A stretch of 64,000 bases of DNA from a bacterium (GTDB lineage Bacteria > Zhuqueibacterota > QNDG01 > DSAB01). Every line of letters starts with the position of its first letter. Position 1 is the first letter of the stretch. Shown piece after piece: positions 1 to 64,000 of this stretch. A model generated the notes under the pieces. It was given only the letters and a program-made list of their open reading frames with translations. It was not told the origin of the DNA and ran no database searches. Where the stretch lies: assembly GCA_011388275.1 (NCBI GenBank), contig DSAB01000121.1, forward strand, positions 123,579 through 187,578. The letters are read 5' to 3'. Position numbers and translations under genes: made by a program.

Positions 1-826
1 CTGCCCAGGGATTCAGGCTTTTTGAAAAACGGGGGGCGGATTGTTTGTCAAGGGTCTCGAAATAGCTTTCGGGCGTAGAATGAATGATTTTCCAGCCCGT
101 GTTTTCAGAAGCGATTTTGTCCACGGCCTTCAGGTCGGCGGCCGACGGACCGCCGCCGTGGTCGCCGATGCCCCATAACAGCAGTTTCTGTTTTCTCGTT
201 TTTCCGGAGTCGAGATATCGGCGGATTCTTGACTCCATCTTACCGGCGAAGGAGTTGTAATGATCCCCGGCCCGATGCGCGGTCAGCGTTGACCCGTCGT
301 ATCCTTCCCAGAGGAAATCATCGGCGGGCAGATTCAGCCACTTGCCGTCCGGCCTGCAAAAAAGGTACCCGTCATACCCCGATTTTTTCAGGATCTGAAC
401 CAGGCCCCTGCTGTGTCCGAAGGAGTCCAGATTCACGGCAACCCGGGGTTCGACACCGAAGCGTGAAGAAAAATAACGTCTTCCTGTCAGAATCTGCCGG
501 ACAAAAGATTCGCCGGAGGGAAGATTGGCATCCGGCTGCAGATACCAGCCTCCCATGATATGCCACTTTCCGGCACGCACCAGGGCCTGTATTTTTTTCA
601 GCAGCGAAGGGTCATGCTCTTCGATCCATTGGTAGAGCAGGGCTTCGTTGTGGTTGAAAACAAAGCCTTCCCGGGTTTCACAAAAACGAACCGCGGTTCG
701 GAATGTCGCGAGGGCTGCGCCGAGGCCCTCTTCCCACGTCCAGAGCCAGACCGGATCCAGATGCGCGTTGCACACGAGAAACAGAGTCTTTTGGAAATGA
801 TGCGGCATGGTTGGCTCAATGTTCAT
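1..826 (-). CDS. GH38 alpha-mannosidase, N-terminal part (partial; continues beyond window start)
   Basis: Codon-by-codon translation of the minus strand from ATG (complement of 824..826) gives MNIEPTMPHHFQKTLFLVCNAHLDPVWLWTWEEG...DSFGHSRG...LWGIGDHGGGP, with no stop down to position 2. The CNAHLDPVWLW and GDHGGGP motifs are typical GH38 N-terminal signatures. The start overlaps the stop of the upstream GH15-like gene (ATGA). It is absent from the ORF track only because it has no in-window stop. Confidence 0.7.
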   Translation of the reverse strand, partial: MNIEPTMPHHFQKTLFLVCNAHLDPVWLWTWEEGLGAALATFRTAVRFCETREGFVFNHNEALLYQWIEEHDPSLLKKIQALVRAGKWHIMGGWYLQPDANLPSGESFVRQILTGRRYFSSRFGVEPRVAVNLDSFGHSRGLVQILKKSGYDGYLFCRPDGKWLNLPADDFLWEGYDGSTLTAHRAGDHYNSFAGKMESRIRRYLDSGKTRKQKLLLWGIGDHGGGPSAADLKAVDKIASENTGWKIIHSTPESYFETLDKQSAPRFSKSLNPWA

Positions 827-2838
827 ATCTGTATGTCGATACGGCAGTCATGATTGGGATACGGGATACAGACGAAATCCTCCCCTTGCTCGAGAATGCT
901 TTCTTCGGTACGGAAACGGTGTTTTCCGCCGGACCGGCTTTGCTGGATGTGAACATGGACCCGATGACCACGGAGCGGCAGAACCGCTTCGATCTGTTCC
1001 ACATCGGGCAAAAGGCGCGGCCTGAGACGGAGATGATTCGCTTGCGGCTGGAAACCCAGCAGATGATGAACAAGAAGAGCAATCATCTCCGCCCAGGTCC
1101 ATGGTGTAATGCCGACCTGGGGAAACGGCGGGGACAGGCGGGGACCGTAATTTTCGAACCAGGATCCGGATTGAGCGCCCGGTGTTCGTCCCAGCCATCG
1201 CAGAATTCGATAGACTTTATGGTATTCTTTCATCTCCAGATAGGCTCGGGCCACAAAAAGGGAAGGAAACGACCATGCGCCCGGAGAATCCGGTTCGGAA
1301 CGGATATGATACCGGCCGTATCCCCCGCCGTGCCAGTCCTGGTCCCATAAAACCTCCATGGTTTGCATGGTCTTTCGGGCCAGGGAAGAATCCGGCTGAA
1401 TCAGGCCTTCGGCAACGGCCAGAGCCACGGATGTGTCGGGATTCAGGCAATGGGGTCCGTTTCCGGACAGGGGCGATTCCGCGGGCAGGAACCCTTCGGA
1501 GGGGGGATCGATGGTTTCCTGTATCCGGCCGTTCAGACCCAGGCGCTTGATGAGGGCTCCCTGATGAACAAAACCGTACGGTCCCTCATGGAGCAGTTGT
1601 TTGTGAATGGCCCGGGCTTCGAGGTCCCAGCGGCGGGCCAAATTCCGGTCATCCATCATCAGCGCCATATTCGAAGCGGTTCGAAGTCCGAGAATCATCC
1701 AGATTTGATGGGCCGCTTCGAAGCCTTTTTCAACGCCGTACAGAGCATGACGTTCCCAGTATTCACGCGCATTGGTCAGAAGGCCCGATTCATGACGAAA
1801 AGTGCGGCTCAGGGGGAATTGAGCCAGTTTCTTGATGAGGGGCCAGAAGGTACTGACAACCTCGTTGTCACCGGTCCAGGCCGTGTATTGGGCGCAGGCG
1901 AAGAGCAGAGCGCCGTTCTGGTCCAGTTCCGACTCTTCATGGGTTCGGTTCATGCTCGAATCCATGGTGGCGCCTTCCGGGCTGACGAATTCCCGAAAGA
2001 GGCGGCGAAGCATTCGGCCGGCGATTCGGAAATGACCGCTCTGGCACAATCCGACGACAGCCATGGCCTGATCACGGACCCACTCACGGTTGTACTGCCA
2101 GATGCTGCCGTCCATTTTGCCTGAACGGGAGATCATCACGGGCAGCTGATAGCGGGAAGCATTGAAGAAATGATCCAGTATCAGGGAATGAAAAGCGACT
2201 TTCGCCGTAGACTCCCAATAATCGTGCAGATCCCGGGTGAGATGTTCTTCATGGACTTGATCAAGAGAGAGGGAGTGTTTTTCCGAAAAGAGCTGATACC
2301 GTAAATACACACGGCACTGCTCGTCCGGTGTCAAATTCAGGGGTACGGAGACGGCTTTGCCCGGCACGGAGGTTTCCGCGTGCAGCGACAAAGCCTGATG
2401 GGCAGTATTATGAATTCGGATTTCTCTGGCCAGAACCGCTCTGTTCCGGTCGGGACAGAAAAAGTGTTCGATGATGCGGCAATATTCGGTGTGCCATTGT
2501 ACATGCACGGTAGGGAAACGGCAGTCGTGGCACCAATGGGCTTCTATGAAAGAGGGCTCCGGGATTTCCGTCCGGTTTTTGCTGCGCAGGCGCAACATCG
2601 TGTTCTGGAAGCCGGTTTCCGGGTCGAAGGTGAGGGCGTCTCTCTTTTTTCCAAGAATTTCAGGATTCATAATCAGAAGCCCAATCGGACTTTGCTGTCC
2701 GGAAGGCGAAATTTGTACGGCTGCCTGTATAAGACCGTTGCCGAGAAAGAAATAGGAGATATCGCCTGATCGCGTTTGGGCATCGGCATGAAATTTGGAG
2801 GGATCATCATGATAAATATGCTCCTGAGAGTCGATCAT
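823..2838 (-). CDS. six-hairpin glycoside hydrolase, GH15-like (glucoamylase/glucodextranase/trehalase family)
   Basis: 671-aa ORF with a YNREWVRDQAMAVVG segment resembling the GH15 W-x-R-D catalytic-domain motif. AAGGAGG RBS upstream of the ATG at 2838. Family assignment is by motif recall, not alignment. Confidence 0.55.
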   Translation of the reverse strand: MIDSQEHIYHDDPSKFHADAQTRSGDISYFFLGNGLIQAAVQISPSGQQSPIGLLIMNPEILGKKRDALTFDPETGFQNTMLRLRSKNRTEIPEPSFIEAHWCHDCRFPTVHVQWHTEYCRIIEHFFCPDRNRAVLAREIRIHNTAHQALSLHAETSVPGKAVSVPLNLTPDEQCRVYLRYQLFSEKHSLSLDQVHEEHLTRDLHDYWESTAKVAFHSLILDHFFNASRYQLPVMISRSGKMDGSIWQYNREWVRDQAMAVVGLCQSGHFRIAGRMLRRLFREFVSPEGATMDSSMNRTHEESELDQNGALLFACAQYTAWTGDNEVVSTFWPLIKKLAQFPLSRTFRHESGLLTNAREYWERHALYGVEKGFEAAHQIWMILGLRTASNMALMMDDRNLARRWDLEARAIHKQLLHEGPYGFVHQGALIKRLGLNGRIQETIDPPSEGFLPAESPLSGNGPHCLNPDTSVALAVAEGLIQPDSSLARKTMQTMEVLWDQDWHGGGYGRYHIRSEPDSPGAWSFPSLFVARAYLEMKEYHKVYRILRWLGRTPGAQSGSWFENYGPRLSPPFPQVGITPWTWAEMIALLVHHLLGFQPQANHLRLRPRLLPDVEQIEAVLPLRGHRVHVHIQQSRSGGKHRFRTEESILEQGEDFVCIPYPNHDCRIDIQI

Positions 2839-2922
2839 GTGTTGGCCTCCTTTTTGTCCGACATATTTTGAATGATACGATTTTGAACGGAAAAAAACAA
2901 AGGAAAAGGGATTTCTTTCGGC

Positions 2923-4275
2923 TTATATTTTTTTCCGGAGCCATTGCCCCCGGCGAAACAGGATAAAAAGGGCCGTCCCTTTTAAGAATGTGGTTCCCGA
3001 AATGGACCACCAAACCGCGTCGACGCCCAGATCGAGAACGACTCCAAAAATGCAGGCCAGGGGAATGCGGAGAAAGGTGAATAAAAAAATAATAAGAAAG
3101 GGAGAGAGCGTTTCCCCGGCGCCGGAAAAAGCACCTCCCAGGATCACTTCCAGGGCCATAAAAATTTCGAACACGGCGATAATGCGAATGTACCGGCTTC
3201 CATGCGCGATGACGTCCGGGCTGTCGATGAAGAACCTGAAGAGAAGTCCGGGCATAAAAAAGAAGAGAATGGATACGGCCAGAAGCAGAATCACGCCCGA
3301 AGAAAGGGAGAGTTGAACAGACCGGCGGGCCCGGTGCGGCAGATTCGCACCCAGATTTTGTCCGACCATGGCGGCTGTCGCCTGAGACAGTCCGGTTGTC
3401 ACAAAAAACGGAAAGGCTTCGAGACGGTGACCGATTCCCAGAGCGGCCAGTGGCGCGTTACCGAACAGGGAAATGATCCCGGTCAGCACCAGATAGATAG
3501 CCGAAAAGGCGGCGCCGCCGAATGAAACGGGAATTCCGATTCGGGTCATGCGAAGGAATGAATGTTTGAACCAGATCCGGTCTGCAGGCAGGCGGGCGTT
3601 TTTCAAAGGTGGAAACAGGACAGTCAGAGCGGACAGCATGAGAATACATCCGGTAATCTGGGCAATCACTGTGGCCACTGCGGCGCCGGCAAGACCAAGG
3701 CCGAAGTGAAAGATAAACAGGGGATCCAATGCCGCGTTGAGAAGGAGGGAGAATCCGGTAATCATCATGGGAAGTCGAGTGTTGCCGAGGCCTCTTATCA
3801 GGTGTTCTCCGGTGACCATCAGACAGACAAAAGGGAGACCTGAAAGAAATACCAGCGTGTAAACAGAAGCCATATGCGCAACCGGTGCTTCGAGGTTCAG
3901 AAAGCAGAACAACCGACTCGAAAAAGGAATGAAAATACTCAGAATGAAAAAAGAGAAAAGGCAAGCGGCTGAAACGGCACCCAGAATGGTTTTCTGTACT
4001 CCTGCCGTATCATTTTCTCCTGTGCGCCTGGAGATCAATGCCAAAGCGCCCACACCTACAGTTTGTGAAAGGGCGCGAATCATCCACACCAAAAAACTGG
4101 CTGCGCTGAGTGCCGCAACCGGCTTTTCACCCAGCCTGCCCACCCAGTACATATCAATGATTTCAAATATCACCATGAATAATGAAGAGGCCACCGCCGG
4201 ACCCGCCAGTGAGACAAGCCCCCTCATGGGGTTCCCGTGGATGATGAGGTCTCTTTCCTTGAAGGCGGTGAACAT
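2923..4275 (-). CDS. MATE family multidrug/oligosaccharide efflux transporter
   Basis: 12-TM-like hydrophobic profile. The N-terminus MFTAFKERDLIIHGNPMRGLVSLAGPAVASSLF...VGRLG is typical of NorM/MATE. Start trimmed from the track ORF to the internal Met (MFTAFKERD). Confidence 0.75.
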   Translation of the reverse strand: MFTAFKERDLIIHGNPMRGLVSLAGPAVASSLFMVIFEIIDMYWVGRLGEKPVAALSAASFLVWMIRALSQTVGVGALALISRRTGENDTAGVQKTILGAVSAACLFSFFILSIFIPFSSRLFCFLNLEAPVAHMASVYTLVFLSGLPFVCLMVTGEHLIRGLGNTRLPMMITGFSLLLNAALDPLFIFHFGLGLAGAAVATVIAQITGCILMLSALTVLFPPLKNARLPADRIWFKHSFLRMTRIGIPVSFGGAAFSAIYLVLTGIISLFGNAPLAALGIGHRLEAFPFFVTTGLSQATAAMVGQNLGANLPHRARRSVQLSLSSGVILLLAVSILFFFMPGLLFRFFIDSPDVIAHGSRYIRIIAVFEIFMALEVILGGAFSGAGETLSPFLIIFLFTFLRIPLACIFGVVLDLGVDAVWWSISGTTFLKGTALFILFRRGQWLRKKI

Positions 4276-4455
4276 CGGATGACTCCTTGGCACGGAAGAA
4301 AAGGAAATGTTGAAACGGCTTATGAAGATAATCACTGAAAGTTTTATTGTCAAGCGCGAGAGAGTATGACTCCGATTTAGCGATTGACTTTTTAATGCGC
4401 AATGCTTACTTTAAAATTCATATTGCGGGACGGTTCGTTCATTTGGAGGTGATGA

Positions 4456-4911
4456 ATGATCGATGGAGTCGAGGTAAAACCCCTGCGTGTGATTCCCGAT
4501 GAACGGGGTCATCTAATGGAAATTTTACGTTGCGATGACGATATTTTTGAGAAATTCGGTCAGGTATATATGACCACCACCTATCCGGGGGTGATCAAAG
4601 CATGGCATTTTCATCGGCATCAGGATGACAATGTGACCGCGATCAAGGGGATGTTGAAGCTGGTTTTATTCGACGACAGGGATGGATCCCGGACTCGCGG
4701 TGAGTTGAACGAGTTTTTTATCGGTGACCGGCAGCCTCAGTTGGTTCATATACCGCGCGGCGTGTATCACGGGTGGAAATGCATCAGTCAGGACGAGGCC
4801 TATGTCATCAATTGTGTAACCGAACCCTATCGATACGAGTCTCCCGATGAACACCGGCTTTCCTATAATTCTGAAAAAATACCCTACGATTGGGCTGTAA
4901 AAATGGGATAA
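4456..4911 (+). CDS. RmlC-like cupin (dTDP-4-keto-6-deoxyhexose epimerase/isomerase family)
   Basis: 151 aa. PDERGHLMEI, GVIKAWHFHRHQ and LVHIPRGVYHGW segments parallel the RmlC D-x-RG-F-E, GLHFQ and P-x-G-F-AHGF blocks. It is shorter than canonical RmlC, so it could be a 3- or 3,5-epimerase or an FdtA-type isomerase. Confidence 0.65.
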   Translation: MIDGVEVKPLRVIPDERGHLMEILRCDDDIFEKFGQVYMTTTYPGVIKAWHFHRHQDDNVTAIKGMLKLVLFDDRDGSRTRGELNEFFIGDRQPQLVHIPRGVYHGWKCISQDEAYVINCVTEPYRYESPDEHRLSYNSEKIPYDWAVKMG

Positions 4912-4965
4912 CACCGGCTGTTTCCAGGGGCGGTCTCTACTGAATTAAAAAAAATCGAGAACATT

Positions 4966-5970
4966 ATGCGTACTCTACTTGTTACCGGCGGAGCCGGTTT
5001 TATCGGGAGCAATTTTATTCAGTATATGCTGGGCAAGCATACAGAGATTTCCATTATTAATCTGGACAAGCTGACTTATGCCGGCAATCTGGAAAACCTG
5101 AAAACGGTCGAACATGACGACCGTTACCGATTCGTCGAAGGAGATATCTGTAACGCGGAGATCGTGAACCGGCTTGTTCCTGAAGCGGATGTCATTGTTA
5201 ATTTTGCGGCGGAGAGCCATGTGGATCGTTCGATCGGCAAGCCGGATGATTTCATTAAAACCGATATCTACGGCGTATTCGTTCTCCTGGAGGCGGCACG
5301 ATCAAATGGCATTCAGAGGTTTGTACAGATCAGTACCGATGAAGTCTATGGAAGCCGGGAAAAGGGCCATTTCAGTGAGACGGACCCGTTGATGCCTTCC
5401 AGCCCTTATGCCGCATCCAAAAGCGGAGCCGACCGCCTGGTTTATTCCTATTACGTTACGTATCGGCTGCCGGTTGTGATTCCGAGAAGCTCCAACAATT
5501 TCGGGCCCTATCAGTATCCGGAAAAGTTGATACCGCTTTTTGTAACCAACGCTTTGGAAAATAAAAAATTGCCCATCTACGGGGATGGTTTGAATGTCAG
5601 GGATTGGCTCTATGTCATGGATAATTGCGAGGCCATTGAACTCATCATGGAGCAGGGTCGGGACGGAGAGGCATACAATGTGGGTGCGGGGAACGAATAC
5701 AGCAACCTGGAGATCACCCGTTTTATTCTCGATTTTTTGCATAAACCCGAAAGCCTGATGACTTTTGTGGAAGACCGGAAGGGACATGACCGGCGATACG
5801 CTCTGGATATCGGCAAAACGTGCGCACTGGGCTGGAAGCCGCGCCATTCTTTTCAGGAGGCCATGAAGGAGACGATTCAGTGGTACTGCCATCATCGGGA
5901 GTGGTGGGAAAAACTGAAGAGCGGTGAATATCTGGAATACTATCGAAAGCAATATCAAAACCGGTTGTAA
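4966..5970 (+). CDS. rfbB: dTDP-glucose 4,6-dehydratase
   Basis: MRTLLVTGGAGFIGSNF Rossmann motif, DKLTYAGNLENL, FAAESHVDRSI, and a YAASK catalytic YxxxK. Length 334 aa. Confidence 0.9.
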   Translation: MRTLLVTGGAGFIGSNFIQYMLGKHTEISIINLDKLTYAGNLENLKTVEHDDRYRFVEGDICNAEIVNRLVPEADVIVNFAAESHVDRSIGKPDDFIKTDIYGVFVLLEAARSNGIQRFVQISTDEVYGSREKGHFSETDPLMPSSPYAASKSGADRLVYSYYVTYRLPVVIPRSSNNFGPYQYPEKLIPLFVTNALENKKLPIYGDGLNVRDWLYVMDNCEAIELIMEQGRDGEAYNVGAGNEYSNLEITRFILDFLHKPESLMTFVEDRKGHDRRYALDIGKTCALGWKPRHSFQEAMKETIQWYCHHREWWEKLKSGEYLEYYRKQYQNRL

Positions 5971-6000
5971 ACAAGGCAGAAGTTTTTAAAGAGGTTTTTT

Positions 6001-7311
6001 ATGGATCTGAAAAGCAAAATCGATTCCAAGAAGGCTCGTGTCGGCATCATCGGTCTGGGCTATGTGGGATTGCCGCTGCTCATCGAGTTTGTTCGGGAAG
6101 GATTCAACGCCATCGGTTTCGACATCGATCCGCGAAAGATTGAATGCCTTGCGAAGAAAAAAACATACATCAAGCATATCCCGAATACGGATATCCAGAA
6201 GATGGCAAGCAGCGGCCGCTTCGATTCAACCACGGATTTCTCCCGCCTGAAAGAAGTGGATTGCATCGTTGTCGCTGTACCGACGCCTCTGGACAAGTAC
6301 CGCCAGCCGGATCTCAGTTATATACGCGCCACATCGGAAACCATCTCGCAATATCTGCGCAAAGGACAGTTGGTCATATTGGAGAGTTCGACCTGGCCGG
6401 GTACCACCGAAGAGGTGATGAGACCCATCCTCGAACAATCCGGTCTGCGGTGTCCGGAAGATTTTTATCTGGCATTTTCTCCCGAAAGAGAGGATCCGAA
6501 TAATCCCAAATACTCGACCAGGACCATTCCGAAAGTGGTAGGAGCCAATGATGAGGCCGGGCTGGCCTGCGCCAAAGCCTTGTATGATCGGGTCATTGTC
6601 CAGACAGTAACGGTTTCTTCCAGCCAGGCGGCTGAAGCGACCAAACTTCTGGAAAACATATTCCGCAGCGTGAATATCGCCCTGGTCAATGAAATGAAAC
6701 AGATTCTTGATCGAATGGGGATTGACGTATGGGAAGTGATCGAGGCGGCATCCACCAAGCCTTTCGGCTATATGCCCTTTTACCCCGGACCCGGTCTGGG
6801 CGGCCATTGCATTCCAATCGATCCATTCTATCTGACCTGGAAGGCCAAAGAGTATGATATGCCGACCCGTTTTATCGAGCTGGCCGGTGAAATCAATACG
6901 GCCATGCCTTACTATGTTCTGCAGAAGATGATGGAGGCACTCAACACGCATCGCAAAAGTCTCAACGGTTCACGAATTTTGATTCTGGGGGCCGCCTATA
7001 AGAAAGATATAGACGACATGCGTGAAAGTCCGACTTTGAAGCTGATTGAAATTTTATCCGAACAGGGGGCGGAGGTGGACTACAACGATCCGTTCATTCC
7101 GATGATGCCAAAAGTCCGGAAATATCAATATGACATGAAGAGCGTGGAGCTCAATCCGAAGACTTTGGCTTCGTATGATGCGGTCCTGATTTCAACGGAT
7201 CATTCGTCTTATGATTATGAAATGATAGTCCGGCACTCCCTTCTGATTGTGGACACCCGAAACGCAACAAGACACGTAAAAGACGGACGAAATAAAATCG
7301 TCAAGGCATAA
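6001..7311 (+). CDS. nucleotide-sugar 6-dehydrogenase (UDP-N-acetyl-hexosamine/UDP-glucose dehydrogenase family)
   Basis: VGIIGLGYVGLPL N-terminal NAD-binding motif, 436 aa, with the GGHCIPIDP catalytic-Cys region typical of the Ugd/WbpA/WecC family. Confidence 0.85.
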   Translation: MDLKSKIDSKKARVGIIGLGYVGLPLLIEFVREGFNAIGFDIDPRKIECLAKKKTYIKHIPNTDIQKMASSGRFDSTTDFSRLKEVDCIVVAVPTPLDKYRQPDLSYIRATSETISQYLRKGQLVILESSTWPGTTEEVMRPILEQSGLRCPEDFYLAFSPEREDPNNPKYSTRTIPKVVGANDEAGLACAKALYDRVIVQTVTVSSSQAAEATKLLENIFRSVNIALVNEMKQILDRMGIDVWEVIEAASTKPFGYMPFYPGPGLGGHCIPIDPFYLTWKAKEYDMPTRFIELAGEINTAMPYYVLQKMMEALNTHRKSLNGSRILILGAAYKKDIDDMRESPTLKLIEILSEQGAEVDYNDPFIPMMPKVRKYQYDMKSVELNPKTLASYDAVLISTDHSSYDYEMIVRHSLLIVDTRNATRHVKDGRNKIVKA

Positions 7312-7338
7312 GAACCCCGGTGAAAGTCAGGAGGGGGT

Positions 7339-8637
7339 ATGATCGCATTGAAACGATGGATCGCGGCGGGGTGCAGTCTGTTCTTTCTGGGGGCGGTCTC
7401 TCTGAATGGTCAGGTCACGCATCCGTCCGATCCTGTGCTTCGTTCGACCGGTTATTTCCCCTGGAAGAATCAGGAAACCAAAGACCCCGCAACCATGACA
7501 CGGGAAGAATTCGAAGAATGGAAGCGACGGCGTTTCGAACAGGACCGAACGCGGTATACGTTTCTGACCGCCCAGGAAGGACCGGTTGATTCGAAGACCT
7601 ATCGGACAGGGCCCGGGGACGAGCTGCTGTTGCATATCACCGGCGCCATGGAACTGCAAATCCCTCTCTTTGTCACGCCGGAAGGACGGTTGTTTGTGCC
7701 CTCGGTCGGGGAGTTTCATGTATCGGGAATGACGCTCGAGAATGTACAGGAAGATGTGGTCAGGAGAGCGGCCTCGGTTTATAAAAATTGCGATGTCGGT
7801 CTTTCACTGGAAACGCTGCGGTTTTTTCGCGTTCATGTCGTGGGTGAAGTTCGATTTCCGGGCACCTACATCGCTCAGGCGGCCCATCGCGTGTCTGACG
7901 CCATACAGGAAGCCGGGGGAGTGACGGAGCGGTCCTGGAAGGGGAAAATTGAATTACGGCATCAAGGCGGGAATACCGACTATATAGACCTGGCCGCTTT
8001 TGAACAGAAAGGCATCCTTGATCATAATCCTCATCTTTCAGGCGGGGACATTGTTTATGTGCCTCCCCTTTCTCCTACAGGCGCCATTGTTGAAATAGAG
8101 GGGAATTTATCGCATGCCGGATATTATCAGGTTGTTCCGGGCGAGGACTTGATGGATTTTTTAAATCGTGTGGGAGCACTTCAAAAGCATTCCAATTTAG
8201 CCCGTTTTCATGTACTGAGGCCCGATTCCCGGTCACTCAGTGGTTATAGGCGGATACAGCCGTATGAACAGAGTGTGGCGGGTGATACACACTTTTCTCT
8301 GCAATCAGGCGATCGAGTCGTGCTGGATTCCGAGCATGTCTATGTCAGGGGAGCCGTACAGAATCCGGGAGCCTATCCCTATGTCCATCATATGAAGGCG
8401 ATCGATTATGCGGGGCTGGCGGGCGGTGATTATAGTTCTGCCGGGTACAAGCGTGTGACGGTTTATCATGCCGCTTCAGGAAAAACCCGAAAAGGACCCG
8501 ATGTCGTGGTGGAGCCCGGAGATGTGGTGCATGTCGATTCCCATTGGACACAGCGTTTTGATGTTATAATCCGTATTATTCCGACGATTACATCGCTGAT
8601 TCTGGCAGCCAAGGCAGCCGGATTTTTTGACCGTTAA
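7339..8637 (+). CDS. polysaccharide export outer-membrane protein (Wza-like, Poly_export + SLBB domains)
   Basis: Signal peptide MIALKRWIAAGCSLFFLGAVSLNG, a GPGDELLLHITG Poly_export motif, and repeated SLBB-like segments (GDIVYVP, GDVVHV). AGGAGG RBS. Confidence 0.8.
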   Translation: MIALKRWIAAGCSLFFLGAVSLNGQVTHPSDPVLRSTGYFPWKNQETKDPATMTREEFEEWKRRRFEQDRTRYTFLTAQEGPVDSKTYRTGPGDELLLHITGAMELQIPLFVTPEGRLFVPSVGEFHVSGMTLENVQEDVVRRAASVYKNCDVGLSLETLRFFRVHVVGEVRFPGTYIAQAAHRVSDAIQEAGGVTERSWKGKIELRHQGGNTDYIDLAAFEQKGILDHNPHLSGGDIVYVPPLSPTGAIVEIEGNLSHAGYYQVVPGEDLMDFLNRVGALQKHSNLARFHVLRPDSRSLSGYRRIQPYEQSVAGDTHFSLQSGDRVVLDSEHVYVRGAVQNPGAYPYVHHMKAIDYAGLAGGDYSSAGYKRVTVYHAASGKTRKGPDVVVEPGDVVHVDSHWTQRFDVIIRIIPTITSLILAAKAAGFFDR

Positions 8638-8668
8638 CACCGGACATCAAACCGATGAGGAGCCGGTT

Positions 8669-9898
8669 ATGGGGAAGAAAAACCAGGGCATGCTGGATCT
8701 TCTCGTATTGGCCGCAGAACATCGAAAAGGCCTTGTTATCCATTTTCTGATAATCTGCGGTTTGACGGCGGGCTTCAGCTTTATCGTTCCCAAGACTTTC
8801 CGGGCCGAAACCGTTTTATTGCCGCCGGTCGAAGATGAATCCATGGGGATGGGCTCTCTGCTGAGCCAGATCCCTCTTTCAGGTTTTGGATTCAGTCTGT
8901 CCCCGGTATCCGAAGAGACCAACATCTATATTGCCATTCTGAACAGCCGAACCGTGATGGAAACAGTCGCCAGGAGATTTGATTTGCAGCGTCTGTACCG
9001 GCTGGAAACGCTTGAAGAGACCGTGAAACAGCTGCGCCGGCGGGTGACGGTTAAGATCAACGATGATGCGACGCTTGCCATTCAGACTCACGCCCGCACC
9101 CGCTGGTTTTCGGGAAAGACCGGGGATGAACAGACCCGGAATCGATGCCGGGACATGGCCAATTATTTCGTTTCAAAGCTGGATTCTCTGAACCGCCGGT
9201 TCAAGTCTCAACGCGCATCCGATTATCGCATCTTTATTCAAGAGCGTTATCACCGGAACATGCAGGACCTGGCTCATGCCGAGGAATCGTTCAAGGCCTA
9301 TCAGGAGAGGGTCGGGGCCGTGGCCCTGCCTCAGCAGACTCAGGCGACCATTACCGCGGCCGCTGAGATGAAGGCCAGAATCATGGCCAAGGAGATCGAA
9401 CTGGAGGTTCTGGGATATTCCCTGGATTCGACGCATCCCGATTATATCAGAGTCATGAGAGAGAAACGGGAAACCGAAAGAAAATATCAGGAGTTTATCG
9501 CCCGGAACGGTTCCCATCGCTCGTTGGATGAAGAAAGCCAGGTCTTTCTTTCGTTGAGTGAGGTTCCGGATCTCGGACTGAATTATTTACGGCTGTATCG
9601 TGAAGTATTGCTTCAGGAGAAAATCCTTGAGCTGATTCTGCCTATGCTCGAACAGGCGAAAATTCAGGAAGCCAGAGATACGCCAACCGTACAGGTGCTC
9701 GACACCGCGGTTGCTCCTGTAAAAAAAATCAGGCCGCGCCGGGCGCTGTCCGTTATTTTTGCCGGTCTTCTGAGCGTGTTTTTCAGCCTGACCCTCTTTT
9801 CCATTCAGGAATATTTTAATAAAATGCGCCGGGAAAATACGGAAATGTATCAAAAATGGATAAAGGTGCTGGAGCTGATGAAGCATGGAACCGCATGA
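8669..9898 (+). CDS. polysaccharide co-polymerase / chain-length determinant (Wzz/GumC-like, no kinase domain)
   Basis: N-terminal TM (LVIHFLIICGLTAGFSFIVP), a long coiled-coil-rich periplasmic region, and a C-terminal TM (ALSVIFAGLLSVFFSLTLF). Start trimmed to the ATG preceded by GAGGAG. Confidence 0.65.
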   Translation: MGKKNQGMLDLLVLAAEHRKGLVIHFLIICGLTAGFSFIVPKTFRAETVLLPPVEDESMGMGSLLSQIPLSGFGFSLSPVSEETNIYIAILNSRTVMETVARRFDLQRLYRLETLEETVKQLRRRVTVKINDDATLAIQTHARTRWFSGKTGDEQTRNRCRDMANYFVSKLDSLNRRFKSQRASDYRIFIQERYHRNMQDLAHAEESFKAYQERVGAVALPQQTQATITAAAEMKARIMAKEIELEVLGYSLDSTHPDYIRVMREKRETERKYQEFIARNGSHRSLDEESQVFLSLSEVPDLGLNYLRLYREVLLQEKILELILPMLEQAKIQEARDTPTVQVLDTAVAPVKKIRPRRALSVIFAGLLSVFFSLTLFSIQEYFNKMRRENTEMYQKWIKVLELMKHGTA

Positions 9899-9962
9899 AC
9901 TATTTTGTGTTGATATTTTCCCGCGATTCGGTTGATACAGATCAATATTATGCGACGGATAT

Positions 9963-11504
9963 ATGGAGCCCGCATGTATGTCCCGGCTTCGATCTCAAAA
10001 TATGTTTCAGGCTTCTCTGATCCTGGTGGGAGCGGCTCTTTTCAGCCGTATGACGGGTTTTATTCGCGAGATGGTTATTGCCCATCGCTTCGGGACAAGC
10101 ATCGATTATGATGTTTTCCTCGTGGCGGTATCCATACCCATCGCATTATGCAACACCCTTCTGTTCGCCCTGCCGAGCGGCTTGATTCCCTGGTATCTGT
10201 CGGAAAAGAAGCGGATCGAACGGGATGTTCCTTCCATGTTTCTGGCAAAGGCCGTTTTGTTTTTCGGTGTTTTACTGTTTCTGATCAGCCTGTTCATACT
10301 GGTCCTGGCGCCGGTGATACTGAGATATTATGCACCGGCGTTTGGAGAACATGAAATGTACCAGGGTGTGTTTTTCCTTCGAATGACGAGCTGCATCGTG
10401 TTTTTTGGCGGCTTGTTCGCACTGATGCGAAGTTTCATGCATGCGGAAAATCATTTTCTTGTACCCGCGCTGGCGCCGCTGCTGTTGAATGGAGCTGTTA
10501 TCTTTTTTGTACTGCACCTGTCCGGTCATGCCGGAATCCGTGCATTGGGGTGGGGTGTGGTTGCCGGATACGGCCTGCAGGCTGCCGTGGCTTTTTTCTT
10601 TACTGTCCGGCATATTCTGCGCCGTTCCGGGCCTCAAACACAATCGCCGGTTTTGCATGCCGCTTTTCAAAGTGTGCTGTTTGTACTGTTCATTGAGGTG
10701 ATGGGACAGATGGTTGTCATCATCGACAGAGCTTTTCACGGATCCGTGACAACCGGATCCATTGCCGCCCTGAATTTCGCGGGCACCCTGTGTCAGGTTC
10801 CTATTGGTATTCTGGGCATAACACTGGGCACCGCCATTTTCCCTGCCATTTCACGCATGGCTGTGGACGGGGATTATATTGAATTGGGCCGGGTCGTAAA
10901 TACAGGCATGAAAACCGTTTTATTTGTAACGCTGCCAGTGGCTCTGTTTATGATGATTTTTGCGGATCCAATTATTGCGCTGTTTTTTCAAAGAGGGGCG
11001 TTTACCGTTGAATCCAAAAACTTGACCGCCGGAGCCTTTGTGTGGCTGAGTTTTTCCGTCCCATTTCTGGCTGCGCACGCGGTACTGATAAAAACCTTCT
11101 ATGCCATGAAAATACGGCATGTCCTTGTTCTGGTGACTCTGGGCGGTCTGGCGGGCAAGGTGCTTTTAAGTCATTGGCTTGTGATTCCATTTCAGCATCG
11201 CGGGTTGGCTATGGCCACGGCATTGGCTTCCTCTTTATTGGTGATATGTATGCTGGCCTTTTTACAGAAGAAAATCCGGCCTTTTGATATTCGAGTATGG
11301 GCGAGCTTTTTACTCAGAATGGTTTTAACCGCCATGCTGGCCGTATTGGGTGCTCGAATCGGTATCTATCCTTATTTGGGTCAAAAGCTGTATGTCGCCT
11401 TGCCTGGTAGTCTCCTGGCTGCGGGGATTATTTTTATCATGCTTCATGTGTGGATGAAAACCGACGCACTCTATTTTATGATTCACCGAATGAGAAAGAC
11501 ATGA
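9963..11504 (+). CDS. MurJ/MviN-family (MOP superfamily) flippase
   Basis: N-terminus ...SLILVGAALFSRMTGFIREMVIAHRFG is the MurJ hallmark. Roughly 14 TM. The exact start (9963, 9978 or 10002) is uncertain. Confidence 0.75.
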   Translation: MEPACMSRLRSQNMFQASLILVGAALFSRMTGFIREMVIAHRFGTSIDYDVFLVAVSIPIALCNTLLFALPSGLIPWYLSEKKRIERDVPSMFLAKAVLFFGVLLFLISLFILVLAPVILRYYAPAFGEHEMYQGVFFLRMTSCIVFFGGLFALMRSFMHAENHFLVPALAPLLLNGAVIFFVLHLSGHAGIRALGWGVVAGYGLQAAVAFFFTVRHILRRSGPQTQSPVLHAAFQSVLFVLFIEVMGQMVVIIDRAFHGSVTTGSIAALNFAGTLCQVPIGILGITLGTAIFPAISRMAVDGDYIELGRVVNTGMKTVLFVTLPVALFMMIFADPIIALFFQRGAFTVESKNLTAGAFVWLSFSVPFLAAHAVLIKTFYAMKIRHVLVLVTLGGLAGKVLLSHWLVIPFQHRGLAMATALASSLLVICMLAFLQKKIRPFDIRVWASFLLRMVLTAMLAVLGARIGIYPYLGQKLYVALPGSLLAAGIIFIMLHVWMKTDALYFMIHRMRKT

Positions 11505-12868
11505 ACGTTCAACAGATTCAGGATTCCCGTATTCCGATGGCATGTCTGGCTCTTCCATTTGTATTGGTTGAGATTATACTGATCTTCGCAGGCTTGTATG
11601 TCTCAATTTGGCTGATTCCTTCAGGTCTGGCCGTTCTGGCCCTGGTGTGGTGGATCGTTCCGGAGCCCCGGCGTGTGATCTGCCTTTGGATTTCAGCGGT
11701 TCCTCTGCTGCCGCTCCTGCCTGCGGATCTGCGCCCTGCGGTGCTGGCCGGGTTTACCGGGCTGGTGCTGATGACGGTTTGGGGAGGTTGGTTGACAGGG
11801 GAGAGGAGAGAGAACAACGTTTCGATGCCCCGGCCTGTCGGTCGGTTCATACTCATCTATATGGGAATTTCTCTGGCCGCCTGTTTATTTTCGGTGGATC
11901 CCGCAATCAGCTTGAGAGAGTGGCTGACCCATGGGCTGATCTGGGTTTTCTTTTTCGGAGTGTTCCGAATGATCGATAAAAACAGTTTGCCATTCATGGC
12001 CGGAGCCTTGATGGCTTCCACGGTTTTGATGCTGATTGCCGCGACACCCGATTTGATTTCAGGGCGATTTCTGTTCGCGTTTGGCGATCAGCGACTCGGA
12101 TCTTTTTATGAAAATCCCAACAATTTCGCCGTTCCCTTTATTGTCAGTATTCCGCTGTTTGCTTCCGCGGTCATGCAGGGGCCCTATAAAGGGAAAACCC
12201 GAATGGGCCTGGGGGTTCTGTTGGGTGCTTCACTCATTTGTGTCCTGATCACCAACTCCAGATCGGCTTATCTCTCTGTTGCGGTTTCTCTGTCTGTGAT
12301 TTTCGCTTTTTCACCCAAAGGACGGTGGATATGGTTTTCAGGTGTCGCGCTGGCATCTTCAATGACCATGCTCTTTTTTGGCAAAGAGATCCTGTTTCTG
12401 CTCAGGCTCGGCCAGGGTCTGACCGGCCGGGGCTATCTGTGGAGAGCGGCCTGGCGCATGATGATGGACCATCCTTTCGGGACCGGACCGGGCACCTATG
12501 AGCAGATGAAAGGCGCCTACATTTTACCCGCCGACTGGATCGCGAAAATCACTCATTCCAGCACACTGCCCGGGGCGGCTCACAATCTGTATCTGACCTG
12601 GGGAGCCGAACTGGGGCTGCTCACGGCCGTTGTGCTTACCGTCTGTCTGGCCGGAATGACTATTCGCTGGTTTCGAATCCGTTCATTGGTATGCTCAAAG
12701 AGCAATATCTGGCTGTTCTCCGGTGCCCTGGCGATTCTTTGCGGGCTTTTCGCGCGTGCGTGGTTTGAGAGCGGTGTTATTATCAATGATTTCAGTGACA
12801 GTCTGTATTTTCTTCTGCCGATATGGATATTGACGGTTCTGGAATCCGACAGAGAGCCGTCATCCTAG
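11501..12868 (+). CDS. O-antigen ligase / Wzy-like polymerase membrane protein
   Basis: Polytopic membrane protein with a Wzy_C-like block VLITNSRSAYLSVAVSLSVIF and a periplasmic loop. The start (ATGA) overlaps the MurJ stop. Confidence 0.6.
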   Translation: MNVQQIQDSRIPMACLALPFVLVEIILIFAGLYVSIWLIPSGLAVLALVWWIVPEPRRVICLWISAVPLLPLLPADLRPAVLAGFTGLVLMTVWGGWLTGERRENNVSMPRPVGRFILIYMGISLAACLFSVDPAISLREWLTHGLIWVFFFGVFRMIDKNSLPFMAGALMASTVLMLIAATPDLISGRFLFAFGDQRLGSFYENPNNFAVPFIVSIPLFASAVMQGPYKGKTRMGLGVLLGASLICVLITNSRSAYLSVAVSLSVIFAFSPKGRWIWFSGVALASSMTMLFFGKEILFLLRLGQGLTGRGYLWRAAWRMMMDHPFGTGPGTYEQMKGAYILPADWIAKITHSSTLPGAAHNLYLTWGAELGLLTAVVLTVCLAGMTIRWFRIRSLVCSKSNIWLFSGALAILCGLFARAWFESGVIINDFSDSLYFLLPIWILTVLESDREPSS

Positions 12869-12882
12869 AGCAAGGTGTTCGC

Positions 12883-14697
12883 ATGCCGGGTTTTCACTTC
12901 GTCCATTGTCATCAATCCGGGTTTTCGCGCAAGCTGGAAGAGCGGGCCCTGAGGGGGTGCTTGCATTCCGATGATTATGAAGTGCGCTGTCTGGCAAAAA
13001 CGAATACGGCCCGTCTCTTTGTTTCCGCTTATAACGGGTATCCTGTTCGATCATGGGAAGATGACCGGGTTCGGGTTTATATGGAAGGGCATGTTTATGG
13101 CTTGACGGAATCGGATCTTCGCGAACAGATCCTTCGTCTGGCTCGGGATGTGCTTTCCGGAACACCTTCCGGACGGCTCGAAAGATGGCTGCGCGGCACA
13201 GACGGTGAATTTCTTCTGATTATTCATGACAAAAAGAATCTGAGCTGGTTTGTTCTCAATGATGCTCTGGCCCATTTGCCCGTGTACTATTATGCGACGG
13301 CCGACCGAATGATTCTGTCGAGAGAGATGGGTTTTCTGCTTTCATGTGAACCTGACACGGATATGGATCCCCTTTCTGCGGCCCTGTATGCACTTTTTAT
13401 CTTTACGCCGGGAACCCGGACGCTGTTCAGGAATATTCGACGGATGGCTCCGGGCTCCCTGATTCGGGTCGATCCCGGCGGGCGGTGGCGCTTTCAGAGG
13501 GTGGTCGAATGGAATTTTGAAACATCGGCTGAATACCGCATGGACTGGATTGATCAACTGACCGGGCTCTTTCGTGAGACATGCGATGCCATGCGAAACA
13601 TCTCTTCAGGCGGAAGGCGGATAATCAGCCTGAGCGGGGGAATCGATTCACGGGCCGTGATCGCGGGCCTGCTGCCGGATCCGCAGCTGCACAGCGAAAC
13701 ATTTTTAGATAAAGAGAAAACCGCTGTTCGGGATGTACGGGTGGCTTCGCGTGTGGCACGCTGGGCGGGTTCCCCGTGGAGCCTGACCCCTCTTTCTCCG
13801 GTCAGGGCCGAGGACCTGAATAAACTGATGGATTTAAAAAAGGGAATGTGCTCTTTTGGCATGGGTTTCATTCTTTCCTTTTTCCAATCCATTCGAGAAC
13901 GTTATGGCTCAAAAGTTCTGTTTTTCACCGGCAATACCGGCATGCTTTTAAGGCATTACGGACTTCCGGCCGACATCGACGATTCGGCGAAACTGTCAGA
14001 ATATATTCTTTCCCGTCATCATCAGCTTCCCATGGACATGGTTGCTGCATGGACCGGAATATCCCCTGCGGCAGTCAGAGAAAAACTGACGGAAATTGTG
14101 GACAGGTATCCGGAAAATTCCCTGGAGGGGAAATATCTCCACTTCATCATGACCGGAAAAGGGATGATCTGGCATTATGAAAACGCGGATCTGGCCCGTT
14201 ATTATTTTTGGCCGTGCGCTCCCCTGGAATCCACGCGTTTCTATCAGATGGCTTCACGTATTCCTCAAAGCATGAAAAAAGATTATCAATTATACCGATG
14301 TTTTATCGGCCACCTGAATCCGGATGCCGGCCGTATACCGGACGCCAACACGGGCCTGGCGTTCTCGGCCGCTCTTTTTCCGTTGATCTATGGCGCCGAA
14401 CAGCGAATGGTTTCGGCCTTGTCCCGATACTCCAGGTTGATGCTGAAAGCCAGGAGATTGTGGACTCATAAAGGAAGATCGAGAGTCGAATCAGAGGCAC
14501 GAAAATGTATGGAAGAACAACTGAAGTCAATGATAACACACTCCGGTTCGGTTGAGGTTCTCGGCCGTTTCCTGCGTGGGGGAGGGGGCATTTCAAAGTT
14601 TCAGATTGAACTGCTGCTTACCCTCGCCAGTGTCAGGGAGATGATTGAAGGAAGGCCGATCAGCCTGGAACGGTATTTTGGACGGGAAATGCATTGA
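12883..14697 (+). CDS. asparagine synthase B-like amidotransferase (PP-loop), N-terminal nucleophile Cys apparently absent
   Basis: LSGGIDSRAVIAGLL matches the AsnB SGGLDSS PP-loop. The N-terminal domain aligns by eye to the class II glutaminase domain (DGEFLLIIHDKKN...LNDALAHLPVYY), but the protein begins MPGFHF rather than MC. Confidence 0.75.
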   Translation: MPGFHFVHCHQSGFSRKLEERALRGCLHSDDYEVRCLAKTNTARLFVSAYNGYPVRSWEDDRVRVYMEGHVYGLTESDLREQILRLARDVLSGTPSGRLERWLRGTDGEFLLIIHDKKNLSWFVLNDALAHLPVYYYATADRMILSREMGFLLSCEPDTDMDPLSAALYALFIFTPGTRTLFRNIRRMAPGSLIRVDPGGRWRFQRVVEWNFETSAEYRMDWIDQLTGLFRETCDAMRNISSGGRRIISLSGGIDSRAVIAGLLPDPQLHSETFLDKEKTAVRDVRVASRVARWAGSPWSLTPLSPVRAEDLNKLMDLKKGMCSFGMGFILSFFQSIRERYGSKVLFFTGNTGMLLRHYGLPADIDDSAKLSEYILSRHHQLPMDMVAAWTGISPAAVREKLTEIVDRYPENSLEGKYLHFIMTGKGMIWHYENADLARYYFWPCAPLESTRFYQMASRIPQSMKKDYQLYRCFIGHLNPDAGRIPDANTGLAFSAALFPLIYGAEQRMVSALSRYSRLMLKARRLWTHKGRSRVESEARKCMEEQLKSMITHSGSVEVLGRFLRGGGGISKFQIELLLTLASVREMIEGRPISLERYFGREMH

Positions 14698-15821
14698 TGT
14701 CGCTTGCCTATACAAACCAGGGAAGCCGAAGCGAAAAAAATATCCGCTGGATCTACATTGCCCATACATTCGGCATGCCGCGGACCGGTGGAGAACGATA
14801 CAACCATCTGTTGATTGAAACCATACAAAGGACCGGCCAGGATGTGCGCATCCTGACGGATGAGGCGATTCCCCGATTCTGGCGGTCTCATTTTATTCTA
14901 TACAACTTCTGGTACTGTACGCATTGGCGGAAGTTTCGGGGATGCCGGCTGATTGTCGATCATTACATGTTCCCCCGATTGGTCCTGTTTTTATATTGGC
15001 TCAAGAAACGCACATCGGTGTCCGTTGTCGGCATTGTCCATCACCTTTATTGGAACTGGTTTTATTCCGGGCCGCGGTTTTTATCTGCTTTCATGAAGAA
15101 AGCGGAGGCATGTTTCATACGCCGGTTCAACTGTCTGCTGGTGCCCAGTCACTGCACCCTTCAGTCCATTGCCGACATTGTTGACCCTCCTCCGGTTGCG
15201 GGGATCATTCCGCCTGGGACGGATCGTGAATTCCGGGGGGAATTAACCCGCGGGTCAACACCCAAAAGTGATCAATGCCGGTTGCTGTATGTGGGAATGC
15301 TGCATCGCCGCAAGGGCATCGATGCTCTCCTTCGGGCAATGTGTTTGCTTCCGGCGGCGATAAGCCTTACTGCAGCAGGCCAGGGCCATCGCCGCTATGA
15401 GAAATGGCTTCGCCGAAAGGTGAAAAGATGGAGTATTGAAGACAGAATTCGATTCAAAGGGCATTTAAACAGTCAGGAACTGGACCGCCTGTACAGGCAG
15501 GCCGATGTATTCGTACTTCCTTCGAGGCATGAAGGATTCGGCATTTCCCTGGTGGAGGCCATGAGAGCCGGTCTGCCTGTTGTGGCATCACGGATCTGTA
15601 CTCTGTCCGAACTGACCGATGAGGGCCGAAGCGCGTTGCTCGTCCCGCCCGGCGATGTCCGCCGGCTCGCAGATGCCATTTGCCGCCTTTGTGCGGACGA
15701 CGATTTGAGAATTCGTATGGGCGAAGCCGGCCGCAAGCGCGCGCAAGCCACTTTGACATGGAAGCAGGTCGAGTCGGAGTTTGAAGCAATGATACAAAAA
15801 TGGAAAGGGATGTTTTTGTGA
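14694..15821 (+). CDS. glycosyltransferase family 4 (GT-B)
   Basis: FVLPSRHEGFGISLVEAMRAGLPVVASRI is the classic GT4 EX7E region. Start overlaps the upstream stop (ATGA). Confidence 0.8.
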   Translation: MMSLAYTNQGSRSEKNIRWIYIAHTFGMPRTGGERYNHLLIETIQRTGQDVRILTDEAIPRFWRSHFILYNFWYCTHWRKFRGCRLIVDHYMFPRLVLFLYWLKKRTSVSVVGIVHHLYWNWFYSGPRFLSAFMKKAEACFIRRFNCLLVPSHCTLQSIADIVDPPPVAGIIPPGTDREFRGELTRGSTPKSDQCRLLYVGMLHRRKGIDALLRAMCLLPAAISLTAAGQGHRRYEKWLRRKVKRWSIEDRIRFKGHLNSQELDRLYRQADVFVLPSRHEGFGISLVEAMRAGLPVVASRICTLSELTDEGRSALLVPPGDVRRLADAICRLCADDDLRIRMGEAGRKRAQATLTWKQVESEFEAMIQKWKGMFL

Positions 15822-16939
15822 GACTGTGTTATATCGGCGATGCCATGAATCCGCATATTCAGAAATGGACTTCCTCGTTGGCTCGCCGGGGACATGACGT
15901 GCATCTGATCACATGCCGGCCTCGGTCGATCCCCGGTGTTACGATTCATCCGGTTCGTATTTTCTGGCCGACACGTATCTGTGCCACGGCCTCTCTTTTT
16001 TCCCGTCTCGGATATTTGACCTGTGTTCCGGCGGTTCGGCAAACCGTTCGTCGAATCACTCCGGATATTCTCCATGCCCATTATTCTACGTCGTACGGAC
16101 TCATGGGGGCTGCCGCTGGATTTCATCCGTTCATTATCTCCACCTGGGGAAGTGATATTTTCGCATTTCCGCGCCGTTCCCGCGTTTTTGCCGCTCTGCT
16201 TGGAAAAATACTGTCCCGTGCCGACGCGGTGACGGCCACAAGCCGCATGCTGACCGAAGAGACGGCCCGATACATGGGCAAGACAGGAATCGTCGAGACG
16301 ATCCCATTCGGGGTGGATATCGAACGGTTTACGCCGCGGCGTCGCCAAAACTCAAAAAAGCCGGTAACCATTGGGATTGTCAAAACGTTGGAAAAAAAAT
16401 ACGGGATCGAGCTGCTGATCCGGGCTTTTGCGCAAATTCATGCAAGGCATCCTGAAGCGTCTCTTATGATTGTCGGTGACGGAGGGGAATACAAGCCACT
16501 GAAAGCTTTGAGTCAAAACCTGGGGCTGTCGGCAAAGATTCGCTTTTGCGGTTTTGTTGAGAACCCTGATGTGCCTGATCTGTTGAACCGGATGGATATT
16601 TTTGCCGTCCCTTCCGTGTCTCCTTCGGAGACATTCGGTGTGGCCGCTGTGGAAGCATCGGCTTGCGGGCTTCCGGTCGTGGCATCCCGAATCGGCGGGC
16701 TGCCGGAGGTCGTTTGTGACGGCAAGACGGGTCTTCTGATTCCTTCCGGCGATGTGGATGCATTGGCACGGGCTTTGGAGCAATTGATCATGGATCCCGA
16801 TCTGAGAAAAAGACTGGGGGATGCAGGCCGCGGGTTTGTTGTTGAAAAATACCCATGGAAGGAAAGTGTCCGCCGTATGGAGACTCTCTATATTCGCTTG
16901 GTAAACAGCGGTCGCCGTGTTTCGAGGAAATTACAATGA
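15800..16939 (+). CDS. glycosyltransferase family 4 (GT-B)
   Basis: FAVPSVSPSETFGVAAVEASACGLPVVASRIGGLPEVV and an N-terminal ...LARRGHDVHLIT segment. The true start may be the GTG at about 15818. Confidence 0.8.
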   Translation: MERDVFVRLCYIGDAMNPHIQKWTSSLARRGHDVHLITCRPRSIPGVTIHPVRIFWPTRICATASLFSRLGYLTCVPAVRQTVRRITPDILHAHYSTSYGLMGAAAGFHPFIISTWGSDIFAFPRRSRVFAALLGKILSRADAVTATSRMLTEETARYMGKTGIVETIPFGVDIERFTPRRRQNSKKPVTIGIVKTLEKKYGIELLIRAFAQIHARHPEASLMIVGDGGEYKPLKALSQNLGLSAKIRFCGFVENPDVPDLLNRMDIFAVPSVSPSETFGVAAVEASACGLPVVASRIGGLPEVVCDGKTGLLIPSGDVDALARALEQLIMDPDLRKRLGDAGRGFVVEKYPWKESVRRMETLYIRLVNSGRRVSRKLQ

Positions 16940-18066
16940 TTGTTCTGTGGTGGGCGGCAGCGATCCTTTTATTTCTTTCGTTTGCCGGATATCCTCTTTT
17001 TCTTCTCGTTTTCGTCAGGAAAGTAGAGAGGCATGACTGTCCTTCTGACTATCAGCCGCATGTCAGCCTCATTATTCCGGCCCGGAACGAGGCCGGAGTC
17101 ATTGAGGCCAAACTTTGCAACACCCTGGCTCTTGAATATCCTCGAGACCGACTCGAGATTTGGGTGGTTTCCGACGGATCTGTGGATGATACCGATTCGA
17201 TTATTCGCCGATTCGAGTCCGAAGGCGTCAATAAAATTCGTTTTGAGGAGAGCCGGGGAAAAACCGAAGCTCAGAATGAAGCCGTACGCAGAAGCCGCAA
17301 TGAAATCCTCCTGTTTTCCGATGCCAATGCCATGTATGATCAACAGGCGGTACGAAAGCTGACACGTCATTTTTATCATTCCGATGTGGGATGTGTCTCC
17401 GGGCAGCTTCTCTATGAGCGGCTGGGAGGCCCTCCGGACATAGAAGAAACCGTGTATTGGCGTTATGAAAAAGGGTTGAAAAAACTGGAAAACCGGATCG
17501 AGGCGATTCCCGGAGTCAATGGGTCGATCTATGCTGTCAGACGCTCTGATTATGTTTTCCTTGAACCGGATATTATCAGTGATTTTATTGAGCCTCTGGA
17601 GATTGCCCGTAAGGGGAAAAAAGTGGTCTATGAACCGGAGGCCCTTTCCATCGAGCCTCCGCCGGTCAATCTCTGTCAGGAATTCAGACGAAAAAGAAGA
17701 ATCGTCAGCCGGTCTGTGCGCAGCCTGCTTTCACACAGGCATTTGATGAATCCATTTCAGCATCCGATGATTGCCGCATCCCTCTTTTTTCATAAAGTCC
17801 TGCGGTGGATGAGTCCTCTCATCATGCTCGTTCTTTTTGCCGCAACCCTGAGTCTTTTTAGCGGCGGACGATTTCGGATTGCCTTGATACTCCAGATTTT
17901 GTTCCTTTTTCTGGGGGCTCTTGGTTTTCTCTTTCGGAATAAAAGGGAAATCCCGACTTGGATTTTTGTTCCATATTATGTATTATTACTGGGTGCGGCG
18001 TCCCTTCTGGGAATGTATGATGCTTTTACGGGAAGAGCTCCGCAGGTCTGGACACCATCCCGCTGA
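16936..18066 (+). CDS. membrane-anchored glycosyltransferase family 2 (synthase-like topology)
   Basis: N-terminal TM, IIPARNEAGVIEAKL and VVSDGSVDDT (DXD-type GT-A), and three or four C-terminal TM helices. Start MIVLWW overlaps the upstream stop (ATGA). Confidence 0.75.
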   Translation: MIVLWWAAAILLFLSFAGYPLFLLVFVRKVERHDCPSDYQPHVSLIIPARNEAGVIEAKLCNTLALEYPRDRLEIWVVSDGSVDDTDSIIRRFESEGVNKIRFEESRGKTEAQNEAVRRSRNEILLFSDANAMYDQQAVRKLTRHFYHSDVGCVSGQLLYERLGGPPDIEETVYWRYEKGLKKLENRIEAIPGVNGSIYAVRRSDYVFLEPDIISDFIEPLEIARKGKKVVYEPEALSIEPPPVNLCQEFRRKRRIVSRSVRSLLSHRHLMNPFQHPMIAASLFFHKVLRWMSPLIMLVLFAATLSLFSGGRFRIALILQILFLFLGALGFLFRNKREIPTWIFVPYYVLLLGAASLLGMYDAFTGRAPQVWTPSR

Positions 18067-18083
18067 AAAAGCGTGAGGCCCTT

Positions 18084-19526
18084 ATGTCTCGCTGGACGGA
18101 AAGATTGCTGCTTGCGGGAACGGATTTTATTATGATCCATGCCGCGTTCTTTCTGTGGATGGAAACGAATGGAAGGACTTTCACCCTTACTTCCGAGGCT
18201 TTGCGAGAAATCCTTCCCGTGTCGGCCGGTATTTATATTTACTGGCTGGCCCTGTTCGGCTTTTTTGGACTGTATCGGTCTTTTATTCTTTCCAGAACCG
18301 ACGAACTGATCAATCTTATCAAGACAGTGACGGTGGGGGTTTTTGTCATTTTCCTGCTTACTTTCGATATCGAGAAGGGCAGCGGCCATCCACTGGAAAT
18401 GAACCGGTATCGTGTGCTGATCTATTGGTGCCTGATGTGGGGATTGACAGGGGCCGGACGCATGGCATATCGAACGGTGATTCGGAAACTGCTTGAGAAG
18501 GGTATAGGCCGCCGCAAGACTCTGATCGTCGGGGTTGGAGAAAATGCAGGAACCCTGTACCATGACGTTCAGCAGGCACCGGCATTGGGATACGAAATAG
18601 TCGGATTTATTCAAACTGAAGGAGATCCGGTCCCTGCCGAATGGGACAAGCCGGTTTTGGGAACACTTTCCCGGCTTCATAAAATTATCGAGCAGTCAGG
18701 CATACAGGTCGTGCTTATTGCCGTTACACGGAAGTCGGTTCGTCTTCTGGAAGAAATCGTGTCTCAGTGTGACGGGCTGCCCGTGAGCATGAAAATTGTC
18801 CCCGATCTTTATGACGTCATCGTCGGGCAGGCCCGTACCCATCAGATTTATGGTTTCCCGTTGATCGAGATACTGCCTCAGTTGATGCAGCCGTGGGAGC
18901 GGGCCGTCAAGCGGCTGATCGATATTGTACTTTCGCTGATGATTCTTGTCGGATTTTTTCCTCTTTGGGTCGTTGTGGCGCTTGTTATTCCCCTGGATTC
19001 AAGAGGTTCTGTTTTCTATTTGCAGGAGAGGGTGGGGCGCGGGGGGCGTGTTTATAAAATGATTAAATTCCGGTCCATGGTAGAGGGTGCTGAAAAAATG
19101 ACCGGTCCGGTCTGGGCCACTTATAACGATCCCCGGGTGACGCGTTTTGGCCGGCTTTTGCGTCGATTCCGCCTGGATGAGATCCCTCAGCTCATCAATG
19201 TACTGAAAGGAGATATGTCATGGGTCGGCCCACGGCCTGAGAGGCCCTATTTTGTCAGGAAGTTTCAGAAGCAGATTCCCTTGTACAGCCGCCGGCTCCG
19301 CGTTCGGCCCGGAATTACGGGATGGGCGCAGGTGATGGGTCAATACGATCAGTCACTGGAACATGTCAAGCAGAAGCTCGCTTATGATTTGTTTTATCTG
19401 GAGAACATGTCTCTTCGAATGGATCTGAAAATTGCATTAAATACACTGTATGTCATGCTGTCCGGATCGGGATTTAAAAAGAATGAAACTGAAAGGGAGA
19501 ATGAAAATGACCATTCCCATGGTTGA
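18084..19526 (+). CDS. polyprenyl-phosphate sugar-1-phosphate transferase (priming glycosyltransferase, WbaP/EpsL type)
   Basis: Several N-terminal TM helices, then the Bac_transf domain: KRLIDIVLSLMILVGFFPLWVVVALVIPLDSRGSVFYLQERVGRGGRVYKMIKFRSM...DEIPQLINVLKGDMSWVGPRPERP. Confidence 0.85.
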   Translation: MSRWTERLLLAGTDFIMIHAAFFLWMETNGRTFTLTSEALREILPVSAGIYIYWLALFGFFGLYRSFILSRTDELINLIKTVTVGVFVIFLLTFDIEKGSGHPLEMNRYRVLIYWCLMWGLTGAGRMAYRTVIRKLLEKGIGRRKTLIVGVGENAGTLYHDVQQAPALGYEIVGFIQTEGDPVPAEWDKPVLGTLSRLHKIIEQSGIQVVLIAVTRKSVRLLEEIVSQCDGLPVSMKIVPDLYDVIVGQARTHQIYGFPLIEILPQLMQPWERAVKRLIDIVLSLMILVGFFPLWVVVALVIPLDSRGSVFYLQERVGRGGRVYKMIKFRSMVEGAEKMTGPVWATYNDPRVTRFGRLLRRFRLDEIPQLINVLKGDMSWVGPRPERPYFVRKFQKQIPLYSRRLRVRPGITGWAQVMGQYDQSLEHVKQKLAYDLFYLENMSLRMDLKIALNTLYVMLSGSGFKKNETERENENDHSHG

Positions 19527-20607
19527 TCTGACGAAACAATATCAGGCGCTGCAGAAAGAAATCAACCGGACCATCGGGCGGGTTCTTCAAAGCACACAAT
19601 TTATTATGGGTTCTGAGGTGGAGGCGTTTGAAAAGGAGATGGCCGAATACTGCCAGACCCGGTTTGCCGTATCATGTAATTCCGGAACAGACGCCCTGCA
19701 GATCTGTTTAATGGCAATCGATATTCAGCCGGGCGATGAGGTCATCACCACTCCGTTTACTTTTGTGGCCACAGCAGAGGTCATTCGACTTCTGAAGGCC
19801 AGGCCGGTATACGTGGATATCGACCCGGACACCTATCTGCTCGACATTTCCCGGATTGAACGCAAGATCACTAAAAGAACTCGTGCGATACTGCCCGTCC
19901 ATCTTTTCGGCCAGTGCGCGGATATGGATCCAATCAATGAGCTGGCCGATCGCCACGGCCTTGTGGTTATTGAAGATGCCTGCCAGGCTGTGGGGGCGAC
20001 CTACCGGGGCCGTAAAGCTTGCAGCCTCGGATCAATGGGCTGCCTTTCCTTTTTCCCTTCGAAAAATCTTGGGGCTTATGGAGACGGCGGTATGGTGTTG
20101 ACATCCGATGAGCAGCTGGCGGAAAAAATCCGCATGATAAGAAATCATGGTTCATCCAGGCGTTATTATCATGAAGTGATCGGTGTCAACAGCCGTCTTG
20201 ATACGTTGCAGGCGGCGGTGCTGAGGGTCAAGCTCAAACATCTGGACATGTGGAACGAGGCGAGAAAAGACAGGGCCGCTCTCTATACGGAACTGCTCAG
20301 CCGCGGAAACGTGGTCACGCCCGTGATTCTGGAAGATCGGTCTCATGTTTTTCACCAGTATTCAATTCGCGTAAAAGACCGGGACGGTTTGCGAAAGGCA
20401 CTGGATGAACATGGAATCACAACAGCTGTTTATTATCCGGTACCGCTTCATTGTCAGCCCGCGTTTGCCGACGGCAGGCAGAAAGAGGGCCTTTTCCCCA
20501 TGACGGAAAAGACGGCACAAAATATTCTTTCTTTGCCTATGTATCCGGAGCTGAAAGAAAAGGATGTTCAGGCCATCGCTTGTCAGGTATTATCATTCAC
20601 GGGATAG
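19501..20607 (+). CDS. DegT/DnrJ/EryC1/StrS-family PLP-dependent sugar aminotransferase
   Basis: MKMTIPMVDLTKQYQALQKEI...FIMGSEVEAFEKEMAEYC N-terminus, and FFPSKNLGAYGDGG (the PLP-Lys region) typical of the family. Start trimmed to the ATG following GGGAGA. Confidence 0.85.
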   Translation: MKMTIPMVDLTKQYQALQKEINRTIGRVLQSTQFIMGSEVEAFEKEMAEYCQTRFAVSCNSGTDALQICLMAIDIQPGDEVITTPFTFVATAEVIRLLKARPVYVDIDPDTYLLDISRIERKITKRTRAILPVHLFGQCADMDPINELADRHGLVVIEDACQAVGATYRGRKACSLGSMGCLSFFPSKNLGAYGDGGMVLTSDEQLAEKIRMIRNHGSSRRYYHEVIGVNSRLDTLQAAVLRVKLKHLDMWNEARKDRAALYTELLSRGNVVTPVILEDRSHVFHQYSIRVKDRDGLRKALDEHGITTAVYYPVPLHCQPAFADGRQKEGLFPMTEKTAQNILSLPMYPELKEKDVQAIACQVLSFTG

Positions 20608-20619
20608 CAGGGGAAGATT

Positions 20620-21885
20620 ATGCTGGATTTGAAATATATTCGAGAGCATCCGGAATTCGTTCAAAGAGCGATTGAAAATAAACATGAAAATGCGGATCTG
20701 GCCCGCCTTCTCTCGCTGGATGAGGAGAGGCGGCAAAAGATTCAGGAAGCCGATGGACTGAAAGAGAAACGGAATCGTGTTTCACAGGAGATCGGCCGCC
20801 TGAAAAAAGAAGGAACGGTTGACCGCGAGGCTATTGCTGATATGAAAAGGGTCTCGGATTCCATCAAGGCGATCGATGAGTGGATTAGAAAGCTGGAGCG
20901 AGAGATCTATCAGATCCAGATTTATATTCCCAATATTCCCCATGAATCCGTTCCAGAAGGCGGCCCGAGTCAAAATCAGATCGTGAAGGAATGGGGGGAG
21001 ATTCAGGAGCGCGATTTTAAGGTTCGCCCTCATTACGATTTGGGACCCGAACTGGGAATTCTGGATTTTGAGCGCGGAGCCCGAATTTCGGGATCCAATT
21101 TCGTGGCCTATCGGGGCCTTGGAGCGGCACTTGAAAGGGCCCTGATCAATTTCATGCTTGACATGCATGTTCAAAAACACGGTTACCGGGAAGTCTCCGT
21201 TCCATTTATAACCCGGCGTGAAATTATGTTCGGAACCGGCCAGCTTCCCAAGCTCGAAGAAGATATGTATCATGTCGAGAAGGAAGATCTCTTTCTGATT
21301 CCCACAGCGGAAGTTCCGGTAACCAATCTGCATCGGGAAGAGATCTTCAGGGCTGAAGACCTGCCATTGTACTATACCGCGTATACACCCTGTTTTCGAA
21401 GAGAAGCCGGTTCATACGGCGCGGACACGAGAGGCCTGATGAGGATTCATCAGTTTGACAAGGTGGAGATGGTCAAGTTTGTCAAACCCGAAGACAGCTA
21501 CAGAGAACTGGATTCTCTGCTGGCGGATGTGGAAGAGGTGCTGCAGGTTTTAAATTTGCCCTATCGAGTATTGAATCTGGCAGCCGGTGATTTGTCTTTT
21601 GCGGCCGCCAAGTGTTATGACATTGAGGTCTATGCGCCGGGAATCGATAAATGGCTGGAAGTGTCTTCCTGTTCCAATTTTGAAGATTTTCAGGCGCGGA
21701 GAATGAATATTCGATTCCGCCGGCAGTCGGGAGCCAAACCCGAATTCGTCCACACGCTGAACGGATCTGGATTGGCACTGCCTCGTACTGTGATCGCGAT
21801 TCTGGAACAGTATCAGACAGACGAAGGAACCGTTTCAGTTCCTGAAGCGCTTCGTCCATATCTGCATACTGACTTGATCCGATAA
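20620..21885 (+). CDS. serS: seryl-tRNA synthetase
   Basis: [22 protein letters not shown]-terminal coiled-coil arm. Class II motifs: [25 protein letters not shown], and the GSGLALPR motif-3 region. 421 aa. Confidence 0.9.
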
Positions 21886-21926
21886 AAAGCGGGAATCCAT
21901 GTTTTTTAAATTTAAGTCTTGAAGGC

Positions 21927-22841
21927 CTATTTTTGAATAATACAGAACAGATTGATGTCCAGAGGTTCGCTTTCGATCTCGAGTTCTCTGAATGGAATTC
22001 GGGTTTCGCGGCAGAGGCTGATGAGTTCACCCGCGGTTCGATGCAGAAGGTTCCAGTGGCAGCCCAGCTCCATTCCCCTTCGCGTCGGATTTTTGGGGCT
22101 GAAATTTCCAAAAATGATCTGCCCATCCTCCTTTAAAAGGCGCCACATTCTTTTCAGCAATATTTTCGCGATGCGTTCATCCAGATAGTCAAACAGGCCG
22201 GCAGACCAGATCAGGTCGTAATGTCGATCCGATTGTAATTTAAAACAGTTGGCGCACTCCAGGGTGACCCGGCTCGTATCCAGCTTTCCGTTCAGCAGGG
22301 TTTTGGCGTAATCAATGGCGGCTTGCTCATTGTCTACACAATGGAAAAATACATGGGCGTTGGATGGAAGCGCCTGGAGGGTTTCGAGAATGTCGCGGCA
22401 GGGCCCGCATCCAATATTCAGAATGTCGATTCGGGACTTTCGTGATTTTGCCAGATCGAGACACTTCCGAATGAAATACCGCTTTCGGTTTCGTACGGAT
22501 TTTGCGGCTTCATAGGAGTGAAACAGGGAATCAAAGAAACGTCCCTGCGGATCCTTTGCGGTGTGCCGCGTATAGATCCAGTCGATCAGCAGAAAATCGC
22601 CGGCATATCCCATGGGCTTTTGCCGGGCGCGCCGGTGAACCGGACTGACATCGAAACGCGAGAAGGATTTGAAAAATTCAGCTTCCAGCTCTTCGGGCCG
22701 GTCCGACTGCTCAATGAGGTCAGCAATATGCTGTATCCTGTTATACAGCTCATCCCGAAAGGAAGCAATTCCCTTCTCATCGGTCCTGGAGGCCAGGAAT
22801 TTCTCGAAACGGTGGAATTCCCTGCGAATGGCCACATCCAT
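21927..22841 (-). CDS. class I SAM-dependent methyltransferase
   Basis: ILNIGCGPCRDILETL glycine-rich SAM motif I, 304 aa with an N-terminal extension. Confidence 0.6.
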   Translation of the reverse strand: MDVAIRREFHRFEKFLASRTDEKGIASFRDELYNRIQHIADLIEQSDRPEELEAEFFKSFSRFDVSPVHRRARQKPMGYAGDFLLIDWIYTRHTAKDPQGRFFDSLFHSYEAAKSVRNRKRYFIRKCLDLAKSRKSRIDILNIGCGPCRDILETLQALPSNAHVFFHCVDNEQAAIDYAKTLLNGKLDTSRVTLECANCFKLQSDRHYDLIWSAGLFDYLDERIAKILLKRMWRLLKEDGQIIFGNFSPKNPTRRGMELGCHWNLLHRTAGELISLCRETRIPFRELEIESEPLDINLFCIIQK

Positions 22842-23144
22842 GAATATCCCCTGAGGCTTGTGATGATTCCGTCATAAAGAAGACAGTTTTGTAACGATTA
22901 CTGGCGTTTCTTTCAGGGCAAATGTTGTACCAGAACAGGCATATGCTTTTCAGTCTGAACATATAACATATAATAACAAGCACATAGACAGTTTTCGGTT
23001 CTGTCCGTAAGAAACGCCCGGCAGGAAAACGGTTTGCGGTTGGATGGATCGATTCCGGCCGATGTATTCAGTATTCGAACACATTTCGTTCATTTTAACG
23101 ACTAATACGGGAGCATAAAACAGGAATGTAAAGCGCTTCGGGCT

Positions 23145-24959
23145 TCAATTGTCAAACAGAGTACGGATTTTTCCGTTCAGATTCTCCATGGTGAAAGGCT
23201 TTTGAAGGAAATGAAAAGAGGTTTTTAAGATTCCATGTTGGTCGATCATGCTGTCAGCGTGTCCGGAAATAAAGAGAATTTTGGCATTTTTTCTGTCGTT
23301 GGTGATTTGAGCGGCCAGTTCTTTGCCGTTCATTTGCGGCATGATGACATCGGTCAGTATCAGGTCGATCTTACCGGGGTAATTTCTGGAGATATTGAGG
23401 GCCTCCATCGGGCTTCCCGTCTCGATCACCTGATAGCCCTGTTTTTTCAGCATTCGGGATGTCAGATCGCGAACCATGGGTTCGTCTTCCACCAGGAGAA
23501 TGGTCTCGCTGCCCTTTTTGAGACAGCGTGTCCGCGTCTGTTTATAGGCCGGTTCGTCATAGTCTTCGCTGACCCGTGGCAGATAGATTTTAAATGTGGT
23601 TCCTTTTCCCTCTTCACTGTAAACGAGGATGTCACCGTTGCTTTGCTTCACGATTCCATAAACGGTTGACAGGCCGAGTCCGGTGCCTTTTCCCCTTTCC
23701 TTTGTCGTAAAGAAAGGTTCAAATATTTTGGATTTGATCTCATCACACATGCCGGTTCCCGTATCCGAGGCGGAAAGCATGACATAATCGCCGGGTAAAA
23801 GGGAGACCTTGCCCATTTGACAGTATTCCGAGTCCAGTGTGATATTTTTCGCCTCAATAATCAGTTTGCCCCCTTCGGGCATGGCATCGCGGGCATTTAT
23901 TGACAGGTTTAAAATGATCTGCTCAATTTGAACGGGATCCGCCAAAACATTCCAAAGTCTCGGCGGTGTAATAAATATCAGATCGATGTCTTCTCCAATG
24001 ATGCGATGCAACATTTTCCCGACTTCCTGAATCACATCATCGATTCGAAGGAGCTGAGGCCGGAGAACCTGTCTCCGGCTGAAGGCGAGTAATTGTCTGA
24101 CCAGATCGGCGGCCCGTTTTCCCGCCTTGAGTATGGATTCTATTTCGGTTCTTGCGGGATTTTTTCGGGACATACTGTCCAGAAGCAGATAGCAGATACC
24201 CAGTATGGCGGTCAGCACGTTGTTGAAATCATGGGCGATGCCGCCCGCCAGCTGGCCGACCACGGCGAGTCTTTCGGACTGGAGAAGATGATGGGTTCGT
24301 TCCTGGACTTTATTTTCCAGCTCCATGGCATGTTTTTTTATCTTTTTGTGGGCCGCCTGCAGCCGTTTGCGGGAAAAATATTGACGCTTCGCATTCTGCA
24401 AATTAAACTGTGTGGATATAAATGAAATGATAATGGTTGACATGAGAAAGAAATTATTGCCGATGAACAGGTTGAGCTGATGAGGCTGCAGGATCAGGGC
24501 GTTTGGAATCAGGTAAAACAGCCATGTGACGGACAGTACCAGCAGGCTTTCAGTCATCGAAAGCGGCAATAAAATACCGAAACCGAGAAGGGGAAGATTG
24601 ATGCCCGCGTAATAAGGGTCGGCAGGACCCTGGTCGATGAAAGTCATCACCGCGATGGCTCCGCATACAATCCATGCCAGAGCGGCTGCCAGCGAAAAAG
24701 GACGTTTTCTCCCCACTTCTTTTTTTGTAAGGACGAAAATGACCGTACAGAGACAGGTTACACTGAAGCGAATGGCGAACAGCTTCCAGAATATATGATA
24801 TTTGAGTATGAGGTCCAGAACGCCGAATACAGGCACCAGAATGGCGCATATCTGAGCCCCCAGTGTAACGGCCCGACGAAGAATCTTCTTCCGTTCGGAT
24901 TCGAAACTCGATGCCGTTGGAAGAAATTCGATATGACGCATTTGTGACAGGATACCCAT
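23145..24959 (-). CDS. hybrid sensor histidine kinase / response regulator with polytopic membrane N-terminal region
   Basis: Roughly 6 N-terminal TM helices, a HisKA H-box ([13 protein letters not shown]), HATPase_c ([13 protein letters not shown]), and a C-terminal REC domain ([12 protein letters not shown]...[14 protein letters not shown]). Confidence 0.8.
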
Positions 24960-24989
24960 AGGTGTTTGCCGTTTGATGAAAAGGGCCGG

Positions 24990-25292
24990 TCAGGCGTTTT
25001 CCGATTGCGGAACCGAAATCTTGATGGTCATCTTGTCCATCTCGACTACCTCACCCAGAGACCGAACCAGGTTGCCGGCCGAAGGACCTGCGGCCTTTTC
25101 GGTCCACCGTTCGATATTCTCCACCGTATACTGGCAGAAGAGAATTCGACGGTTTCCTTCCCGAGTATTCCACAGTTTGACGGATTTGGCTCCCCATTGC
25201 TGCTGCTGAGGCCAGTGGATTTTCAGCCAGTCCATAAAGTCATCCTGTTTTTTTGAAGGTTTGAGAACATTCTTGTAAGTAACGGTGATCAT
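24990..25292 (-). CDS. small hypothetical protein (possibly ABM/Dabb-like alpha+beta barrel)
   Basis: 100 aa, MITVTYKNVLKPSKKQDDFMDWLKIHW..., 31 bp downstream of the hybrid kinase on the same strand. The fold guess rests only on length and beta-alpha periodicity. Confidence 0.35.
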   Translation of the reverse strand: MITVTYKNVLKPSKKQDDFMDWLKIHWPQQQQWGAKSVKLWNTREGNRRILFCQYTVENIERWTEKAAGPSAGNLVRSLGEVVEMDKMTIKISVPQSENA

Positions 25293-25603
25293 GACAAGAT
25301 CCTGTATGCGTTCTTTACGGGTTTGCGTACGATTGACCGTTGTATTTCATCCTGAAACCGGTCATTGCATTCTGGAAACAACCGTGACAATCCTGTCATT
25401 TTTATAGACATGGCTTAATTCATTAAATAACAGATAGTTTTAAGCCATTCACGATGAACAGGGCCGTATTTTCTTTGTTCTGTGGCTGCAGTAACTTGGC
25501 TTATGCAAGAGGCGTGCCGAAGATAAATAAAAAGGCGCTCCATTCCGTGAACTTGGGAGTGATCCGGTAGCGGTTCCGGAATGCAGCGCCGAATCAGGCG
25601 AGG

Positions 25604-25981
25604 TCAATCTTTCAGGATACGTATTCTTCGGATTAATGCTTCTTTACCCCGAACGATTCGAATCGGGGTTTTGCCGCATTGAGGACACGAGAAAGAGGGA
25701 AGTGCTAAATGAAAGGCGGGATCTTCCCTCAGGGTCAGTCTGCCCTGATAACCGCATGCGTCACAGGCGATTTCTCCTGCCGGCTGATGGAAGATGATTT
25801 CCGCCTCTTCGGCCGGTGTACCCTGGAATCCGTTTTTAACCCAGAACTCGATCTGGTCAGGACCCAGAAAGGTCAGCTCTCCGATTTCCAGTTCAACGGA
25901 TTCGACTTTTCGGGCGCTTTGCTTTTCGGCCTCCCGTAAAACGACCTCGACGATGGATTGCGCAATAGAGGCTTCGTGCAT
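25604..25981 (-). CDS. hypA: Ni-insertion metallochaperone HypA
   Basis: MHEASIAQSIVEVV N-terminal Ni site (MHE), and a CDACG...CPQCG zinc-ribbon pair. Confidence 0.8.
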   Translation of the reverse strand: MHEASIAQSIVEVVLREAEKQSARKVESVELEIGELTFLGPDQIEFWVKNGFQGTPAEEAEIIFHQPAGEIACDACGYQGRLTLREDPAFHLALPSFSCPQCGKTPIRIVRGKEALIRRIRILKD

Positions 25982-26659
25982 TTATGATATTTCAATGTTA
26001 AGGGCCTGAATGAGCTCCGGAATACCCTCTCCGGTTCGTCCGTTGGTGAAAACCACTTTCAGGTTCGACTTCACGGAAAGGGCGTCTTTTTTCAGCTGTT
26101 CCAGAGAAACTTCCATGGCGTCTGCCAGATCGATCTTGTTGACGGCCAGAACCGAGGATTCCATCAGGATGTAGGGGTGTTTCAGGATCATATAGGGCCC
26201 CTCCGTGGTGGAAACCACGACCATGCGCTGATGCGCGCCGACAGGGAATTCTCCGGGACAGATCAGATTTCCCACATTTTCGATAAGCAGCAGATCCAGC
26301 TGGTCCAGATCGAGTTCATCCAGTGCTTTTCTGACCAGATTGGCATCCAAATGGCACTCTTTGCCGGTGTTGGCCTGAATCACCTGGGCGCCGACATCCT
26401 GAATCCGATCGGCGTCGATTGTCGTGGTCAGATCGCCGGCGATGGCCGCCACCCGGTGTGCGGTACCGACATGTTTGACCAGCTGCTGAACCAGGGTGGT
26501 TTTTCCGGAACCGATGGAGCCAAGAATATCGATGGCATGAACACCCTGTTCGTCGAGTCGTTTTCGATTGGTCTTTGCCAGATCTTCATTCTGCTTCAGC
26601 AGATTCTCTTCCAGTTCAATATCAAAGGTTTCCCCTTCAGCGGGTTGTACGGTTTTCAT
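25982..26659 (-). CDS. hypB: Ni-insertion GTPase HypB
   Basis: GSIGSGKTTL P-loop, ENVGNLICPGEF (the HypB Cys-His metal-site motif), and NKIDLA G4. Start trimmed to the internal Met (MKTVQPAEGE), so there is no His-rich N-terminal stretch. Confidence 0.85.
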   Translation of the reverse strand: MKTVQPAEGETFDIELEENLLKQNEDLAKTNRKRLDEQGVHAIDILGSIGSGKTTLVQQLVKHVGTAHRVAAIAGDLTTTIDADRIQDVGAQVIQANTGKECHLDANLVRKALDELDLDQLDLLLIENVGNLICPGEFPVGAHQRMVVVSTTEGPYMILKHPYILMESSVLAVNKIDLADAMEVSLEQLKKDALSVKSNLKVVFTNGRTGEGIPELIQALNIEIS

Positions 26660-26794
26660 GGATGATCTCCAGGTTGCAGGTTTTTGGTCAACAAGCGAAC
26701 GGCCAGACAGATCAATGAAGCACCGACCGTTATAAAAATAAAAAGTAGACTTTTTATAAATAAAATGCAAGGAGAAATATACGTCAAGACACCC

Positions 26795-26823
26795 TTGACT
26801 TTTAAAGGAAATAATCCGATATT
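26795..26823 (+). promoter_or_regulatory. sigma70-like promoter candidate for fba (TTGACT-N17-GATATT)
   Basis: cccTTGACTtttaaaggaaataatccGATATTg in an AT-rich divergent intergenic region about 30 nt upstream of the fba RBS. Confidence 0.3.
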
Positions 26824-26853
26824 GAAACCGGAATCTCACAAAGGAGGATTCTC

Positions 26854-28017
26854 ATGACATCCAAACACTATCAGCTTCGGTCCATGGTCCCGCTTCTGAG
26901 GGCGGCGGAACGCGCCTCTTCGGAGGGAAAACCGGCTGCCGTCGGGGCCTTTAACGTCAATTTTTATACGCAGGCGGAAGGCATTCTGGAGGGTTTGCGA
27001 AGAGGGGATGCTCCCGGGATTATTCAGGCGAGCAAGGGAGCCAACAAATTTCAGGGAGGACCCCAATATATCGCCGAGATGGTTCTGCGTGCCATGAAAA
27101 ACAGCGGTCATGAACTGCCGGTCTCACTGCACCTGGATCATGGAGACGACGAGAAGGCCAGGGAGTGCATCGAGAAAGGGTACAGCTCGGTGATGATCGA
27201 TGCCTCGAAACTGGATTACAGCGAGAATGTGGCGGCAACCGCCTCCATTGTCGAGGCGGCCCATGCCAGGGGAATCAGCGTGGAGGGTGAATACGGAAAA
27301 CTCGAAGGGGTGGAAGAAGACATTGTCCATGAAAAAACCACCTACGCGGATCCGTACCTGGTGCCCCATTTTTTCCATGAGAGCGGCGCCGACGCCCTTG
27401 CCGTAGCTTACGGAACTTCCCATGGACCCAACAAGGGATCCGGTTCCGGTATGGAAAAGCTGGCCGTTCATATTGTGGACAAGAGTTATCGGGGCATGAC
27501 AGCCTACGGCCAGAACGAGGATCACTTTCTGGTCAGCCATGGTTCATCGACCGTTCCACAGGATCTGGTAAAAGAGATCAACCGGTACGGCGGAGATATT
27601 AGAAATGCGATGGGGATTCCCATGGCCAAGATCAAAGAAGCCGTGGCCGCCGGAATTCGAAAGATCAATATCGATACGGATCTGCGTTTGGGAATAACCG
27701 CCACGTTTCGTAAATATTTTCTCGACAATCCGGGAATCGAAAAGAGTTCGCCCGATGTACTCAAGCCCATCAAGGATGTTTTGGATGAAAAAAAAGGAGC
27801 CATCGATCCACGAGATTATCTGAAAGTGATCGATGTGGCTCTGCTTCGGGATGATCCGGCGGGGACCGATCTTGAGGAGGTCATGATAAACGTGAAAGAG
27901 CGCATCGCGTCTCATGTCGCAATGCTGGTCAGTGAGTTCGGATGCGCCGGACTGGCCGGCCGGGTCGACGGCGACACGCTGGACGATCTGGCGCTCCAAT
28001 ATAAAAAGAAGAAATGA
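26854..28017 (+). CDS. fba: fructose-bisphosphate aldolase class II (long form)
   Basis: SLHLDHGDDEKARECIEKGYSSVMIDAS, GEYGKLEGVEED and AYGTSHG blocks of class II FBA. AGGAGG RBS. Confidence 0.8.
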   Translation: MTSKHYQLRSMVPLLRAAERASSEGKPAAVGAFNVNFYTQAEGILEGLRRGDAPGIIQASKGANKFQGGPQYIAEMVLRAMKNSGHELPVSLHLDHGDDEKARECIEKGYSSVMIDASKLDYSENVAATASIVEAAHARGISVEGEYGKLEGVEEDIVHEKTTYADPYLVPHFFHESGADALAVAYGTSHGPNKGSGSGMEKLAVHIVDKSYRGMTAYGQNEDHFLVSHGSSTVPQDLVKEINRYGGDIRNAMGIPMAKIKEAVAAGIRKINIDTDLRLGITATFRKYFLDNPGIEKSSPDVLKPIKDVLDEKKGAIDPRDYLKVIDVALLRDDPAGTDLEEVMINVKERIASHVAMLVSEFGCAGLAGRVDGDTLDDLALQYKKKK

Positions 28018-28064
28018 TGAATCCGTCTGTGGCACTATGAACAAAAAGGATCTCGAATCGAACC

Positions 28065-28748
28065 TTGAAACTGCTTTTGTTTGACATTGACGGCACTCTG
28101 ATGCGGACGGGCGGAGCGGGACGAATATCGATGGAGCGGGCCTTTAAAAGTGTGTATGGAGTCCGGAACGGATTCGAAGGCATTCACATGATGGGAAGGA
28201 CGGATCCGGTCATTGTTCGCGAGGCGCTGTGCAATCACGGATTGACCTGGCAGGACGACCAGGTCGAGTCATTCCGCCGGCTCTATTATGAGATTCTGAC
28301 CGAGCAGATCAAACAGCCTTTGGCCGACAAGGGATTGTGCCCGGGCATTCCTGAATTGCTTGAGGCCATTCAGGCGACCCCGGCGCTTTTTCTGGGCTTG
28401 TTGACCGGAAACTGGCGCCGGTCTGCCATGATGAAACTGGATTATTTCGGAATCCGTCCTTATTTTCCGGCTGGTGCTTTTGCCGATGATTCGGAAAAGC
28501 GGGAAGATCTGGTCGCTGTCGTTGTGGAACGCATGCTTCCCTTTACCGGAAAAATGCCCGATCCCTCGCAGGTTATTGTCATAGGCGATACGCCGATGGA
28601 CGTGGCCTGTGCGAAACCCTATGGCGCGAAAAGCGTGGCCGTGGCCACGGGTTTCCACTCACCGGAAGTGCTGAAAGCCGCCAGGCCGGATCGAATATTC
28701 AGCAATCTCGCTGACACAAAAAGAGTCCTTGCCTATTTCAAGGATTGA
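28065..28748 (+). CDS. HAD-superfamily phosphatase
   Basis: N-terminal D-I-D-G-T-L motif I and a late GDTPMD motif IV. The track reads MKLLLFDIDGTL with a TTG start, while my reading of the printed bases suggests an in-frame ATG at 28038. The start is unresolved within about 30 nt. Confidence 0.65.
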   Translation: MKLLLFDIDGTLMRTGGAGRISMERAFKSVYGVRNGFEGIHMMGRTDPVIVREALCNHGLTWQDDQVESFRRLYYEILTEQIKQPLADKGLCPGIPELLEAIQATPALFLGLLTGNWRRSAMMKLDYFGIRPYFPAGAFADDSEKREDLVAVVVERMLPFTGKMPDPSQVIVIGDTPMDVACAKPYGAKSVAVATGFHSPEVLKAARPDRIFSNLADTKRVLAYFKD

Positions 28749-28762
28749 TCTATACGCCGGAC

Positions 28763-28793
28763 TCCGGAGCCTTTTTAAATGGAAGGCTCCGGA
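28763..28793. terminator. bidirectional intrinsic-terminator-like hairpin between convergent HAD phosphatase and ferredoxin genes
   Basis: tccggagcc (28763-28771) pairs perfectly with ggctccgga (28785-28793) around a 13-nt T/A-rich loop. Located in the 83-bp gap between the two convergent stop codons. Confidence 0.4.
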
Positions 28794-28831
28794 TAAAATC
28801 CAGACTTCGGCATGAAAGACCGGCGGCCAAA

Positions 28832-29026
28832 TTACTCCGAAAAGTGAATCACTTCCGCCGGACACAGATCAGCGGCTTCGCGGATACATGCGTCCTGGGC
28901 GGAAAGATCGATCTCTTCAAGAACTTCCGCGGTCTCGTCACCCATTACAAACACAGCCGGGCAGGTTGAGACACAGAGTTCACACAGGGTGCATCCTTCC
29001 TCAATCCAGACTTTGTTGATGGCCAT
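28832..29026 (-). CDS. small ferredoxin (single-cluster [4Fe-4S]/[3Fe-4S] type)
   Basis: 64 aa with CTLCELCVSTCP plus a distal C...CP pair. Last gene of a minus-strand operon. Confidence 0.7.
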   Translation of the reverse strand: MAINKVWIEEGCTLCELCVSTCPAVFVMGDETAEVLEEIDLSAQDACIREAADLCPAEVIHFSE

Positions 29027-29053
29027 GACAGTCTCCTTTTTTGAATGAAATAG

Positions 29054-31387
29054 CTACGGGATTTTTTCCGCGGATTTTCGAAACAGATATTCAGAATCCA
29101 CTGCCGGTTCGTCGTTACGGTGAGCCTGCATCAGCCGTATTCGACGGGGCATGAGTTCCTTCAGATTGTCCCCGTACATCAACGGAGTTTCGCCGGCACC
29201 GGATTGCGTCATGAATGCCACGCCGGAATCGGAAAGCTCCATCAGTTCGCAGCTGTTGGCGATTTCCAGATCGATGGCATGCCGCAGTGTTTTCAGAAAG
29301 AATTTCTTTTTAGCGGATTCCAGAATGGATCCGTGTACGCAATAGATCCAGGCGGCCACATTCCTCTGAGTGATCATCCAGCAGCGCAAACCGCGAAGCC
29401 GGATCCATTGATCATAAAAAACTGAAGCCGCGTTCGGGTCGGTCGCTACGGACTGCAATGTGATGATGGCGTTCTGAAGCGGCGGCAGGACGTGTTTGTC
29501 GATTCGTTCCATGTCCCTGCCCGCTTTTTCCGGAGTGGTCAGCTGAAAAAGCACATCACGGGCCAGGTCCACGTTATTGGGATTATGGGGGGTGGTGCAC
29601 ATAAAATCTTCATAATACGCGCGCTCTTCACCGGGTATCGCCTCGATATTCGGAACCAGCGGACGGGTCCACAGGCGGTACCAGTTGAATCCCAGCGAGG
29701 CGTAAAGGGGAGTGATGACCGGGAAGGCCATGACCGTTTCTTCGGTCAGGGTCCAGGCTTCGAGAAGAACAGACTTTTTGGCTCCGGCCCATTTCCGGCC
29801 CAGGCGGTCGAGGGTTTTCTCCACGGATTCTGAGGATTGATACTGAAAGACGCGCATGACTTCGTGATTGGCATCAAAGGGAACCGCCTCGGGAGGATGG
29901 GTACCGCCTGTATGTGCCAAATGCCGGACACCATTCCGGAACAGAAGCTTAAGCCGCCGATGGGTCAGCCGGGGGTAAGGAATTCCCAGCAGAGGAAGGA
30001 ACATTCCATAGGGGCCTGCGGTAAAGTAAAAATGGGGAATGCCTCCCCGGCTTTGAATCTGTTTCATGAAAGGTTTTTCTTCGGAATCGAAACGGTTCTG
30101 ATAAACTGTTCCGGCGTTGATGGGTGAATCGGGATAGCGGGGATGCCGGTAGGGCATGTCCCATCCTTTCATGGTCAGACTCGCGGTTTCCACATCCAGC
30201 TGCCGGCCAAGGCCCTGCCGAATGACATCGTGTTCGCCGTAAAAAGATTCCATGCGGATGATGACGCGAAAATGCGGATTGATCTCCGAGGCCGCTTCAA
30301 GAAGCGTTCGAAAGAATCGAAGGGCGTTTTCGCCGGCCGCCCGTGCGATCTCCTCCTGATTTTTCCACTCTCGGATCAGATAGGCTCCTCCGTTTCGGCC
30401 TACATAGAGTGACTGTGTATGTTCGAAACCCGCACCGCTGTCATTGGTCCAGATCGTCAGGTATTCCAGATCAGGGACCTCCTGAAGGAGGTTTTGGATC
30501 ATTTCCCGGTAATGATCGAGCACCGCAGGATGGGCGGTGGTCATATTGTACCGGGGTTTGAAGCTTCGGAACGGATGATCGACCCGGGCGCCCCGCAGCA
30601 TGGGGTAACGATGGAAAAAGGATTCCGGAACGGAACGGGGTTCGAAGCAGAGCAGGCCCGGCCTGATGCCGTACCGGGCGGCCAGGCGGGCGTTGGCTTT
30701 CAGCCTTCCCAGATTTCGGGACAGATAATAGGCGGGATATACGCCGCGGTTTAGCCGGCTCGAGACGAATTGATCCAGAGCGGGGCAGTAAGTATAGAAC
30801 ATGGGATAGGCCTCACCGGGCGGGCCGGTTTCCAGGCCCATGGGGAAGTCCAGCGCATTGACTTCCACATGGGTAAAACCCATCCGGGCCAGCTTCAGAA
30901 CATAGGTTTCGGGGTCGAGATTTTTCTGTATGCGGCCCTCCTGCGTCAGGAAAAAATCATAGGCGGACCGCTGCCAGGAAAAAGCGGGTATAAATATTCG
31001 GCCTTTTTGATAGGTTGACAGGCTGTCATGCTTTCGGGTTTCCACCCAGGTGCACAGGAATCCGAACAGATATTCCGGATCGGATGCAATGAGCGATCCA
31101 TTGCCCCGGGCGTCCAGTTGGAAAAAAACCGCGGCCTTGTCCGAATCGGCGGCATTCCGAGATCCATCACGGGGCACGGATCCGATATCGATTCGGAATC
31201 CTCCTGTGGGATTCCGTTTGATCTCCTCAGTCCCGATGTGCCGATTCAGGGCGGTGCAAAGCCATTGGGCCGCGCTGCGGGTGACCGGATAATCGGGGTT
31301 ATAATGGATTGTTTGAATGCACTGCAAGGCATCGATTAGTTTCATGGGTTCTTCCTCTATCGGTCTTTTTAGAGTGTGCCGCATCAA
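29054..31387 (-). CDS. large uncharacterised cytoplasmic protein (777 aa)
   Basis: Long ORF with ordinary codon usage and no signal peptide, TM helix or Cys cluster. No family recognisable by eye; segments such as LTIWTNDSGAGFEHT hint at a TIM-barrel glycosidase-like fold. The ATGA overlap with the upstream stop supports translation. Confidence 0.5.
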   Translation of the reverse strand: MMRHTLKRPIEEEPMKLIDALQCIQTIHYNPDYPVTRSAAQWLCTALNRHIGTEEIKRNPTGGFRIDIGSVPRDGSRNAADSDKAAVFFQLDARGNGSLIASDPEYLFGFLCTWVETRKHDSLSTYQKGRIFIPAFSWQRSAYDFFLTQEGRIQKNLDPETYVLKLARMGFTHVEVNALDFPMGLETGPPGEAYPMFYTYCPALDQFVSSRLNRGVYPAYYLSRNLGRLKANARLAARYGIRPGLLCFEPRSVPESFFHRYPMLRGARVDHPFRSFKPRYNMTTAHPAVLDHYREMIQNLLQEVPDLEYLTIWTNDSGAGFEHTQSLYVGRNGGAYLIREWKNQEEIARAAGENALRFFRTLLEAASEINPHFRVIIRMESFYGEHDVIRQGLGRQLDVETASLTMKGWDMPYRHPRYPDSPINAGTVYQNRFDSEEKPFMKQIQSRGGIPHFYFTAGPYGMFLPLLGIPYPRLTHRRLKLLFRNGVRHLAHTGGTHPPEAVPFDANHEVMRVFQYQSSESVEKTLDRLGRKWAGAKKSVLLEAWTLTEETVMAFPVITPLYASLGFNWYRLWTRPLVPNIEAIPGEERAYYEDFMCTTPHNPNNVDLARDVLFQLTTPEKAGRDMERIDKHVLPPLQNAIITLQSVATDPNAASVFYDQWIRLRGLRCWMITQRNVAAWIYCVHGSILESAKKKFFLKTLRHAIDLEIANSCELMELSDSGVAFMTQSGAGETPLMYGDNLKELMPRRIRLMQAHRNDEPAVDSEYLFRKSAEKIP

Positions 31388-32646
31388 GCTCGACGTGCCA
31401 GGGTTTCAACGGCATTGAGCAATCGGGTGACATCGCCGGATCCATTGCATACATGAAAGGAGACCCGGACGGCCTCCAGACCGCCTTCAGAGACCACACG
31501 CACTCTGAACCCCATCTTCCCCAGCGCAGCTGATGCGTCCCGGTAATTCAGACGATCCATCGAGAAGGTGATCATCGATGAACGGAACTCCGGCTCTGCG
31601 GGAGAGAGAATACGGATGCCATGAATTTGTTTCAGGCCGTGATAAAACGTTTCGGACAGAACCCGGTTGTGTTCCCAAATTCGGGGTATGGAGATGGCCT
31701 GTATAAAATCCATGGCCTCTCCCAGTCCGATAAACAGAGCCTCGTTCTGAGTGGCGAATTCATAGCGGCGGGCGGTCGGATGCAGTTTCAGAGTCCGTGC
31801 CTGCAAATCATATCCGTCGTCGGAATAGGCCCCGACCGTCACGGGCCTCAGGGTATCCAGCAACGCGGGACGGACATACAGAATACCCGTGCGCCGGGGC
31901 CCTAAAAGCCATTTATGTCCGCTGACGGCGTAGAAGTCGGCGTCAATATCCTGCATGCTGACGGGCAGGGCTCCCACGGACTGCGCTCCGTCAAGGGCCA
32001 GCCAGGCGCCGTGCCGGTGAACAAGGTTCGCGATTTCACGGATCGGAAAGCACTGACCCGTGGTGCACGTGACGTGACTGATAAAAACCAGACGCGTACG
32101 ACGGCTCAGAAGCCGGCCGATGCTTTCGATCTGTTTCAGGCCTTCGTTCAGATCGGGTTCAAATGTTTGAATGACGATTCCGTCACGCTGCATTCGATTG
32201 AGCAGCGCAATATTCAGGGCGGGGTGTTCATGAGAGGATGTGATGATTTCGTCTTCCCGCTTCAGGGGCAGACCGTTGATGATGATGTTAATGCCCTCGG
32301 TGGCGGTGCCGGTCAAGGCCAGAGAATCCGCTTCACAGTCGAATATACGGGCCGCCTTTTCTTTTATTTGCAGCCAGGTGTCCATGTCATGGCCCGGTTT
32401 CGGACGTATTTCTGCCCGATCCATGGCCGTTTTCACGCATTGCCGGACCATGGCGGGAAGAGGGCCGATTCCTCCGGTATTAAGGTATGTGTAGCCTTCC
32501 GGAAAGGCGAACTGTTTTCGCACGAGGGCCCAGAACCGGGGATCGTCCTTTAAGTGATTCAGCGTTCGGGCATCGATCCGGTGATGCGGTGACAGGGCCC
32601 AGGTGCAGGCCGCTGTCAGGGCGGACAGAAAATGTCTTCGCTCCAT
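31384..32646 (-). CDS. class V aminotransferase-fold PLP-dependent enzyme with twin-arginine (Tat) signal
   Basis: MERRHFLSALTAACTWALSPHH matches the S/T-RRxFL Tat motif. SGHKWLLGP is the PLP-lysine motif of fold-type I class V enzymes (cysteine desulfurase/isopenicillin-N-epimerase-like). Start trimmed to MERRHF. Confidence 0.7.
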   Translation of the reverse strand: MERRHFLSALTAACTWALSPHHRIDARTLNHLKDDPRFWALVRKQFAFPEGYTYLNTGGIGPLPAMVRQCVKTAMDRAEIRPKPGHDMDTWLQIKEKAARIFDCEADSLALTGTATEGINIIINGLPLKREDEIITSSHEHPALNIALLNRMQRDGIVIQTFEPDLNEGLKQIESIGRLLSRRTRLVFISHVTCTTGQCFPIREIANLVHRHGAWLALDGAQSVGALPVSMQDIDADFYAVSGHKWLLGPRRTGILYVRPALLDTLRPVTVGAYSDDGYDLQARTLKLHPTARRYEFATQNEALFIGLGEAMDFIQAISIPRIWEHNRVLSETFYHGLKQIHGIRILSPAEPEFRSSMITFSMDRLNYRDASAALGKMGFRVRVVSEGGLEAVRVSFHVCNGSGDVTRLLNAVETLARRA

Positions 32647-32650
32647 GGTT

Positions 32651-34138
32651 TTATTCCTTCCTGAGTCGTATTTCAACCGTTTCTTTACCGCGATGTCCCG
32701 TCCAGTCCGCGTACAGGCTGTTTTCGATTCGGTTCTGCTGAAAGGAAATGGTTCTGCCTTCAGCCTGAATACGATCGGCCACAGTCCCCGGGGGAAGCAG
32801 TATATGGTATTCGATCTTTTTAGCCGGAGACCGGATTTCCAGTCGCATGTTCCCGCGGCATTCATAGGAATAGGAAGTTTCGGCCTGACCGGAAGGATAC
32901 CCGACCCGGACACGCGCCTGTTCCACCCCTGCGGCGCTCCATCTCGGGCAGAAACGGAGTCTGTCGAAGCAGCGGCCGCAGTCCTGAATGCCCGCCAGGC
33001 CCTCGACAAAGGCCCAGAGCATCGCGCTGCTGCCCCATCCGTCCGTGGATGTGGCTTCCGGACTGGTGCTGGTATCGGGAGTCGACGGGGTCCCGTCCGG
33101 AAAGTACCAGAGAAAGCTTTTTCCGGTTGATTCGATCATTCGTGCATAACGGTTCAGAATATCCACTCCATATATTTCCATTCCGTGTTCCAGGGCGGCC
33201 CTGGCCATCTCACCCCCCACCAGCGGCATGATGCCGCCGTTGACATACGCTCCGGGCGTAAGCTTGTCATCTCCGAAAAATGCGGGCGGAAAGGGCGGGT
33301 CTATGGAAAACCATTCGGCGAAAAGGTTTTCGCGTCTTCGGGAGCGGTATTCATTCAGTATGGAAACCGCCATTCGATGGTCCGCCGCTCCGCGGTTGAC
33401 GGCCATCGGATTGCTGAGACTGAGCTGACGGGCGGTCTCAACCTCTGGGACATCAACGGGGATCAGCGGTACGAAATGGGTGTAGAAACGCCCGTTCCAG
33501 CAGAGCCGGTTCATGCGGTCTTTGATGTCCATAGCCCTGGACAGCCAATACCGGGACTCTTTGGTCCTGTGGAAACGGCTCAGTACTCCGGCCAGAAGGA
33601 CCATGGCTTCATAGAGGCCGCTGTTGTCTCCATGCATGATACCCCAGACCGTATGCTTATCGATCTGAAATTGCAGCCAGTCATGACGCCTTCCTGTATA
33701 GGCGAAATCCCAGGTGTCGATGGTGTAGGGACGTTTTAAAAGTCCTTCGGAAGGATCCCAGCGCCATGGATGGGTGAGGCTGTATTCAAGGGCGGCTTTC
33801 AGCGAAGGAATCAACGACTGAATCCATGAATCATCACCGCAGGCCTGCCAGGCCAAAAAGGCGGCTTTGACGAACCGGTATTCCACGTCGGCTTCCACCG
33901 GAACGCGGACGTATTTGGTCCAGTTTTCCTTTTCGCAGGGAGGCTTCTCCGGAAACGTCGTGAAATAATCGAAAATACGGCCGTTTCGTGCCTGCGTCTC
34001 CGCGAAATGGGTCACCGTACTGGTGAGATCCTTTTCAAAATAACGGACGCCCCTCAGCATGTCGCTGTAATCCCGAATCCATACAGAACGGGCATCGGGC
34101 GACCGGTATCCGCGTATGAGTGCGCCGTCGATGTTCAT
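32651..34138 (-). CDS. hypothetical protein, possibly six-hairpin glycosidase-like
   Basis: 495 aa, no signal peptide, aromatic-rich segments (TIDTWDFAYTGRRHDW, YVNGGIMPLVGGEMA) reminiscent of (alpha/alpha)6 glycosidases. Assignment is weak. Confidence 0.4.
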   Translation of the reverse strand: MNIDGALIRGYRSPDARSVWIRDYSDMLRGVRYFEKDLTSTVTHFAETQARNGRIFDYFTTFPEKPPCEKENWTKYVRVPVEADVEYRFVKAAFLAWQACGDDSWIQSLIPSLKAALEYSLTHPWRWDPSEGLLKRPYTIDTWDFAYTGRRHDWLQFQIDKHTVWGIMHGDNSGLYEAMVLLAGVLSRFHRTKESRYWLSRAMDIKDRMNRLCWNGRFYTHFVPLIPVDVPEVETARQLSLSNPMAVNRGAADHRMAVSILNEYRSRRRENLFAEWFSIDPPFPPAFFGDDKLTPGAYVNGGIMPLVGGEMARAALEHGMEIYGVDILNRYARMIESTGKSFLWYFPDGTPSTPDTSTSPEATSTDGWGSSAMLWAFVEGLAGIQDCGRCFDRLRFCPRWSAAGVEQARVRVGYPSGQAETSYSYECRGNMRLEIRSPAKKIEYHILLPPGTVADRIQAEGRTISFQQNRIENSLYADWTGHRGKETVEIRLRKE

Positions 34139-34267
34139 ATCCAGCGTGTCCTGCGTGAGAAAGGATTTGATACGCGGATACAGTTCGTCCCAGCGCTTGT
34201 GACCGGTCCGAATTTCTATTTCGGTTTGAATGGCTGTCCTCCGTTGCTGTCGGTAACGCGCGGACTG

Positions 34268-34957
34268 CTATCTCGATGATCCCACGGTCAGAACACAGGA
34301 TTTCAGAATATGCCGGGCACTGGTAATCCCCGAGAGATCGGGAATCGGCCGGGAGACAGGGTCCAGCTGGTCTGATCGTCCTGTCAGAACGGGTTCGGCC
34401 CTGAAGTCCGGTACGACCCGAAACGGTACGGCATAGATCAGCGAGGGCTGGCCGTTTCCATCCGGGTCCGGCAGGCCGCCCTCGAGTCTCGGCGGAAATG
34501 AGGCGTTGTAATCGCCGGATATATTCAATTCCAGAAAAAGGGTCCATGACGAGCCGCGAGGAAGGCGGGTTCGGATTGTCAGGTTTCGGACAGGAGTGGC
34601 GCCGGTCAGGGCGTCGGGAAGCGGATTCAGCACGCCCGGCGCCGGATTTCCGGTGCGCCGCACATACCGGCTGACCCAGATGGGAAGGGATGTGGGACAT
34701 TCGACCTTTCCTTCCCAATATCCGGTTGCGGTACGGCGGCTGACCCATACGGTTCGCATCGCATCTTCTTTTTCCACCCACACGGCGATTTGCGGAGGTT
34801 CCCCGAAATTGCTCTCCTGATACACATTGCGGTTCAGCCGTACGGTAAGGGTGACCGGGAGTTCATCGGGTCCGGCCGAATCCGAAGCGGGCTCTTCGTT
34901 CATACCGAAAACCGGGATCAACAAAGAGATCCATAAAGCGAGATGAAGAGAAACCAA
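34268..34957 (-). CDS. secreted DUF2271-like protein
   Basis: Signal peptide MVSLHLALWISLLIPVFG. IAVWVEKEDAMRTVWVS and DALTGATP resemble the conserved DUF2271 blocks (AVWIED..., D-x-x-SGAT). Confidence 0.5.
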   Translation of the reverse strand: MVSLHLALWISLLIPVFGMNEEPASDSAGPDELPVTLTVRLNRNVYQESNFGEPPQIAVWVEKEDAMRTVWVSRRTATGYWEGKVECPTSLPIWVSRYVRRTGNPAPGVLNPLPDALTGATPVRNLTIRTRLPRGSSWTLFLELNISGDYNASFPPRLEGGLPDPDGNGQPSLIYAVPFRVVPDFRAEPVLTGRSDQLDPVSRPIPDLSGITSARHILKSCVLTVGSSR

Positions 34958-36313
34958 CTATTCGACTCCTTCGAATTGCAAAGGTTTTCGCTCTTTCCAC
35001 CGGCCCCGAGTAAAGTCCGGAAAGTTCACCGGACGTGATCGTCTGGCCACGGAGATCTCCGTCAGCTCCGAAATCACGCTCCAGTCGACCGCGTCATAGA
35101 CGTCCATGTCCACAGGCCGGCCGTGACGGAGGGCCTCAATAAGACGCCAGTCTTCGATGAAGTCGGCGCCGCCGTGACCGGCTCCGCGTGCCGCGTCTTC
35201 AGCCATACGAATGAGAGGATGTTCGAATTCCTCTCTGTAATTTTCAAGGGGCTCCCAGCGGTGCCGGGGGCTGCGTCCTTCAATATGAATACGGTCCGGC
35301 CAGCCCTGAGTGATACCCCGGGTTCCCTGAATGAGATTGATGCGGCTGTACGGTCTGGGCAGGTTGGTATCATGGACCAGGGTGATGGTACGGCCTTTGA
35401 CGGTTTTGATCAGACAGGTGTTCACATCGCCGCAGGCATAGTCGGCCTTTGCGAAGGGATGATCGGCTCCCAGTTTTTCGGCGGCATACAGTTTAAGACC
35501 CCTTGCCGGAGAACTCATAGACACCAGATAGTCGAAACGGTCGCCACGGTTGATGTTCATGCATTGGGCGATGGGGCCCAGGCCGTGTGTGGGATACAGA
35601 TTGCCGTTGCGCTTCATGGAATGATAAATCCGCCATTGTTTTTCATAGGCGCTTCCGGTTTTCATATTCCGCAGATCATGATTATAGGCCCCTTCGCCGT
35701 GAAGCAGCTCGCCGAAAAGCCCGTGCCTGACCATGTTGAGTATCATCATCTCCGGACCCATATAGCAGACATTTTCCAGCATTACGCAATGCTTGTTGGT
35801 TTTTTCCGCGGTTTCGACCAGTTCCCAGCATTCGTCGATAGTGAGGGCGGCCGGCACCTCCGTGGCTGTGTGGCTGCCGGTCTTCATGGCTTCCACGCAG
35901 ATCGGGACATGCCATTTCCATGGCGTGGCGGTCATGACCAGATCCAGATCTTCTTCGGCGCACATGCGCCTGAAATCCGTTTCACTCCGGGAATAGCCGC
36001 GGGGCTCCGGCTTGCCCGCGGCCCGGGCCCAGCTCTGCATGCGAGCCACTTTTTCTTCCACGATATCGCAGACCGCGATCAATTCCGCCCCTTCGATGCG
36101 GAGAAGATTGCGAACATGTCCGGAACCCTGATTTCCCACCCCGACAAACGCGACTCGTACGGGGTCGATGGGACCCGAAGAGGCGGGATTGTACTCGATT
36201 GCGGACTGTTTTGCGCATCGGGGTGCGGTCACGGTCAGGGCCGTTCCCACGCCGGCGGCGGCCAGACCGATGAAGTCACGTCTGGATACAGGTTGCGAAA
36301 AATTGTTTTTCAT
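34958..36313 (-). CDS. Gfo/Idh/MocA-family NAD(P)-dependent oxidoreductase with Tat signal (GFOR/GH109-like)
   Basis: VSRRDFIGLAAAGVGTA Tat signal and a VAFVGVGNQGSGHV Rossmann motif, 451 aa. Both periplasmic glucose-fructose oxidoreductase and GH109 alpha-N-acetylgalactosaminidases share this Tat + tightly-bound-NAD architecture. Confidence 0.75.
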   Translation of the reverse strand: MKNNFSQPVSRRDFIGLAAAGVGTALTVTAPRCAKQSAIEYNPASSGPIDPVRVAFVGVGNQGSGHVRNLLRIEGAELIAVCDIVEEKVARMQSWARAAGKPEPRGYSRSETDFRRMCAEEDLDLVMTATPWKWHVPICVEAMKTGSHTATEVPAALTIDECWELVETAEKTNKHCVMLENVCYMGPEMMILNMVRHGLFGELLHGEGAYNHDLRNMKTGSAYEKQWRIYHSMKRNGNLYPTHGLGPIAQCMNINRGDRFDYLVSMSSPARGLKLYAAEKLGADHPFAKADYACGDVNTCLIKTVKGRTITLVHDTNLPRPYSRINLIQGTRGITQGWPDRIHIEGRSPRHRWEPLENYREEFEHPLIRMAEDAARGAGHGGADFIEDWRLIEALRHGRPVDMDVYDAVDWSVISELTEISVARRSRPVNFPDFTRGRWKERKPLQFEGVE

Positions 36314-36335
36314 GGGAGAACCTCCATGATTAAAA

Positions 36336-36506
36336 TCAATGCCCGTTGTCTGGGTTTTTCAGGATCGAGTCCGGAGTGGCTGTCGAAAGATCCCTGAACA
36401 GGTCCCGGATATTGAATATCCCTCCGATCAGCACAACCGTGACCATGAGGCTGTAGCCGATCAGGGTGAAAATCAGAACAATTTGCCACAGAATCGTCCA
36501 GTTCAT
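36336..36506 (-). CDS. small single-TM membrane protein translationally coupled to the SSS transporter
   Basis: 56 aa: MNWTILWQIVLIFTLIGYSLMVTVVLIGGIFNIRDLFRDLSTATPDSILKNPDNGH. Its ATG overlaps the SSS stop (ATGA) and it ends 22 nt before the next gene. Not in the track as a separate entry; it lies inside a longer alternative-start ORF. Confidence 0.35.
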   Translation of the reverse strand: MNWTILWQIVLIFTLIGYSLMVTVVLIGGIFNIRDLFRDLSTATPDSILKNPDNGH

Positions 36507-38017
36507 GATGCGTTCTCCCTGTTTGCATCGGGAAAGCACAGAGAACCGATGATCATCCCTGCAGCGGCCATGACAAAGGTCATGGCACCGATGAATTTGT
36601 CCGATGCATACCAGGGGGGATCTCCCTGAGTCCACGGACCGATTCCCAGAACAGCCAGAAGACCCGCGGCCAGTGCCAGAACCGCGCCAGTGGAACTGGC
36701 CCGTTTCCAGTAGAGTCCGCCGAGCACCACGGCGAAGGCCCCCGAGAGATAGATCGTTCCGGTTACGGCCATATAATTCCACAGGGAAACAGGTGCTTCA
36801 AACCACAACCCCCAGAGAAGCAGAAACACGCCGATTCCGAGAATCGCCATTCGGGTGATCAGCAGTCTCTTTTTATCTGTCAGTGTCCGGCGATGCAGCG
36901 GGGCGACAATGTCCTGGGTGATCACCGAACTCCAGCTCAGCAGGTAGCTGTCATGCGTTGACATGAAGGCCGCGAACATGCCGGCTGCCAGAATCCCCAG
37001 AAAACCCGAAGGAATGATTTTGGCGATGAAAACGGGCATGCCGAACTGGCTGTTGAGGGGGTCGGGGCCGGTGAAGGCGTCAAGCAGAAACGGAGTCTGA
37101 GAAACAAACACAAAGGCTCCGATGCCCCACAGCATGGGAATGATTCGGCGTGCGAGAAAGGAGAGGGAACCCACGGCGTAGAGGTGTTTGGCCGTACGGG
37201 GCGATTTCACGGAAAGGGCGCGCAGGGTGGATGACTGCCAGAGGGTTCCGGTGGAAAGGCTCAGCAGAACCATGAAAAACACATAAAGAGAGCCGAACCC
37301 GGATCCTTCGGCGAGAGGATTCAGCCAGGCGTCCGCGTTTTGGGTTTCGGGAATGCTGAACAGGGCATTCCAGCCCAGATGATGGATGATGAATATGGAT
37401 CCGATAACCATGCCCCCGGACAAGACGACAAACTGGATAAAATCATTGAGAACCACGGACACCATCCCGCCCAATGTGGTATAGATCAAAACCATGATCA
37501 GCATGGATGACATGAAGATCTTCAATCCGGCAGCGTGCTGATATCCGGTCACTCCGATCATGAAACGGGCGCCGGCCTGAAGAAACAGCCCCATGTTGAG
37601 TATGCCTCCCAGGGCCAGGATGGTGCCTCCCAGTATTCGGACTTTTTTTCCGAAACGCCGTTCATAGAATTCGGGTATGGTGAGGATCTCCATGGACCGC
37701 AGCTTGTAAACAATGAGTCCGGTCAGGCCGATCACCAGTACGCATACCGATTCGATGAGGGCGATGTGAAACGCGGAGAATCCATATTTAAACCCCAGTT
37801 CCGCGTTGTACATCACCGTAACCAGGCCGAGTTCGGTCCCTGTCAGGGTGGCGACGGCCAGAAAGAGGCGAAGGTTGCGGCCTGCCACAATGAAATCGCT
37901 CATTCCGTGAATATACTTGCGAACCAGGACTCCGATGACAACGGGAATGCAGATATACACCAGCAGAATAATCCAGTCGATGCGCTGAAAATTGGTCGCG
38001 AAGATGTCCATATCCAT
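36503..38017 (-). CDS. sodium:solute symporter (SSS family)
   Basis: 504 aa, about 13 TM helices; DFIVAGRNLRLFLAVATLTGTELG is an SSS family signature region. Confidence 0.85.
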   Translation of the reverse strand: MDMDIFATNFQRIDWIILLVYICIPVVIGVLVRKYIHGMSDFIVAGRNLRLFLAVATLTGTELGLVTVMYNAELGFKYGFSAFHIALIESVCVLVIGLTGLIVYKLRSMEILTIPEFYERRFGKKVRILGGTILALGGILNMGLFLQAGARFMIGVTGYQHAAGLKIFMSSMLIMVLIYTTLGGMVSVVLNDFIQFVVLSGGMVIGSIFIIHHLGWNALFSIPETQNADAWLNPLAEGSGFGSLYVFFMVLLSLSTGTLWQSSTLRALSVKSPRTAKHLYAVGSLSFLARRIIPMLWGIGAFVFVSQTPFLLDAFTGPDPLNSQFGMPVFIAKIIPSGFLGILAAGMFAAFMSTHDSYLLSWSSVITQDIVAPLHRRTLTDKKRLLITRMAILGIGVFLLLWGLWFEAPVSLWNYMAVTGTIYLSGAFAVVLGGLYWKRASSTGAVLALAAGLLAVLGIGPWTQGDPPWYASDKFIGAMTFVMAAAGMIIGSLCFPDANRENAS

Positions 38018-38024
38018 GGATCCC

Positions 38025-39149
38025 CTATCCCATTTCGGTTGAGTCGGGAGTCCGTTTCTCTGAAAAAACCCGAATCCCCGGGCCGATGTGAATGATCATG
38101 GGCTTTCCGCCGGCCTGAGCAATGGCTTCAGCCGCGGCTTCGGCGTTTACAGGCGCGTACACGAACATGCAGCCTCCTCCTCCTGATCCGTTGATCTTTC
38201 CGCCCAGGGCGCCTGCCTTGAGGGCGGCCTGGAGCATGGCGTCGATTTTTGGAGTGGATATTTTCAGCCGGTCGCGCAGTATTTCGTGATGACGGTTGAG
38301 CAGATCTCCAAAGGTTCGACCGTCCATTTTCCGCGCAAGCATTATTTTTCTGGCGGTTTCGGTCAGATTTCTGTTTTGGATCTGTCCTTCCAGCAGGGCG
38401 GCCTGGCTTTCGTTCAGGCAGCTTTTCAATGATTCAAATCGTTCCTGCGTCAGATTTCCAAGTGTCGAAGCCGGATCTTCTTTTTTAATACAGCCGAAGG
38501 CTTCAAGCGTTCCCTTCTTGACGCGGCTCAGGATGGAAAAGGTGTCTTTGGGCTCCATCGAGTCTCCGAGCACGAAAGAACCCAAATCACCCGGCAGGGC
38601 TTCGGGAGCTCCCGGAGAGGAAAAATCGATATAGAGCAGGGAGCCCAGGCTCGAGACCATGTGATCCATCATGCCCCCCGGTTCGCCGAATTCCCTGACC
38701 TCCGCCTCATGAGCGATTCGGGCCACGGTCAAGGGGTCCAGCGCCCGCTTATCCCCGCCGGCTTTCAACAGGAAACACACCCAGGCCACCATCAGGGCCG
38801 AGGAACTGGACGTTCCGGAGTTGATGGGAATGTTTCCGCGCACCGTACACCGATAACCGGTTTTCCACGTGACTCCGTGCCTTTGAACAACCCGGATTCC
38901 GCTGCGAAAGTAATCGCGTTCTTTCCGGTATCGTACTGGCGATTCAAGAGAGACGATCTCCATGTGATGAATGTCGGGGCAGTGGACGACGAATTCCGGA
39001 CGAGGGTGAGGACGTCCGATGATTTCAATCCGCAGATCAATGGCCGCGGTGATCACCGAAAGACCCAGATAGTCCTGATGTTCCCCGAACAGGCAGATCC
39101 GTCCCGGAGCGGAGGCCCGGATCGCCTGTGCGCTGTTCGATGAATTCAT
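38025..39149 (-). CDS. GHMP kinase, galactokinase family (sugar 1-kinase)
   Basis: APGRICLFGEHQDY matches the galactokinase signature GR-x-N-L-I-GEH-x-DY. PINSGTSSSSAL is GHMP motif II and GSGGGGC is motif III. 374 aa. Confidence 0.8.
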   Translation of the reverse strand: MNSSNSAQAIRASAPGRICLFGEHQDYLGLSVITAAIDLRIEIIGRPHPRPEFVVHCPDIHHMEIVSLESPVRYRKERDYFRSGIRVVQRHGVTWKTGYRCTVRGNIPINSGTSSSSALMVAWVCFLLKAGGDKRALDPLTVARIAHEAEVREFGEPGGMMDHMVSSLGSLLYIDFSSPGAPEALPGDLGSFVLGDSMEPKDTFSILSRVKKGTLEAFGCIKKEDPASTLGNLTQERFESLKSCLNESQAALLEGQIQNRNLTETARKIMLARKMDGRTFGDLLNRHHEILRDRLKISTPKIDAMLQAALKAGALGGKINGSGGGGCMFVYAPVNAEAAAEAIAQAGGKPMIIHIGPGIRVFSEKRTPDSTEMG

Positions 39150-42028
39150 TCGCTGTGTGTCCGGTTTTTTGTTTCCGGTACCGCGTCCTCTTTGGTTTCG
39201 GTCTGTTCTGCTTTATGTGAGCTGTCTTTCGGCGCCTCCTGTGTCCAGAGCTTGATGCGCTCTTTCAGATGCTCTTCCATCTTCAGATGGGGTATTCCTT
39301 CCGTCATCCATACGGGAGCCTCGCCGCCCCTGAGATGATGATCGAAGAATTCCTTCATGCGAAGCGTATAATCTTTGCGGTTGGCCGGCTTCCGGACGCC
39401 GTGATTTTCCCCTTTATACTGAAGCATAATAACGGATTTTCCCAGCCGCCTGAGCGCGTTGTAGTATTCGATTCCCTGGTTCCAGTCAACAGCCCCATCC
39501 TTGTCGTTGTGCAGCAGAAGCAGAGGCGTCTCAACGTCCCGGGCGAAATAGACAGGCGAATTGCGCCTGTAAGCGTCATTCAATTCCCAATACCCGCCTG
39601 TGAAGCGGCCCTGCTGGCTTTCGAAAATAGGCTGATTGGCCGATCCGGTATTCCAGTAGATGGAACTGTACATGCTGATCAGGTTGGTTAAAGGAGCGCC
39701 GGCCGCGGCCGCCTTGAAACGGCCGGTTTGTGTGATGAGAAACGCCGTTTGATACCCGCCCCATGAATGGCCGTGCAGGCCGATCCGCTCGGGATCGATC
39801 ACGCCGGTCTCGATGGCCGCGTCGAGTGCCGGAAGAACGCACCACACGGCCGACATGCCGGGATCGTTGACCTTGTATTTGATGTCCGGCATCAGCACCG
39901 CGTATCCCCAGTGATTGAACAGAGAACGGCTGAATCCGCCGGTACGGGGCGGGTTGTACGTGTTCAATGTCTGGGAAAGCGTCTCGTAGATATACACAAT
40001 AGCTGGATAGGTTTTTCCTTCTTCATATTCCGCTGGCAGAAAAAGGGCTCCCTGCATTCGCTGATTGCCGGTCCCCCGGTATTCGATCAGCCGGGCTTCG
40101 GCCGTCCATGCATACTCATCCTGCCGGGGATTGGCTTCGGTCAGCCGGCGAAAACCGGACCATTCGCCGTCTGCAGTATAATAATCCGGAAACTCGCTGA
40201 AAGTTTCCCGGGTATACAGATACCGTTCCGCTTCTTCGGCTTTCATGAGGGAGCCGTACCGGGCATCGTCCCAAAAGATCATACGGGAATCTTTACCGTG
40301 TATTTGAGTAATACCCGACTTTTTATTCCATTCCCCGTAGGCGAAAAAGTAAAGCGGCAAGGAAAGATCGATGCCTTTTTCATCGGGATCCAGCTGAACC
40401 CGGCGGGCGTACCGCTTTCCCTGTGTGCGTCCATCTTTGGTCAGGTTCTTCCACTTTCTGCCCTGGATGTCCACTTGCCAGACATCCCAGTTGTCGTAGA
40501 GAAGCACATGCCGGCCGGTTTTGTCCCATCCCACCGGCCGGATCGGCGGATCGATGACGTTGTGATCGTCTTCGGTGTCGATAAAGGAAACCGGCATATC
40601 ACGGGTGATGTTCACGGGTTTTCCGCCGGCCAGTTCCACCGTGTAGTAGTGGCCGTTTTCATAATACAGAAAATGCGTGCCGGTCGGAGAGACGGTAAAA
40701 GGCCACCGGCATTTGGAAATCAGCAGATGGCGCTGCCCGTTCTTCATGTTTACGGCATAGATGTCGCGGTACCGGCGGCCGTCCAGGTTGGCCATCCAGA
40801 GATAGGGGGATTCGTCATAGCCCAGAGCCCATAGATCCTTCGGTGCGGGATAAACCAGGCGCAAACTGTCATCGGCCAGGCGATAAAAGGTGTTTTCCCG
40901 AATCCGGTAAAGAGCCGTATAGCTGAATGTTTTATCCCGTCCCGCCTGAACCTGCTGCATGGACTGCAGGCGGTCGTCGCCGTGATGCCAGATTACCAGG
41001 GCCGGTATTTCCTCGTCGTTGGAACCTGAGGATTTGTTTTCATCTTTTTCCGTATCCGCCATTTCATGAATGCCGAAGATCAGGGCGTCCAGGTTGTCGC
41101 TCCATCGGGGCCGCTGATGCGGGCTGATGGACATATGAGAAGGAAAAGCGTCATCGAGTGCCGGATCGTAAAGAGCGCGGGTCACCTCGGGCCGGTCCAG
41201 ATCCTTGAATCCCAGAATCGAGTGGTGAGACGGGCCCCCTTTCTTTTTTGCCGGTTTTACATGTTCCTTCAAAACCGTGAAGCCTTCTCCTTCTTCGGTC
41301 CAGTTCAGATTTGAGTACCGGGCCGAATCCTGCTCGAGCACCGTGACTTCACCGGATGAGAGGCGGCGCAGCTGAATGCCGTTGCCTCTCTGTTCATGGG
41401 CGTCCACCAGCCAGACCAGAAAGCGGCCGTGTTTGTCGAAGGCGAATTCCGATACATTGCCGATGTTGATCTGCTGCATGGTGTTGAGATCAACAAGAAG
41501 CAGATCCGTGCCCTGATAGCCCGAATCGTCTTTTTTCCGGGAGGCCGGGGCGTAACCGTGCAGTGCCAGCCAGCGGGACCCATGGCACAGAGCAAAATTT
41601 TGAATGCCCTTGTATTCGGTCATTCCGCCGTTTTCGAGCCTGACCAGGGCGACACTGTTTTCCGGTTGTGCTGTTCCCTTCCGGTTCTTTTTCGATTCCA
41701 TGGACGGATACACGGTAAAGGCAAGCCATCGGCCGTTGTCCGTGAACGTCAGATCGCCACGGGATGATTCTCCCGCAGGGAACCGGTAGCATTTATCCCC
41801 TTCGGTTTCCCGGATCAGAACTTTGCTGTCGCCTTCCTGAGGCACGAGGCGGCAGGCAAACCAGCTGCCGTCGCGTGAGAGGGCTGCGGATCGAATGGTT
41901 TTCCATTCCAGGATATCGGGAATGGTCAATTCCCTGGCTGAGACAGAAAAAACGGATGAAAAAGCGATGAAAACAAGGATAAAGATTCCTTGTATACGGC
42001 TGGCTGGGCGCATGGTTTTTCCTTTCAT
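39146..42028 (-). CDS. secreted S9-family serine peptidase (beta-propeller + prolyl-oligopeptidase-type alpha/beta hydrolase)
   Basis: Signal peptide MKGKTMRPASRIQGIFILVFIAFSSVFSVSA, a long propeller-like N-terminal region, and a C-terminal GHSWGGYQT (GxSxGG nucleophile elbow) with downstream Asp/His blocks (LLLHNDKDGAVD...GENHGV). Confidence 0.75.
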   Translation of the reverse strand: MKGKTMRPASRIQGIFILVFIAFSSVFSVSARELTIPDILEWKTIRSAALSRDGSWFACRLVPQEGDSKVLIRETEGDKCYRFPAGESSRGDLTFTDNGRWLAFTVYPSMESKKNRKGTAQPENSVALVRLENGGMTEYKGIQNFALCHGSRWLALHGYAPASRKKDDSGYQGTDLLLVDLNTMQQINIGNVSEFAFDKHGRFLVWLVDAHEQRGNGIQLRRLSSGEVTVLEQDSARYSNLNWTEEGEGFTVLKEHVKPAKKKGGPSHHSILGFKDLDRPEVTRALYDPALDDAFPSHMSISPHQRPRWSDNLDALIFGIHEMADTEKDENKSSGSNDEEIPALVIWHHGDDRLQSMQQVQAGRDKTFSYTALYRIRENTFYRLADDSLRLVYPAPKDLWALGYDESPYLWMANLDGRRYRDIYAVNMKNGQRHLLISKCRWPFTVSPTGTHFLYYENGHYYTVELAGGKPVNITRDMPVSFIDTEDDHNVIDPPIRPVGWDKTGRHVLLYDNWDVWQVDIQGRKWKNLTKDGRTQGKRYARRVQLDPDEKGIDLSLPLYFFAYGEWNKKSGITQIHGKDSRMIFWDDARYGSLMKAEEAERYLYTRETFSEFPDYYTADGEWSGFRRLTEANPRQDEYAWTAEARLIEYRGTGNQRMQGALFLPAEYEEGKTYPAIVYIYETLSQTLNTYNPPRTGGFSRSLFNHWGYAVLMPDIKYKVNDPGMSAVWCVLPALDAAIETGVIDPERIGLHGHSWGGYQTAFLITQTGRFKAAAAGAPLTNLISMYSSIYWNTGSANQPIFESQQGRFTGGYWELNDAYRRNSPVYFARDVETPLLLLHNDKDGAVDWNQGIEYYNALRRLGKSVIMLQYKGENHGVRKPANRKDYTLRMKEFFDHHLRGGEAPVWMTEGIPHLKMEEHLKERIKLWTQEAPKDSSHKAEQTETKEDAVPETKNRTHSE

Positions 42029-42029
42029 G

Positions 42030-42782
42030 TCAGGTTGATTTGAGGGATTTGACCATCGATGAGACGGCTTCGCCGAGCAGCATGGCGTCAATGCCGCAGG
42101 CGATGAGCGTATACCCTTCGGCGATTCGTGAACGAACGGCGTCGGCATTCACTCCGAATATGCCGACCGGCAGGCCTGCATCCGCCGCCGATTGACGAAC
42201 GGTTTCGACTGCGGTTTCAACTTCGGCGTCCCTGACCTGTCCCGGCTTGTTCATGCTTCCCGACAGGTCATAGGGACCGATAAACACGGCATCCACTCCT
42301 GGAATCCGGACGATCTCGTCGATATTCCGGACACCGTCGATATGCTCGATTTGAATAATGACCGCCATCTGATCGTTCGCGTTCTCTATGTAATTCTGAA
42401 AAGTCGCTCCATATCCCTGCGCCCGGGCAATACCCACGTCGCGCTGACCCAGGGGCGGGTATTTGCAGCAGCGAATGATACGGCGTGTCTGTTCGGGGGT
42501 GTTCACGTGGGGTATCAAAACTCCATCAGGACCCGTGTCCATGACCTTTTTAATCCAGACTTCGTCGTGGGAAGGGACGCGGACCACGGCCGGACAGTTT
42601 CCCGCGGCTTGAAGCAGCCTTTGAACTTCAAGTATGCCGAAGGCTCCGTGCTCCATGTCCATGAAGATCCAGTCCACACCTGAGAGGGCGATTATCTCGG
42701 CGGCTTCCGGAGAAGCCAGGGAAAGAAATGTGCCGATAAGCGGTTTTTGCGCGCGGAGCAGCTGACGAAAAGAACGGTTCAT
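42030..42782 (-). CDS. HpcH/HpaI-family 2-keto-3-deoxy-acid aldolase
   Basis: 250 aa TIM barrel with ...IFMDMEHGAFG, VVRVP and IQIEHIDGVRNIDEI blocks typical of GarL/RhmA/HpaI class II pyruvate aldolases. Confidence 0.8.
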   Translation of the reverse strand: MNRSFRQLLRAQKPLIGTFLSLASPEAAEIIALSGVDWIFMDMEHGAFGILEVQRLLQAAGNCPAVVRVPSHDEVWIKKVMDTGPDGVLIPHVNTPEQTRRIIRCCKYPPLGQRDVGIARAQGYGATFQNYIENANDQMAVIIQIEHIDGVRNIDEIVRIPGVDAVFIGPYDLSGSMNKPGQVRDAEVETAVETVRQSAADAGLPVGIFGVNADAVRSRIAEGYTLIACGIDAMLLGEAVSSMVKSLKST

Positions 42783-42943
42783 GGACTCCTCCTGAAAGAA
42801 ATGTGTGCTTCAGTTGGCGAGAGGCCGTGATTGATACAAACAGCATGGCTGTAAAATAATGAATTCCCCCCTGGATGTCAACGGATTCGTGAAAGAACCG
42901 GGAATGAACCGGCCTTATTTTGAACCGGCAAGGTAAATGCCGG

Positions 42944-42972
42944 TTGACTTTCAGGCTGTAAATAATTACTAT
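42944..42972 (+). promoter_or_regulatory. sigma70-like promoter candidate for the SSS transporter gene (TTGACT-N17-TACTAT)
   Basis: cggTTGACTttcaggctgtaaataatTACTATaaaac about 40 nt upstream of the ATG at 43012. Preceded by an aaccggc/gccggtt hairpin. Confidence 0.3.
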
Positions 42973-43011
42973 AAAACGGTCAGAATGAAAACAGATTCCG
43001 GAGAAAAACGG

Positions 43012-45114
43012 ATGACCGTATGGGGACTGCATGTAATCGATTTGTGTGTGGTGGCCGGATACGCGGGGTTTGTGCTTTATCTGGGAAAGAAAGCCGCGGA
43101 CTCCACGCACGGCATGGAAGATTTTTTCCTGGCCGGCCGGAAGCTGGGCAAGTTTTATCAGTTTTTTCTCAATTTCGGGTGCTCGACCAACGCCGACCAG
43201 GCGGTAGCAGTCTCCAGGGAAATCTATCGTCAGGGTATCGGGGGTATGTGGATTCAGTATCTGGTCCTTTTTCTGACTCCTTTCTATTGGTTTACCACGA
43301 TGCTGTTCCGCCGCGTGCGGCTGACCACGCTCGGTGATTATTTCACGGAACGGTTTCGCAGCCGCTCTCTCGGAGGCGGATACGCGGTATTCATTCTTCT
43401 GCTCGCTCTTTTGGGAGGCGGGGTGGGGTATCTGGTGGCCGCCAAGACCGTGATGGCCATGACGCCGAAAACACTGGAACAATGCACTCCGGAAGAGCGC
43501 CGGAGCATTGCGGATTTTCAGGTCTTTCAGGAGCTGAGAGCCCGTGAAACGGGGCTGACACCCGAAGAAGCCGCGTCCTATGACGTTCTGAATGAAATGA
43601 ACAAGCGGGGTGAGCTTCGATCCTTCGTTTCCCATACCGATCCCCTGATCTTTTATTTTATCTACGCCCTGATCGTCGGTATTTACACGATGATGGGAGG
43701 GTTTAAGGCCGCGGCCGTGACGGATGCCATTCAGGGGATTCTGATCATGGTTTTTTCGCTGCTTCTTATTCCCCTCGGTCTGGCCCGTATCGGAGGGTTT
43801 TCCGGTCTTCATGCCGCAGTCCCGGATTACATGTTTGAGCTTTTCGGCCATGTGGTTCTGAGTGAATACGCCTGGTACACGATTTTAGCCATGTCCCTGG
43901 CCAATCTGGTTTCCATTGTGGCCGTGGCTTCAGGCATGCAGACCGCGGGTTCGGCGAAAAACGAGAAAACGGCCCGGTTCGGCATGATAGGCGGGATGTT
44001 CTTCAAGCGGTTCATCATGATTTTCTGGGCCCTGGCCGGACTTCTGGCCATCGGCCTTTATGCCGGCCGTCTGCACGATCCCGATCTGATCTGGGGGTTT
44101 ATGACGCGCGACCTGCTCTTTCCCGGTGCCGTCGGACTGATGCTGGTCGGCATTCTGGCGGCCAACATGTCCACACTGGATGCCGGAGCCGTTTCCTATT
44201 CGGCGCTGTTTATTCGAAATATTTATCAGCCCGTGGTTTCCGGAAAAAGCGAGAGACATTATCTGTGGGTGGGGCGTATCGTTATCGCGGCAACCCTGCT
44301 GGGCGGCATTGCCGTGGCGCTTTACGTGGACAATTTACTCGAACTGTTCAAATATATAATCTCCATTCCGGCGATATTCGGCGCTTCCATCTGGCTGGGT
44401 TTCATCTGGAGACGGCTCACGAAAACGGCGGTCATCATTCAGGTGGCCGTATGTTTGGTCATCTATGCCGTTATTCCCAATCTGTTCGCGTCGATGGCCG
44501 TCACCCGGCAGCATCAGCCCTTTCTCCTGGAGACGGAAGAACGGATCGCTTGGATGGAAAGCCGGGCCTCGCAAAAAGATGTGGCGGATGGACTGGCAGT
44601 CCAGGAGGGGGATCGTTTTCAAAAGGCCGTTAAAACGGCGCCCGTGGGAGTCTTTTTTGAACGGGTGGCACGAACAAATCCGAAGAATCCGCATTCTGCC
44701 AGGGAAGGGTTCGGCCGGTTCCACGCCGAAATCTGGGTGCTGAGCTGGTTCGGACTGGATTTCACGCGATGCAGCAAGGCTCAGCTGGTGGCTGTTCGTT
44801 TCTTCTTTGATGCACTCTTTCCCTTTGTCCTTCTTTTTCTGATTTCCTTTCTGACAAAGCCGGTGGACGCATCCTCTCTCGACCGGTTTTTTGCCAAAGT
44901 CCACACACCGGTTCAGCCCACGCCCGACAGGGAGCGGGCGGCTCTGGAAGAGAGTTTCCAAAATCCCGGCCGATTTGATTCCAGGAAGATGTTTCCCGGC
45001 ACACAATGGGAGATCATGAAACCCGGAAAGATGGACATCATCGGATTCGGCGGAAGCTGGGTGCTGGTGGGTCTGATTATTTTACTGCTCTGGCTGATGG
45101 TTTCGATCCGCTGA
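43012..45114 (+). CDS. sodium:solute symporter-family transporter with long C-terminal extension
   Basis: MTVWGLHVIDLCVVAGYAGFVLYLGKK...DFFLAGRKLG SSS N-terminus; about 700 aa with extra soluble and TM segments after the core. Start trimmed to the ATG preceded by GGAG and downstream of a TTGACT-N17-TACTAT promoter. Confidence 0.75.
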   Translation: MTVWGLHVIDLCVVAGYAGFVLYLGKKAADSTHGMEDFFLAGRKLGKFYQFFLNFGCSTNADQAVAVSREIYRQGIGGMWIQYLVLFLTPFYWFTTMLFRRVRLTTLGDYFTERFRSRSLGGGYAVFILLLALLGGGVGYLVAAKTVMAMTPKTLEQCTPEERRSIADFQVFQELRARETGLTPEEAASYDVLNEMNKRGELRSFVSHTDPLIFYFIYALIVGIYTMMGGFKAAAVTDAIQGILIMVFSLLLIPLGLARIGGFSGLHAAVPDYMFELFGHVVLSEYAWYTILAMSLANLVSIVAVASGMQTAGSAKNEKTARFGMIGGMFFKRFIMIFWALAGLLAIGLYAGRLHDPDLIWGFMTRDLLFPGAVGLMLVGILAANMSTLDAGAVSYSALFIRNIYQPVVSGKSERHYLWVGRIVIAATLLGGIAVALYVDNLLELFKYIISIPAIFGASIWLGFIWRRLTKTAVIIQVAVCLVIYAVIPNLFASMAVTRQHQPFLLETEERIAWMESRASQKDVADGLAVQEGDRFQKAVKTAPVGVFFERVARTNPKNPHSAREGFGRFHAEIWVLSWFGLDFTRCSKAQLVAVRFFFDALFPFVLLFLISFLTKPVDASSLDRFFAKVHTPVQPTPDRERAALEESFQNPGRFDSRKMFPGTQWEIMKPGKMDIIGFGGSWVLVGLIILLLWLMVSIR

Positions 45115-45260
45115 AAGCCTCTTGATGACCGGCCGGCCGGGGTCGCGGAGCGCAGGAGAGAATCATGCCGGAGAGAAGCATCAGGATGGCGGGGCAGTTT
45201 GTGGCACGCATCTTTTTCCTTTCATGTTTTTCGGTGATGGCAAATCATTTCACTGTCCGG

Positions 45261-46112
45261 TTATTTGTCCAGCGCCCGAATGAAATTCAAAACGCATCGC
45301 GGCAGATCGGGGGCGTACCCGCCTTCGAGCAGACAGAATGTCGGCACGTTCAATTCTCTGATTTTTTCCCCGATGATCGAGTACAATTCGGCGGACAGAT
45401 TGAACAGGGTCAACGGGTCGCTGCGCAGCGTGTCGAAGCCGGCTGAAACCCCGAGCAGTGCGGGATGAAAATGGCGAATATGCTGACAGGCCTTCTCAAG
45501 AGTCAGCAAATAGTCCCGGTCGCCGGTCATCGGCGGGAGGGGGAAGTTCACGATATTGCCATGCGACGACAGGCCGGTTCCCGGAAACAGATGGGTTTGA
45601 TGCAGGGAGACATAGAGCACGGATCGATGACCCGTGAATATTTCTTCCGTGCCGTTGCCGTGATGGCAATCGATATCCAGTATGGCCGTTCTGGCATGGG
45701 TGTTTTCGGCCGAATACCGGCTGACCGCGATCGCCATATTGTTGAGATAGCAAAACCCCATCACGCGGTCTCTGGTGGCATGATGACCCGGGGGGCGCAT
45801 CAGGGAAAAGGCCGTTTCGCCTTCGAGCGCACTTGTCATGGCCTGAACCGCCGCACCCGCTGAAAGCAGCGCATGCTCATAAATCAGAGGAATGACCGGG
45901 GTGTCCCAATCGAAAAACCGGCCGGTTTTTATGCGTTCCAGATGTCCCGGCGTATGAACCAGAAGCACGTCCTCGTCCGTGCAAGGGCTCGGATCGGTAA
46001 ACGCGTATCGTTCTTTTTGAAGCGCGGCATGAATGGCGGCGACACGATCCGGAGATTCGGGATGTCCGGTCCGGCCGTAGGTCAGACATTCGGGAGAAAA
46101 GATGAGTTTCAT
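45261..46112 (-). CDS. histone-deacetylase-superfamily amidohydrolase (AcuC/acetylpolyamine amidohydrolase-like)
   Basis: HPESPDR, RPPGHHA and DIDCHHGNGT are the HDAC zinc-site and catalytic blocks. 283 aa. Confidence 0.8.
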   Translation of the reverse strand: MKLIFSPECLTYGRTGHPESPDRVAAIHAALQKERYAFTDPSPCTDEDVLLVHTPGHLERIKTGRFFDWDTPVIPLIYEHALLSAGAAVQAMTSALEGETAFSLMRPPGHHATRDRVMGFCYLNNMAIAVSRYSAENTHARTAILDIDCHHGNGTEEIFTGHRSVLYVSLHQTHLFPGTGLSSHGNIVNFPLPPMTGDRDYLLTLEKACQHIRHFHPALLGVSAGFDTLRSDPLTLFNLSAELYSIIGEKIRELNVPTFCLLEGGYAPDLPRCVLNFIRALDK

Positions 46113-46218
46113 GGCATTCCGTTTTCAGCCGGTCGATCACAAGAACCTCCTAAAATAGCCACATCGATCCGGAATGTCAATTGAAAAATACGCAGCGAGA
46201 ATCCGAAAGACTTTTATC

Positions 46219-46247
46219 TTGGATTTATTCGGGTAAAATCTTACATT
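46219..46247 (+). promoter_or_regulatory. promoter candidate for PNP gene (TTGGAT-N17-TACATT), start codon 7 nt after the -10 (possible leaderless mRNA)
   Basis: tcTTGGATttattcgggtaaaatctTACATTggctgatATG; no RBS is possible in a 7-nt leader. Confidence 0.3.
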
Positions 46248-46254
46248 GGCTGAT

Positions 46255-47091
46255 ATGACCCGCTATGAATCAAGGATAGAAAACGCCGCCGGTTTTTTGT
46301 CGGACAAAGGCGGCGGCTGCCCCTGCTGGGGCGTCATTCTGGGGTCCGGTCTGGGCGGTCTGGCGTCACGGATTCAGAATGAATGGGCCGTAAATACACG
46401 GGATATTCCCGGATGGCCGGTTTCCACGGTTTCAGGCCACGAGGGCAGGCTGGTTTTTGGGCATCATGCGGGATGTTCCCTGCTGGTTCTGGAGGGGCGT
46501 GTTCATCTCTATGAGGGCTATTCGGCCGCCGAGGTGGGACTTCCCGTCAGGGTGCTGCACCGGCTGGGCGTCAGGAATCTGGTTCTAACCAACGCGGCGG
46601 GAGGGCTCAATCCCGGTTTTAACGCCGGAGATATTATGCTGATATCGGATCATATCAATCTGATGCCGTGCAATCCTCTGGCCGGATACTCGCCGGCCCC
46701 GAAGGAACCCCGGTTCCCGGACATGTCGCAGGTCTATGATCCGCGTTATCTTCAGGCGGCGGCGGGTGCGGCTGAAGAGTTGTCACTGCGGTGCCGAACC
46801 GGTATTCTGGTGTCTACTCTGGGGCCCGGTTACGAAACCCCTGCAGAGGTACGGATGATGCAGAGGCTTGGGGGAGACGCGGTGTGCATGTCCACCGTAC
46901 CCGAAGCCATGGCCGCGGTGCCGCTGGGACTGCGCGTTCTGGGTCTCTCGCTGATCAGCAATGCGGCGGCGGGGCTGAAGGAAAGAAAGCTGTCTCATGA
47001 GGATGTTCAAAGAGCGGCAAACCGGGCAAGCGATTCGATGCACGCGCTCATATTAAAGGTAATTGAAAAGGTCAAACAGGAACAAGGCTGA
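46255..47091 (+). CDS. purine nucleoside phosphorylase (PNP/MTAP family)
   Basis: VILGSGLG, HEGRLVFG...LVLEGRVHLYEGY and CMSTVPEA blocks. The track start is a TTG at 46246; the first ATG is at 46255 (MTRYESRIENAAGF). Confidence 0.85.
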   Translation: MTRYESRIENAAGFLSDKGGGCPCWGVILGSGLGGLASRIQNEWAVNTRDIPGWPVSTVSGHEGRLVFGHHAGCSLLVLEGRVHLYEGYSAAEVGLPVRVLHRLGVRNLVLTNAAGGLNPGFNAGDIMLISDHINLMPCNPLAGYSPAPKEPRFPDMSQVYDPRYLQAAAGAAEELSLRCRTGILVSTLGPGYETPAEVRMMQRLGGDAVCMSTVPEAMAAVPLGLRVLGLSLISNAAAGLKERKLSHEDVQRAANRASDSMHALILKVIEKVKQEQG

Positions 47092-47204
47092 TTCCCTGAC
47101 CGCTGTCCGCGAAGTTCGGAGCTTGCCGAAACCTTCGGGAGACGGGCCATGGGGATGGTGCATACGATGGCGGACCAGAAATTCGACCAAACAGGAGAAT
47201 CTCT

Positions 47205-48125
47205 ATGGCAAAAATCAAGGTGATCGTCAACCCGGCGGCAGATCGGGGCAACGCGGGCCTGGCCGTTCCCGACGCGGAAGCGTGCCTGAAAAAGGCGGGT
47301 CTGACCTTTGAGATCGTCAGGACCGAGCGGCCTCTGCATGCCGTGGAACTGGCCCAGGATGCCGTGCGCCAGGGGTTTGAAATTGTTGTGAGTATGGGAG
47401 GAGACGGAACGGTGAACGAAGTCCTCAACGGATTGGTTCTCGCCAGACAGAAGGGCCTGGGAGAAGCCGCGCTGGGCGTGCTGGGTGTCGGCCGGGGAAA
47501 CGATTTCGCCTTTGGTGTCAATATTCCTTCCGGTCTGGAGAACGGATGTGCGGTTCTGGCGGCCGGACGCCGAAGACGAATCGATATCGGCAGGGTGCGG
47601 GCGGACGACGACATGCATGGCCGGTATTTCGGCAACGGAATCGGAATCGGTTTTGATACGGTCGTGGGGTTCGAAGCGGCCAAAATGACCCGGCTACATG
47701 GTTTTTTAAGCTATCTGGTGGCGGCTTTGAAGACCTTGTTTCTGTACTATATTCCGCCCCGCGTACGGATCGTGTTCGACGAAGTCAGTCTCGAACAGCC
47801 GGCCTTGATGATCTCCATCATGAACGGCCGGAGAATGGGTGGAGGTTTCATGATGGCCCCGGAAGGGATTCCGGATGATGGAAAATTCGACGTCTGCTGT
47901 GTCAGCTGGGCCAACCGGTTCCGGCTTTTGGCACTGATGTTGAACTTTATGAATGGAACCCAGGCGGGCAAAAAGCCGGTTCGTTTTGAGCGGTCGCGCC
48001 GCATCGAGGTGACGGCGCTGGATGGATCGCTGCCCGTCCATGCCGACGGAGAGACCTTGTGTGTGGAGGGCAAACGCCTTCAGGTTGAGCTTCTTCCCGG
48101 CGAACTGGAAGTTATCACCGGGTGA
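47205..48125 (+). CDS. diacylglycerol-kinase-catalytic-domain lipid kinase (YegS/BmrU-like)
   Basis: MAKIKVIVNPAADRGNAG...VSMGGDGTVNEVLNGL is the DAGK_cat GGDGT motif. 306 aa. AGGAG RBS. Confidence 0.75.
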   Translation: MAKIKVIVNPAADRGNAGLAVPDAEACLKKAGLTFEIVRTERPLHAVELAQDAVRQGFEIVVSMGGDGTVNEVLNGLVLARQKGLGEAALGVLGVGRGNDFAFGVNIPSGLENGCAVLAAGRRRRIDIGRVRADDDMHGRYFGNGIGIGFDTVVGFEAAKMTRLHGFLSYLVAALKTLFLYYIPPRVRIVFDEVSLEQPALMISIMNGRRMGGGFMMAPEGIPDDGKFDVCCVSWANRFRLLALMLNFMNGTQAGKKPVRFERSRRIEVTALDGSLPVHADGETLCVEGKRLQVELLPGELEVITG

Positions 48126-48131
48126 CATCGC

Positions 48132-48755
48132 ATGATACGTTCGTGGTGGCATATTCAGTCGGCGTTTTACAGGTTTCTTCGAAGGCTGCCCGGACCCGCG
48201 TTTTGCCTGGAGCAGGAAAGACGCTGCCTTCGGAATCTTCTGGATCAGGCGGAATTTAAGGAGGGCTTGGTTCTCGATATCGGAACCGGATCCGGATCCA
48301 CATTGAATCTGCTCGCCAAAGCGCCGCAAATCATCGCCCTGGATCGATGCGAAGCCATGTTGAGGAGAATCCGCGTTCAGGGCATTCTCCGGATCGCCGG
48401 AGATGCCGGGGCCCTCCCTTTGGCCGCAAATCTGTTTTCGTTTGTTTCCGTTATCGGTGTCACAGAGTACATGCCGGACTTGCAGCCGGTGATAGCGGAA
48501 ATACGGCGTGTTTCCCGGCCCGGGGCTTTCCTGCTGATCACGCGGTCTCCTCCCTGTTTGCTGAATCGACTCCGGATTGTGCTGGGGCATCGTCTCTTTT
48601 TGAGAAAAAAGGAGGTGTTCATATCCGCGCTGAATGCCTGCGGCTTCGAATACAGAGAACAAACCCGGTCGCTGATTCAGGAACAGTGTCTCTTTCGCCT
48701 GACGCCTTCGCATGATGATTCGGATCGATCCCGGTCCGGCCGGGAAGGATCATGA
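48132..48755 (+). CDS. class I SAM-dependent methyltransferase
   Basis: VLDIGTGSGSTLNLL motif I, 207 aa. Confidence 0.65.
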   Translation: MIRSWWHIQSAFYRFLRRLPGPAFCLEQERRCLRNLLDQAEFKEGLVLDIGTGSGSTLNLLAKAPQIIALDRCEAMLRRIRVQGILRIAGDAGALPLAANLFSFVSVIGVTEYMPDLQPVIAEIRRVSRPGAFLLITRSPPCLLNRLRIVLGHRLFLRKKEVFISALNACGFEYREQTRSLIQEQCLFRLTPSHDDSDRSRSGREGS

Positions 48756-48756
48756 C

Positions 48757-50403
48757 ATGATACGGTTTCCCGCTTTTCTGCCTTCAGGTTCACTCCGGTC
48801 CCGGGGACAGATCTCCTGCCTGTTCTTCGTCCTCCTGTTTTCTTTTCTGGAAGGGCAGGAACTGTCCGAAAGAGCGGTCCGCTACCGGCCGCAGGACTGG
48901 ATCACTTTCTCCTGCATGCGGGATGTGCATTCCATCGCCCTGGGACACGATGAAGTGTATTTCGGGACTTCCGGAGGCATCGCGCGCTCTCACCGGTTTC
49001 AGAATCGCTGGCTTTTTCCTTTTACGGTCAGCGACGGACTGGATGACAACGTGATTCGAATCGTGGATTATGATCATCAGACCGGTCTTTTATGGTGTTC
49101 GACTCGCAGGGGTCTGAATTTTTACCGTTCCGGTACCGAACAGTGGCGCCGGGTTTCCTATCGAACCATTCCGGTTGACGGCGTGGATCGAATCGGCAGC
49201 GGAGAAAGGGCCTTGTGGATTCAGAAGGGAGACGATATTTGGCAGGGAGACCCGTGGACGTTTTCTTTTTCTGTCTCGTCCTTTGAAAAAGCGGTTCAGG
49301 ACCGGGTTCAATGGGCTCGTACGCAACCCGGTGACCTGCCGGCCACACTCATTCTGGAAGGGGGATATCACTGGATCGAAAACCGGGTTCTGGATCCCTT
49401 GCTGCGGACCTTTCCGGTGACCGTGTCTGCGGCCGACCGTTTCGAGCGTATGTGGATCGGCACGGAGGGTCTGGGTGTCCTGGAGGTGGACACAGGAGTC
49501 TGGACGGGCAGGCCGATTTTTTTCGGACCCTGGACATCGCGAATCGACGCCATGGCCTGGAGTGACCGGGGACTCTGGATGGGCGGTGAAGATCCGAAAG
49601 GCGGCATCACCCATTGGGACCGGGAGCGGAATCAATGGACGACTTTTGAGGCCCGCGCTTTTCAGGGCTTGCTCAGTCACCGGGTTCGACAGATTCTTGA
49701 TGACGGCCGACGCGTGTGGTTCGCCACTCAGGAAGGCCTGGCTGTCTATCGAAAAGAGAGCGGCACATGGAGAACACTCACGGTGTTCGACAATCTGCCG
49801 GGCAATGATATTCTTTCGCTGGCCCATTCAGGAAACCATCTTTGGGTCGGTTCCTCGCACGGTCTGTCCAGGGTGGATGCATCCGAAAACGTGGAACCTG
49901 TCGAGGAAAAAGGGCTGACCTTTGTTCCCTTCTATTTTCTTGAATGCCGGGACAGTCTGCTGTGGGCCGGCACGGACCGCGGAATCGTGGAGTATCGGAT
50001 TCCATCGGGCCCCTGGCGGTGGTTGCAGGGTCACGCCGGAATCATGGCCCATAATATATACGTTGTTTCGGCTTTGGAAAACGAAGTGTGGTTCGGCACG
50101 GATGACGGAGTGGAGGTCCTTGACCGGGCGAAGAATACGTGGCGCGGTTTTCCCCGGGCGCACTATTTTCAAGGAGACTCCATCCGCACACTGCTGGCCG
50201 ATCATCAAACCATCTGGGTCGGCACACAAAATGGACTGATCAAGTATGTAAAATCCGAAAACCGATGGGTGCGTTATACGATCAATGACGGGCTGCCCGA
50301 CAATCGGGTTTCATGGCTGCTTCTGGACGGAGACTATTTATGGATCGGAACCCGGGGCGGCCTGGTCCGCTTTTTCTGGAACGCGCCCTACCGCATCGAT
50401 TGA
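48757..50403 (+). CDS. secreted beta-propeller protein with two-component-regulator-propeller (Reg_prop)-type repeats
   Basis: Signal peptide ...ISCLFFVLLFSFLEG. Repeated W-x-G-T/S-x-x-G-L blocks (LWCSTRRGLNFY, MWIGTEGLGVLE, VWFATQEGLAVY, LWVGSSHGLSRV, VWFGTDDGVEVL, IWVGTQNGLIKY, LWIGTRGGLVRF). No kinase or other output domain. Confidence 0.6.
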   Translation: MIRFPAFLPSGSLRSRGQISCLFFVLLFSFLEGQELSERAVRYRPQDWITFSCMRDVHSIALGHDEVYFGTSGGIARSHRFQNRWLFPFTVSDGLDDNVIRIVDYDHQTGLLWCSTRRGLNFYRSGTEQWRRVSYRTIPVDGVDRIGSGERALWIQKGDDIWQGDPWTFSFSVSSFEKAVQDRVQWARTQPGDLPATLILEGGYHWIENRVLDPLLRTFPVTVSAADRFERMWIGTEGLGVLEVDTGVWTGRPIFFGPWTSRIDAMAWSDRGLWMGGEDPKGGITHWDRERNQWTTFEARAFQGLLSHRVRQILDDGRRVWFATQEGLAVYRKESGTWRTLTVFDNLPGNDILSLAHSGNHLWVGSSHGLSRVDASENVEPVEEKGLTFVPFYFLECRDSLLWAGTDRGIVEYRIPSGPWRWLQGHAGIMAHNIYVVSALENEVWFGTDDGVEVLDRAKNTWRGFPRAHYFQGDSIRTLLADHQTIWVGTQNGLIKYVKSENRWVRYTINDGLPDNRVSWLLLDGDYLWIGTRGGLVRFFWNAPYRID

Positions 50404-50408
50404 ATCCT

Positions 50409-51632
50409 CTACCGCAGTTTGTTTTCCAGGGAATGCCATCGGATTCCATGCGGTCCGATATTTAGCAAGCCCGCGTTTTCTCCGTTGCCGGTCACCGTGC
50501 CGTCCGTGCGCAGCCATCCTCCGGTGTTGGCCAGGGGATAAATCAGATCTTCGATTATCACGTGGGTTCCGTCACCCGGATACTGTATGGGCTGATGCGT
50601 ATGGCCGAAGACAAAGGTAAAAGGCGTGGGAATATTGCCGTATCCGGGGTATTGGCGGGACTCAGTCGAACCGTGCCGGTACCGGTTCAGGATGTATTTC
50701 TGAATGTAGTGGCGAATATTCTCCTTCATTTTATCGTCGATGGAAACATTGAAAAGGCTGCTCTGTTTTTCAAAAGAAAATTTGCGGACCAGAGTCCGGA
50801 AGGTGTATCTTAGAAGCCAGGTCTGAGGCCAAAAAAGATTGAAGCCTTCCTTCAGCCTGTCCTGGACGGCGCTGATAACCTTGCGGGCCGTGAACCGTCC
50901 GACGATGCCGCCCTTCTCATAGCCTTTCAGCAGTTCACGTGCGCGGTCCGAAAGCTTGCCGGCGTGGCCGATGTGATAGTTGAACGCTTCCAGCCATATA
51001 TTATTAAAGGCTTCCAGCTCTTCCAGCAAAACCGGCTGAATAATGTGGTTCATGGGTTTGAACAGATCTTCCAGAAAATGACCATGGGTGAAAAGATAGC
51101 AGGCATTCCGATCCTTTTTGGATGGAACACGGGCAAGGTGGTGCGGATATTTCACGACCAGTTCCGGAACAGGAGTCTCTTTCGGCCAGAGATCTTCCAG
51201 TATCATGGGGAATGGACTGTCCTGGTCCCGATTGGAAAACCGTTCGTCAATAAAACAATAGGGATATTCAAGATGGCTGGGCGGGCTCATGCCGCGATGA
51301 ATCCGGCCGTTGATAAAGTGCAGTTCGCAGATGAAACGCCAGAAATGGTGGTCGTGGTTTCCGGGTATGAATACAACCCGTTTATAAGGGCCTGTCTCGG
51401 AGAGAATTTTAAAAAATTCTTTCAGGTCTCCATAAGTATCGTTGAGTCCGGCCATGGCCAAATCCAGAATGTCTCCGTTGAGAACCACTTCGTCCTGGGG
51501 TCCCAGTTCATCCAGCAGGGCACGAAAAGCGGCCCGGTTGTCCGGAAAAGCGGGGTGTTTGGAATGCAGGTAACCGGCTTCTGATCCCAGATGAATGTCC
51601 GAAAGGGCGATGGCGCGCCTGGCCCGGCTCAT
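50409..51632 (-). CDS. calcineurin-like metallophosphoesterase
   Basis: IALSDIHLGSE, VLNGDILD, FIPGNHDH, and downstream GHxH-type blocks (FTHGHF, VFGHTH). Start trimmed to the ATG preceded by AGGAG. Confidence 0.75.
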   Translation of the reverse strand: MSRARRAIALSDIHLGSEAGYLHSKHPAFPDNRAAFRALLDELGPQDEVVLNGDILDLAMAGLNDTYGDLKEFFKILSETGPYKRVVFIPGNHDHHFWRFICELHFINGRIHRGMSPPSHLEYPYCFIDERFSNRDQDSPFPMILEDLWPKETPVPELVVKYPHHLARVPSKKDRNACYLFTHGHFLEDLFKPMNHIIQPVLLEELEAFNNIWLEAFNYHIGHAGKLSDRARELLKGYEKGGIVGRFTARKVISAVQDRLKEGFNLFWPQTWLLRYTFRTLVRKFSFEKQSSLFNVSIDDKMKENIRHYIQKYILNRYRHGSTESRQYPGYGNIPTPFTFVFGHTHQPIQYPGDGTHVIIEDLIYPLANTGGWLRTDGTVTGNGENAGLLNIGPHGIRWHSLENKLR

Positions 51633-51663
51633 ACTCTGCTCCTGTCGTATTATGCGGAAAGAT

Positions 51664-52401
51664 TCAGGGGAATATTCTCTTGCCCTTGTCAAAACGGGCT
51701 ATCAGTTCAAATTCATGCTGAAAATACTCGGAATTGGCAAAATGGGCCGGCGTGGTCGCGTCAATATCGGTTCCCTGGAAACGTTTCCGCTTGCGGACCG
51801 GCCATCGGTCGGGATTCATCTCGCTAAAAAGCCAAAGCTCCTGATCGGGCTTTTCCTTCCGCAGTTGTTTTTGATACAGATGTTCAAACACGGCTCGTAC
51901 ACCGACACTGCAGACCATTTTCTTTTTACCGAAATCAAAAATACGGATGCGCTGTTGCCATTCATATCCCAGAAGACGGTTGACAACCCGATCGAGAAGC
52001 TGGCCGACATCGTACTCTTCGCCCACCAATTGCAGGGCGGTATTCCGCATAAAGGCAATGTCCTCATCATCGAGCCGGTGTATCCGCAGTCGATAGATGG
52101 AGATTCGGGTCATGCTGAAGTGGGTCAGGGGTTTCAGAATGGCCCGCGGAGGCTCCACCGAGAGGATGCTGTTCTCGTCGAAGAAAAGCATGTTGTGATC
52201 GTCTTTATAGAAACTTTTTCGGCCAAACAGACGCCGCTGATGAATGCGGATGGCTTTTACGGCCAAATTGTAATGAAAGGCCCACCAGGGGAATCGGTTG
52301 ACCTGATTGATGACGTCACCCGGTTGAAGGACCTGAAGAACGGCGTCAGCGGCCCGCTGAATCTTTTCCTTATTATAGGGGGGATACAGGTGAATGTTCA
52401 T
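51664..52401 (-). CDS. hypothetical protein, possibly YiiX/DUF830-like permuted papain-fold enzyme
   Basis: LQPGDVI ... HNMLFF ... KMVCSVGV in the order seen in the YiiX/YaeF (C92) family (L-x-PGD-I/V, His, then C-S-x-x-V). Weak, based on motif recall. Lies upstream of the metallophosphoesterase with a 31-nt gap. Confidence 0.4.
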   Translation of the reverse strand: MNIHLYPPYNKEKIQRAADAVLQVLQPGDVINQVNRFPWWAFHYNLAVKAIRIHQRRLFGRKSFYKDDHNMLFFDENSILSVEPPRAILKPLTHFSMTRISIYRLRIHRLDDEDIAFMRNTALQLVGEEYDVGQLLDRVVNRLLGYEWQQRIRIFDFGKKKMVCSVGVRAVFEHLYQKQLRKEKPDQELWLFSEMNPDRWPVRKRKRFQGTDIDATTPAHFANSEYFQHEFELIARFDKGKRIFP

Positions 52402-52591
52402 ACGCGGTTCCTGCTGTTTTCGGTGTGAGCGTACCCGGGAATTGATCCCGCTTTCGCACATCGGCTGTATGAGTAACGTAATGGTTTTTTTAATAAAGTC
52501 AAGAAGATTTTTATTCGAGTATTCCGCATCATGTCACTGTGGATGACGAAGAAAGGCAAGACACCGAAAATCAGCCGCTACGGCATACATC

Positions 52592-52620
52592 TTGACTTTA
52601 TGGGGTATTTCGGTTACATT
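52592..52620 (+). promoter_or_regulatory. promoter candidate for rarA (TTGACT-N17-TACATT), start codon 7 nt after the -10 (possible leaderless mRNA)
   Basis: atcTTGACTttatggggtatttcggtTACATTtgaatcaATG; same -10 hexamer and spacing to the ATG as the PNP candidate. Confidence 0.35.
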
Positions 52621-52627
52621 TGAATCA

Positions 52628-53974
52628 ATGGATTTATTTGAAAAAGAGACCGCTTCTCCGCCGGCCGACAAGCCTTTGGCTCCTCTGGCCGACCGGCTGA
52701 GACCCGAAACACTGGATGAATTCGTCGGGCAGGAACATCTGGTGGGCAAGGATCGCGTTCTCCGCAGGATGATCGAGGCTGACGAGCCCCGGTCCATGAT
52801 TCTGTGGGGACCTCCGGGTACAGGCAAAACATCTCTGGCCATGATCATCGCTCGAGAGACCCGCGCCGCCTTATTTGCCGTCAGCGCCGTTACGGCCGGT
52901 CTCGCCGATATTCGAAAAATGATGGAACAGGCGAGAATCAACCGACGAAACCTGAAACGAAGGACCATTCTCTTTATTGATGAAATTCACCGGTTCAATA
53001 AAGCCCAGCAGGACGCGCTCCTTCATTCGGTGGAAGACGGAACCGTGATCCTGATCGGCGCCACCACAGAGAATCCTTCCTTCGAGGTCATCGGCCCCCT
53101 TTTGTCCAGATGCCGGGTTTACAGGCTCAATCCGCTGGAGGAGCGGCATATAACGAGTCTTCTGAAGCGGGCCCTTGCCTCAGGCGAAATTCCGAAAGTC
53201 AAGGTTCCGGATGAGGTTGTCGGCGTGCTGGCCGGACTGGCCGGAGGCGACGGGCGGGCGGCTCTCAATGGTCTGGAGCTGTGCGTCCGGCTTCTTCCCA
53301 AAAATACCAATCCAAAGGTTCTGACCCTCGGAATGGTGAAAGAAGCCATGCAGCGGCAGATCATTTATGACAAGAACGGCGATTATCATTACGATATCAT
53401 CTCGGCATTTATCAAGAGCCTTCGGGGTTCGGATCCGGATGCCGCGGTGTTTTGGATGGCCCGCATGCTGGAGTCGGGCGAAGATCCTCTGTTCGTTGCG
53501 CGGCGCATGGTCATTCTGGCTTCGGAAGACATCGGCAACGCGGACCCCGACGCCCTGGTCCTGGCGAACGCGGCGTATCAGGCGGTTCATGCCGTGGGCA
53601 TGCCCGAGGCGCGTATCATCCTGGCACAGGCCGCCTGCTATCTTGCGTCTGCACCCAAGAGCAACGCGGCGTATATAGCGGTCGAAGAGGCCTTAAGGGA
53701 AGTGCGGGAACATGCGCCGGATCCGGTTCCCATGCACCTGCGCAACGCGCCTACTTCCCTGATGAAAAAAATGGGGTATGGCAGGGGATATCAATACGCG
53801 CATGATCATGCCGGCGGATTTATCAGAATGCAAAACCTTCCGCCGAGATTGAAAGACCGGATATTCTACCGGCCGGCAAGACGGGGGCGGGAAGAAGAGC
53901 TGAAAACCCGTCTGGAAAAATGGTGGCCAAAACGGCGAAAGCCGTCTTTTCCTGAAGCGGACAAAGAGGATTGA
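52628..53974 (+). CDS. rarA: replication-associated recombination protein A (AAA+ ATPase)
   Basis: LADRLRPETLDEFVGQEHLVG...ILWGPPGTGKTSLA (Walker A), ILFIDEIHRFNKAQQD (Walker B and sensor), and a C-terminal MgsA domain. The track start is a TTG inside the promoter; the first ATG is at 52628. Confidence 0.85.
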   Translation: MDLFEKETASPPADKPLAPLADRLRPETLDEFVGQEHLVGKDRVLRRMIEADEPRSMILWGPPGTGKTSLAMIIARETRAALFAVSAVTAGLADIRKMMEQARINRRNLKRRTILFIDEIHRFNKAQQDALLHSVEDGTVILIGATTENPSFEVIGPLLSRCRVYRLNPLEERHITSLLKRALASGEIPKVKVPDEVVGVLAGLAGGDGRAALNGLELCVRLLPKNTNPKVLTLGMVKEAMQRQIIYDKNGDYHYDIISAFIKSLRGSDPDAAVFWMARMLESGEDPLFVARRMVILASEDIGNADPDALVLANAAYQAVHAVGMPEARIILAQAACYLASAPKSNAAYIAVEEALREVREHAPDPVPMHLRNAPTSLMKKMGYGRGYQYAHDHAGGFIRMQNLPPRLKDRIFYRPARRGREEELKTRLEKWWPKRRKPSFPEADKED

Positions 53975-53977
53975 ACC

Positions 53978-54967
53978 ATGTCAGTCAAGAAATGCTTCGC
54001 CGGACTGGATCTGGGGGGAACCAATATCAAGGCCGGCCTGATAGCCGCTGCCGGTCCTGTTCAGAATGAAACGCAGATGCCGGTTCGGCTGAATCTCGGT
54101 GTCGACAGCGTGCTGGACCAAATGGCAGAAGCGATTCAGGACCTGTTGAGGAACAACAAATCCTGCCGGCTGGCCGGTGCGGGTGTGGGTGCGGCCGGAC
54201 TGGTCGACGTTTCCCGGGGTGTTTTATGGAATGCGCCGAACCTTCCCGGCTGGATCGAAGTTCCGGTTGCCTGCGGTCTGGAAAAACGTCTTGGCGTGCC
54301 GGTGGCCATGGACAATGACGCCAACGCCGCGGCTCTGGGGGAATATGCTTTCGGAGCGGGCCGAGGAGCCCGGAACATGCTGATGGTAACTCTGGGCACG
54401 GGAGTCGGAGGCGGGCTGATACTGGACGGCAGGCTTTTCCACGGCTCCGCGGATTCTGCCGGAGAGATCGGGCATACCATTATTCAGACCGACGGCCCGC
54501 TGTGCGGGTGCGGGAGGCGGGGTTGTGTCGAGGCTTTTGCCGGCGGAAACGCTCTGGTACGCAATTTTCGTGAACTTCTCGCCCAGGGGCATGACTCGAT
54601 CCTGAAAGGCCTTCCTGAAAAAAAGATAACTCCCCGTGATATTGGCGAGGCGGCGGATCAGGGAGACGAACCGGCCCGTCGAGTGCTTGCAAAAGCGGGG
54701 AAATATCTGGGTATCGCAATCGGTAATGCGGTCAATCTCCTGAATCTGGACCGCGTTGTCATCGGGGGGGGAGTCGCCAACGCCGGGGAGTGGATATTGA
54801 GTCCGGCCAGGGAGGCCCTGAACCGGACGGCTTTGACTGTGCCGGCCCGAAGCGTTCGAATCGTTTCGGCTCAAATGGGAGAAAAGGCGGGATGGATCGG
54901 TGCGGCTTATCTGGCGCAGCTGAGACGAAGTGAAACAAAAAGGAATTCAAATTCGTTCTCTCAATAA
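53978..54967 (+). CDS. ROK-family sugar kinase (glucokinase-like)
   Basis: FAGLDLGGTNIKAGLI N-terminal ATP motif, and HTIIQTDGPLCGCGRRGCVE (the ROK CxCGxxGC zinc motif). Confidence 0.8.
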   Translation: MSVKKCFAGLDLGGTNIKAGLIAAAGPVQNETQMPVRLNLGVDSVLDQMAEAIQDLLRNNKSCRLAGAGVGAAGLVDVSRGVLWNAPNLPGWIEVPVACGLEKRLGVPVAMDNDANAAALGEYAFGAGRGARNMLMVTLGTGVGGGLILDGRLFHGSADSAGEIGHTIIQTDGPLCGCGRRGCVEAFAGGNALVRNFRELLAQGHDSILKGLPEKKITPRDIGEAADQGDEPARRVLAKAGKYLGIAIGNAVNLLNLDRVVIGGGVANAGEWILSPAREALNRTALTVPARSVRIVSAQMGEKAGWIGAAYLAQLRRSETKRNSNSFSQ

Positions 54968-54992
54968 ACCAAACTCCGGAACCGACTCATTC

Positions 54993-57797
54993 ATGCGGTC
55001 ATCCCTTAACATCGTTCTGCTAAATATCTGTTTTGCCGGCGTAACACATGGATTATTACCGGCCATGGCGTTTTCAGCTTCACATGCCGGCACCCGTCAG
55101 GTCGTCATCCCGAATACAGTCAAGACGCTTCCCGATTCCGCCCGAACCGAAGCCGCTTCAGCGCCGGCGGATACGGTTCGCCGTGATATAGACTCGACCC
55201 GTGTCCAACGCCTGTTTCGAACCACGGGACGGCCTGTTGTCGTCCCATCCGATACGTTGCCGCGGGAAAGGACCGACAGCGATCGTGAGATAGAGGGACC
55301 GATTCGCTATGAAGCAGAAAACATACAAAATTTTATGTCCGAAAAGAAAACGATTCTTACGGGAAAGGCTCGGGTCACCTATCAGGACATGGAACTGCGT
55401 GCCGCTCGGATTACTGTAGACTGGGAAAAGGAGAACATGCTTGCCGAGGGGGTTTGGGATTCCGTATGGGTCAAGAGCGAAGAAGATTCTGTCCGGACCG
55501 CTCGATATACCGGAAAGCCGGAGTTCATGGAAGCCGGTGATGTGCTTGTCGGAGAGGTTATGGTCTATGATTTCAGGACCAAAAAGGGACGCGTGCTGCG
55601 CGGCCGCACTCGATACGAGGACGGATATTATTCAGGCGATGTGCTAAAAATGGTTTCTGCCAAAACCGTCAATGTTTCAGGCGCCCGCTATTCGACGTGT
55701 GATCGGGCGGAAAACCCCCATTTTCATTTTCGGGCGAAGAAAATGAAAATCATTGTCAACGATCTGGTGGTGGCCAAGCCCATTGTTCTCTATCTGGGCC
55801 ATATACCGGTTCTGGCGCTCCCGTTCATCTATTTCCCCATTGAGAAGGGCCGTCATTCGGGAATCATTTTGCCGCGTTATGGAGAAAGCACCACCGAAGG
55901 CCGCAGTTTGCGAGGTTTCGGCTATTATTGGGCGGCCAGTGATTACTGGGATGTTAAGGGGACTCTGTCCTATTTTGAACGGAGCGGTTTTCTTTTCAGA
56001 GGCGATCTGAATTACCATGTCCGTTATCATTTGAGGGGCTCTGTTTCCGGCAGCTGGACCCACAAAGATTTTGAATATGCCGATGTCTCTCAAAGGGTCT
56101 GGGATCTCACCGTCAATCATGATCAAACCCTGTCTCCTACCATGGCATTGCGGGCGAGCGGCACCTTTCTCGGGGGAAATCAGTATTACCGGAATTACAG
56201 TGCCAATCGGGAACAGCGGCTTCAGCGCGAATTGCGGTCCAACGCCACACTGACTAAAGATTTCGGCCGCGGCCGCAGCGTGACCATGAATTTCAATCAA
56301 ACCCGGGATCTGGAGACCGATGAGATCCGGGAAACCCTGCCCCGCATTAATTTTCGTATTGGACGATTCAGTCTGATTCCCAAGCCGCAGGCGGAAAGGG
56401 GAAAACCCGCTGAAACCCGGTGGTATCACAACATCTATGTCAATTACAGTTCCGACGCCGTGGCGGAACGCCGCAGGGATCGAATGATTGAATCCGATTA
56501 TGATTTTGAAACCGGCATCACCGATACGGATACGGTTTATGTGAAAGACCGCAACGCGGGCTGGAATCACAATATCGGCATCAGCGGGTCTCAGAAGGCG
56601 TTCGGGTGGCTGTCGATGAATTCCGGTTTCAATATGGTAGAAACCTGGTATACTCAGCGAAATAATTATTTTCTCGATGAAGAAACCAATCGGGTGGAAT
56701 CCGGGATTGAAAAAGGATTTTTCGCTCGAAGAACCTACAATATGAACCTTTCTTTCAGTACGAAGCTGTACGGCCTGTTTCGTCCGCGTTTCTTCAAATC
56801 CGTGCAGCTTCGGCATGTCGTAACCCCTTCTGTAAATTTCGGCTACAGGCCGGATTTTACCAGGTCTTCATTTGGTTACTATCAGACAATAACGGATACA
56901 ACGGGTAAAACCTATTTGAGAGACCGGTTTTCCGGAGGACTTTTTGGGGGCACACCCACAGGCGGCCAGGAATCCATGAGCATCAGCGTTCAGAATCTGT
57001 TCCAAATGAAAATCGGTGAGGGAAAAGAGGCGAAAAAATTCGATCTTTTCAACTGGAGCCTGGGAACTTCCTACAATTGGAAGGCCGATCAATTCCGTCT
57101 GGGTTATTTATCATCGAGTGTCAGGGCCAATCCATCGCGGGATCTCAATTTGTCTCTGCAATCGACGTATGATTTCTATCGGCTGGACAAAGACAACAAG
57201 CGCGTTGAAAGGCTTTATATCAACCGGCTCTCTCTTTCCGATCCGTGGTCTTTATTTGACAGCCGCTGGCTGAGGCTTACCAATATCAACGCCAATATGA
57301 CCGTGCGGCTGAGAGGGACGCTCCGTACAGGCGGTACGGCCTCGGCGGTGTTGCCTGGAGAGGAGATCGGTCCTCTGGGCGGGCTGCAGAAGATTGCCGG
57401 GGACCGCCTGGATGACATGATGCCTATGGGGATGTCCACCGACAGCCGCTGGGATCTCAATGGCACGGTCAGTTATATGCAGAACCGCACCAACCCCTCG
57501 AATCCGGTCAGGAGATTCTGGGCCAATGCCAATCTGAATATAAATCTGACAAAAAACTGGCGGATCACGCTTCAGACCCGGTATGATATCGAGGAAAAGG
57601 AGTTTGTCAGTCAGGACTTTATCTTCTACCGGGATCTGCACTGCTGGGAGGCCCAGATATACTGGACACCTTTGGGCACCTACAAGCGTTTCTATTTTCG
57701 CATCAATGTCAAGTCGCCTCAGCTGAAGGATCTCAAATTTGAAAAGGGAACGGGCCGGACCGGCCTGGTCGGGTCGGGTCTGTCATCCATGTACTGA
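54993..57797 (+). CDS. LptD/OstA-like outer-membrane protein
   Basis: Signal-like N-terminus, an OstA/LptA-type N-terminal jellyroll (ILTGKARVTYQDMELRAARITVDWEKENMLAEG), and a long beta-rich C-terminal region ending in aromatic residues. Start trimmed to an internal Met. Confidence 0.55.
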   Translation: MRSSLNIVLLNICFAGVTHGLLPAMAFSASHAGTRQVVIPNTVKTLPDSARTEAASAPADTVRRDIDSTRVQRLFRTTGRPVVVPSDTLPRERTDSDREIEGPIRYEAENIQNFMSEKKTILTGKARVTYQDMELRAARITVDWEKENMLAEGVWDSVWVKSEEDSVRTARYTGKPEFMEAGDVLVGEVMVYDFRTKKGRVLRGRTRYEDGYYSGDVLKMVSAKTVNVSGARYSTCDRAENPHFHFRAKKMKIIVNDLVVAKPIVLYLGHIPVLALPFIYFPIEKGRHSGIILPRYGESTTEGRSLRGFGYYWAASDYWDVKGTLSYFERSGFLFRGDLNYHVRYHLRGSVSGSWTHKDFEYADVSQRVWDLTVNHDQTLSPTMALRASGTFLGGNQYYRNYSANREQRLQRELRSNATLTKDFGRGRSVTMNFNQTRDLETDEIRETLPRINFRIGRFSLIPKPQAERGKPAETRWYHNIYVNYSSDAVAERRRDRMIESDYDFETGITDTDTVYVKDRNAGWNHNIGISGSQKAFGWLSMNSGFNMVETWYTQRNNYFLDEETNRVESGIEKGFFARRTYNMNLSFSTKLYGLFRPRFFKSVQLRHVVTPSVNFGYRPDFTRSSFGYYQTITDTTGKTYLRDRFSGGLFGGTPTGGQESMSISVQNLFQMKIGEGKEAKKFDLFNWSLGTSYNWKADQFRLGYLSSSVRANPSRDLNLSLQSTYDFYRLDKDNKRVERLYINRLSLSDPWSLFDSRWLRLTNINANMTVRLRGTLRTGGTASAVLPGEEIGPLGGLQKIAGDRLDDMMPMGMSTDSRWDLNGTVSYMQNRTNPSNPVRRFWANANLNINLTKNWRITLQTRYDIEEKEFVSQDFIFYRDLHCWEAQIYWTPLGTYKRFYFRINVKSPQLKDLKFEKGTGRTGLVGSGLSSMY

Positions 57798-57870
57798 GAG
57801 ACATCGGCTGAGACGCCGGTATTCTTGAGGACGGAATGCGTTTTTCTCGTGTATATTTTCCGGAGTATCA

Positions 57871-58974
57871 ATGAATGAGGACAAAAAAACCGTGGCGATC
57901 CTTTTCGGTGGCCGTTCCACGGAGCATGAAGTTTCGCTGAAATCCGCGTGGGGAATTCTGAACCATATGAACCGGCGGAAATACAGGGCTGTTTTGATTA
58001 AGATCTCCAGGCACGGCCGATGGATGTTTTTAGGCGATATCGAAAAGTACAGTGGTGTCGAAGATCTGGAAAAAGCCGAAGGCCCCATCGCCGTCACCGG
58101 CGATCCCCATTTCAAGGGATTCATGGTTCTGGACGGAGCCGTCCAAAAGCCTCTGAAAGTGGATGTCGTCTTCCCAGTGCTTCACGGGCGGCACGGTGAA
58201 GACGGAACAGTTCAGGGTCTCATGAGCCTGGCGGGTCTTCCCTGTGTGGGTGCGGGGGTTTTGGCGTCGGCTCTGGGAATGGACAAAATCATGATGAAGC
58301 AGATGTTTTTCCAAAACGATATTCGGGCGGTGGATTTCATGTGGTTTTTAAGAAAAGACTGGGAGAGCAGGCAAAAACGAAAGGAGATTCAGGAGGGAAT
58401 CGCCAGGGAGATCGGTTATCCCTGTTTCGTGAAACCGGCGAATACGGGTTCCAGCGTGGGCATATTCAAGGTTCACGAGGAAGATGAGCTTGCCGATTGT
58501 GTGGCTGAATCGGTCGTATTCGACCGAAAGATTCTTGTGGAAAAAGCTGTCGACGCCCGGGAGCTGGAATGCGCGGTGCTGGGCAATGACGAACCGCGGG
58601 CCTCGGTTGTTGGGGAGATCATTCCGGCCAATGAGTTTTATGATTATGAGGCCAAATACTATGATGACCGAAGCCGCATCGTCATCCCGGCAAAGGTGGA
58701 TGCATCCGTCAGCGAAGCCGTCCGCCTGATGGCGGTGCGGGTTTTCAAGGTGCTTGATTGTGCCGGCATGGGGAGGGTGGACTTTCTCCTTGACCGGAAG
58801 AGCGGCGGTCTCTATGTCAATGAGATCAATACGCTGCCGGGTTTTACGCCCATCAGCATGTACCCCAAATTGTGGGAGGCCACCGGTATTTCCTTTGAAG
58901 CACTGATTGACCGGCTGCTGGAACTGGCTTTCGAAAGACAGGCCGATCTGGCCGGGTCCCGGTCGGTCCGCTGA
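57871..58974 (+). CDS. ddl: D-alanine--D-alanine ligase
   Basis: VAILFGGRSTEHEVSL N-terminus, ATP-grasp blocks (PCFVKPANTGSSVGI, GRVDFLLD...LYVNEINTLPGFT). Confidence 0.85.
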   Translation: MNEDKKTVAILFGGRSTEHEVSLKSAWGILNHMNRRKYRAVLIKISRHGRWMFLGDIEKYSGVEDLEKAEGPIAVTGDPHFKGFMVLDGAVQKPLKVDVVFPVLHGRHGEDGTVQGLMSLAGLPCVGAGVLASALGMDKIMMKQMFFQNDIRAVDFMWFLRKDWESRQKRKEIQEGIAREIGYPCFVKPANTGSSVGIFKVHEEDELADCVAESVVFDRKILVEKAVDARELECAVLGNDEPRASVVGEIIPANEFYDYEAKYYDDRSRIVIPAKVDASVSEAVRLMAVRVFKVLDCAGMGRVDFLLDRKSGGLYVNEINTLPGFTPISMYPKLWEATGISFEALIDRLLELAFERQADLAGSRSVR

Positions 58975-59036
58975 ACTTCGCGATGGCCGTAAAGACACCA
59001 AAGGGTGAAAAATAATCCGTCAAAGGGAAAAGAGAT

Positions 59037-59822
59037 ATGATTGAGATGAAAGCTTTGACGCGGCGATTCGGGGCTACCACGGCTGTAAACGGCGTTGACC
59101 TTTTTGTGCCGCCGGGTCAGATTCTGGGATATCTGGGACCCAACGGAGCCGGAAAAACCACAACCGTCAAGATGCTGACAGGGATGCTGGAACCCAGCGG
59201 AGGATCCGCAACCGTGGCCGGATATGATATCCGCCGTCAATCGCTTGATGTGAAGCGAAATATCGGTTATGTGCCTGAATCGGGGGCCCTCTATCAGAGC
59301 CTGACGCCTTTTGAATATCTTCAGTTCGTGGGGCAATTATACGCCATGGACGAGAAACGCATCGGAAGACGAATCGAGGAGTTCGGAGAATTTTTTGAGC
59401 TGCAGAATCATCTGCAGCAGACCATGGACAGTTTTTCCAAGGGGATGAAACAGAAGGTGGTCATCGCGTCCGCTCTGATGCACAATCCTCAGGTGCTTTT
59501 CCTGGACGAGCCTCTGAACGGGTTGGATGCCAACGCCGCGCTGCTCCTGAAAAAGATTATGCGCAATCTGGCCGACGAGGGCAAGACTATTTTTTACTGT
59601 TCACATATCCTGGAGGTGGTTGAGAGTCTGTGCGACCGCGTGGTGATCATCCATAAAGGAAAAGTCGCGGCCGACGGTTCAGTGAAGGAATTGAAAACCA
59701 TGAATCAGCGGTCCTCTCTGGAGGAGGTTTTCAGCCGGCTTACTCGCAGTGAGGATCTCGGAGAGCTGGCGCGGGCGTTTTCCCGAAGAATAACGTCAGA
59801 GTCGAAAGAGGAAGACGAATGA
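59037..59822 (+). CDS. ABC transporter ATP-binding protein
   Basis: GPNGAGKTT Walker A, LSGGMKQK-like signature (FSKGMKQKVVIA), and LFLDEP Walker B. Confidence 0.85.
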   Translation: MIEMKALTRRFGATTAVNGVDLFVPPGQILGYLGPNGAGKTTTVKMLTGMLEPSGGSATVAGYDIRRQSLDVKRNIGYVPESGALYQSLTPFEYLQFVGQLYAMDEKRIGRRIEEFGEFFELQNHLQQTMDSFSKGMKQKVVIASALMHNPQVLFLDEPLNGLDANAALLLKKIMRNLADEGKTIFYCSHILEVVESLCDRVVIIHKGKVAADGSVKELKTMNQRSSLEEVFSRLTRSEDLGELARAFSRRITSESKEEDE

Positions 59823-61441
59823 TCCTGAGCGGACCGCAGAAGAACAGGGCGGATAAAAAACAGCTGATCATCCTGTTAAAGAACAGCCTGCGTCTGGATT
59901 TTCGCGGGCGGCGTCCGTCTGCCCGGTCGTCCCGGGTTTCTCCCCTGGTCATGACTATGGTTTTTTATGGAATCATGGGATTATCGGTTTCGGCAACTCT
60001 GGTCACCGACGCCTCACCTTTTATGTATTCTCTGCTGCTCCTGTCGTACTCCATGGTGATGATGGTTTTTGCCGTGATTCTGGAGTTCGGTCATTCCATT
60101 ATCCATCCGGATGACAAAGAAATTCTGGGGTTTCGGCCTGTCTCATCCAGGACCTATTTTCTTTCCCGCCTGGGGAATATCCTGATTTTCGTTGCGATGA
60201 CGGGTTCAGCTCTCACCTTGCTTCCATCGCTGGTCGGGCTGGGTCTCGGAGTCAAATGGATGTTCGTTCCGGTCTTCTACGGAGTCTCTCTTCTGGGCAA
60301 TCTGGCCGGTGCCGCCATGGTCGTTCTTTTTTACACCACCCTGCTTCGCCTTGTTCCTTACAGACGTTTTCAGAATGTCCTGGCTGGTGCGCAGATCGCC
60401 TTTGCCTTTTTGGTCTTCTTTTCCTATCAGCTTATTCCCAGACTCGGCCGTGAATTTCTCAATGCCGGTCCGGAGATAAAAACGTGGCTGTATGTGTGGC
60501 CCCCTGCCTGGTTTTCGGCGATGATTCAGGTTTTTATGGGGAATCATAATCCCGATTATTGGATTCTTTCGAGTCTGGCCGTCGGCCTGACGACATTTCT
60601 TTTCGTAGTTGCGTTTCGAAGGATTTCCATGCAGTATGCTTCCCTGATATCCAGTATGCAGCAGGGAGATGTGTCCGACGATGAACCGGAAAGGCTGAAA
60701 GAGTCGGTTTTCCGCATTCAGGAGGGACGTTTGCTGAATCGGTTTCGCCACCCGGAAGTTCAGGCGGGTTACTTCATCGCCGTGCGCATGCTGAAAAGAG
60801 ATCGATCGGTGAAAATGGGTGTTTATCCGATTTTGGGCATGCCCCTGGCTTTTTTTGCGTTGACTATTCTGGATGGAGGGTTGGCCAATCCGTTTTCGGG
60901 CGGTGTTGTCGGAACCACCCGTATCGGAATCATGATGCTTTTTTTTGTCATGGCTGTGGTTGTCATGGGAATGATCTACAGTCAGGAATGGGAAGCTTCA
61001 TGGATCTTTCATGTGAGTCCGTTGCGTTCCCCGGGTCATTTGATTCAGGGAGTCAAACTGGCTGTGCTCTTCCGCGTCGTGATTCCTCTTTATATCCTGA
61101 TCGGAGTTGTTTACAGTACTCAGATTCCGCTGCTGGATGCCTGGCTTTATACCGGTTCTCTGCTGATCGAAGGACTGGTTGTGTTCTCTGCGGTTTCACT
61201 GGCCATCAAATCATTTCCGTTTAGTCAGCCAAGAGAGAGGGGGGAACGAACCAGGCGAATCACCGTTTTACTATTGGTCGTGCCGCTTTTAGGAATGATC
61301 ATTCTCATTCAGCACTTTGTGAGCCGGTCTTTCCGGGCCTGGGTTTTGATGCATGCGGGGCTGGTTTTGATGGCCTTTGTTATTGAGCGGGGTGCTTTGA
61401 AGCGCCTGAACCGCGTTCTGAGAACCGTCGATCCGGTCTGA
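59819..61441 (+). CDS. large polytopic ABC-2-type permease-like membrane protein
   Basis: 540 aa with about 12 hydrophobic helices in two halves. ATGA overlap with the ABC ATPase stop. No specific family recognised. Confidence 0.55.
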   Translation: MILSGPQKNRADKKQLIILLKNSLRLDFRGRRPSARSSRVSPLVMTMVFYGIMGLSVSATLVTDASPFMYSLLLLSYSMVMMVFAVILEFGHSIIHPDDKEILGFRPVSSRTYFLSRLGNILIFVAMTGSALTLLPSLVGLGLGVKWMFVPVFYGVSLLGNLAGAAMVVLFYTTLLRLVPYRRFQNVLAGAQIAFAFLVFFSYQLIPRLGREFLNAGPEIKTWLYVWPPAWFSAMIQVFMGNHNPDYWILSSLAVGLTTFLFVVAFRRISMQYASLISSMQQGDVSDDEPERLKESVFRIQEGRLLNRFRHPEVQAGYFIAVRMLKRDRSVKMGVYPILGMPLAFFALTILDGGLANPFSGGVVGTTRIGIMMLFFVMAVVVMGMIYSQEWEASWIFHVSPLRSPGHLIQGVKLAVLFRVVIPLYILIGVVYSTQIPLLDAWLYTGSLLIEGLVVFSAVSLAIKSFPFSQPRERGERTRRITVLLLVVPLLGMIILIQHFVSRSFRAWVLMHAGLVLMAFVIERGALKRLNRVLRTVDPV

Positions 61442-61554
61442 ACCCAAATACTCATATAAAACAGTGTGCTCTGCCGATTCAATGTCTGTGACCGGAACAA
61501 GATATGTTTGGCTCTGATGCGGACACACAGGGACAAACAGGAAAGGATTGTTCG

Positions 61555-63249
61555 ATGCAGAACCGATTTTTCATGGCCATCGGGTGGTTTGTTGTTCTGA
61601 TAACAGGGGGTTGCCGGCAGCCCATTCCCAGGGCGGATCTGATCCTTGTTAACGGCACTTTTTTTACCGTAAACCGGCAAAGGCCTCTGGTACAGGCCGT
61701 GGCTGTCAAAGGGGGACGAATTCTTGCCGTCGGAACCCGGGAGGAGATTCTCATCCACCGCAATGAAAACACCGTTATTTTGGATGTAGAGGGAAAATTC
61801 GGCTGCCCGGGATTCAACGATGCGCACGTGCATCTTTTAAAGGGAGCCTTGCAGGGCATTGACCTGGATCTTCGAGGAGTCCGCACGCATCGTGAGTTGC
61901 AGCGCATGGTTCTTGCAAGGGCACGAGCCCTGCCTGCCGGGGGTTGGATTGTGGGCAGGGGATGGGACCAGAGCATAATGCCTGACAGTGAATTTCCTTC
62001 CCGGCGTGTTTTGGATGCCGTGGCCCCCGGGGTTCCTGTCTATCTGGAACGAATATGCGGTCAGGCGGCTCTTGTAAACGGGCTGGCTTTAAGAATCGCC
62101 GGAATAACCACGGAAACACCCGACCCCGCATCCGGGCAAATAGTCAAAGACTCTCACACCGGCCATCCTACGGGAATATTGAAGAACGATGCCATGCTGC
62201 TGGTTTCCCAGTATATACCCGAGCCTGATCCGGAAATTCTTCAAAAGGCGATTGTCAACATTCTGGACAAAGCCGTTGGTTATGGTCTGACCAGTCTGCA
62301 GGATGATTCAGGCGAAAAGATGCTGCCGGTTTTGGATAAGCTGCGTGAGGAGGGGCGTCTGCCGGTCCGAATCATGCAGAAACTGCTTTTAAGTCATGAT
62401 GTTCGGTCAGCCCGGCAACTCCGGCAGAAATATCAGGGGCCCATGTTGCGGACCGGATGGCTCACCCGGCAGCTGGATGGAAGCATGGGGGCGAGAAGCG
62501 CGGCATTTTTTCAATCCTACCACGATCAGCCGGATAACCGGGGAATCGTTCTGATGAACCAGGAGGAGCTTGACCGAATGGCGTTGAAAGCGGATGCCGA
62601 AGGCTTTCATCTGTGTCTGGAAGCAGTCGGTGACAGAGCCAATTTTATGGCTCTGAACAGCCTTCGAATCTGTCAGGTAATCAACGGACGGAGAGACAGC
62701 CGCCATCGTATCGAACATGCTCAGATTCTCCACAAGGAAGATGTTTCCCGTTTCGGCGAACTGTCTGTGGTGGCTTCCATGCAGCCGGCTCATCTGATCG
62801 ATGATTTGAGATGGGCACAGGCGATGCTCGGTCCGGGGCGAACCCGTTTTGCCTATGCCTGGAAATCCCTGAAAGAAGCTGGAGCGGTTCTGGCTTTCGG
62901 AACGGACTGGCCGGTGGTTCCGATGAATCCCATGCTGGGACTGTATGCGGCAGTAACCCGAAAAGATACGACCGGATATCCTTCAGACGGATGGTTTCCT
63001 AAAGAAAGAATCTCCATGGAGGAAGCCCTGGAGGCCTACACGCTGGGATCGGCCTATGCCGAAGGACAGGAAAACGAGAAAGGATCGCTGGAACCGGGCA
63101 AGTGGGCCGATATCGTTATTCTAAACCAAAATCTTCTTGAGATTATGTCGAAAGAGGTGCTGAACACCGAAGTGGAAATCACACTGGTCGGAGGAAAGAT
63201 CGTGTACAGGCGTCAGAATGAGGATTCGGTTCCTGTCCAACAGGAGTGA
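61555..63249 (+). CDS. amidohydrolase-family metal-dependent hydrolase, probable lipoprotein
   Basis: MQNRFFMAIGWFVVLITGGC signal plus lipobox Cys. GFNDAHVHL (the HxH metal motif) and later GTDWPV (metal Asp) typical of Amidohydro_3 enzymes. Confidence 0.7.
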   Translation: MQNRFFMAIGWFVVLITGGCRQPIPRADLILVNGTFFTVNRQRPLVQAVAVKGGRILAVGTREEILIHRNENTVILDVEGKFGCPGFNDAHVHLLKGALQGIDLDLRGVRTHRELQRMVLARARALPAGGWIVGRGWDQSIMPDSEFPSRRVLDAVAPGVPVYLERICGQAALVNGLALRIAGITTETPDPASGQIVKDSHTGHPTGILKNDAMLLVSQYIPEPDPEILQKAIVNILDKAVGYGLTSLQDDSGEKMLPVLDKLREEGRLPVRIMQKLLLSHDVRSARQLRQKYQGPMLRTGWLTRQLDGSMGARSAAFFQSYHDQPDNRGIVLMNQEELDRMALKADAEGFHLCLEAVGDRANFMALNSLRICQVINGRRDSRHRIEHAQILHKEDVSRFGELSVVASMQPAHLIDDLRWAQAMLGPGRTRFAYAWKSLKEAGAVLAFGTDWPVVPMNPMLGLYAAVTRKDTTGYPSDGWFPKERISMEEALEAYTLGSAYAEGQENEKGSLEPGKWADIVILNQNLLEIMSKEVLNTEVEITLVGGKIVYRRQNEDSVPVQQE

Positions 63250-63400
63250 GAGCCGGCTGATCAGAAAATGAAAAACTTCCTCTTTTTTTCAAAGATGAAA
63301 TTGCTTATATTACAATTTACATGTTAATGAATTCAAGTCGTTGTATGGTTGGTTTTTAACCGGCGGAGTCCTTCAATTCCAAGTGTAAAGGAGATTCATC

Positions 63401-64000
63401 ATGGCAAATGGTTTTTTCAATGTTCCCAAACCGCAGAACGAACCTATTCTGTCCTATGGTCCCGGAAGTCCGGAGAAAAAGTCTCTCAAGGCGAAGCTGT
63501 CTGAAATGAAGAGCCGGCAGATAGAGATTCCCGTCATCATCGGAGGAGAAGAGGTGAAGACAGGAAGTCTGGCGGATTGCCGGTGTCCCCATGATCATGG
63601 GCACCTTCTGGGCCAATACCACAAAGTGTCTGAGAAAGAAGTGGATATGGCGATCGATGCCGCCATGAAAGCCTGGCCGGCCTGGTCGACCATGCCCTGG
63701 GAAGACCGCGCCGCGATCTTTCTGAAGGCGGCCGATCTGCTCGCCGGGCCTTACCGGGATGTTGTCAACGCGGCCAACATGCTGTGTGCCAGCAAGACGG
63801 CTTTTCAGGCGGAGATCGATTCGGCTTGTGAGCTGATCGATTTTTACCGGTTTAATCCCTATTATATGCAGCAGATATACATGCAGCAGCCCGAGTCGTC
63901 CAGGGCCTGCTGGAATTATGTGGAACAGCGTCCTCTCGAAGGATTCATCTTTGCGGTTACACCGTTTAATTTCGCGTCCATTGCCGGCAACCTGCCGACC
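63401..64000 (+). CDS. 1-pyrroline-5-carboxylate (L-glutamate-gamma-semialdehyde) dehydrogenase, N-terminal part (partial at window end)
   Basis: MANGFFNVPKPQNEPILSYGPGSPEKKSL...IFLKAADLLAGPYRD...QAEIDSACELIDFYRFN...EGFIFAVTPFNFASIAGNL closely parallels the ALDH4A1/PruA-type P5CDH N-terminus. AGGAG RBS. Runs off the window, so it is not in the ORF track. Confidence 0.7.
   Translation, partial: MANGFFNVPKPQNEPILSYGPGSPEKKSLKAKLSEMKSRQIEIPVIIGGEEVKTGSLADCRCPHDHGHLLGQYHKVSEKEVDMAIDAAMKAWPAWSTMPWEDRAAIFLKAADLLAGPYRDVVNAANMLCASKTAFQAEIDSACELIDFYRFNPYYMQQIYMQQPESSRACWNYVEQRPLEGFIFAVTPFNFASIAGNLPT

What the first reader, a model, noticed from the sequence alone, without database searches (positions are those of the whole stretch)
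12883..14697. AsnB-like amidotransferase lacking the N-terminal nucleophile cysteine
The PP-loop synthetase half is intact (LSGGIDSRAV). The N-terminal domain still looks like a class II (Ntn) glutaminase domain, yet no in-frame start gives Met-Cys; the candidates are MDIDGS... and MPGFHF... It sits between the Wzy-like polymerase and the GT4 genes, and the locus encodes a nucleotide-sugar 6-dehydrogenase. Together this suggests a WbpS-like uronamide-forming enzyme that may take ammonia directly or lean on a partner glutaminase. Exosortase-associated AsnB paralogues in EPS loci are a known parallel.
Basis: partly seen in the sequence, partly recalled or inferred. Interest (0 to 1): 0.5.

Follow-up and report, generated by a model that had tools for sequence, protein, structure and literature searches.

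The report
Cysteine-less, proline-first AsnB-like glycan enzyme
This gene belongs to a large, unstudied branch of the asparagine-synthetase superfamily that keeps its ATP-using half, has swapped the catalytic first cysteine of its glutamine-splitting half for a conserved proline, and sits in sugar-polymer gene clusters, so it probably makes an amide bond on a cell-surface sugar without using glutamine.

Summary
The gene is 12883-14697 (+). Its only credible start gives Met-Pro-Gly-Phe, the PP-loop (SLSGGIDSR) is intact, and the N-terminal half is homologous to the class II (Ntn) glutaminase domain from residue 1 (hhalign 99.8%, MPG aligned on MCG). The missing cysteine is not an error. An exhaustive profile search finds more than 150 full-length cluster representatives, and about 93% begin Met-Pro-Gly, with all four Pro codons in use. 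The other glutamine-site residues are also replaced: Asn74 by Glu, Glu76 by Arg/Lys/His, and Arg49 and Asp98 are lost. Even so, the N-domain is nearly as conserved as the synthetase half, and dN/dS against an 89% orthologue is 0.16. No Pfam or NCBIfam model claims the clade, and the WbpS-type model scores 33 bits against a cut-off of 817. Members come from uncultured Zixibacteria, Cloacimonadota, Chlorobiota, Planctomycetota and others. They lie in Wzx/Wzy polysaccharide loci, most often beside GT4 genes (21 of 33 loci). A sugar 6-dehydrogenase is nearby in only 4 of 33, and no partner glutaminase recurs. My best reading is a glutamine-independent, ATP-dependent amide-forming tailoring enzyme for a glycan repeat unit. 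Substrate and nucleophile are unknown. It is a new variant of a known kind, of moderate interest.

The parts
12883..14697 (+). Gene X: 604-aa AsnB-superfamily protein of the 'Met-Pro-Gly' clade (stop TGA 14695-14697)
   Evidence: ORF. Identical to a MAG 'hypothetical protein'. Family profile hit of 1100 bits. dN/dS 0.16 against the 89% orthologue.
12823..12882 (+). Upstream in-frame extension (MDIDGS...), rejected as coding for X
   Evidence: It overlaps the Wzy 3' end by 46 nt. It shows 5 non-synonymous and 1 synonymous difference from the orthologue. Homologues start at the aligned MPG.
12872..12877 (+). AAGGTG, a Shine-Dalgarno-like motif 5 nt before ATG 12883
   Evidence: Read directly from the sequence.
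12883..12891 (+). Met1-Pro2-Gly3, in place of the Met-Cys-Gly of Ntn amidotransferases
   Evidence: hhalign puts MPG on MCG. Pro occurs in 127 of 137 representatives that have this position and in 70 of 75 loci, with all four Pro codons used.
12883..13527 (+). Ntn (class II glutaminase)-like N-terminal domain, aa 1-215, with the glutamine site remodelled
   Evidence: 29 columns are at least 80% conserved in the family. dN/dS is 0.20.
13084..13092 (+). Glu68-Gly69-His70, aligned with AsnB Asn74-Gly75-Glu76 (oxyanion hole and Gln alpha-amino ligand)
   Evidence: Glu is 95% and Gly 99% conserved, and position 70 is mostly Arg/Lys/His.
13528..14382 (+). PP-loop ATP-pyrophosphatase (synthetase-like) domain, aa 216-500
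   Evidence: TIGR01536 partial hit, Foldseek, hhalign. dN/dS is 0.13.
13633..13653 (+). PP-loop S-G-G-I-D-S plus the family-specific Arg257
   Evidence: 97-100% conserved in 150 representatives.
13927..13935 (+). Thr349-Gly350-Asn351, aligned with AsnB Ser346-Gly347-Glu348. The family has Asp (84%) where the window has Asn.
14179..14199 (+). E-N-A-D-L-A-R, the window's variant of the family motif E-G-E-D-R-N-R (aligned with the AsnB KxDRxSM region)
14383..14694 (+). Helical C-terminal region, aa 501-604, modelled with low confidence
   Evidence: pLDDT is below 50 for residues 514-570 and 590-604.
14695..14699 (+). TGATG: the stop codon of X overlaps the ATG of the downstream GT4 gene, which suggests translational coupling
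   Evidence: Read directly from the sequence.
11450..12868 (+). Wzy_C (O-antigen polymerase/ligase-like) membrane protein directly upstream
   Evidence: Pfam PF04932, E 4e-18.
14697..16939 (+). Two GT4 glycosyltransferase genes (14697-15821 and 15800-16939)
   Evidence: Pfam Glycos_transf_1, E 1e-36 and 2e-48. GT4 is the commonest neighbour of the family.
4966..11504 (+). Upstream part of the locus: RmlB (4966-5970), nucleotide-sugar 6-dehydrogenase (6001-7311), Wza (7339-8637), Wzz (8627-9898), MurJ-type flippase (9963-11504)
16855..20607 (+). Downstream part of the locus: GT2 (16855-18066), polyprenyl glycosylphosphotransferase (18084-19526), DegT-type sugar aminotransferase (19450-20607)

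Best explanation
Gene X encodes a cytoplasmic tailoring enzyme of a Wzx/Wzy-dependent polysaccharide pathway. It descends from glutamine-dependent asparagine synthetase but no longer hydrolyses glutamine. Shown: the fold, the intact PP-loop, the loss of the Cys nucleophile and of every glutamine-binding residue, purifying selection on both domains, and a conserved glycan-locus context. Inferred: the C-terminal PP-loop domain adenylates a carboxylate on a sugar precursor or lipid-linked repeat unit. In this window the likeliest substrate is the N-acetyl-hexosaminuronic acid made by the locus's dehydrogenase. The acyl-AMP is then captured by a nitrogen nucleophile that does not come from glutamine, giving an amide. 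The N-domain is as conserved as the catalytic half and its pocket is re-charged (Glu for Asn74, Arg/Lys/His for Glu76, Pro for Cys1). I therefore infer that it now binds the amine or acceptor substrate, or a partner such as the translationally coupled GT4, and is not a dead remnant. I think an organic amine (an amino acid or an amino sugar) is somewhat more likely than free ammonia.
For: The two-domain AsnB fold and the homology from residue 1 come. The PP-loop and Thr/Ser349-Gly350 are 97-100% conserved. Cys1 is replaced by Pro, Asn74 by Glu and Glu76 by a basic residue, and the Arg49 loop and Asp98 are lost. 29 of the 83 columns conserved at 80% or more lie in the N-domain. dN/dS is 0.20 for the N-domain and 0.13 for the C-domain. 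GT4 lies within 10 kb in 21 of 33 dereplicated loci, together with Wzx/Wzy, DegT, deacetylases and epimerases. The cassette MurJ-Wzy-X-GT4-GT4 is kept between genomes whose proteins are only 25-40% identical. The stop of X and the start of GT4 overlap as TGATG. No recurrent glutaminase neighbour was found. From established knowledge and PMC13060819: the AS family makes amides, lactams and nitriles through acyl-adenylates, and its Cys-less members (beta-lactam synthetase, carbapenam synthetase, lasso cyclases) use organic amine nucleophiles.
Against: There are no biochemical data for any member. The window protein is the third most deviant of 150 representatives (18 of 83 conserved columns). 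It has Asn at the position of AsnB Glu348, where the family has Asp, and Leu/Ala in the EGEDRNR motif. From memory of the literature, AsnB E348Q/A variants cannot form the adenylate. The Lys aligned with AsnB Lys449 / beta-LS Lys443 is not evident in the family (this is a low-confidence region). The carboxylate source is not conserved: a 6-dehydrogenase is nearby in 4 of 33 loci, and any uronic-acid-pathway marker in 11 of 33. Substrate and nucleophile are therefore guesses.
Confidence: 0.5

Rival explanations
1. WbpS-like uronamide synthase using free ammonia. The enzyme adenylates C-6 of a (lipid- or UDP-linked) HexNAc-uronic acid and free NH3 attacks, giving the primary uronamide. The N-domain is only a structural leftover or an ammonia channel cap.
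For: The locus encodes a nucleotide-sugar dehydrogenase of the UDP-HexNAc type. WbpB/D/E/I-type genes for di-N-acetyl uronic acids occur in several related loci. AsnB-family WbpS/WbqG/PGN_1234 are genetically required for uronamides (PMC7468200). Canonical AS enzymes accept ammonia (PMC13060819).
Against: It is not a member of the WbpS family (32.6 bits against 816.9). The dehydrogenase is near the gene in only 4 of 33 loci. An unused N-domain would not be expected to keep 29 strongly conserved columns, a conserved start position and dN/dS of 0.20.
Confidence: 0.25
2. The Ntn domain has gained a new active site built on the N-terminal proline. After Met removal, Pro1, with Glu68 at the old oxyanion-hole position, acts as base or nucleophile, as in tautomerase-superfamily or Fpg-type enzymes. 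It would perform a second chemical step, for example on a keto-sugar, coupled to the adenylation.
For: Pro2 is among the top ~10% most conserved columns. All four Pro codons are used, and the start codon position is fixed. Glu68 is 95% conserved at the position next to residue 1 in the Ntn fold. Pro followed by Gly permits Met excision (established knowledge).
Against: About 5% of members have Ala, Ser, Thr, Leu, Ile or Phe instead of Pro while keeping every other conserved residue. With Leu, Ile or Phe the Met would not be removed. True catalytic residues in this family are 99-100% conserved, for example Gly253, Asp127 and Arg147.
Confidence: 0.1
3. Non-catalytic pseudoenzyme or scaffold that organises the GT4/Wzy machinery.
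For: In the window copy the AsnB Glu348 equivalent is Asn and several motif residues are lost. The gene is tightly coupled to GT4.
Against: The PP-loop is 97-100% conserved across more than 150 divergent representatives, including the window protein. The C-domain has the lowest dN/dS, 0.13. The Asn351 variant recurs in other members that have otherwise intact motifs.
Confidence: 0.08
4. Artefact: a mis-called start or a sequencing error hides a normal Met-Cys AsnB/WbpS.
For: None beyond the prior expectation for AsnB paralogues.
Against: There is no Cys codon after any in-frame start. Pro is conserved in about 93% of homologues from independent assemblies. No representative has Met-Cys-Gly. 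The Gln-site residues are also replaced.
Confidence: 0.01
5. Peptide-modifying AS-like enzyme (lasso or macrolactam cyclase, or a C-terminal amidase) that merely happens to lie in a glycan locus.
For: It lacks Cys, as lasso cyclases do. NCBIfam lasso and macrolactam models give weak hits (33 and 20 bits).
Against: Those scores are far below the cut-offs (525 and 300) and no better than the generic AsnB hit. There is no precursor peptide, leader peptidase or RiPP gene nearby. The glycan context is conserved across phyla.
Confidence: 0.03

Closest known systems
WbpS / WbqG / PGN_1234 (TIGR03108 eps_aminotran_1, AsnB-type uronamide amidotransferases of O-antigen and A-LPS pathways)
   Same: AsnB-superfamily two-domain architecture with a PP-loop. 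Encoded inside polysaccharide loci next to Wzx/Wzy, DegT and Wbp-type genes. Plausibly acts on a HexNAc-uronic acid carboxylate (PMC7468200).
   Different: Those enzymes keep Met-Cys-Gly and the glutamine site. The window protein scores 32.6 bits against the 816.9-bit cut-off and has Pro2, Glu68 and His70 instead of Cys1, Asn74 and Glu76.
E. coli AsnB / human ASNS (glutamine-hydrolysing asparagine synthetase, TIGR01536; PDB 1CT9, 6GQ3)
   Same: The fold of both domains (Foldseek E about 1e-14). PP-loop SGGxDS and the Ser/Thr-Gly ATP contacts. Homology from residue 1.
   Different: 13-20% identity. The score is 38.9 bits against a cut-off of 267. Cys1, Arg49, Asn74, Glu76 and Asp98 are all replaced or deleted. 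The HRGPD motif is deleted, and the region around KxDRxSM and the Lys449 motif is remodelled.
Beta-lactam synthetase and carbapenam synthetase (PDB 1JGT, 1Q15), lasso-peptide cyclases
   Same: Cys-less descendants of asparagine synthetase that keep the Ntn-like domain and use the PP-loop domain to adenylate a carboxylate for attack by an organic amine. They are among the best structural matches (E about 1e-16).
   Different: They belong to secondary-metabolite or RiPP clusters, and their N-termini are not conserved as Met-Pro-Gly (my knowledge, not tested here). Family HMM scores are far below cut-off. The context here is glycan assembly.
TsnB9 hydroxyamidotransferase (PDB 7YLZ)
   Same: Best sequence and structure match among solved structures (phmmer E 3e-4, profile E 1.3e-9, Foldseek E 1.7e-17). 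It is an AS-like enzyme that transfers a non-ammonia nitrogen nucleophile.
   Different: 15-16% identity. It works in trichostatin biosynthesis. From my knowledge it retains the N-terminal Cys.

Membership tests
Glutamine-hydrolysing asparagine synthetase (AsnB, TIGR01536 / PF13537+PF00733) | N-terminal nucleophile Cys (Met-Cys-Gly-Ile start) | tested here: not met
   The start is Met-Pro-Gly-Phe, and no in-frame Met-Cys exists. MPG aligns on MCG.
Glutamine-hydrolysing asparagine synthetase (AsnB, TIGR01536 / PF13537+PF00733) | Glutamine-binding residues Arg49, Asn74, Glu76, Asp98 | tested here: not met
   Asn74 is Glu68 and Glu76 is His70. The Arg49 loop is deleted and the Asp98 motif (SDTEV) is absent.
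Glutamine-hydrolysing asparagine synthetase (AsnB, TIGR01536 / PF13537+PF00733) | PP-loop SGGxDS and a two-domain Ntn plus ATP-pyrophosphatase fold | tested here: met
   SLSGGIDS at aa 250-256. Foldseek matches to 1CT9, 6GQ3 and 7YLZ over both domains.
Glutamine-hydrolysing asparagine synthetase (AsnB, TIGR01536 / PF13537+PF00733) | Score above the curated HMM cut-off | tested here: not met
   TIGR01536 scores 38.9 bits against 267.1. Pfam GATase_7 scores 20.5 against 25, and PF00733 is not reported.
WbpS / TIGR03108 XrtA-PEP-CTERM-associated amidotransferase | Score above the curated HMM cut-off (816.9 bits) | tested here: not met
   32.6 bits for the window protein. The best E-value among 12 other clade members is 4.8e-18, and the one member with a listed score (P0027) reaches 52.8 bits.
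WbpS / TIGR03108 XrtA-PEP-CTERM-associated amidotransferase | Exosortase / PEP-CTERM genes in the genome or locus | tested here: inconclusive
   None among 30 window ORFs scanned with Pfam. Only 64 kb of the genome is available.
WbpS / TIGR03108 XrtA-PEP-CTERM-associated amidotransferase | Uronamide in the glycan product that depends on the gene | not testable with these tools
   This needs glycan structure analysis of the wild type against a mutant.
Cys-less AS-like cyclases (beta-lactam synthetase, CarA, lasso cyclase NF033535, macrolactam cyclase NF033561) | Loss of the N-terminal Cys with the AS fold and PP-loop retained | tested here: met
Cys-less AS-like cyclases (beta-lactam synthetase, CarA, lasso cyclase NF033535, macrolactam cyclase NF033561) | HMM score above cut-off and a natural-product or RiPP gene context | tested here: not met
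   NF033535 scores 33.4 against 525 and NF033561 scores 19.9 against 300. The neighbours are Wzy, GT4, a flippase and so on.
Cys-less AS-like cyclases (beta-lactam synthetase, CarA, lasso cyclase NF033535, macrolactam cyclase NF033561) | Catalytic Tyr-Glu dyad and Lys443 (beta-LS numbering) | tested here: inconclusive
   Alignments in this region are of low confidence. No Lys is seen at the aligned RPKxGF position.
Unnamed 'Met-Pro-Gly' AS-like clade defined here | Met-Pro-Gly N-terminus. Conserved Tyr53-Pro54, Glu68-Gly69, Asp127, Arg147, SGGxDSR, Glu411, ExxDxxR...W...P. Full-length profile score above 400 bits. | tested here: met
   1100 bits. All the listed residues are present in the window protein. 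It deviates at 18 of 83 conserved columns, for example D351N, R437L and N438A.
Unnamed 'Met-Pro-Gly' AS-like clade defined here | Location in a Wzx/Wzy-type glycan locus, usually next to GT4 | tested here: met
   Window. Family: GT4 in 21 of 33 loci.

The most novel reading that the evidence does not exclude
The ancestral Ntn glutaminase domain has been converted into a new functional site around N-terminal Pro1, Glu68 and a basic residue 70. This site either catalyses a step of its own or selects an organic amine (an amino acid or an amino sugar). The clade would then install amino-acid or amine amides on surface glycans, a widespread modification whose enzymes are largely unknown.
Probability: 0.2. 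Interest if true: 0.75.

Novelty: new variant of a known kind. Interest (0 to 1): 0.55.

Why it matters
Amide-modified uronic acids and N-acylated amino sugars shape the charge and antigenicity of bacterial surface polymers, yet few of the enzymes that make them are known. This gene marks a large clade: several hundred clusters at 50% identity, across Zixibacteria, Cloacimonadota, Chlorobiota, Bacteroidales, Planctomycetota, Calditrichota and an archaeal MAG. The clade is currently labelled 'hypothetical' or, wrongly, 'asparagine synthase (glutamine-hydrolysing)'. It is an example of an Ntn amidotransferase whose nucleophile was replaced by a conserved proline while the domain stayed under selection. 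That gives a concrete, testable target for new glycan-tailoring chemistry and for correcting annotation. It is not a new kind of system: Cys-less asparagine-synthetase descendants are already known.

Tried and rejected
1. The word-index homologue search found only 4 relatives, and repeating it with a 90-sequence alignment added nothing. The apparent rarity was a search artefact, as the exhaustive HMMER search showed.
2. The search for related loci with the 90-sequence alignment failed for lack of a conserved stretch. A 12-sequence alignment worked.
3. The afdb50 fold library was unavailable, so no UniProt-named structural neighbours could be listed.
4. The contig of P0003 had no DNA. The P0004 context (beta-helix protein, GNAT, PhyH) was uninformative.
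5. Literature searches for an AS-like enzyme with an N-terminal proline or without Cys in glycan loci returned nothing. The general uronamide search gave only background.
6. The partner-glutaminase idea was checked. The recurrent neighbour clusters are GT4, epimerase/dehydratase, Wzx, Wzy, DegT, Wza, Wzz, deacetylase, sulfatase-like, ATP-grasp, GINT1_N-like and C25 peptidase, and none is a glutaminase.
7. I asked whether Pro2 is indispensable. Ten members lack Pro but are otherwise intact, so I lowered the catalytic-proline reading.
8. Pseudogene or decay in the window copy was rejected by dN/dS of 0.16.
9. RiPP or lasso cyclase was rejected on score and context.
Full report
**1. The observation**

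The finding's interval lies in an ORF that runs 12823..14697 on the + strand. Upstream, the frame is closed by a stop at 12793-12795. The only in-frame start codons are ATG 12823 (MDIDGS...) and ATG 12883 (MPGFHF...), and neither is followed by Cys.

ATG 12883 is the start, for these reasons:
- The upstream Wzy-like gene ends with TAG at 12866-12868.
- AAGGTG lies 5 nt before the ATG.
- Homologues of 25-33% identity begin exactly at the aligned Met-Pro-Gly.
- The 20 upstream codons differ from the 89%-identical orthologue (L002) by 5 non-synonymous and 1 synonymous change.

The PP-loop SLSGGIDSR is at aa 250-257.

**2. Homology**

Curated models barely see the protein:
- Pfam GATase_7: 20.5 bits, cut-off 25.
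- TIGR01536: 38.9 bits, cut-off 267.
- TIGR03108, the WbpS/exosortase-associated type: 32.6 bits, cut-off 817.
- Lasso-cyclase model: 33.4 bits, cut-off 525.

The homology is nonetheless secure. A profile of 90 family members aligns with a profile of canonical AsnB-type proteins at 99.8% probability (E 1.6e-27) over 543 columns, beginning with MPG on MCG. An AlphaFold2 model (pLDDT 74.6, pTM 0.81) matches TsnB9, carbapenam synthetase, beta-lactam synthetase, human ASNS and E. coli AsnB over both domains (Foldseek E 1e-17 to 1e-13). It matches PurF, GFAT and GlmS, which share only the Ntn glutaminase domain, at E about 1e-5.

**3. The glutaminase site is remodelled, not just decapitated**

Alignments to canonical sequences and to human ASNS show these changes:
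- Asn74-Gly75-Glu76 (NGEIYN) becomes Glu68-Gly69-His70.
- The HRGPD motif and the loop after Arg49 are deleted.
- The SDTEV motif that carries Asp98 is absent.

Glutamine hydrolysis is therefore not expected.

**4. A large unnamed clade**

The word-index search returned four relatives, which made the protein look like an orphan. The exhaustive HMMER search of 1.84 billion cluster representatives showed otherwise: 848 hits at E<=1e-30, and the best 150 are all full-length at 420-1100 bits.

N-termini across the clade:
- Of those 150, 117 begin M/V/L-Pro-Gly outright, about ten more carry MPG just inside an over-called extension, and none has Met-Cys-Gly.
- After trimming, Pro occupies position 2 in 127 of the 137 sequences that have that position.
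- In 75 independently assembled loci whose N-terminus aligns, 70 have Pro. CCA, CCC, CCG and CCT are used 21, 18, 16 and 15 times, so selection acts at the amino-acid level.

Family-wide, 83 columns are at least 80% conserved, and 29 of them lie in the N-domain: Pro2, Gly3, Tyr50, Tyr53-Pro54, Glu68-Gly69, Tyr72, Trp102, Asp107-Gly108, Asn126-Asp127, Arg131-Leu-Pro, Tyr135, Arg147 and others. The remainder include SGGxDSR, Thr349-Gly350-Asp351, Glu411, His420, the E-G-E-D-R-N-R motif, Trp443, Pro447 and Lys465. Position 70 is mostly Arg, Lys or His.

NCBIfam scans of 12 other members also stay far below every cut-off. Source names are 'hypothetical protein', 'asparagine synthase-related protein' or 'asparagine synthase (glutamine-hydrolysing)'. 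The organisms are all uncultured: Zixibacteria, Planctomycetota, Calditrichota, Cloacimonadota, Chlorobiota, Bacteroidales and an Altiarchaeales MAG.

**5. The window copy**

It belongs to a sub-group marked by GHLP, TG[DN]TG-M and WHYE. It is the third most deviant of the 150 representatives, departing at 18 of 83 conserved columns against a median of 7. The departures include Asn351, where the family has Asp and AsnB has Glu348, and E-N-A-D-L-A-R in place of E-G-E-D-R-N-R. Other members share Asn351.

The gene is under purifying selection against its 89% orthologue. dN/dS is 0.16 overall, 0.20 for the N-domain and 0.13 for the C-domain.

**6. Context in the window**

On the + strand the locus reads:
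- a small RmlC-like ORF
- RmlB (457 bits, above the cut-off of 365)
- a nucleotide-sugar dehydrogenase, closest to the UDP-ManNAc / UDP-GlcNAc 6-dehydrogenase types
- Wza, Wzz, a MurJ-type flippase, Wzy
- X
- GT4, GT4, GT2
- a polyprenyl glycosylphosphotransferase
- a DegT-type aminotransferase
- SerRS

The stop of X overlaps the ATG of the first GT4 gene as TGATG.

**7. Context across the family**

I analysed 6 GTDB loci, 80 metagenome loci and several contig look-ups. After dereplication, 33 loci had at least 8 kb of flank. The numbers with a given gene within 10 kb are:

| Neighbour | Loci (of 33) |
|---|---|
| GT4 | 21 |
| DegT | 9 |
| Wzx | 9 |
| RmlB-like epimerase/dehydratase | 8 |
| UDP-GlcNAc 2-epimerase | 8 |
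| hexapeptide acetyltransferase | 8 |
| nucleotide-sugar dehydrogenase | 4 |
| WbpB-like oxidoreductase | 3 |
| any of dehydrogenase, WbpB or 2-epimerase | 11 |

Other recurrent neighbours are Wzy_C, Wza, Wzz, polysaccharide deacetylase, a sulfatase-like protein, a 'sugar-transfer associated ATP-grasp', a GINT1_N-like protein and DUF6541. No glutaminase recurs.

A Zixibacteria MAG keeps the order Wza-Wzz-...-MurJ-Wzy-X-GT4-GT4-...-DegT-PGT-...-SerRS-kinase, although its proteins are only 25-40% identical to the window's.

**8. Interpretation**

Shown: the superfamily, the fold, the intact nucleotide-binding loop, the loss of the glutaminase machinery, selection on both domains, and a glycan-assembly context.

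Inferred: the protein is a glutamine-independent, ATP-dependent carboxylate-adenylating enzyme that makes an amide on a sugar precursor or lipid-linked repeat unit. This rests on the chemistry of the AS family, which makes amides, lactams and nitriles via acyl-AMP (PMC13060819), and on my own knowledge that beta-lactam synthetase, CarA and lasso cyclases lack the Cys and use organic amines. Because the N-domain stays conserved with a re-charged pocket, I think it binds the amine or acceptor, or a partner such as the coupled GT4. I rate an organic amine as somewhat more likely than free ammonia.

It fits the window's dehydrogenase and the Wbp-type genes in some loci, and AsnB-type WbpS, WbqG and PGN_1234 are genetically tied to uronamides (PMC7468200). 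However, the protein is not a member of that family, and the dehydrogenase link is weak across the clade.

A catalytic role for Pro1 is attractive but weakened. Ten members carry Ala, Ser, Thr, Leu, Ile or Phe at position 2 and keep every other conserved residue.

Artefact, pseudogene and RiPP-cyclase readings are rejected.

**9. Verdict**

This is a real feature and a new variant of a known kind: a Cys-less, Pro-first branch of the asparagine-synthetase superfamily dedicated to glycan loci. Interest is moderate (0.55). It would surprise a specialist mildly. Its main value is that it opens a tractable, widespread and unannotated enzyme family to experiment.

Noticed in passing
window 9963-24959; L092 6970-21821: The gene order MurJ-type flippase, Wzy, X, GT4, GT4, ..., DegT/PGT, ..., SerRS, histidine kinase is shared with a Zixibacteria MAG. 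The proteins are only 25-40% identical (SerRS 55%). A seryl-tRNA synthetase directly after the glycan locus in both genomes is curious.
   Followed up: partly
L018, L050, L063/L064, L091 (e.g. L091 7451-9778; L050 7576-9873): A Peptidase_C25 protein with a T9SS Por_Secre_tail / FlgD_ig domain lies directly upstream of the family gene in several loci. A VimA-like FemAB/Acetyltransf_6 gene is nearby in L050 and L091. This hints at a link to the Wbp/Vim anchor-glycan pathway of type IX secretion cargo (PMC7468200).
   Followed up: partly
window 9963-11504: The locus flippase scores above the cut-off of the MurJ equivalog model (243 bits against 235.55) rather than looking like a Wzx. It could be the cell's MurJ or a MurJ-type EPS flippase.
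   Followed up: no
window 4456-4911: A 151-aa ORF gives weak hits both to RmlC (dTDP-sugar 3,5-epimerase, 46 bits against a cut-off of 156) and to Polysacc_synt_C. It may be a cupin-type sugar isomerase or a mis-called ORF.
   Followed up: no
window 823-2838 (-) and 29054-31387 (-): Two long ORFs (670 and 776 aa) have no Pfam match.
   Followed up: no
window 16855-16939: The GT2 ORF as listed overlaps the end of the second GT4 gene by 85 nt, so its true start is probably further downstream. The same applies to the DegT ORF (19450), which overlaps the PGT gene by 77 nt.
   Followed up: no
family-wide (P0039, P0101 clusters): JGI names several clade members 'asparagine synthase (glutamine-hydrolysing)'. 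The absent Cys and glutamine-site residues contradict that name, so it is probably a propagated mis-annotation.
   Followed up: yes
P0025: One clade member is attributed to a Candidatus Altiarchaeales archaeon MAG. The clade may therefore cross the bacteria-archaea boundary, or the bin may be contaminated.
   Followed up: no
L068, L039, L047 (downstream of the family gene): A sub-group of loci shares a fixed block: a sulfatase-like protein, GT4, an aminoglycoside-3-N-acetyltransferase-like protein, a 'sugar-transfer associated ATP-grasp' and a DUF6541 membrane protein. The ATP-grasp is a second potential amide ligase in the same loci.
   Followed up: partly

Follow-up and report, generated by a model that had tools for sequence, protein, structure and literature searches.

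The middle gene of a recurrent three-gene cassette, u526-PLP-u763, encodes a class V PLP-dependent enzyme. Of the cassette proteins it alone bears a signal; the tightly coupled neighbours, like nearly all the other conserved genes of the locus, lack one and look cytoplasmic. The interpretation favoured here, with a probability of about 0.5, is that this protein is a PvdN/C-DES-like lyase or transaminase which is exported alone and acts on the alpha-amino-acid moiety of a glycoconjugate before its uptake. The window analysed is the whole stretch of 64,000 nucleotides of bacterial DNA, and the features to which the text refers are the following:

42937..45114 (+): 725-aa SSF-family symporter, divergent to the run
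42030..42782 (-): HpcH/HpaI aldolase, first gene of the minus-strand run
39146..42028 (-): S9 (prolyl-oligopeptidase family) hydrolase, about 960 aa (Pfam Peptidase_S9; JGI gene call)
38025..39149 (-): GHMP sugar kinase, galactokinase-like, with no signal peptide (Pfam GalKase_gal_bdg, GHMP_kinases_N, GHMP_kinases_C)
36503..38017 (-): sodium:solute symporter, 504 aa (Pfam SSF)
34958..36313 (-): GH109-like Gfo/Idh/MocA oxidoreductase (Pfam PF21252, PF01408)
34268..34957 (-): 229-aa ORF (211 aa according to JGI), lineage-specific, with a hydrophobic N-terminus and no family match
32651..34231 (-): u526, the upstream partner, 526 aa, ATT start (NCBI HHS13962.1)
32656..32662 (-): Shine-Dalgarno-like AGGAAGG, 9 nt 5' of the ATG of the PLP gene (read from the sequence)
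31384..32646 (-): class V fold-type I PLP-dependent enzyme, 420 aa (NCBI HHS13961.1; translation and Pfam PF00266)
32569..32646 (-): predicted Tat-type signal peptide, residues 1-26 (sequence and family-wide anatomy)
31912..31914 (-): codon of Lys245, the PLP Schiff-base lysine in SGHKW (sequence and homologue alignment)
29054..31345 (-): u763, the downstream partner, 763 aa (NCBI HHS13960.1)
28832..29026 (-): 64-aa ferredoxin-like ORF (Fer4_13), final gene of the run (JGI gene call and Pfam)

The PLP gene is located where a preliminary description of this DNA had placed it, at 31384-32646 on the minus strand, and its translation gives 420 aa from MERRHFLSALTAACTWALSPHHRIDA, with SGHKW encoded at 31923-31909 (-). 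That description also stated that the gene opens a minus-strand operon, which is wrong, since seven of the ten co-directional genes between 42782 and 28832 precede it. Its ATG, at 32646, is found 4 nt past the TAA stop of the upstream gene (32653-32651), and the Shine-Dalgarno-like sequence sits within the 3' end of u526, so that both genes are tightly coupled. A sequence scan revealed no ATG, GTG or TTG codons between M1 and the mature conserved domain, which starts around W39; the next methionine, M66, is within the conserved NTGG region. A longer TTG-started ORF, reaching 33009, was rejected because of its 360-nt overlap with the upstream gene and because every homologue starts with M-x-R-R. 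The start of the gene is secure on account of the spacing of the stop and the Shine-Dalgarno-like sequence, the lack of alternatives and the starts of the homologues, and this disposes of the suspicion that the RR might precede the true start: M1 is the sole possible start and the RR lies inside the protein.

The assignment to the fold-type I, class V PLP enzymes is borne out by the match to Pfam PF00266 (202.3 bits, 1.4e-59, residues 93-409; gathering threshold 21.5 bits). Residues K245, H141, D219, Q222, H244, R383 and R394 are invariant in the aligned homologues (30/30) and coincide with the PLP-binding and alpha-carboxylate-binding positions of SufS; K245 aligns with the lysine of the SufS SGHK motif, H141 with the ring-stacking His and D219 with the Asp that binds the pyridine nitrogen. 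The SufS loop 'GHHCAqplmkwl' is replaced in the PLP family by 'VxEAGL', a deletion of 8-9 residues that leaves no Cys. Related to this, the Cys of HVCN, which had been proposed for the active site, is not conserved: most homologues have Tyr (consensus FHVYN), and the position aligns with the Tyr of 'FYiYN' in SufS. The best NCBIfam matches are, every one of them, under their cut-offs. As far as the N-terminal domain is concerned, the closest solved relative is PvdN, with TSSHEH in common, followed by C-DES and then by Egt2; the NCBIfam PvdN model aligns with residues 2-413 of the PLP enzyme, signal region included, and the profile of the PLP family aligns with residues 3-422 of the PvdN chain. 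The protein is best explained as a homodimeric enzyme that falls, within the SufS-like class V family, in the cysteine-less PvdN/C-DES branch.

The twin-arginine motif reported in the preliminary description is real, as M-E-R-R-H-F-L leads into an h-region of 14 residues, after which comes a basic c-region. The predicted signal is composed of the n-region ME-RR (RR codons at 32640-32635), the h-region FLSALTAACTWALS and the c-region PHHRIDA, and it could be cleaved after I-D-A. E-R-R-H-F-L-S fits the S/T-R-R-x-F-L-K-type motif through R3, R4, F6 and L7. The same RR spacing is found in MdoD, a structurally characterised Tat substrate with isoleucine in place of L7, whose R3, R4, F6 and I7 contact TatC in the structure (PMC13323110). 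RRxFL appears in the first 30 residues of 77/120 close PLP homologues and in none of the neighbour families (0/118 u763 and 0/113 u526 homologues). Among representatives of more distant relatives, at 30-45% identity, the twin-arginine motif is present in 37 of the 41 that have an N-terminal extension, many of them with a textbook SRRxFLK, versus 2 of the 28 that do not have it. Judging from these sequences, the motif of the family is not due to chance. The h-region of the family spans about 15 aa with a mean Kyte-Doolittle hydropathy of 1.4-1.9; the c-region opens with a basic residue in 98/103 homologues, and an AxA-like site occurs in 99/103. The TIGR01409 model gives 14.3 bits with the PLP enzyme (E = 0.039), just under its cut-off of 16.7, and 13.9 bits, 16.3 bits or no match with homologues; in some clades the RR is replaced by RN or RNR (Bacteroidales) or by RK (Kryptonia-type members).

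The organism is a diderm, since LptD is encoded in the window at 54930-57797. It probably uses the Tat system, to judge from the sequence of the GH109-like neighbour, which has a canonical Tat signal (SRRDFIGLAAAG) and scores over the TIGR01409 cut-off with 23.4 bits; no tat genes were seen in the examined part of the 64-kb window. Tat export of the PLP enzyme is likely, PvdN and PtaA being precedents for it. The idea that periplasmic PLP enzymes are uncommon was overstated, many divergent relatives with Tat signals being present in metagenomes.

The gaps within the cassette of the window are 4 nt and 38 nt. The cassette partners accompany the PLP gene in 46 to 56 of the 85 loci, which come from KSB1, Bacteroidales, Acidobacteriota, Gemmatimonadota and further groups, and the gene order kept across phyla is SSF - u526 - PLP - u763 - AP_endonuc_2 - OYE - FAD - SDR - aldolase/kinase. 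In 25 other loci the cassette is preceded by a 701-aa symporter, with which the 725-aa symporter of the window shares 67% identity. The fold of u526 is an (alpha/alpha)6-barrel like those of glycoside hydrolases and phosphorylases, with a C-terminal beta-sandwich. The protein u763 consists of an N-terminal alpha/beta domain, a TIM barrel and then a helical domain, an architecture resembling GH89, GH84, GH67, GH115, GH138 and GH20. Neither sequence has a match in Pfam or in the PDB. The preliminary description spoke of an operon of secreted carbohydrate-active proteins, a reading that is not supported. In the window, other genes of the run do encode exported proteins: the S9 hydrolase (Sec-type signal peptide, N-terminus MRPASRIQGIFILVFIAFSSVFSVSA), the GH109-like oxidoreductase (Tat) and the 229-aa ORF (hydrophobic) do have export-type N-termini. 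However, u526 and u763, which are the partners kept across phyla, never have a signal peptide, and the other conserved genes of the locus are signal-less and encode mostly soluble nucleotide- or flavin-dependent enzymes. The link with glycan catabolism is not universal, because family members 48% identical to the window enzyme are found in a different context, FAA_hydrolase - PLP - PMT_2.

The export, compartments, reaction and glyco-amino-acid substrate that we infer would be as follows. The enzyme would fold and take up PLP in the cytoplasm and would then be exported via Tat, by means of its M-E-R-R-H-F-L signal, to the periplasm. There, by beta-elimination (as a lyase) or by transamination, it would convert a free alpha-amino-acid moiety whose side chain most likely links it to a sugar or glycan. 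What results would enter the cell through the adjacent sodium:solute symporter, to be degraded in the cytoplasm by the glycosidase-like proteins u526 and u763 and the downstream enzymes of the extended operon (a xylose-isomerase-like TIM-barrel protein, a pair formed by an Fe-S OYE enzyme and an FAD flavoenzyme, an SDR and a KDG-kinase/KDPG-aldolase fusion). PvdN and PtaA are Tat-exported with PLP bound, and the substrate of PvdN is a side-chain-tethered glutamate with its alpha-amino and alpha-carboxyl groups free (PMC6206403); LmbF is a PLP-dependent beta-lyase of S-glycosyl-L-cysteine (PMC11794154). As the PLP enzyme alone has a signal, a pathway split between two compartments must be assumed.

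With regard to the transamination, its turnover in the periplasm would require an amino acceptor, which is a point against it.

The simplest pathway topology would be obtained if the N-terminal peptide were a non-working export signal, the enzyme being cytoplasmic or peripheral at the membrane and the RR a relic or a motif with some other role, such as docking of a partner. The TIGR01409 score under the cut-off, the degenerate RR of Bacteroidales (RN, RNR) and Kryptonia-type members (RK), and the signal-less condition of the other cassette and locus enzymes, several of which use ATP, NAD(P)H or flavins, are consistent with this explanation. Nevertheless, it is unlikely: in about 95% of the family, RR-degenerate members included, the complete n/h/c architecture persists with its basic c-region and AxA-like site, whereas a useless peptide of 25-35 residues would be expected to decay or vanish. 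Besides, the signal-less, cytoplasmic relatives (382-395 aa) form a separate group, distant relatives have the textbook SRRxFLK, and PvdN, the closest characterised relative, is a proven Tat substrate (PMC6206403).

A second explanation keeps the export and extends it to the partners: the PLP enzyme would be the signal-bearing subunit of a hetero-oligomer that carries u526, u763 or both into the periplasm, as PaoA carries PaoB and PaoC, so that the whole cassette would be periplasmic and the symporter would import monomeric products. The signal is indeed on one of three adjacent, tightly coupled and co-conserved genes, and own signal peptides were found in 0/118 u763 and 0/113 u526 homologues, none having been gained in any of the phyla sampled. 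Oligosaccharide-acting glycosidases are usually periplasmic in diderm bacteria. Moreover, both partners are unusually conserved for glycosidase-like proteins (mean pairwise identities of 62% and 56%, versus 51% for the PLP enzyme), and the invariant loops that are poorly predicted in their AF2 models would fit interface or ligand sites. A natural three-component hitchhiker is also known (PMC4273604). However, fold-type I PLP enzymes are obligate dimers, and the complex would consequently be of at least about 210-380 kDa, whereas PaoABC, with 135 kDa, has been described among the largest Tat cargoes (PMC4273604). No PLP-partner fusion was found among the best 150 cluster representatives, all of them of 487 aa or less, and the distance-matrix correlations (12 loci) are only moderate, with r = 0.38-0.56. 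Cytoplasmic glycosidases beside a symporter are common, and the GH38 proteins of the cassette loci are likewise signal-less. Finally, the signal is retained by cassette-less family members (Kryptonia-type), whose gene adjoins that of the periplasm-facing membrane glycosyltransferase PMT_2, and therefore it belongs to the PLP enzyme itself. Joint export of the partners is for these reasons judged unlikely, and export of the PLP enzyme alone is preferred.

A periplasmic cysteine desulfurase, selenocysteine lyase or other sulfur-mobilising enzyme is disfavoured and very improbable. The top family match is certainly SufS (TIGR01979, 185.7 bits; SufS structures at ~1e-36) and homologues are labelled 'selenocysteine lyase/cysteine desulfurase' by JGI, but the scores are far from the cut-offs (475.1 bits for TIGR01979; CsdA TIGR03392, 113.3 against 493.6; IscS, 69 against 643). 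Cysteine desulfurase was rejected on these scores together with the deletion of the catalytic Cys loop and the replacement by Tyr, in most homologues, of the sole nearby Cys (HVCN). No SufE, SufU, CsdE, SufBCD or Isc genes were found in the operon of the window or among the recurrent neighbours in the 85 loci. A cystine C-S lyase activity of the C-DES kind, for which no catalytic Cys is required, may nonetheless be present. It is hardly to be expected that the protein is a PvdN orthologue that tailors a pyoverdine-like siderophore by oxidative decarboxylation of a tethered glutamate: the full-length alignment with the PvdN model, signal included, and the common TSSHEH speak for it, but NF051467 gives 118.5 bits where its cut-off is 650, the window and all 85 loci are devoid of NRPS, pvd and siderophore-transport genes, and the hosts belong mostly to uncultured lineages of the FCB group and Acidobacteriota. 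PvdN-like oxidative chemistry on another tethered amino acid is possible.

Among known systems, PvdN from Pseudomonas (PDB 5I90/5HH9) has the class V fold, a twin-arginine signal that aligns with that of the PLP enzyme, TSSHEH and no SufS catalytic Cys, and it is exported folded with PLP to the periplasm (PMC6206403). It belongs, however, to a pyoverdine/NRPS context, whereas the PLP gene is found between glycosidase-like genes in a sugar-catabolic locus and in other phyla. C-DES, the L-cystine C-S lyase from Synechocystis (PDB 1ELQ/1N2T), and the Egt2/EgtE C-S lyases, which carry out beta-elimination without a catalytic cysteine, resemble the enzyme along its full length (residues 43-410) and also lack the desulfurase Cys loop; on the other hand, they are cytoplasmic, have no signal peptide, come from unrelated genomic contexts and show low identity to it. 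SufS and CsdA type II desulfurases give the highest scores for the central and C-terminal domains, with the Lys, His, Asp, Gln and both Arg kept, but the PLP enzyme has neither the catalytic Cys loop nor Suf partner genes, scores far under the cut-off and bears a signal peptide. PtaA, the periplasmic transaminase A from Pseudomonas fluorescens, can be likened to it by description only, as a Tat-exported PLP enzyme with a tethered amino acid substrate that has been described as a 'normal' PLP-containing transaminase (PMC6206403). LmbF and CcbF, from lincosamide biosynthesis, are PLP enzymes acting on S-glycosyl-L-cysteine, from which LmbF releases a sugar thiol by beta-elimination (PMC11794154); as they use a glycosyl-amino acid, the type of substrate proposed here is chemically feasible, although both are cytoplasmic and biosynthetic and the analogy is mechanistic only. 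PaoABC and HybOC also have one signal-bearing subunit encoded next to signal-less partners (PMC4273604), but these are enzymes with redox cofactors that do not exceed 135 kDa, whereas the putative complex around the PLP enzyme would be much larger. Exported PLP enzymes of this type were already known from pyoverdine synthesis; the present one, with its Tat-type signal, is encoded at the centre of an uncharacterised cassette that recurs across many uncultured bacterial phyla.

The class V PLP gene of the window (31384-32646, minus strand) encodes 420 residues, with the N-terminus MERRHFLSALTAACTWALSPHHRIDA and the motif AVSGHKWLLGP. The protein is NCBI HHS13961.1 and its source is a 313-kb metagenome contig (JGI 3300022547). 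The start codon, ATG at 32646, comes 4 nt after the upstream gene stops, and AGGAAGG stands in front of it. The basic observation of the preliminary description, a PLP enzyme with a twin-arginine N-terminus, stands, and the objection that it had foreseen, namely that the RR might lie upstream of the true start, fails: a later start codon removing the RR is ruled out, as none exists ahead of the conserved mature domain. The 541-aa ORF of the mechanical ORF list, which would traverse the upstream gene, is not a real product. A 212-aa ORF antisense to the PLP gene (31915-32553, plus strand) probably arises only as an artefact, the opposite coding strand being GC-rich. The PLP gene had also been thought to open an operon, which was mistaken, since it is not the first gene of its co-directional run.

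Genes of the co-directional run, in order, and other genes of the window
42030-42782, minus strand: HpcH aldolase (first gene of the run)
Minus strand: S9 hydrolase with a Sec-type signal (second)
Minus strand: GHMP kinase (third)
Minus strand: SSS symporter (fourth)
34958-36313, minus strand: GH109-like Gfo/Idh/MocA oxidoreductase with a textbook Tat signal, SRRDFIGLAAAGVGTALTVTA (fifth)
TAG stop at 34270-34268, minus strand: 229-aa ORF (sixth)
ATT start at 34231-34229, minus strand: u526, the conserved upstream partner of the PLP enzyme (seventh)
31384-32646, minus strand: PLP enzyme (eighth)
Minus strand: u763, the conserved downstream partner (ninth)
Minus strand: small ferredoxin (last)
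Divergent from the minus-strand run: 725-aa symporter
54930-57797, plus strand: LptD

A promoter and terminator scan of positions 28000-45500 gave counts no higher than in shuffled sequence; its two best promoter-like sites, suggestive only, fall in the divergent gap 42782-42937. Judged by gene content the host is a diderm, because LptD is encoded. The GH109-like protein, encoded some 2.3 kb upstream of the PLP enzyme, is likewise a candidate for Tat export. Elsewhere in the window, 25604-26839 (minus) and 26854-28017 (plus) hold hypA, hypB (hydrogenase nickel insertion) and a class II fructose-bisphosphate aldolase.

The N-terminus of the PLP enzyme contains RR at positions 3-4, then F6 and L7, an h-region of 14 residues and a c-region, PHHRIDA, that contains basic residues as well as an I-x-A site. 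This architecture is found across the 103 scorable homologues, in which the h-region has about 15 residues and is moderately hydrophobic, the c-region starts with a basic residue (98 of 103) and an AxA-like site then follows (99 of 103). The homologues start M-x-R-R, with RNR, RN or RK in place of RR in some clades, and RRxFL is present in 77 of 120 of them as against 0 of 231 homologues of both neighbouring genes. The very short n-region is unproblematic, because the RR of the Tat substrate MdoD is likewise at positions 3-4 (R3, R4, F6, I7 and K8 contact TatC; PMC13323110). A HMMER scan of 1.84 billion cluster representatives gave more distant relatives, and those at 30-45% identity fall into two groups by N-terminal extension: the twin-arginine motif occurs in 37 of 41 extended proteins (about 420-450 aa), many with a textbook SRRxFLK, and in 2 of 28 proteins without extension (about 385-395 aa), both of which appear to be mis-sorted and really extended. 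Precedent for the Tat export of cofactor-loaded class V PLP enzymes comes from PvdN and PtaA of Pseudomonas (PMC6206403). Tat export of the enzyme is likely, and is graded no higher because its score against the Tat-signal model TIGR01409 is 14.3 bits, under the cut-off of 16.7 (23.4 bits for the GH109-like neighbour), and because the RR is replaced in some clades. LTAAC was not accepted as a lipoprotein signal: the residue at -3 does not fit, homologues have Gly instead of the Cys, and that Cys comes just 9 residues after the RR. Bacteroidales members (loci L002, L067, L068, L071, L073, L076) start MNRNRFL or MNRNQFL, with RNR or a single Arg instead of RR, and retain the h-region, the AxA-like site and the gene arrangement; their Tat motif may be relaxed, or they may have switched to Sec.

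Regarding its class, the enzyme matches Aminotran_5 (Pfam PF00266, 1.4e-59), and the specific NCBIfam models all score far under their cut-offs (SufS 186 against 475, CsdA 113 against 494, PvdN 118 against 650). An alignment of 30 homologues (A1) has as invariant residues H141, D219, Q222, H244, K245, R252, T253, E296, T299, R381, R383, R394, H398 and N401. Profile alignment to SufS structures indicates that the family has kept the positions that bind PLP and the two arginine positions, and that the catalytic-cysteine loop of SufS (GHHCAqplmkwl) is reduced to a short VxEAGL. The cysteine of HVCN, which had been proposed as the active-site residue, is not conserved; in SufS the aligned residue is the Tyr of FYiYN, and Tyr is also what most family members have there. 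Since the Cys loop is replaced and the HVCN cysteine is Tyr in most members, the enzyme is, on sequence grounds, not a persulfide-forming desulfurase. Desulfurase identity was thus discarded on NCBIfam scores and the Cys loop, and identity as a PvdN orthologue on the NCBIfam score. The N-terminal domain is nearest to PvdN, with which it has the TSSHEH motif in common, then to C-DES and then to Egt2. One of the retained arginines is what we take to be, from established knowledge of SufS, the residue holding the substrate alpha-carboxylate, and its retention suggests an alpha-amino-acid substrate. Absence of the Cys loop would open the active site, by analogy with lyase-type relatives.

The genomic setting was studied in 85 loci, gathered from homologue look-ups and by scanning 185,579 species genomes; all, like the 80 genome hits, are MAGs or single-cell assemblies, and the hosts belong to KSB1, Calditrichota, Electryonea, Aminicenantes, Bacteroidales, Gemmatimonadota, Acidobacteriota and Kryptonia. 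By tblastn, the PLP gene is directly followed by a u763 homologue in 56 of the 85 and directly preceded by a u526 homologue in 46, the strand being the same in every case; many of the loci without an adjacent homologue are short contigs. Neighbouring ORFs were clustered de novo and annotated with Pfam and NCBIfam, which defined a recurrent locus in which this three-gene cassette is preceded by a 701-aa SSF symporter and followed by a xylose-isomerase-like TIM-barrel protein, an Fe-S OYE flavoenzyme, a FAD flavoenzyme resembling TfrA/NadB, an SDR and a KHG/KDPG-aldolase-kinase fusion (NF041633, over cut-off). The locus often also includes a GH38 enzyme, a Gfo/Idh/MocA protein, an AGE-family epimerase and several URO-D/MtaA-like proteins, as well as c18, a protein of roughly 780 aa that bears a Sec-type signal and matches no family. 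The neighbours had been described as secreted; the conserved partners u526 and u763 have no signal peptide and probably are not, and, membrane symporter aside, signals in the recurrent locus occur only on the PLP enzyme and the ~780-aa protein. Literature searches on the cassette returned nothing relevant.

Several variants were observed. Extended loci (e.g. L008, L027, L041, L062, L067, L083) hold three to five URO-D/MtaA-like paralogues and sometimes a B12-binding protein; the Fe-S OYE and FAD flavoenzymes are fused in L083 as one 1116-aa protein, and Bacteroidales extended loci add ETF alpha/beta, acyl-CoA dehydrogenase and a CCG/Fe-S membrane protein. The usual AP_endonuc_2, OYE, FAD and SDR followers are absent from the window, though a symporter of the 701-aa type, a fragment of GH38 and a homologue of u676 are present. 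The GH38 alpha-mannosidase fragment (2-790, minus), which lies at the edge of the window, and a 671-aa protein without a Pfam family (823-2838, minus) sit 26 kb from the cassette, and their homologues accompany it in other phyla (58% and 44% identity). A Kryptonia-type subgroup (L015, L022, L026, L028, L029, L034, L035, L036), with 48% identity to the window PLP protein, lacks u526 and u763; RK replaces RR in a retained signal-like N-terminus, the PLP gene follows the end of an FAA-hydrolase gene at a distance of 13-27 nt, and a gene for a PMT_2 (GT-C) membrane glycosyltransferase starts 4 nt downstream of it.

The real start of u526 is an ATT codon with GGAGGA 7 nt upstream; the ATG-started form (495 aa, JGI call) misses the conserved N-terminal segment EIEIRTG..DELYPRIKSFL, and NCBI lists the protein with 526 aa. 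In the same frame as u526 lies the TAG (34270-34268) that terminates the 229-aa ORF ahead of it. Each partner has more than 2,000 homologous clusters (55-62% identity), and neither has a sequence match in Pfam (E up to 10), NCBIfam or PDB sequences (E up to 1). The only informative comparison was that of folds, which assigned glycosidase folds to both; the AlphaFold2 models are confident overall, with pTM 0.90 for u526 (alignment A3) and 0.88 for u763 (alignment A2). Segments with pLDDT below 50 (residues 95-107, 172-187 and 309-333 of u526; 171-184, 254-264, 303-327 and 583-592 of u763) coincide with the most invariant motifs, such as DTWDFAYT in u526 and WTNDSGAGFEHTxSLYVGRNGG and CTTPHNPNNVD in u763; these loops may lie at an active site, a ligand-binding site or an interface. 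A mirror-tree analysis among the three proteins of the cassette gave r = 0.38-0.56 over 12 complete loci, a correlation too weak and a sample too small to tell physical interaction from operon linkage.

The most economical reading, to which we assign a probability of about one half, is that the PLP enzyme is exported alone, as PvdN is, and that in the periplasm it would modify or strip the alpha-amino-acid moiety of a glycoconjugate. The adjacent symporter would import the product, and the signal-less glycosidase-like proteins and downstream enzymes would degrade it by a route ending in KDG, KDPG and then pyruvate plus glyceraldehyde-3-phosphate. The predicted export of the S9 hydrolase and the GH109-like enzyme of the window fits with glycopeptide trimming. 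It is unlikely that the N-terminal signal of the family is non-functional: that would simplify the pathway topology, but the n/h/c architecture is preserved and signal-less relatives exist as a group of their own, both of which speak against it. That the enzyme carries u526 and u763 out as signal-less hitchhikers seems quite improbable; it would account for two tightly coupled partners never having signals, yet it needs a cargo of 210-380 kDa against 135 kDa for the three-component hitchhiker PaoABC, it lacks support from PLP-partner fusions (none among the best 150 of 1.84 billion representatives, all of 487 aa or less), and literature searches on glycosidase Tat hitchhikers yielded nothing relevant.

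A more specific and decidedly speculative proposal is that the cassette belongs to an undescribed breakdown pathway for glyco-amino acids left over from glycoproteins, the PLP enzyme acting as a periplasmic glycosyl-Ser/Thr or -Cys beta-lyase that would release the glycan from its last amino acid. The substrate would perhaps be the protein O-glycan core of the FCB group, Man(-Rha)(-GlcA)-O-Ser/Thr, often O-methylated (PMC12871550), and u526 and u763 would found new glycoside hydrolase families acting on it. The GH38 mannosidase, a fold also seen in GH78 rhamnosidases, the GH67/GH115 glucuronidase-like architecture, the route ending in KDG and the MtaA-like methyltransferases fit with this idea. 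In a variant of the proposal, the three proteins would leave the cell in one non-redox Tat hitchhiker complex of unusual size.

Experimentally known Tat-exported PLP enzymes are only those of pyoverdine tailoring (PvdN, PtaA), and literature searches on periplasmic class V PLP enzymes beyond these two returned nothing relevant. The Tat-signal family spans several phyla and comprises over 1,700 clusters (90% identity), many further and more distant relatives bear the signal too, and it is built into a conserved sugar-catabolic locus with two abundant, unannotated families. What is new here is the family itself, its breadth and its fixed cassette position between two unannotated glycosidase-fold families. 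If the preferred reading is correct, glycoconjugate turnover would gain a new PLP reaction in the periplasm, and the cassette would supply two candidates for new glycoside hydrolase families and a test case for the division of a pathway between periplasm and cytoplasm, or for the Tat cargo size limit; if the signal is non-functional, the family would be a useful counter-example for Tat predictors. Two known systems are counted as supporting analogies for the preferred reading, PvdN, whose substrate is a tethered glutamate, and LmbF, which carries out beta-elimination on S-glycosyl-cysteine. The PLP enzyme is alike in kind to PvdN, being a class V PLP enzyme with a Tat signal, although it belongs to none of the curated families PvdN, SufS, CsdA, IscS and EgtE.

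Follow-up and report, generated by a model that had tools for sequence, protein, structure and literature searches.

Loci that combine a peptidase, a GH109 enzyme and a GalNAc kinase have been published for Bacteroides (PMC11992087, PMC12269599), and in B. thetaiotaomicron the operon BT4240-43, part of PUL BT4240-50, provides for the release, uptake and phosphorylation of GalNAc (PMC11992087). Salvage by a GHMP sugar-1-kinase together with a pyrophosphorylase is known from Bacteroides Fkp (L-fucokinase/GDP-fucose pyrophosphorylase) and from glucuronokinase (PMC11982464, PMC3938481). The locus described here lies in a 64,000-nucleotide stretch of contig DSAB01000121.1 (the window) and shares elements with both types of system. 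On balance we favour a single catabolic operon of ~14 kb with 12 genes, a mosaic in which two modules that recur independently of each other (A and B) are combined with lineage-specific additions. The data show directly which genes are present, to which families they belong, with which folds, how closely they are packed and how the modules are conserved.

The operon runs on the minus strand from position 42782 to 28832, and the gene order and orientation of the original prediction were found again in an independent JGI gene call of the source contig. The 12 genes are tightly packed: all 11 junctions overlap or are no longer than ~38 nt, with RBS-like sequences before the inspected starts. ATGA couplings, predicted at several junctions, are present between the S9 hydrolase and GHMP kinase genes and between SSS504 and the mini-ORF; the HpcH/S9 junction reads TGAcATG, at the GH109/u211 junction a TAG is immediately followed by TTG, and the remaining gaps measure 4 to ~38 nt. 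One promoter-like site and one terminator-like hairpin flank the unit. The former (TTGACA-17-TATTTT, 42853..42881, minus strand), situated 5′ of HpcH within the 154-bp divergent intergenic region common to HpcH and SSS725, is a consensus match only (10/12 positions), such sites being no more numerous in the region than in shuffles; terminator matches are likewise not above chance in number. A stem-loop of 10-11 bp (28764..28792, minus strand) separates the convergent ferredoxin and HAD genes, and the 83-nt hairpin region folds with an MFE of -32.2 kcal/mol (z = -3.2). This stem-loop, whose stem is not followed by a T-run, is likely the transcription terminator. Within the operon, no hairpin followed by a T-run is conspicuous as a possible terminator, and an Rfam search of the region returned no element. 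From the packing, the promoter-like site and the hairpin we infer co-transcription, the genes looking like a single transcription unit. The predicted limits, 31384-42782, were too narrow, since the operon reaches past 31384 to the ferredoxin gene (28832) and the hairpin, and functionally includes the divergent SSS725 gene at 42937-45114.

Module A comprises GH109, SSS504 with its mini-protein and the kinase. The 451-aa Gfo/Idh/MocA protein (34958..36313, minus strand), predicted to be GH109-like, is by its sequence a genuine GH109, a predicted Tat-exported, NAD-dependent glycosidase. It contains GFO_IDH_MocA (PF01408) and Glyco_hydro_109_C (PF21252, 221 bits) domains and a Tat signal (TIGR01409, 19.5 bits for a cut-off of 16.7). 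Its full-length PDB matches to Akkermansia 6t2b (E = 5e-108) and NagA 2ixa (E = 8e-94), together with a GAGHGG loop aligned with both, argue against a generic dehydrogenase unrelated to GH109. The 374-aa GHMP sugar kinase (38025..39149, minus strand; PF10509, PF00288, PF08544) has GHMP_N and GHMP_C domains, a GalK galactose-binding signature (GalKase_gal_bdg, 41 bits, cut-off 23) and human GalNAc kinase 2a2c as best PDB match. Its score lies below the GalK equivalog cut-off, and mevalonate kinase models score about equally; it is probably an anomeric (C1) kinase. The sodium:solute symporter SSS504 (36503..38017, minus strand; 504 aa; PF00474, 127 bits) has homologs of 37-42% identity near the kinase in loci L090, L115 and L126. 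The mini-ORF (36336..36506, minus strand), in ATGA overlap with the SSS504 stop codon, encodes a 56-aa single-helix membrane protein without a match in a Pfam search. As a similar small ORF is found 3′ of the SSS504 homologs in 3/3 cases examined, this protein is probably a small subunit of the SSS504 subfamily.

Among 80 kinase-family loci, an NTP_transferase gene lies directly downstream of the kinase in 40, an SSS gene upstream in 29, and a Tat-GH109 gene adjoins the kinase in 8; Tat-GH109, SSS and the GHMP kinase family occur together in five other metagenomic loci. In ~9 further kinase loci a Melibiase-like protein takes the glycosidase slot, and a Gal/GalNAc-type sugar is therefore plausible. 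Module A recurs in metagenomes in the configuration glycosidase-SSS-kinase-nucleotidyltransferase, plausibly a Gal/GalNAc-type salvage unit. Locus L086 combines a kinase homolog that is among the closest (58% identity) with the GH109 nearest to the one here (62%), in an amino-sugar context: an SGSH-like sulfatase, an AGE epimerase and an N-acetyltransferase. Neither a nucleotidyltransferase nor a GalNAc-1-P converting enzyme was found in the operon.

Module B consists of SSS725, u495, AT5 and u763. The cytoplasmic u495 (32651..34231, minus strand; ~526 aa) starts with ATT at 34231, its conserved N-terminus extending upstream of the first ATG. Sequence searches against Pfam, NCBIfam and PDB gave no match, a few homologs showing weak precomputed matches to PF22422 or PF17389. 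Its AF2 model (pLDDT 84.5) has an (alpha/alpha)6-barrel of glycosidase type and a C-terminal beta-sandwich; in Foldseek it matches GH78 rhamnosidases (E = 6.5e-16), followed by GH94 and GH63. AT5 (31384..32646, minus strand; 420 aa; PF00266 (Aminotran_5), 201 bits) is a class-V PLP enzyme with the N-terminus RRHFL, predicted to be Tat-exported like most of its homologs in u763 loci, whose N-termini are Tat-like. PDB matches are SufS, C-DES and PvdN; the PLP lysine lies within SGHKW, and on manual inspection the cysteine loop of SufS is absent. The gene predicted as a 777-aa ORF exists, although its start is most likely the ATG at 31345 (RBS GAGGAA) and not the overlapping TTG, giving the cytoplasmic, 763-aa u763 (29054..31345, minus strand). 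Three domains are modelled, an N-terminal alpha/beta domain, a TIM-like barrel and a C-terminal helical bundle, and the most conserved loops are the least confidently modelled. Its fold neighbours are GH138, GH20 and GH67, and also GH84, GH89 and GH115 (identity 9-12%), while Pfam, NCBIfam and PDB sequence searches returned no match. From their folds, u495 and u763 are both putative glycosidases, the latter of an unannotated family. SSS725 (42937..45114, plus strand; PF00474) is an unusually long sodium:solute symporter of 725 aa.

Homologs of SSS725 (60-70% identity) adjoin u495 in 22 of the 45 u763 loci whose upstream DNA extends 8 kb or more, mostly on the same strand and divergently in 6 loci (L045, L069, L070, L074 and L076 among them). 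Where u763 loci have enough flanking DNA, u495 is present in 47/54 and AT5 in 31/54, and five or more phyla, including Bacteroidota, Gemmatimonadota and Acidobacteriota, keep the order SSS725 > u495 > AT5 > u763 without change. Full-length GH109, kinase, S9, HpcH, SSS504 and u211 are absent from all 80 u763 loci. Elsewhere, module-B loci carry GH38, Gfo/Idh/MocA, xylose-isomerase-like, OYE-like and URO-D-like genes, some also a KDPG-aldolase/PfkB (KDG-kinase) fusion, and SDR genes as well. The original prediction had placed the u495, PLP enzyme and 777-aa genes in a locus suggested to serve glycopeptide use; they are not accessories of a GalNAc pathway but, together with SSS725, form an independent, widely conserved and unstudied module that crosses phyla without GH109 or kinase.

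The remaining genes lie outside both modules. The first gene of the operon (42030..42782, minus strand) encodes a 250-aa HpcH/HpaI-family class II pyruvate aldolase (PF03328, 143 bits), which scores below all NCBIfam equivalog cut-offs (HpaI 194/369, GarL 181/407, KDR aldolase 161/441) and matches HpaI and YfaU best in PDB. HpcH homologs are absent from the 160 comparison loci (80 kinase and 80 u763). The secreted S9-family serine hydrolase (39146..42028, minus strand; 960 aa; PF00326, 102 bits) has a signal-peptide-like N-terminus and a C-terminal S9 catalytic domain with the nucleophile motif GHSWGG; PDB matches span this domain only, and a Pfam search with the ~700-residue N-terminal region found nothing. 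Four homologs (50-55% identity) lie in unrelated neighbourhoods, and none occurs in the 80 kinase or the 80 u763 loci. Some members of the S9 family are esterases, not peptidases. The small protein u211 (34268..34957, minus strand) is 229 aa long if translation begins at a TTG, which gives a signal-peptide-like N-terminus, and 211 aa if it begins at the ATG at 34903; its predicted DUF2271 label had to be dropped, as Pfam and NCBIfam give no match even at E <= 10. A single homolog lies near a kinase gene in another locus (L104). The last gene encodes a 64-aa single-cluster 4Fe-4S ferredoxin (28832..29026, minus strand; PF13370, Fer4_13), which is absent from 80/80 u763 loci. Pfam and NCBIfam thus bear out the predicted labels HpcH, S9, GalK-family kinase, SSS, Gfo/Idh/MocA, PLP enzyme and ferredoxin; conservation of the neighbourhood holds for GH109, SSS and kinase, while the S9 peptidase and the HpcH aldolase are local additions and not conserved partners.

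For the mosaic operon we infer the following substrates and steps, and likewise what HpcH, S9, AT5 and the ferredoxin do. GH109 would cleave a terminal sugar of GalNAc or Gal type off a glycoconjugate in the periplasm, SSS504 would take it up and the kinase would add a phosphate at C1. The nucleotidyltransferase that would next form the NDP-sugar in most relatives has no gene here. SSS725 may take up a small oligosaccharide or glycoconjugate, to be dismantled in the cytoplasm by u495 (six-hairpin barrel) and u763 (GH138/GH20/GH67-type TIM barrel). Outside the cytoplasm, AT5 might act on the substrate, or on its amino or thio-amino moiety, and the S9 hydrolase probably trims the peptide (or ester) part. 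HpcH probably splits a 2-keto-3-deoxy acid end product and would replace the KDG-kinase/KDPG-aldolase fusion of some module-B loci. Counting against this explanation are the missing nucleotidyltransferase and GalNAc-1-P converting enzyme, and the lack of a clear logic by which a PLP enzyme in the periplasm would work with glycosidases in the cytoplasm.

The operon may also be a mere packing of unrelated catabolic genes, i.e. two or three cassettes plus stray genes (S9, HpcH, ferredoxin) brought together by rearrangement without a common substrate, co-transcribed or not. Each module is indeed found alone elsewhere, the combination occurs in 0/160 comparison loci, and S9, HpcH, u211 and the ferredoxin lack conserved partners. 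However, HpcH, S9, kinase, SSS504, mini-ORF, GH109 and u211 occupy precisely the space between SSS725 and u495, genes that adjoin each other in other genomes; the additional genes are therefore behind module B's own divergent promoter region, which the modules share. As the junctions are also overlapping or very short and interrupted by no conspicuous T-run hairpin, we consider mere packing unlikely.

Dedication of the whole operon to O-glycopeptides (alpha-GalNAc-Ser/Thr, mucin-type) appears improbable as well. In this case S9 would cut the peptide, GH109 free GalNAc and the kinase trap it; the PLP enzyme would process the amino acid, and further sugars would be removed by the remaining glycosidase-like proteins. 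The single apparent transcription unit and the genuine GH109 are in line with this idea, as are two published precedents: BT4240-50, with GH109, transporter, GalNAc-1-kinase and O-glycopeptidase (PMC11992087), and B. caccae PUL25, which pairs peptidases with GH109 (PMC12269599). On the other hand, S9 accompanies the kinase or GH109 in 0/80 loci and its homologs have unrelated contexts, u495, AT5 and u763 occur without GH109, kinase or peptidase in at least 50 loci, and the additional genes of module-B loci, from GH38 to URO-D-like, are unlike mucin-type metabolism. The comparative data support only the GH109-transporter-kinase part of the glycopeptide idea and not the peptidase link, and a glycopeptide substrate is still speculation. 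To our knowledge, S9 is also not among the O-glycopeptidase families.

If the substrate were a glycoconjugate with GalNAc and uronic acid, either proteoglycan-like or acidic and of bacterial or algal origin, GH109 would be an alpha/beta-GalNAc-ase and u763 a uronidase, with S9 degrading the core peptide and HpcH splitting a uronate-derived 2-keto-3-deoxy acid. This could account for the alpha-galacturonidase (GH138) and alpha-glucuronidases (GH67, GH115) among the u763 fold neighbours, the 2-dehydro-3-deoxy-glucarate/galactarate aldolases among HpcH relatives, the SDR and KDG-kinase/KDPG-aldolase genes of module-B loci and the sulfatase in L086, and it recalls the B. theta GalNAc kinase required for glycosaminoglycan use and the B. 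caccae GH109 within a chondroitin locus (PMC11992087, PMC12269599). It is nevertheless very unlikely, since the likeness of u763 is remote and equally good to the HexNAc-ases GH20, GH84 and GH89, the operon has no lyase, unsaturated-uronyl hydrolase, sulfatase or uronate isomerase/dehydrogenase, and what module-B loci have in place of such genes are GH38 mannosidase-like ones.

Like BT4240-50, the mosaic operon brings together genes for a GH109 enzyme (here a predicted alpha-N-acetylgalactosaminidase), a sugar transporter of the inner membrane and a sugar-1-kinase, and both loci also encode a peptidase. It differs in that the kinase is of GHMP/GalK and not APH/NahK type and that transport relies on an SSS and its mini-subunit. 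GH2, SusC/D and an M60-like O-glycopeptidase are all lacking, whereas an S9 hydrolase occurs, and a conserved module with no counterpart there makes up half of the operon. With Fkp-type salvage the kinase family shares the kinase-then-nucleotidyltransferase logic, yet its genes are separate and not fused, an SSS and an exported exo-glycosidase often lie upstream, and the nucleotidyltransferase is missing from this particular operon. The predicted GH109 corresponds over its full length to Elizabethkingia NagA and Akkermansia AmGH109, with an NAD-binding Rossmann fold, C-terminal domain, GGHGG-type loop and export signal, but comes from an uncultured environmental bacterium and not from a gut or clinical isolate. 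Unlike the three-domain glycosidases of GH138, GH20C, GH84, GH67, GH115 and GH89, u763 is cytoplasmic and stands apart in sequence and profile. The (alpha/alpha)6 barrel and beta-sandwich of u495 are shared with GH78 (TMq 0.66) and other six-hairpin enzymes such as GH94 and GH63, at only 12-15% identity and with no Pfam match of its own. Finally, AT5 aligns over its full length with PvdN and C-DES, lacks the SufS persulfide cysteine and shares Tat export with PvdN, whereas its scores lie far under the cut-offs of these families and its context is carbohydrate catabolism instead of siderophore maturation (PvdN) or cystine cleavage (C-DES).

The locus is a known type of sugar-scavenging operon in a new form, joined to an uncharacterised and widespread glycosidase-like module. 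Twelve consecutive minus-strand genes lie between 42782 and 28832 of the window, and JGI's own gene prediction for the source contig, a 313-kb metagenome contig, independently yields the same genes. The best protein matches frequently come from Aminicenantes. The genes and gene order of the original prediction are thus confirmed, the exceptions being one family label and two start codons. The array opens with an HpcH/HpaI aldolase gene and closes with that of a 64-aa 4Fe-4S ferredoxin (28832-29026, by family assignment). Its junctions are tight. The genes for the S9 hydrolase and the kinase overlap at ATGA, as do those for the symporter SSS504 and a mini-ORF, the aldolase and hydrolase genes meet at TGAcATG, and between the GH109 gene and the following u211 gene a TAG is immediately followed by a TTG. 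The remaining gaps measure 4 to about 38 nt, and RBS-like sequences precede those starts that were inspected. A TTGACA-17-TATTTT site is present close upstream of the aldolase gene, inside a 154-bp divergent region common to the gene of the 725-aa SSS symporter SSS725 (42937-45114, plus strand). A search of this divergent region for repeats yielded short imperfect ones only and no convincing operator, and no Rfam regulatory RNA element was detected in the region. At the opposite end a stem-loop of 10-11 base pairs lies 3′ of the ferredoxin gene, ahead of a convergent HAD gene.

The protein u211 (211/229 aa; 34268-34957, minus strand) had been labelled DUF2271, a name that has to be abandoned because the 229-aa form matches no Pfam family at E <= 10 and no other family match was obtained. 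Outside the array, a class II FBP/tagatose-bisphosphate-type aldolase and a HAD phosphatase are encoded convergently with the ferredoxin end (26854-28748, plus strand), and a histone-deacetylase-family (acetyl-amidohydrolase-like) gene is convergent with SSS725 (45261-46112, minus strand). These flanking deacetylase-family, aldolase and HAD genes might be linked to amino-sugar metabolism. Further away (4966-20607, plus strand) the window carries a polysaccharide biosynthesis cluster of the EPS or O-antigen type, with genes for sugar synthesis and transfer (NDP-sugar dehydratase/epimerase, UDP-glucose dehydrogenase, several glycosyltransferases, a priming transferase and a DegT aminotransferase) and for export and assembly (Wza/Wzz-like proteins, a flippase and a Wzy-like polymerase).

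One part of the operon, which we call module A, is composed of a GH109 enzyme, SSS504 with its mini-ORF and a GHMP kinase. By its domain content and alignments, the Tat-signal Gfo/Idh/MocA protein (34958-36313, minus strand) is a genuine member of family GH109. The N-terminal Gfo/Idh/MocA Rossmann domain (PF01408, 53 bits, cut-off 24) contains GVGNQG as its GxGxxG motif at residue 58, the C-terminal domain is GH109-specific (PF21252, 220.7 bits, cut-off 27), and the protein aligns over its full length with the Akkermansia GH109 6t2b (E = 4.8e-108) and with NagA 2ixa (E = 7.9e-94). The NAD-binding motif is aligned too, and the loop GAGHGG aligns with GGHGG and GAGHGG of characterised members; according to the title of Teze et al. 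2020 (cited in PMC12269599), a loop of the GGHGG type is the acid/base loop of GH109. The full-length alignments and this loop bear out the GH109-like identity first proposed and speak against a generic dehydrogenase.

The kinase (38025-39149, minus strand) bears the GalK galactose-binding signature and a GEHQDY motif, and matches PF00288 (46.7 bits), PF08544 (53.2 bits) and PF10509 (41.1 bits, cut-off 23.1). It nevertheless scores below the cut-offs of both the GalK equivalog TIGR00131 (108 bits vs 226.65) and the mevalonate kinase model PRK03926 (121 bits vs 403), and we therefore regard it, from these profile scores, as a distinct GHMP subfamily. In a PDB search its closest solved structure was human GalNAc kinase. 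A kinase-anchored scan of metagenomes returned 80 loci (L082-L161), in which an NTP_transferase gene lies immediately downstream of the kinase in half of the cases (40/80), an SSS gene upstream in 29/80 and a ROK regulator gene in 13/80. Tat-GH109 fills the glycosidase slot in 8 of these loci and a Melibiase-like protein of 887 aa in about 9. The recurrent operon reads glycosidase-SSS-GHMP kinase-NTP_transferase(-ROK-epimerase), with the two glycosidases alternating. Two loci hold some of the closest kinase homologs. One of them, L086 (58% identity), also encodes the closest GH109 (62% identity) and has an SGSH-like sulfatase, an AGE epimerase and an N-acetyltransferase as neighbours, while in L084 the kinase is a stand-alone gene that adds no context.

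SSS504 (36503-38017, minus strand; family assignment) is adjoined by an ORF for a 56-aa membrane protein (36336-36506, minus strand). Such a mini-ORF was kept behind all three SSS504 homologs examined (L090, L115 and L126). These single-helix ORFs of ~50 aa share a conserved xDLKE/DMF tail and match no Pfam model, and we take the product to be a probable small subunit of the transporter that has so far escaped annotation. Module A would function as a scavenging unit, in which a periplasmic exo-glycosidase releases a sugar that is taken up by the symporter and phosphorylated by a C1 kinase. A sugar of the GalNAc or Gal type is probable for three reasons: the glycosidase slot is occupied by either a GH109 or a Melibiase-type (clan GH-D) enzyme, the closest solved kinase acts on GalNAc, and the L086 kinase is surrounded by enzymes of amino-sugar metabolism. 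Module A also helps to annotate a large kinase family in which the names galactokinase and mevalonate kinase are at present given at random.

Module B consists of SSS725, the six-hairpin glycosidase-like protein u495, the PLP enzyme AT5 and the 763-aa protein u763. We scanned one genome per GTDB species with u763 as anchor and obtained 80 loci (L002-L081), about 33 from Bacteroidota, 15 from Gemmatimonadota and 13 from Acidobacteriota, with single loci from Aminicenantes, KSB1, Phycisphaerales and others. All 80 come from MAGs or SAGs and none from a cultured isolate. When these loci were compared by tblastn with the window proteins, and u495 and AT5 were counted where enough upstream DNA was available, u495 was present in 47/54 (about 58% identity), AT5 in 31/54 (about 50%) and SSS725 in 22/45 (60-70%), invariably in the order SSS725 > u495 > AT5 > u763. 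None of the 80 loci gave a tblastn match to HpcH, the S9 hydrolase, the kinase, SSS504, u211, the ferredoxin or full-length GH109; the ferredoxin was accordingly rejected as a conserved member of the module. Recurrent neighbours of u763 encode a xylose-isomerase-like TIM barrel (35 loci), Gfo/Idh/MocA (31), GH38 (27), SDR (25), an OYE-like flavoenzyme (24), URO-D/MtaA-like proteins (24 and 16) and a FAD_binding_2 protein (22); rarer ones are a GH15-like protein (18) and a KDPG-aldolase/PfkB fusion (7). A fuller version of the module is seen in a Rikenellaceae MAG (L010, 1721-20851) as a single co-directional array of 12 genes, for AGE epimerase, SSS725, a DUF5060 protein, u495, AT5 and u763, followed by xylose-isomerase-like, OYE-like, SDR, GH38, Gfo/Idh/MocA and URO-D-like proteins. 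This array could guide identification of the module B substrate. The window itself contains, about 26 kb from module B, a GH38 alpha-mannosidase-like gene truncated at the end of the window (2-796, minus strand) and a GH15-like gene for a 671-aa protein (823-2838, minus strand), with 55% and 46% identity, respectively, to genes that neighbour u763 elsewhere.

The central protein of this module, u763 (29054-31345, minus strand), most likely starts at the ATG at 31345, which corrects the 777-aa ORF of the original prediction. It is without a Pfam match and has more than 2000 homologs of 52-61% identity; no source gives any name or domain for the best 120 of them. In the 80 genome loci the identity holds at 50-61% across very different phyla, which points to strong constraint or lateral transfer. 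The homologs span Bacteroidota, Gemmatimonadota, Acidobacteriota, Aminicenantes, KSB1 and Planctomycetota, and the genome copies found belong to uncultured organisms. When 1.84 billion representatives were searched exhaustively with a profile, only 595 relatives came back, and ten divergent ones (620-770 aa) had no meaningful Pfam match. Searches of Pfam, NCBIfam and the PDB (phmmer and profiles) gave nothing usable for either u763 or u495; u763 had no sequence or profile match to GH138, GH20 or GH67, nor were their known catalytic residues found in it. The AF2 model (pLDDT 81.6, pTM 0.88) predicts an N-terminal alpha/beta domain, a TIM-like barrel and a C-terminal helical bundle. About 150 columns are invariant in a 52-sequence alignment, and the strongest conservation resides in loops 172-185, 252-267, 303-327 and 583-599, for which the AlphaFold pLDDT is below 50. 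This coincidence of highest conservation with lowest model confidence suggests an active site or interface needing a ligand, cofactor or partner.

The u495 gene (32651-34231, minus strand) seems to start with an ATT codon at 34229-34231, six nt after a GGAGGA Shine–Dalgarno sequence, since the conserved N-terminus extends 31 residues upstream of the first ATG into a stretch where no ATG, GTG or TTG is available. The NCBI copy begins at the same ATT position. The u495 model (pLDDT 84.5) comprises an (alpha/alpha)6 barrel and a beta-sandwich, a predicted fold closest to GH78 rhamnosidases and then to GH94 and GH63. The six-hairpin domain was not recognised as GH78 at the sequence level, without any Pfam match at E <= 10, and its profile gave only marginal PDB matches to GH94 and ExoMA2. 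A signal peptide is absent from both u495 and u763.

AT5 (31384-32646, minus strand), assigned to the class-V PLP enzymes and preceded by a Tat signal, resembles SufS, C-DES and PvdN and has its PLP lysine in SGHKW. A SufS-type cysteine desulfurase can be dismissed, as manual inspection of the position equivalent to the SufS loop (VRVVSEGG) revealed no catalytic cysteine and the TIGR01979 score is 184.6 against a cut-off of 475.1. Against PvdN, AT5 aligns over the full length and carries a Tat-like N-terminus, but its score is 117.5 bits where the cut-off is 650. Most AT5 homologs of the u763 loci have a Tat-like N-terminus as well. We propose that the exported AT5 would act before a small glycoconjugate is imported and then broken down in the cytoplasm by the two glycosidase-like enzymes.

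The two genes at the head of the operon fit neither module. The S9 serine hydrolase of 960 aa (39146-42028, minus strand) has a signal-peptide-like N-terminus and an S9 catalytic domain (PF00326, 101.8 bits) with GHSWGG as GxSxGG nucleophile motif at residue 753; the match to the esterase model BD-FAE is weak (19.7 bits, under the cut-off). We infer its role, peptidase or esterase, solely from the position of the gene. It was rejected as a conserved partner of GH109 and kinase, being absent, like HpcH, from all 80 kinase loci, and four of its homologs (50-55% identity) occur in unrelated neighbourhoods, mostly beside ECF sigma factor and TonB_C genes. The aldolase (42030-42782, minus strand; Pfam/NCBIfam assignment, PF03328, 143.4 bits) matches HpaI (E = 1.4e-44) and YfaU (E = 1e-43) in the PDB and stays under the equivalog cut-offs of HpaI (193.9 vs 368.8), GarL (180.7 vs 406.75) and KDR aldolase (160.6 vs 441). 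It could plausibly substitute for the KDG-kinase/KDPG-aldolase of other module B loci.

On the basis of these gene neighbourhoods, the locus is a mosaic of two modules that each recur apart from the other. The glycopeptide use proposed for it originally is only partly supported: the GH109 is genuine and a GH109/SSS/kinase unit recurs in other metagenomic loci, but S9 and HpcH are missing from the 80 kinase loci and the 80 u763 loci alike, and module B occurs in the latter without the kinase or a full-length GH109. What connects the modules is the arrangement itself. SSS725 and u495 are adjacent elsewhere (divergent in 6 loci), while in this lineage six genes are placed between them, so that a single promoter region is common to the two modules, an arrangement that favours a functional link without proving it. 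We infer the substrates and reaction steps of both modules. Nowhere else among the loci seen is module B physically joined to enzymes for GalNAc, peptides and 2-keto-3-deoxy acids, which makes the window a valuable hint to the substrate. Tentatively, and with somewhat more doubt than conviction, we suggest that u763 and u495 found two GH (or phosphorylase) families new to Pfam/NCBIfam and without a solved relative, which together with AT5 and SSS725 would form a widespread catabolic glycoconjugate pathway. Its connection in this lineage to GalNAc scavenging, a peptidase and an aldolase would hint at a substrate that contains an amino sugar as well as an amino acid. Module B flags two large, strongly conserved families (52-64% identity across phyla) whose predicted folds point to glycosidases and which are unnamed in domain libraries. 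Identification of the substrate would bring to light new CAZy families and a new way of carbon cycling in soils, sediments and hot-spring communities, where uncultured phyla prevail.

A literature search found no counterpart to the gene combination of module B. For module A, the nearest described system is BT4240-43/44 of B. thetaiotaomicron, which comprises a GH109, a transporter, a GalNAc-1-kinase and an O-glycopeptidase (PMC11992087). Like the present operon, BT4240-43 places a GH109 gene together with those for an inner-membrane transporter and a sugar-1-kinase (PMC11992087). However, the kinase is of the GHMP type here and of the APH/NahK type in B. thetaiotaomicron, the SSS transporter with its mini-subunit is replaced there by another type, and the GH2, SusC/D and M60 genes of that system have no equivalent between 28.8 and 45.1 kb of the window. 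PUL25 of B. caccae likewise mixes GH109 with peptidases (PMC12269599), and the kinase-plus-nucleotidyltransferase logic of the kinase-family loci resembles Fkp-type salvage. Module A would accordingly represent a non-orthologous version of the Bacteroides GalNAc route, widespread in environmental metagenomes.
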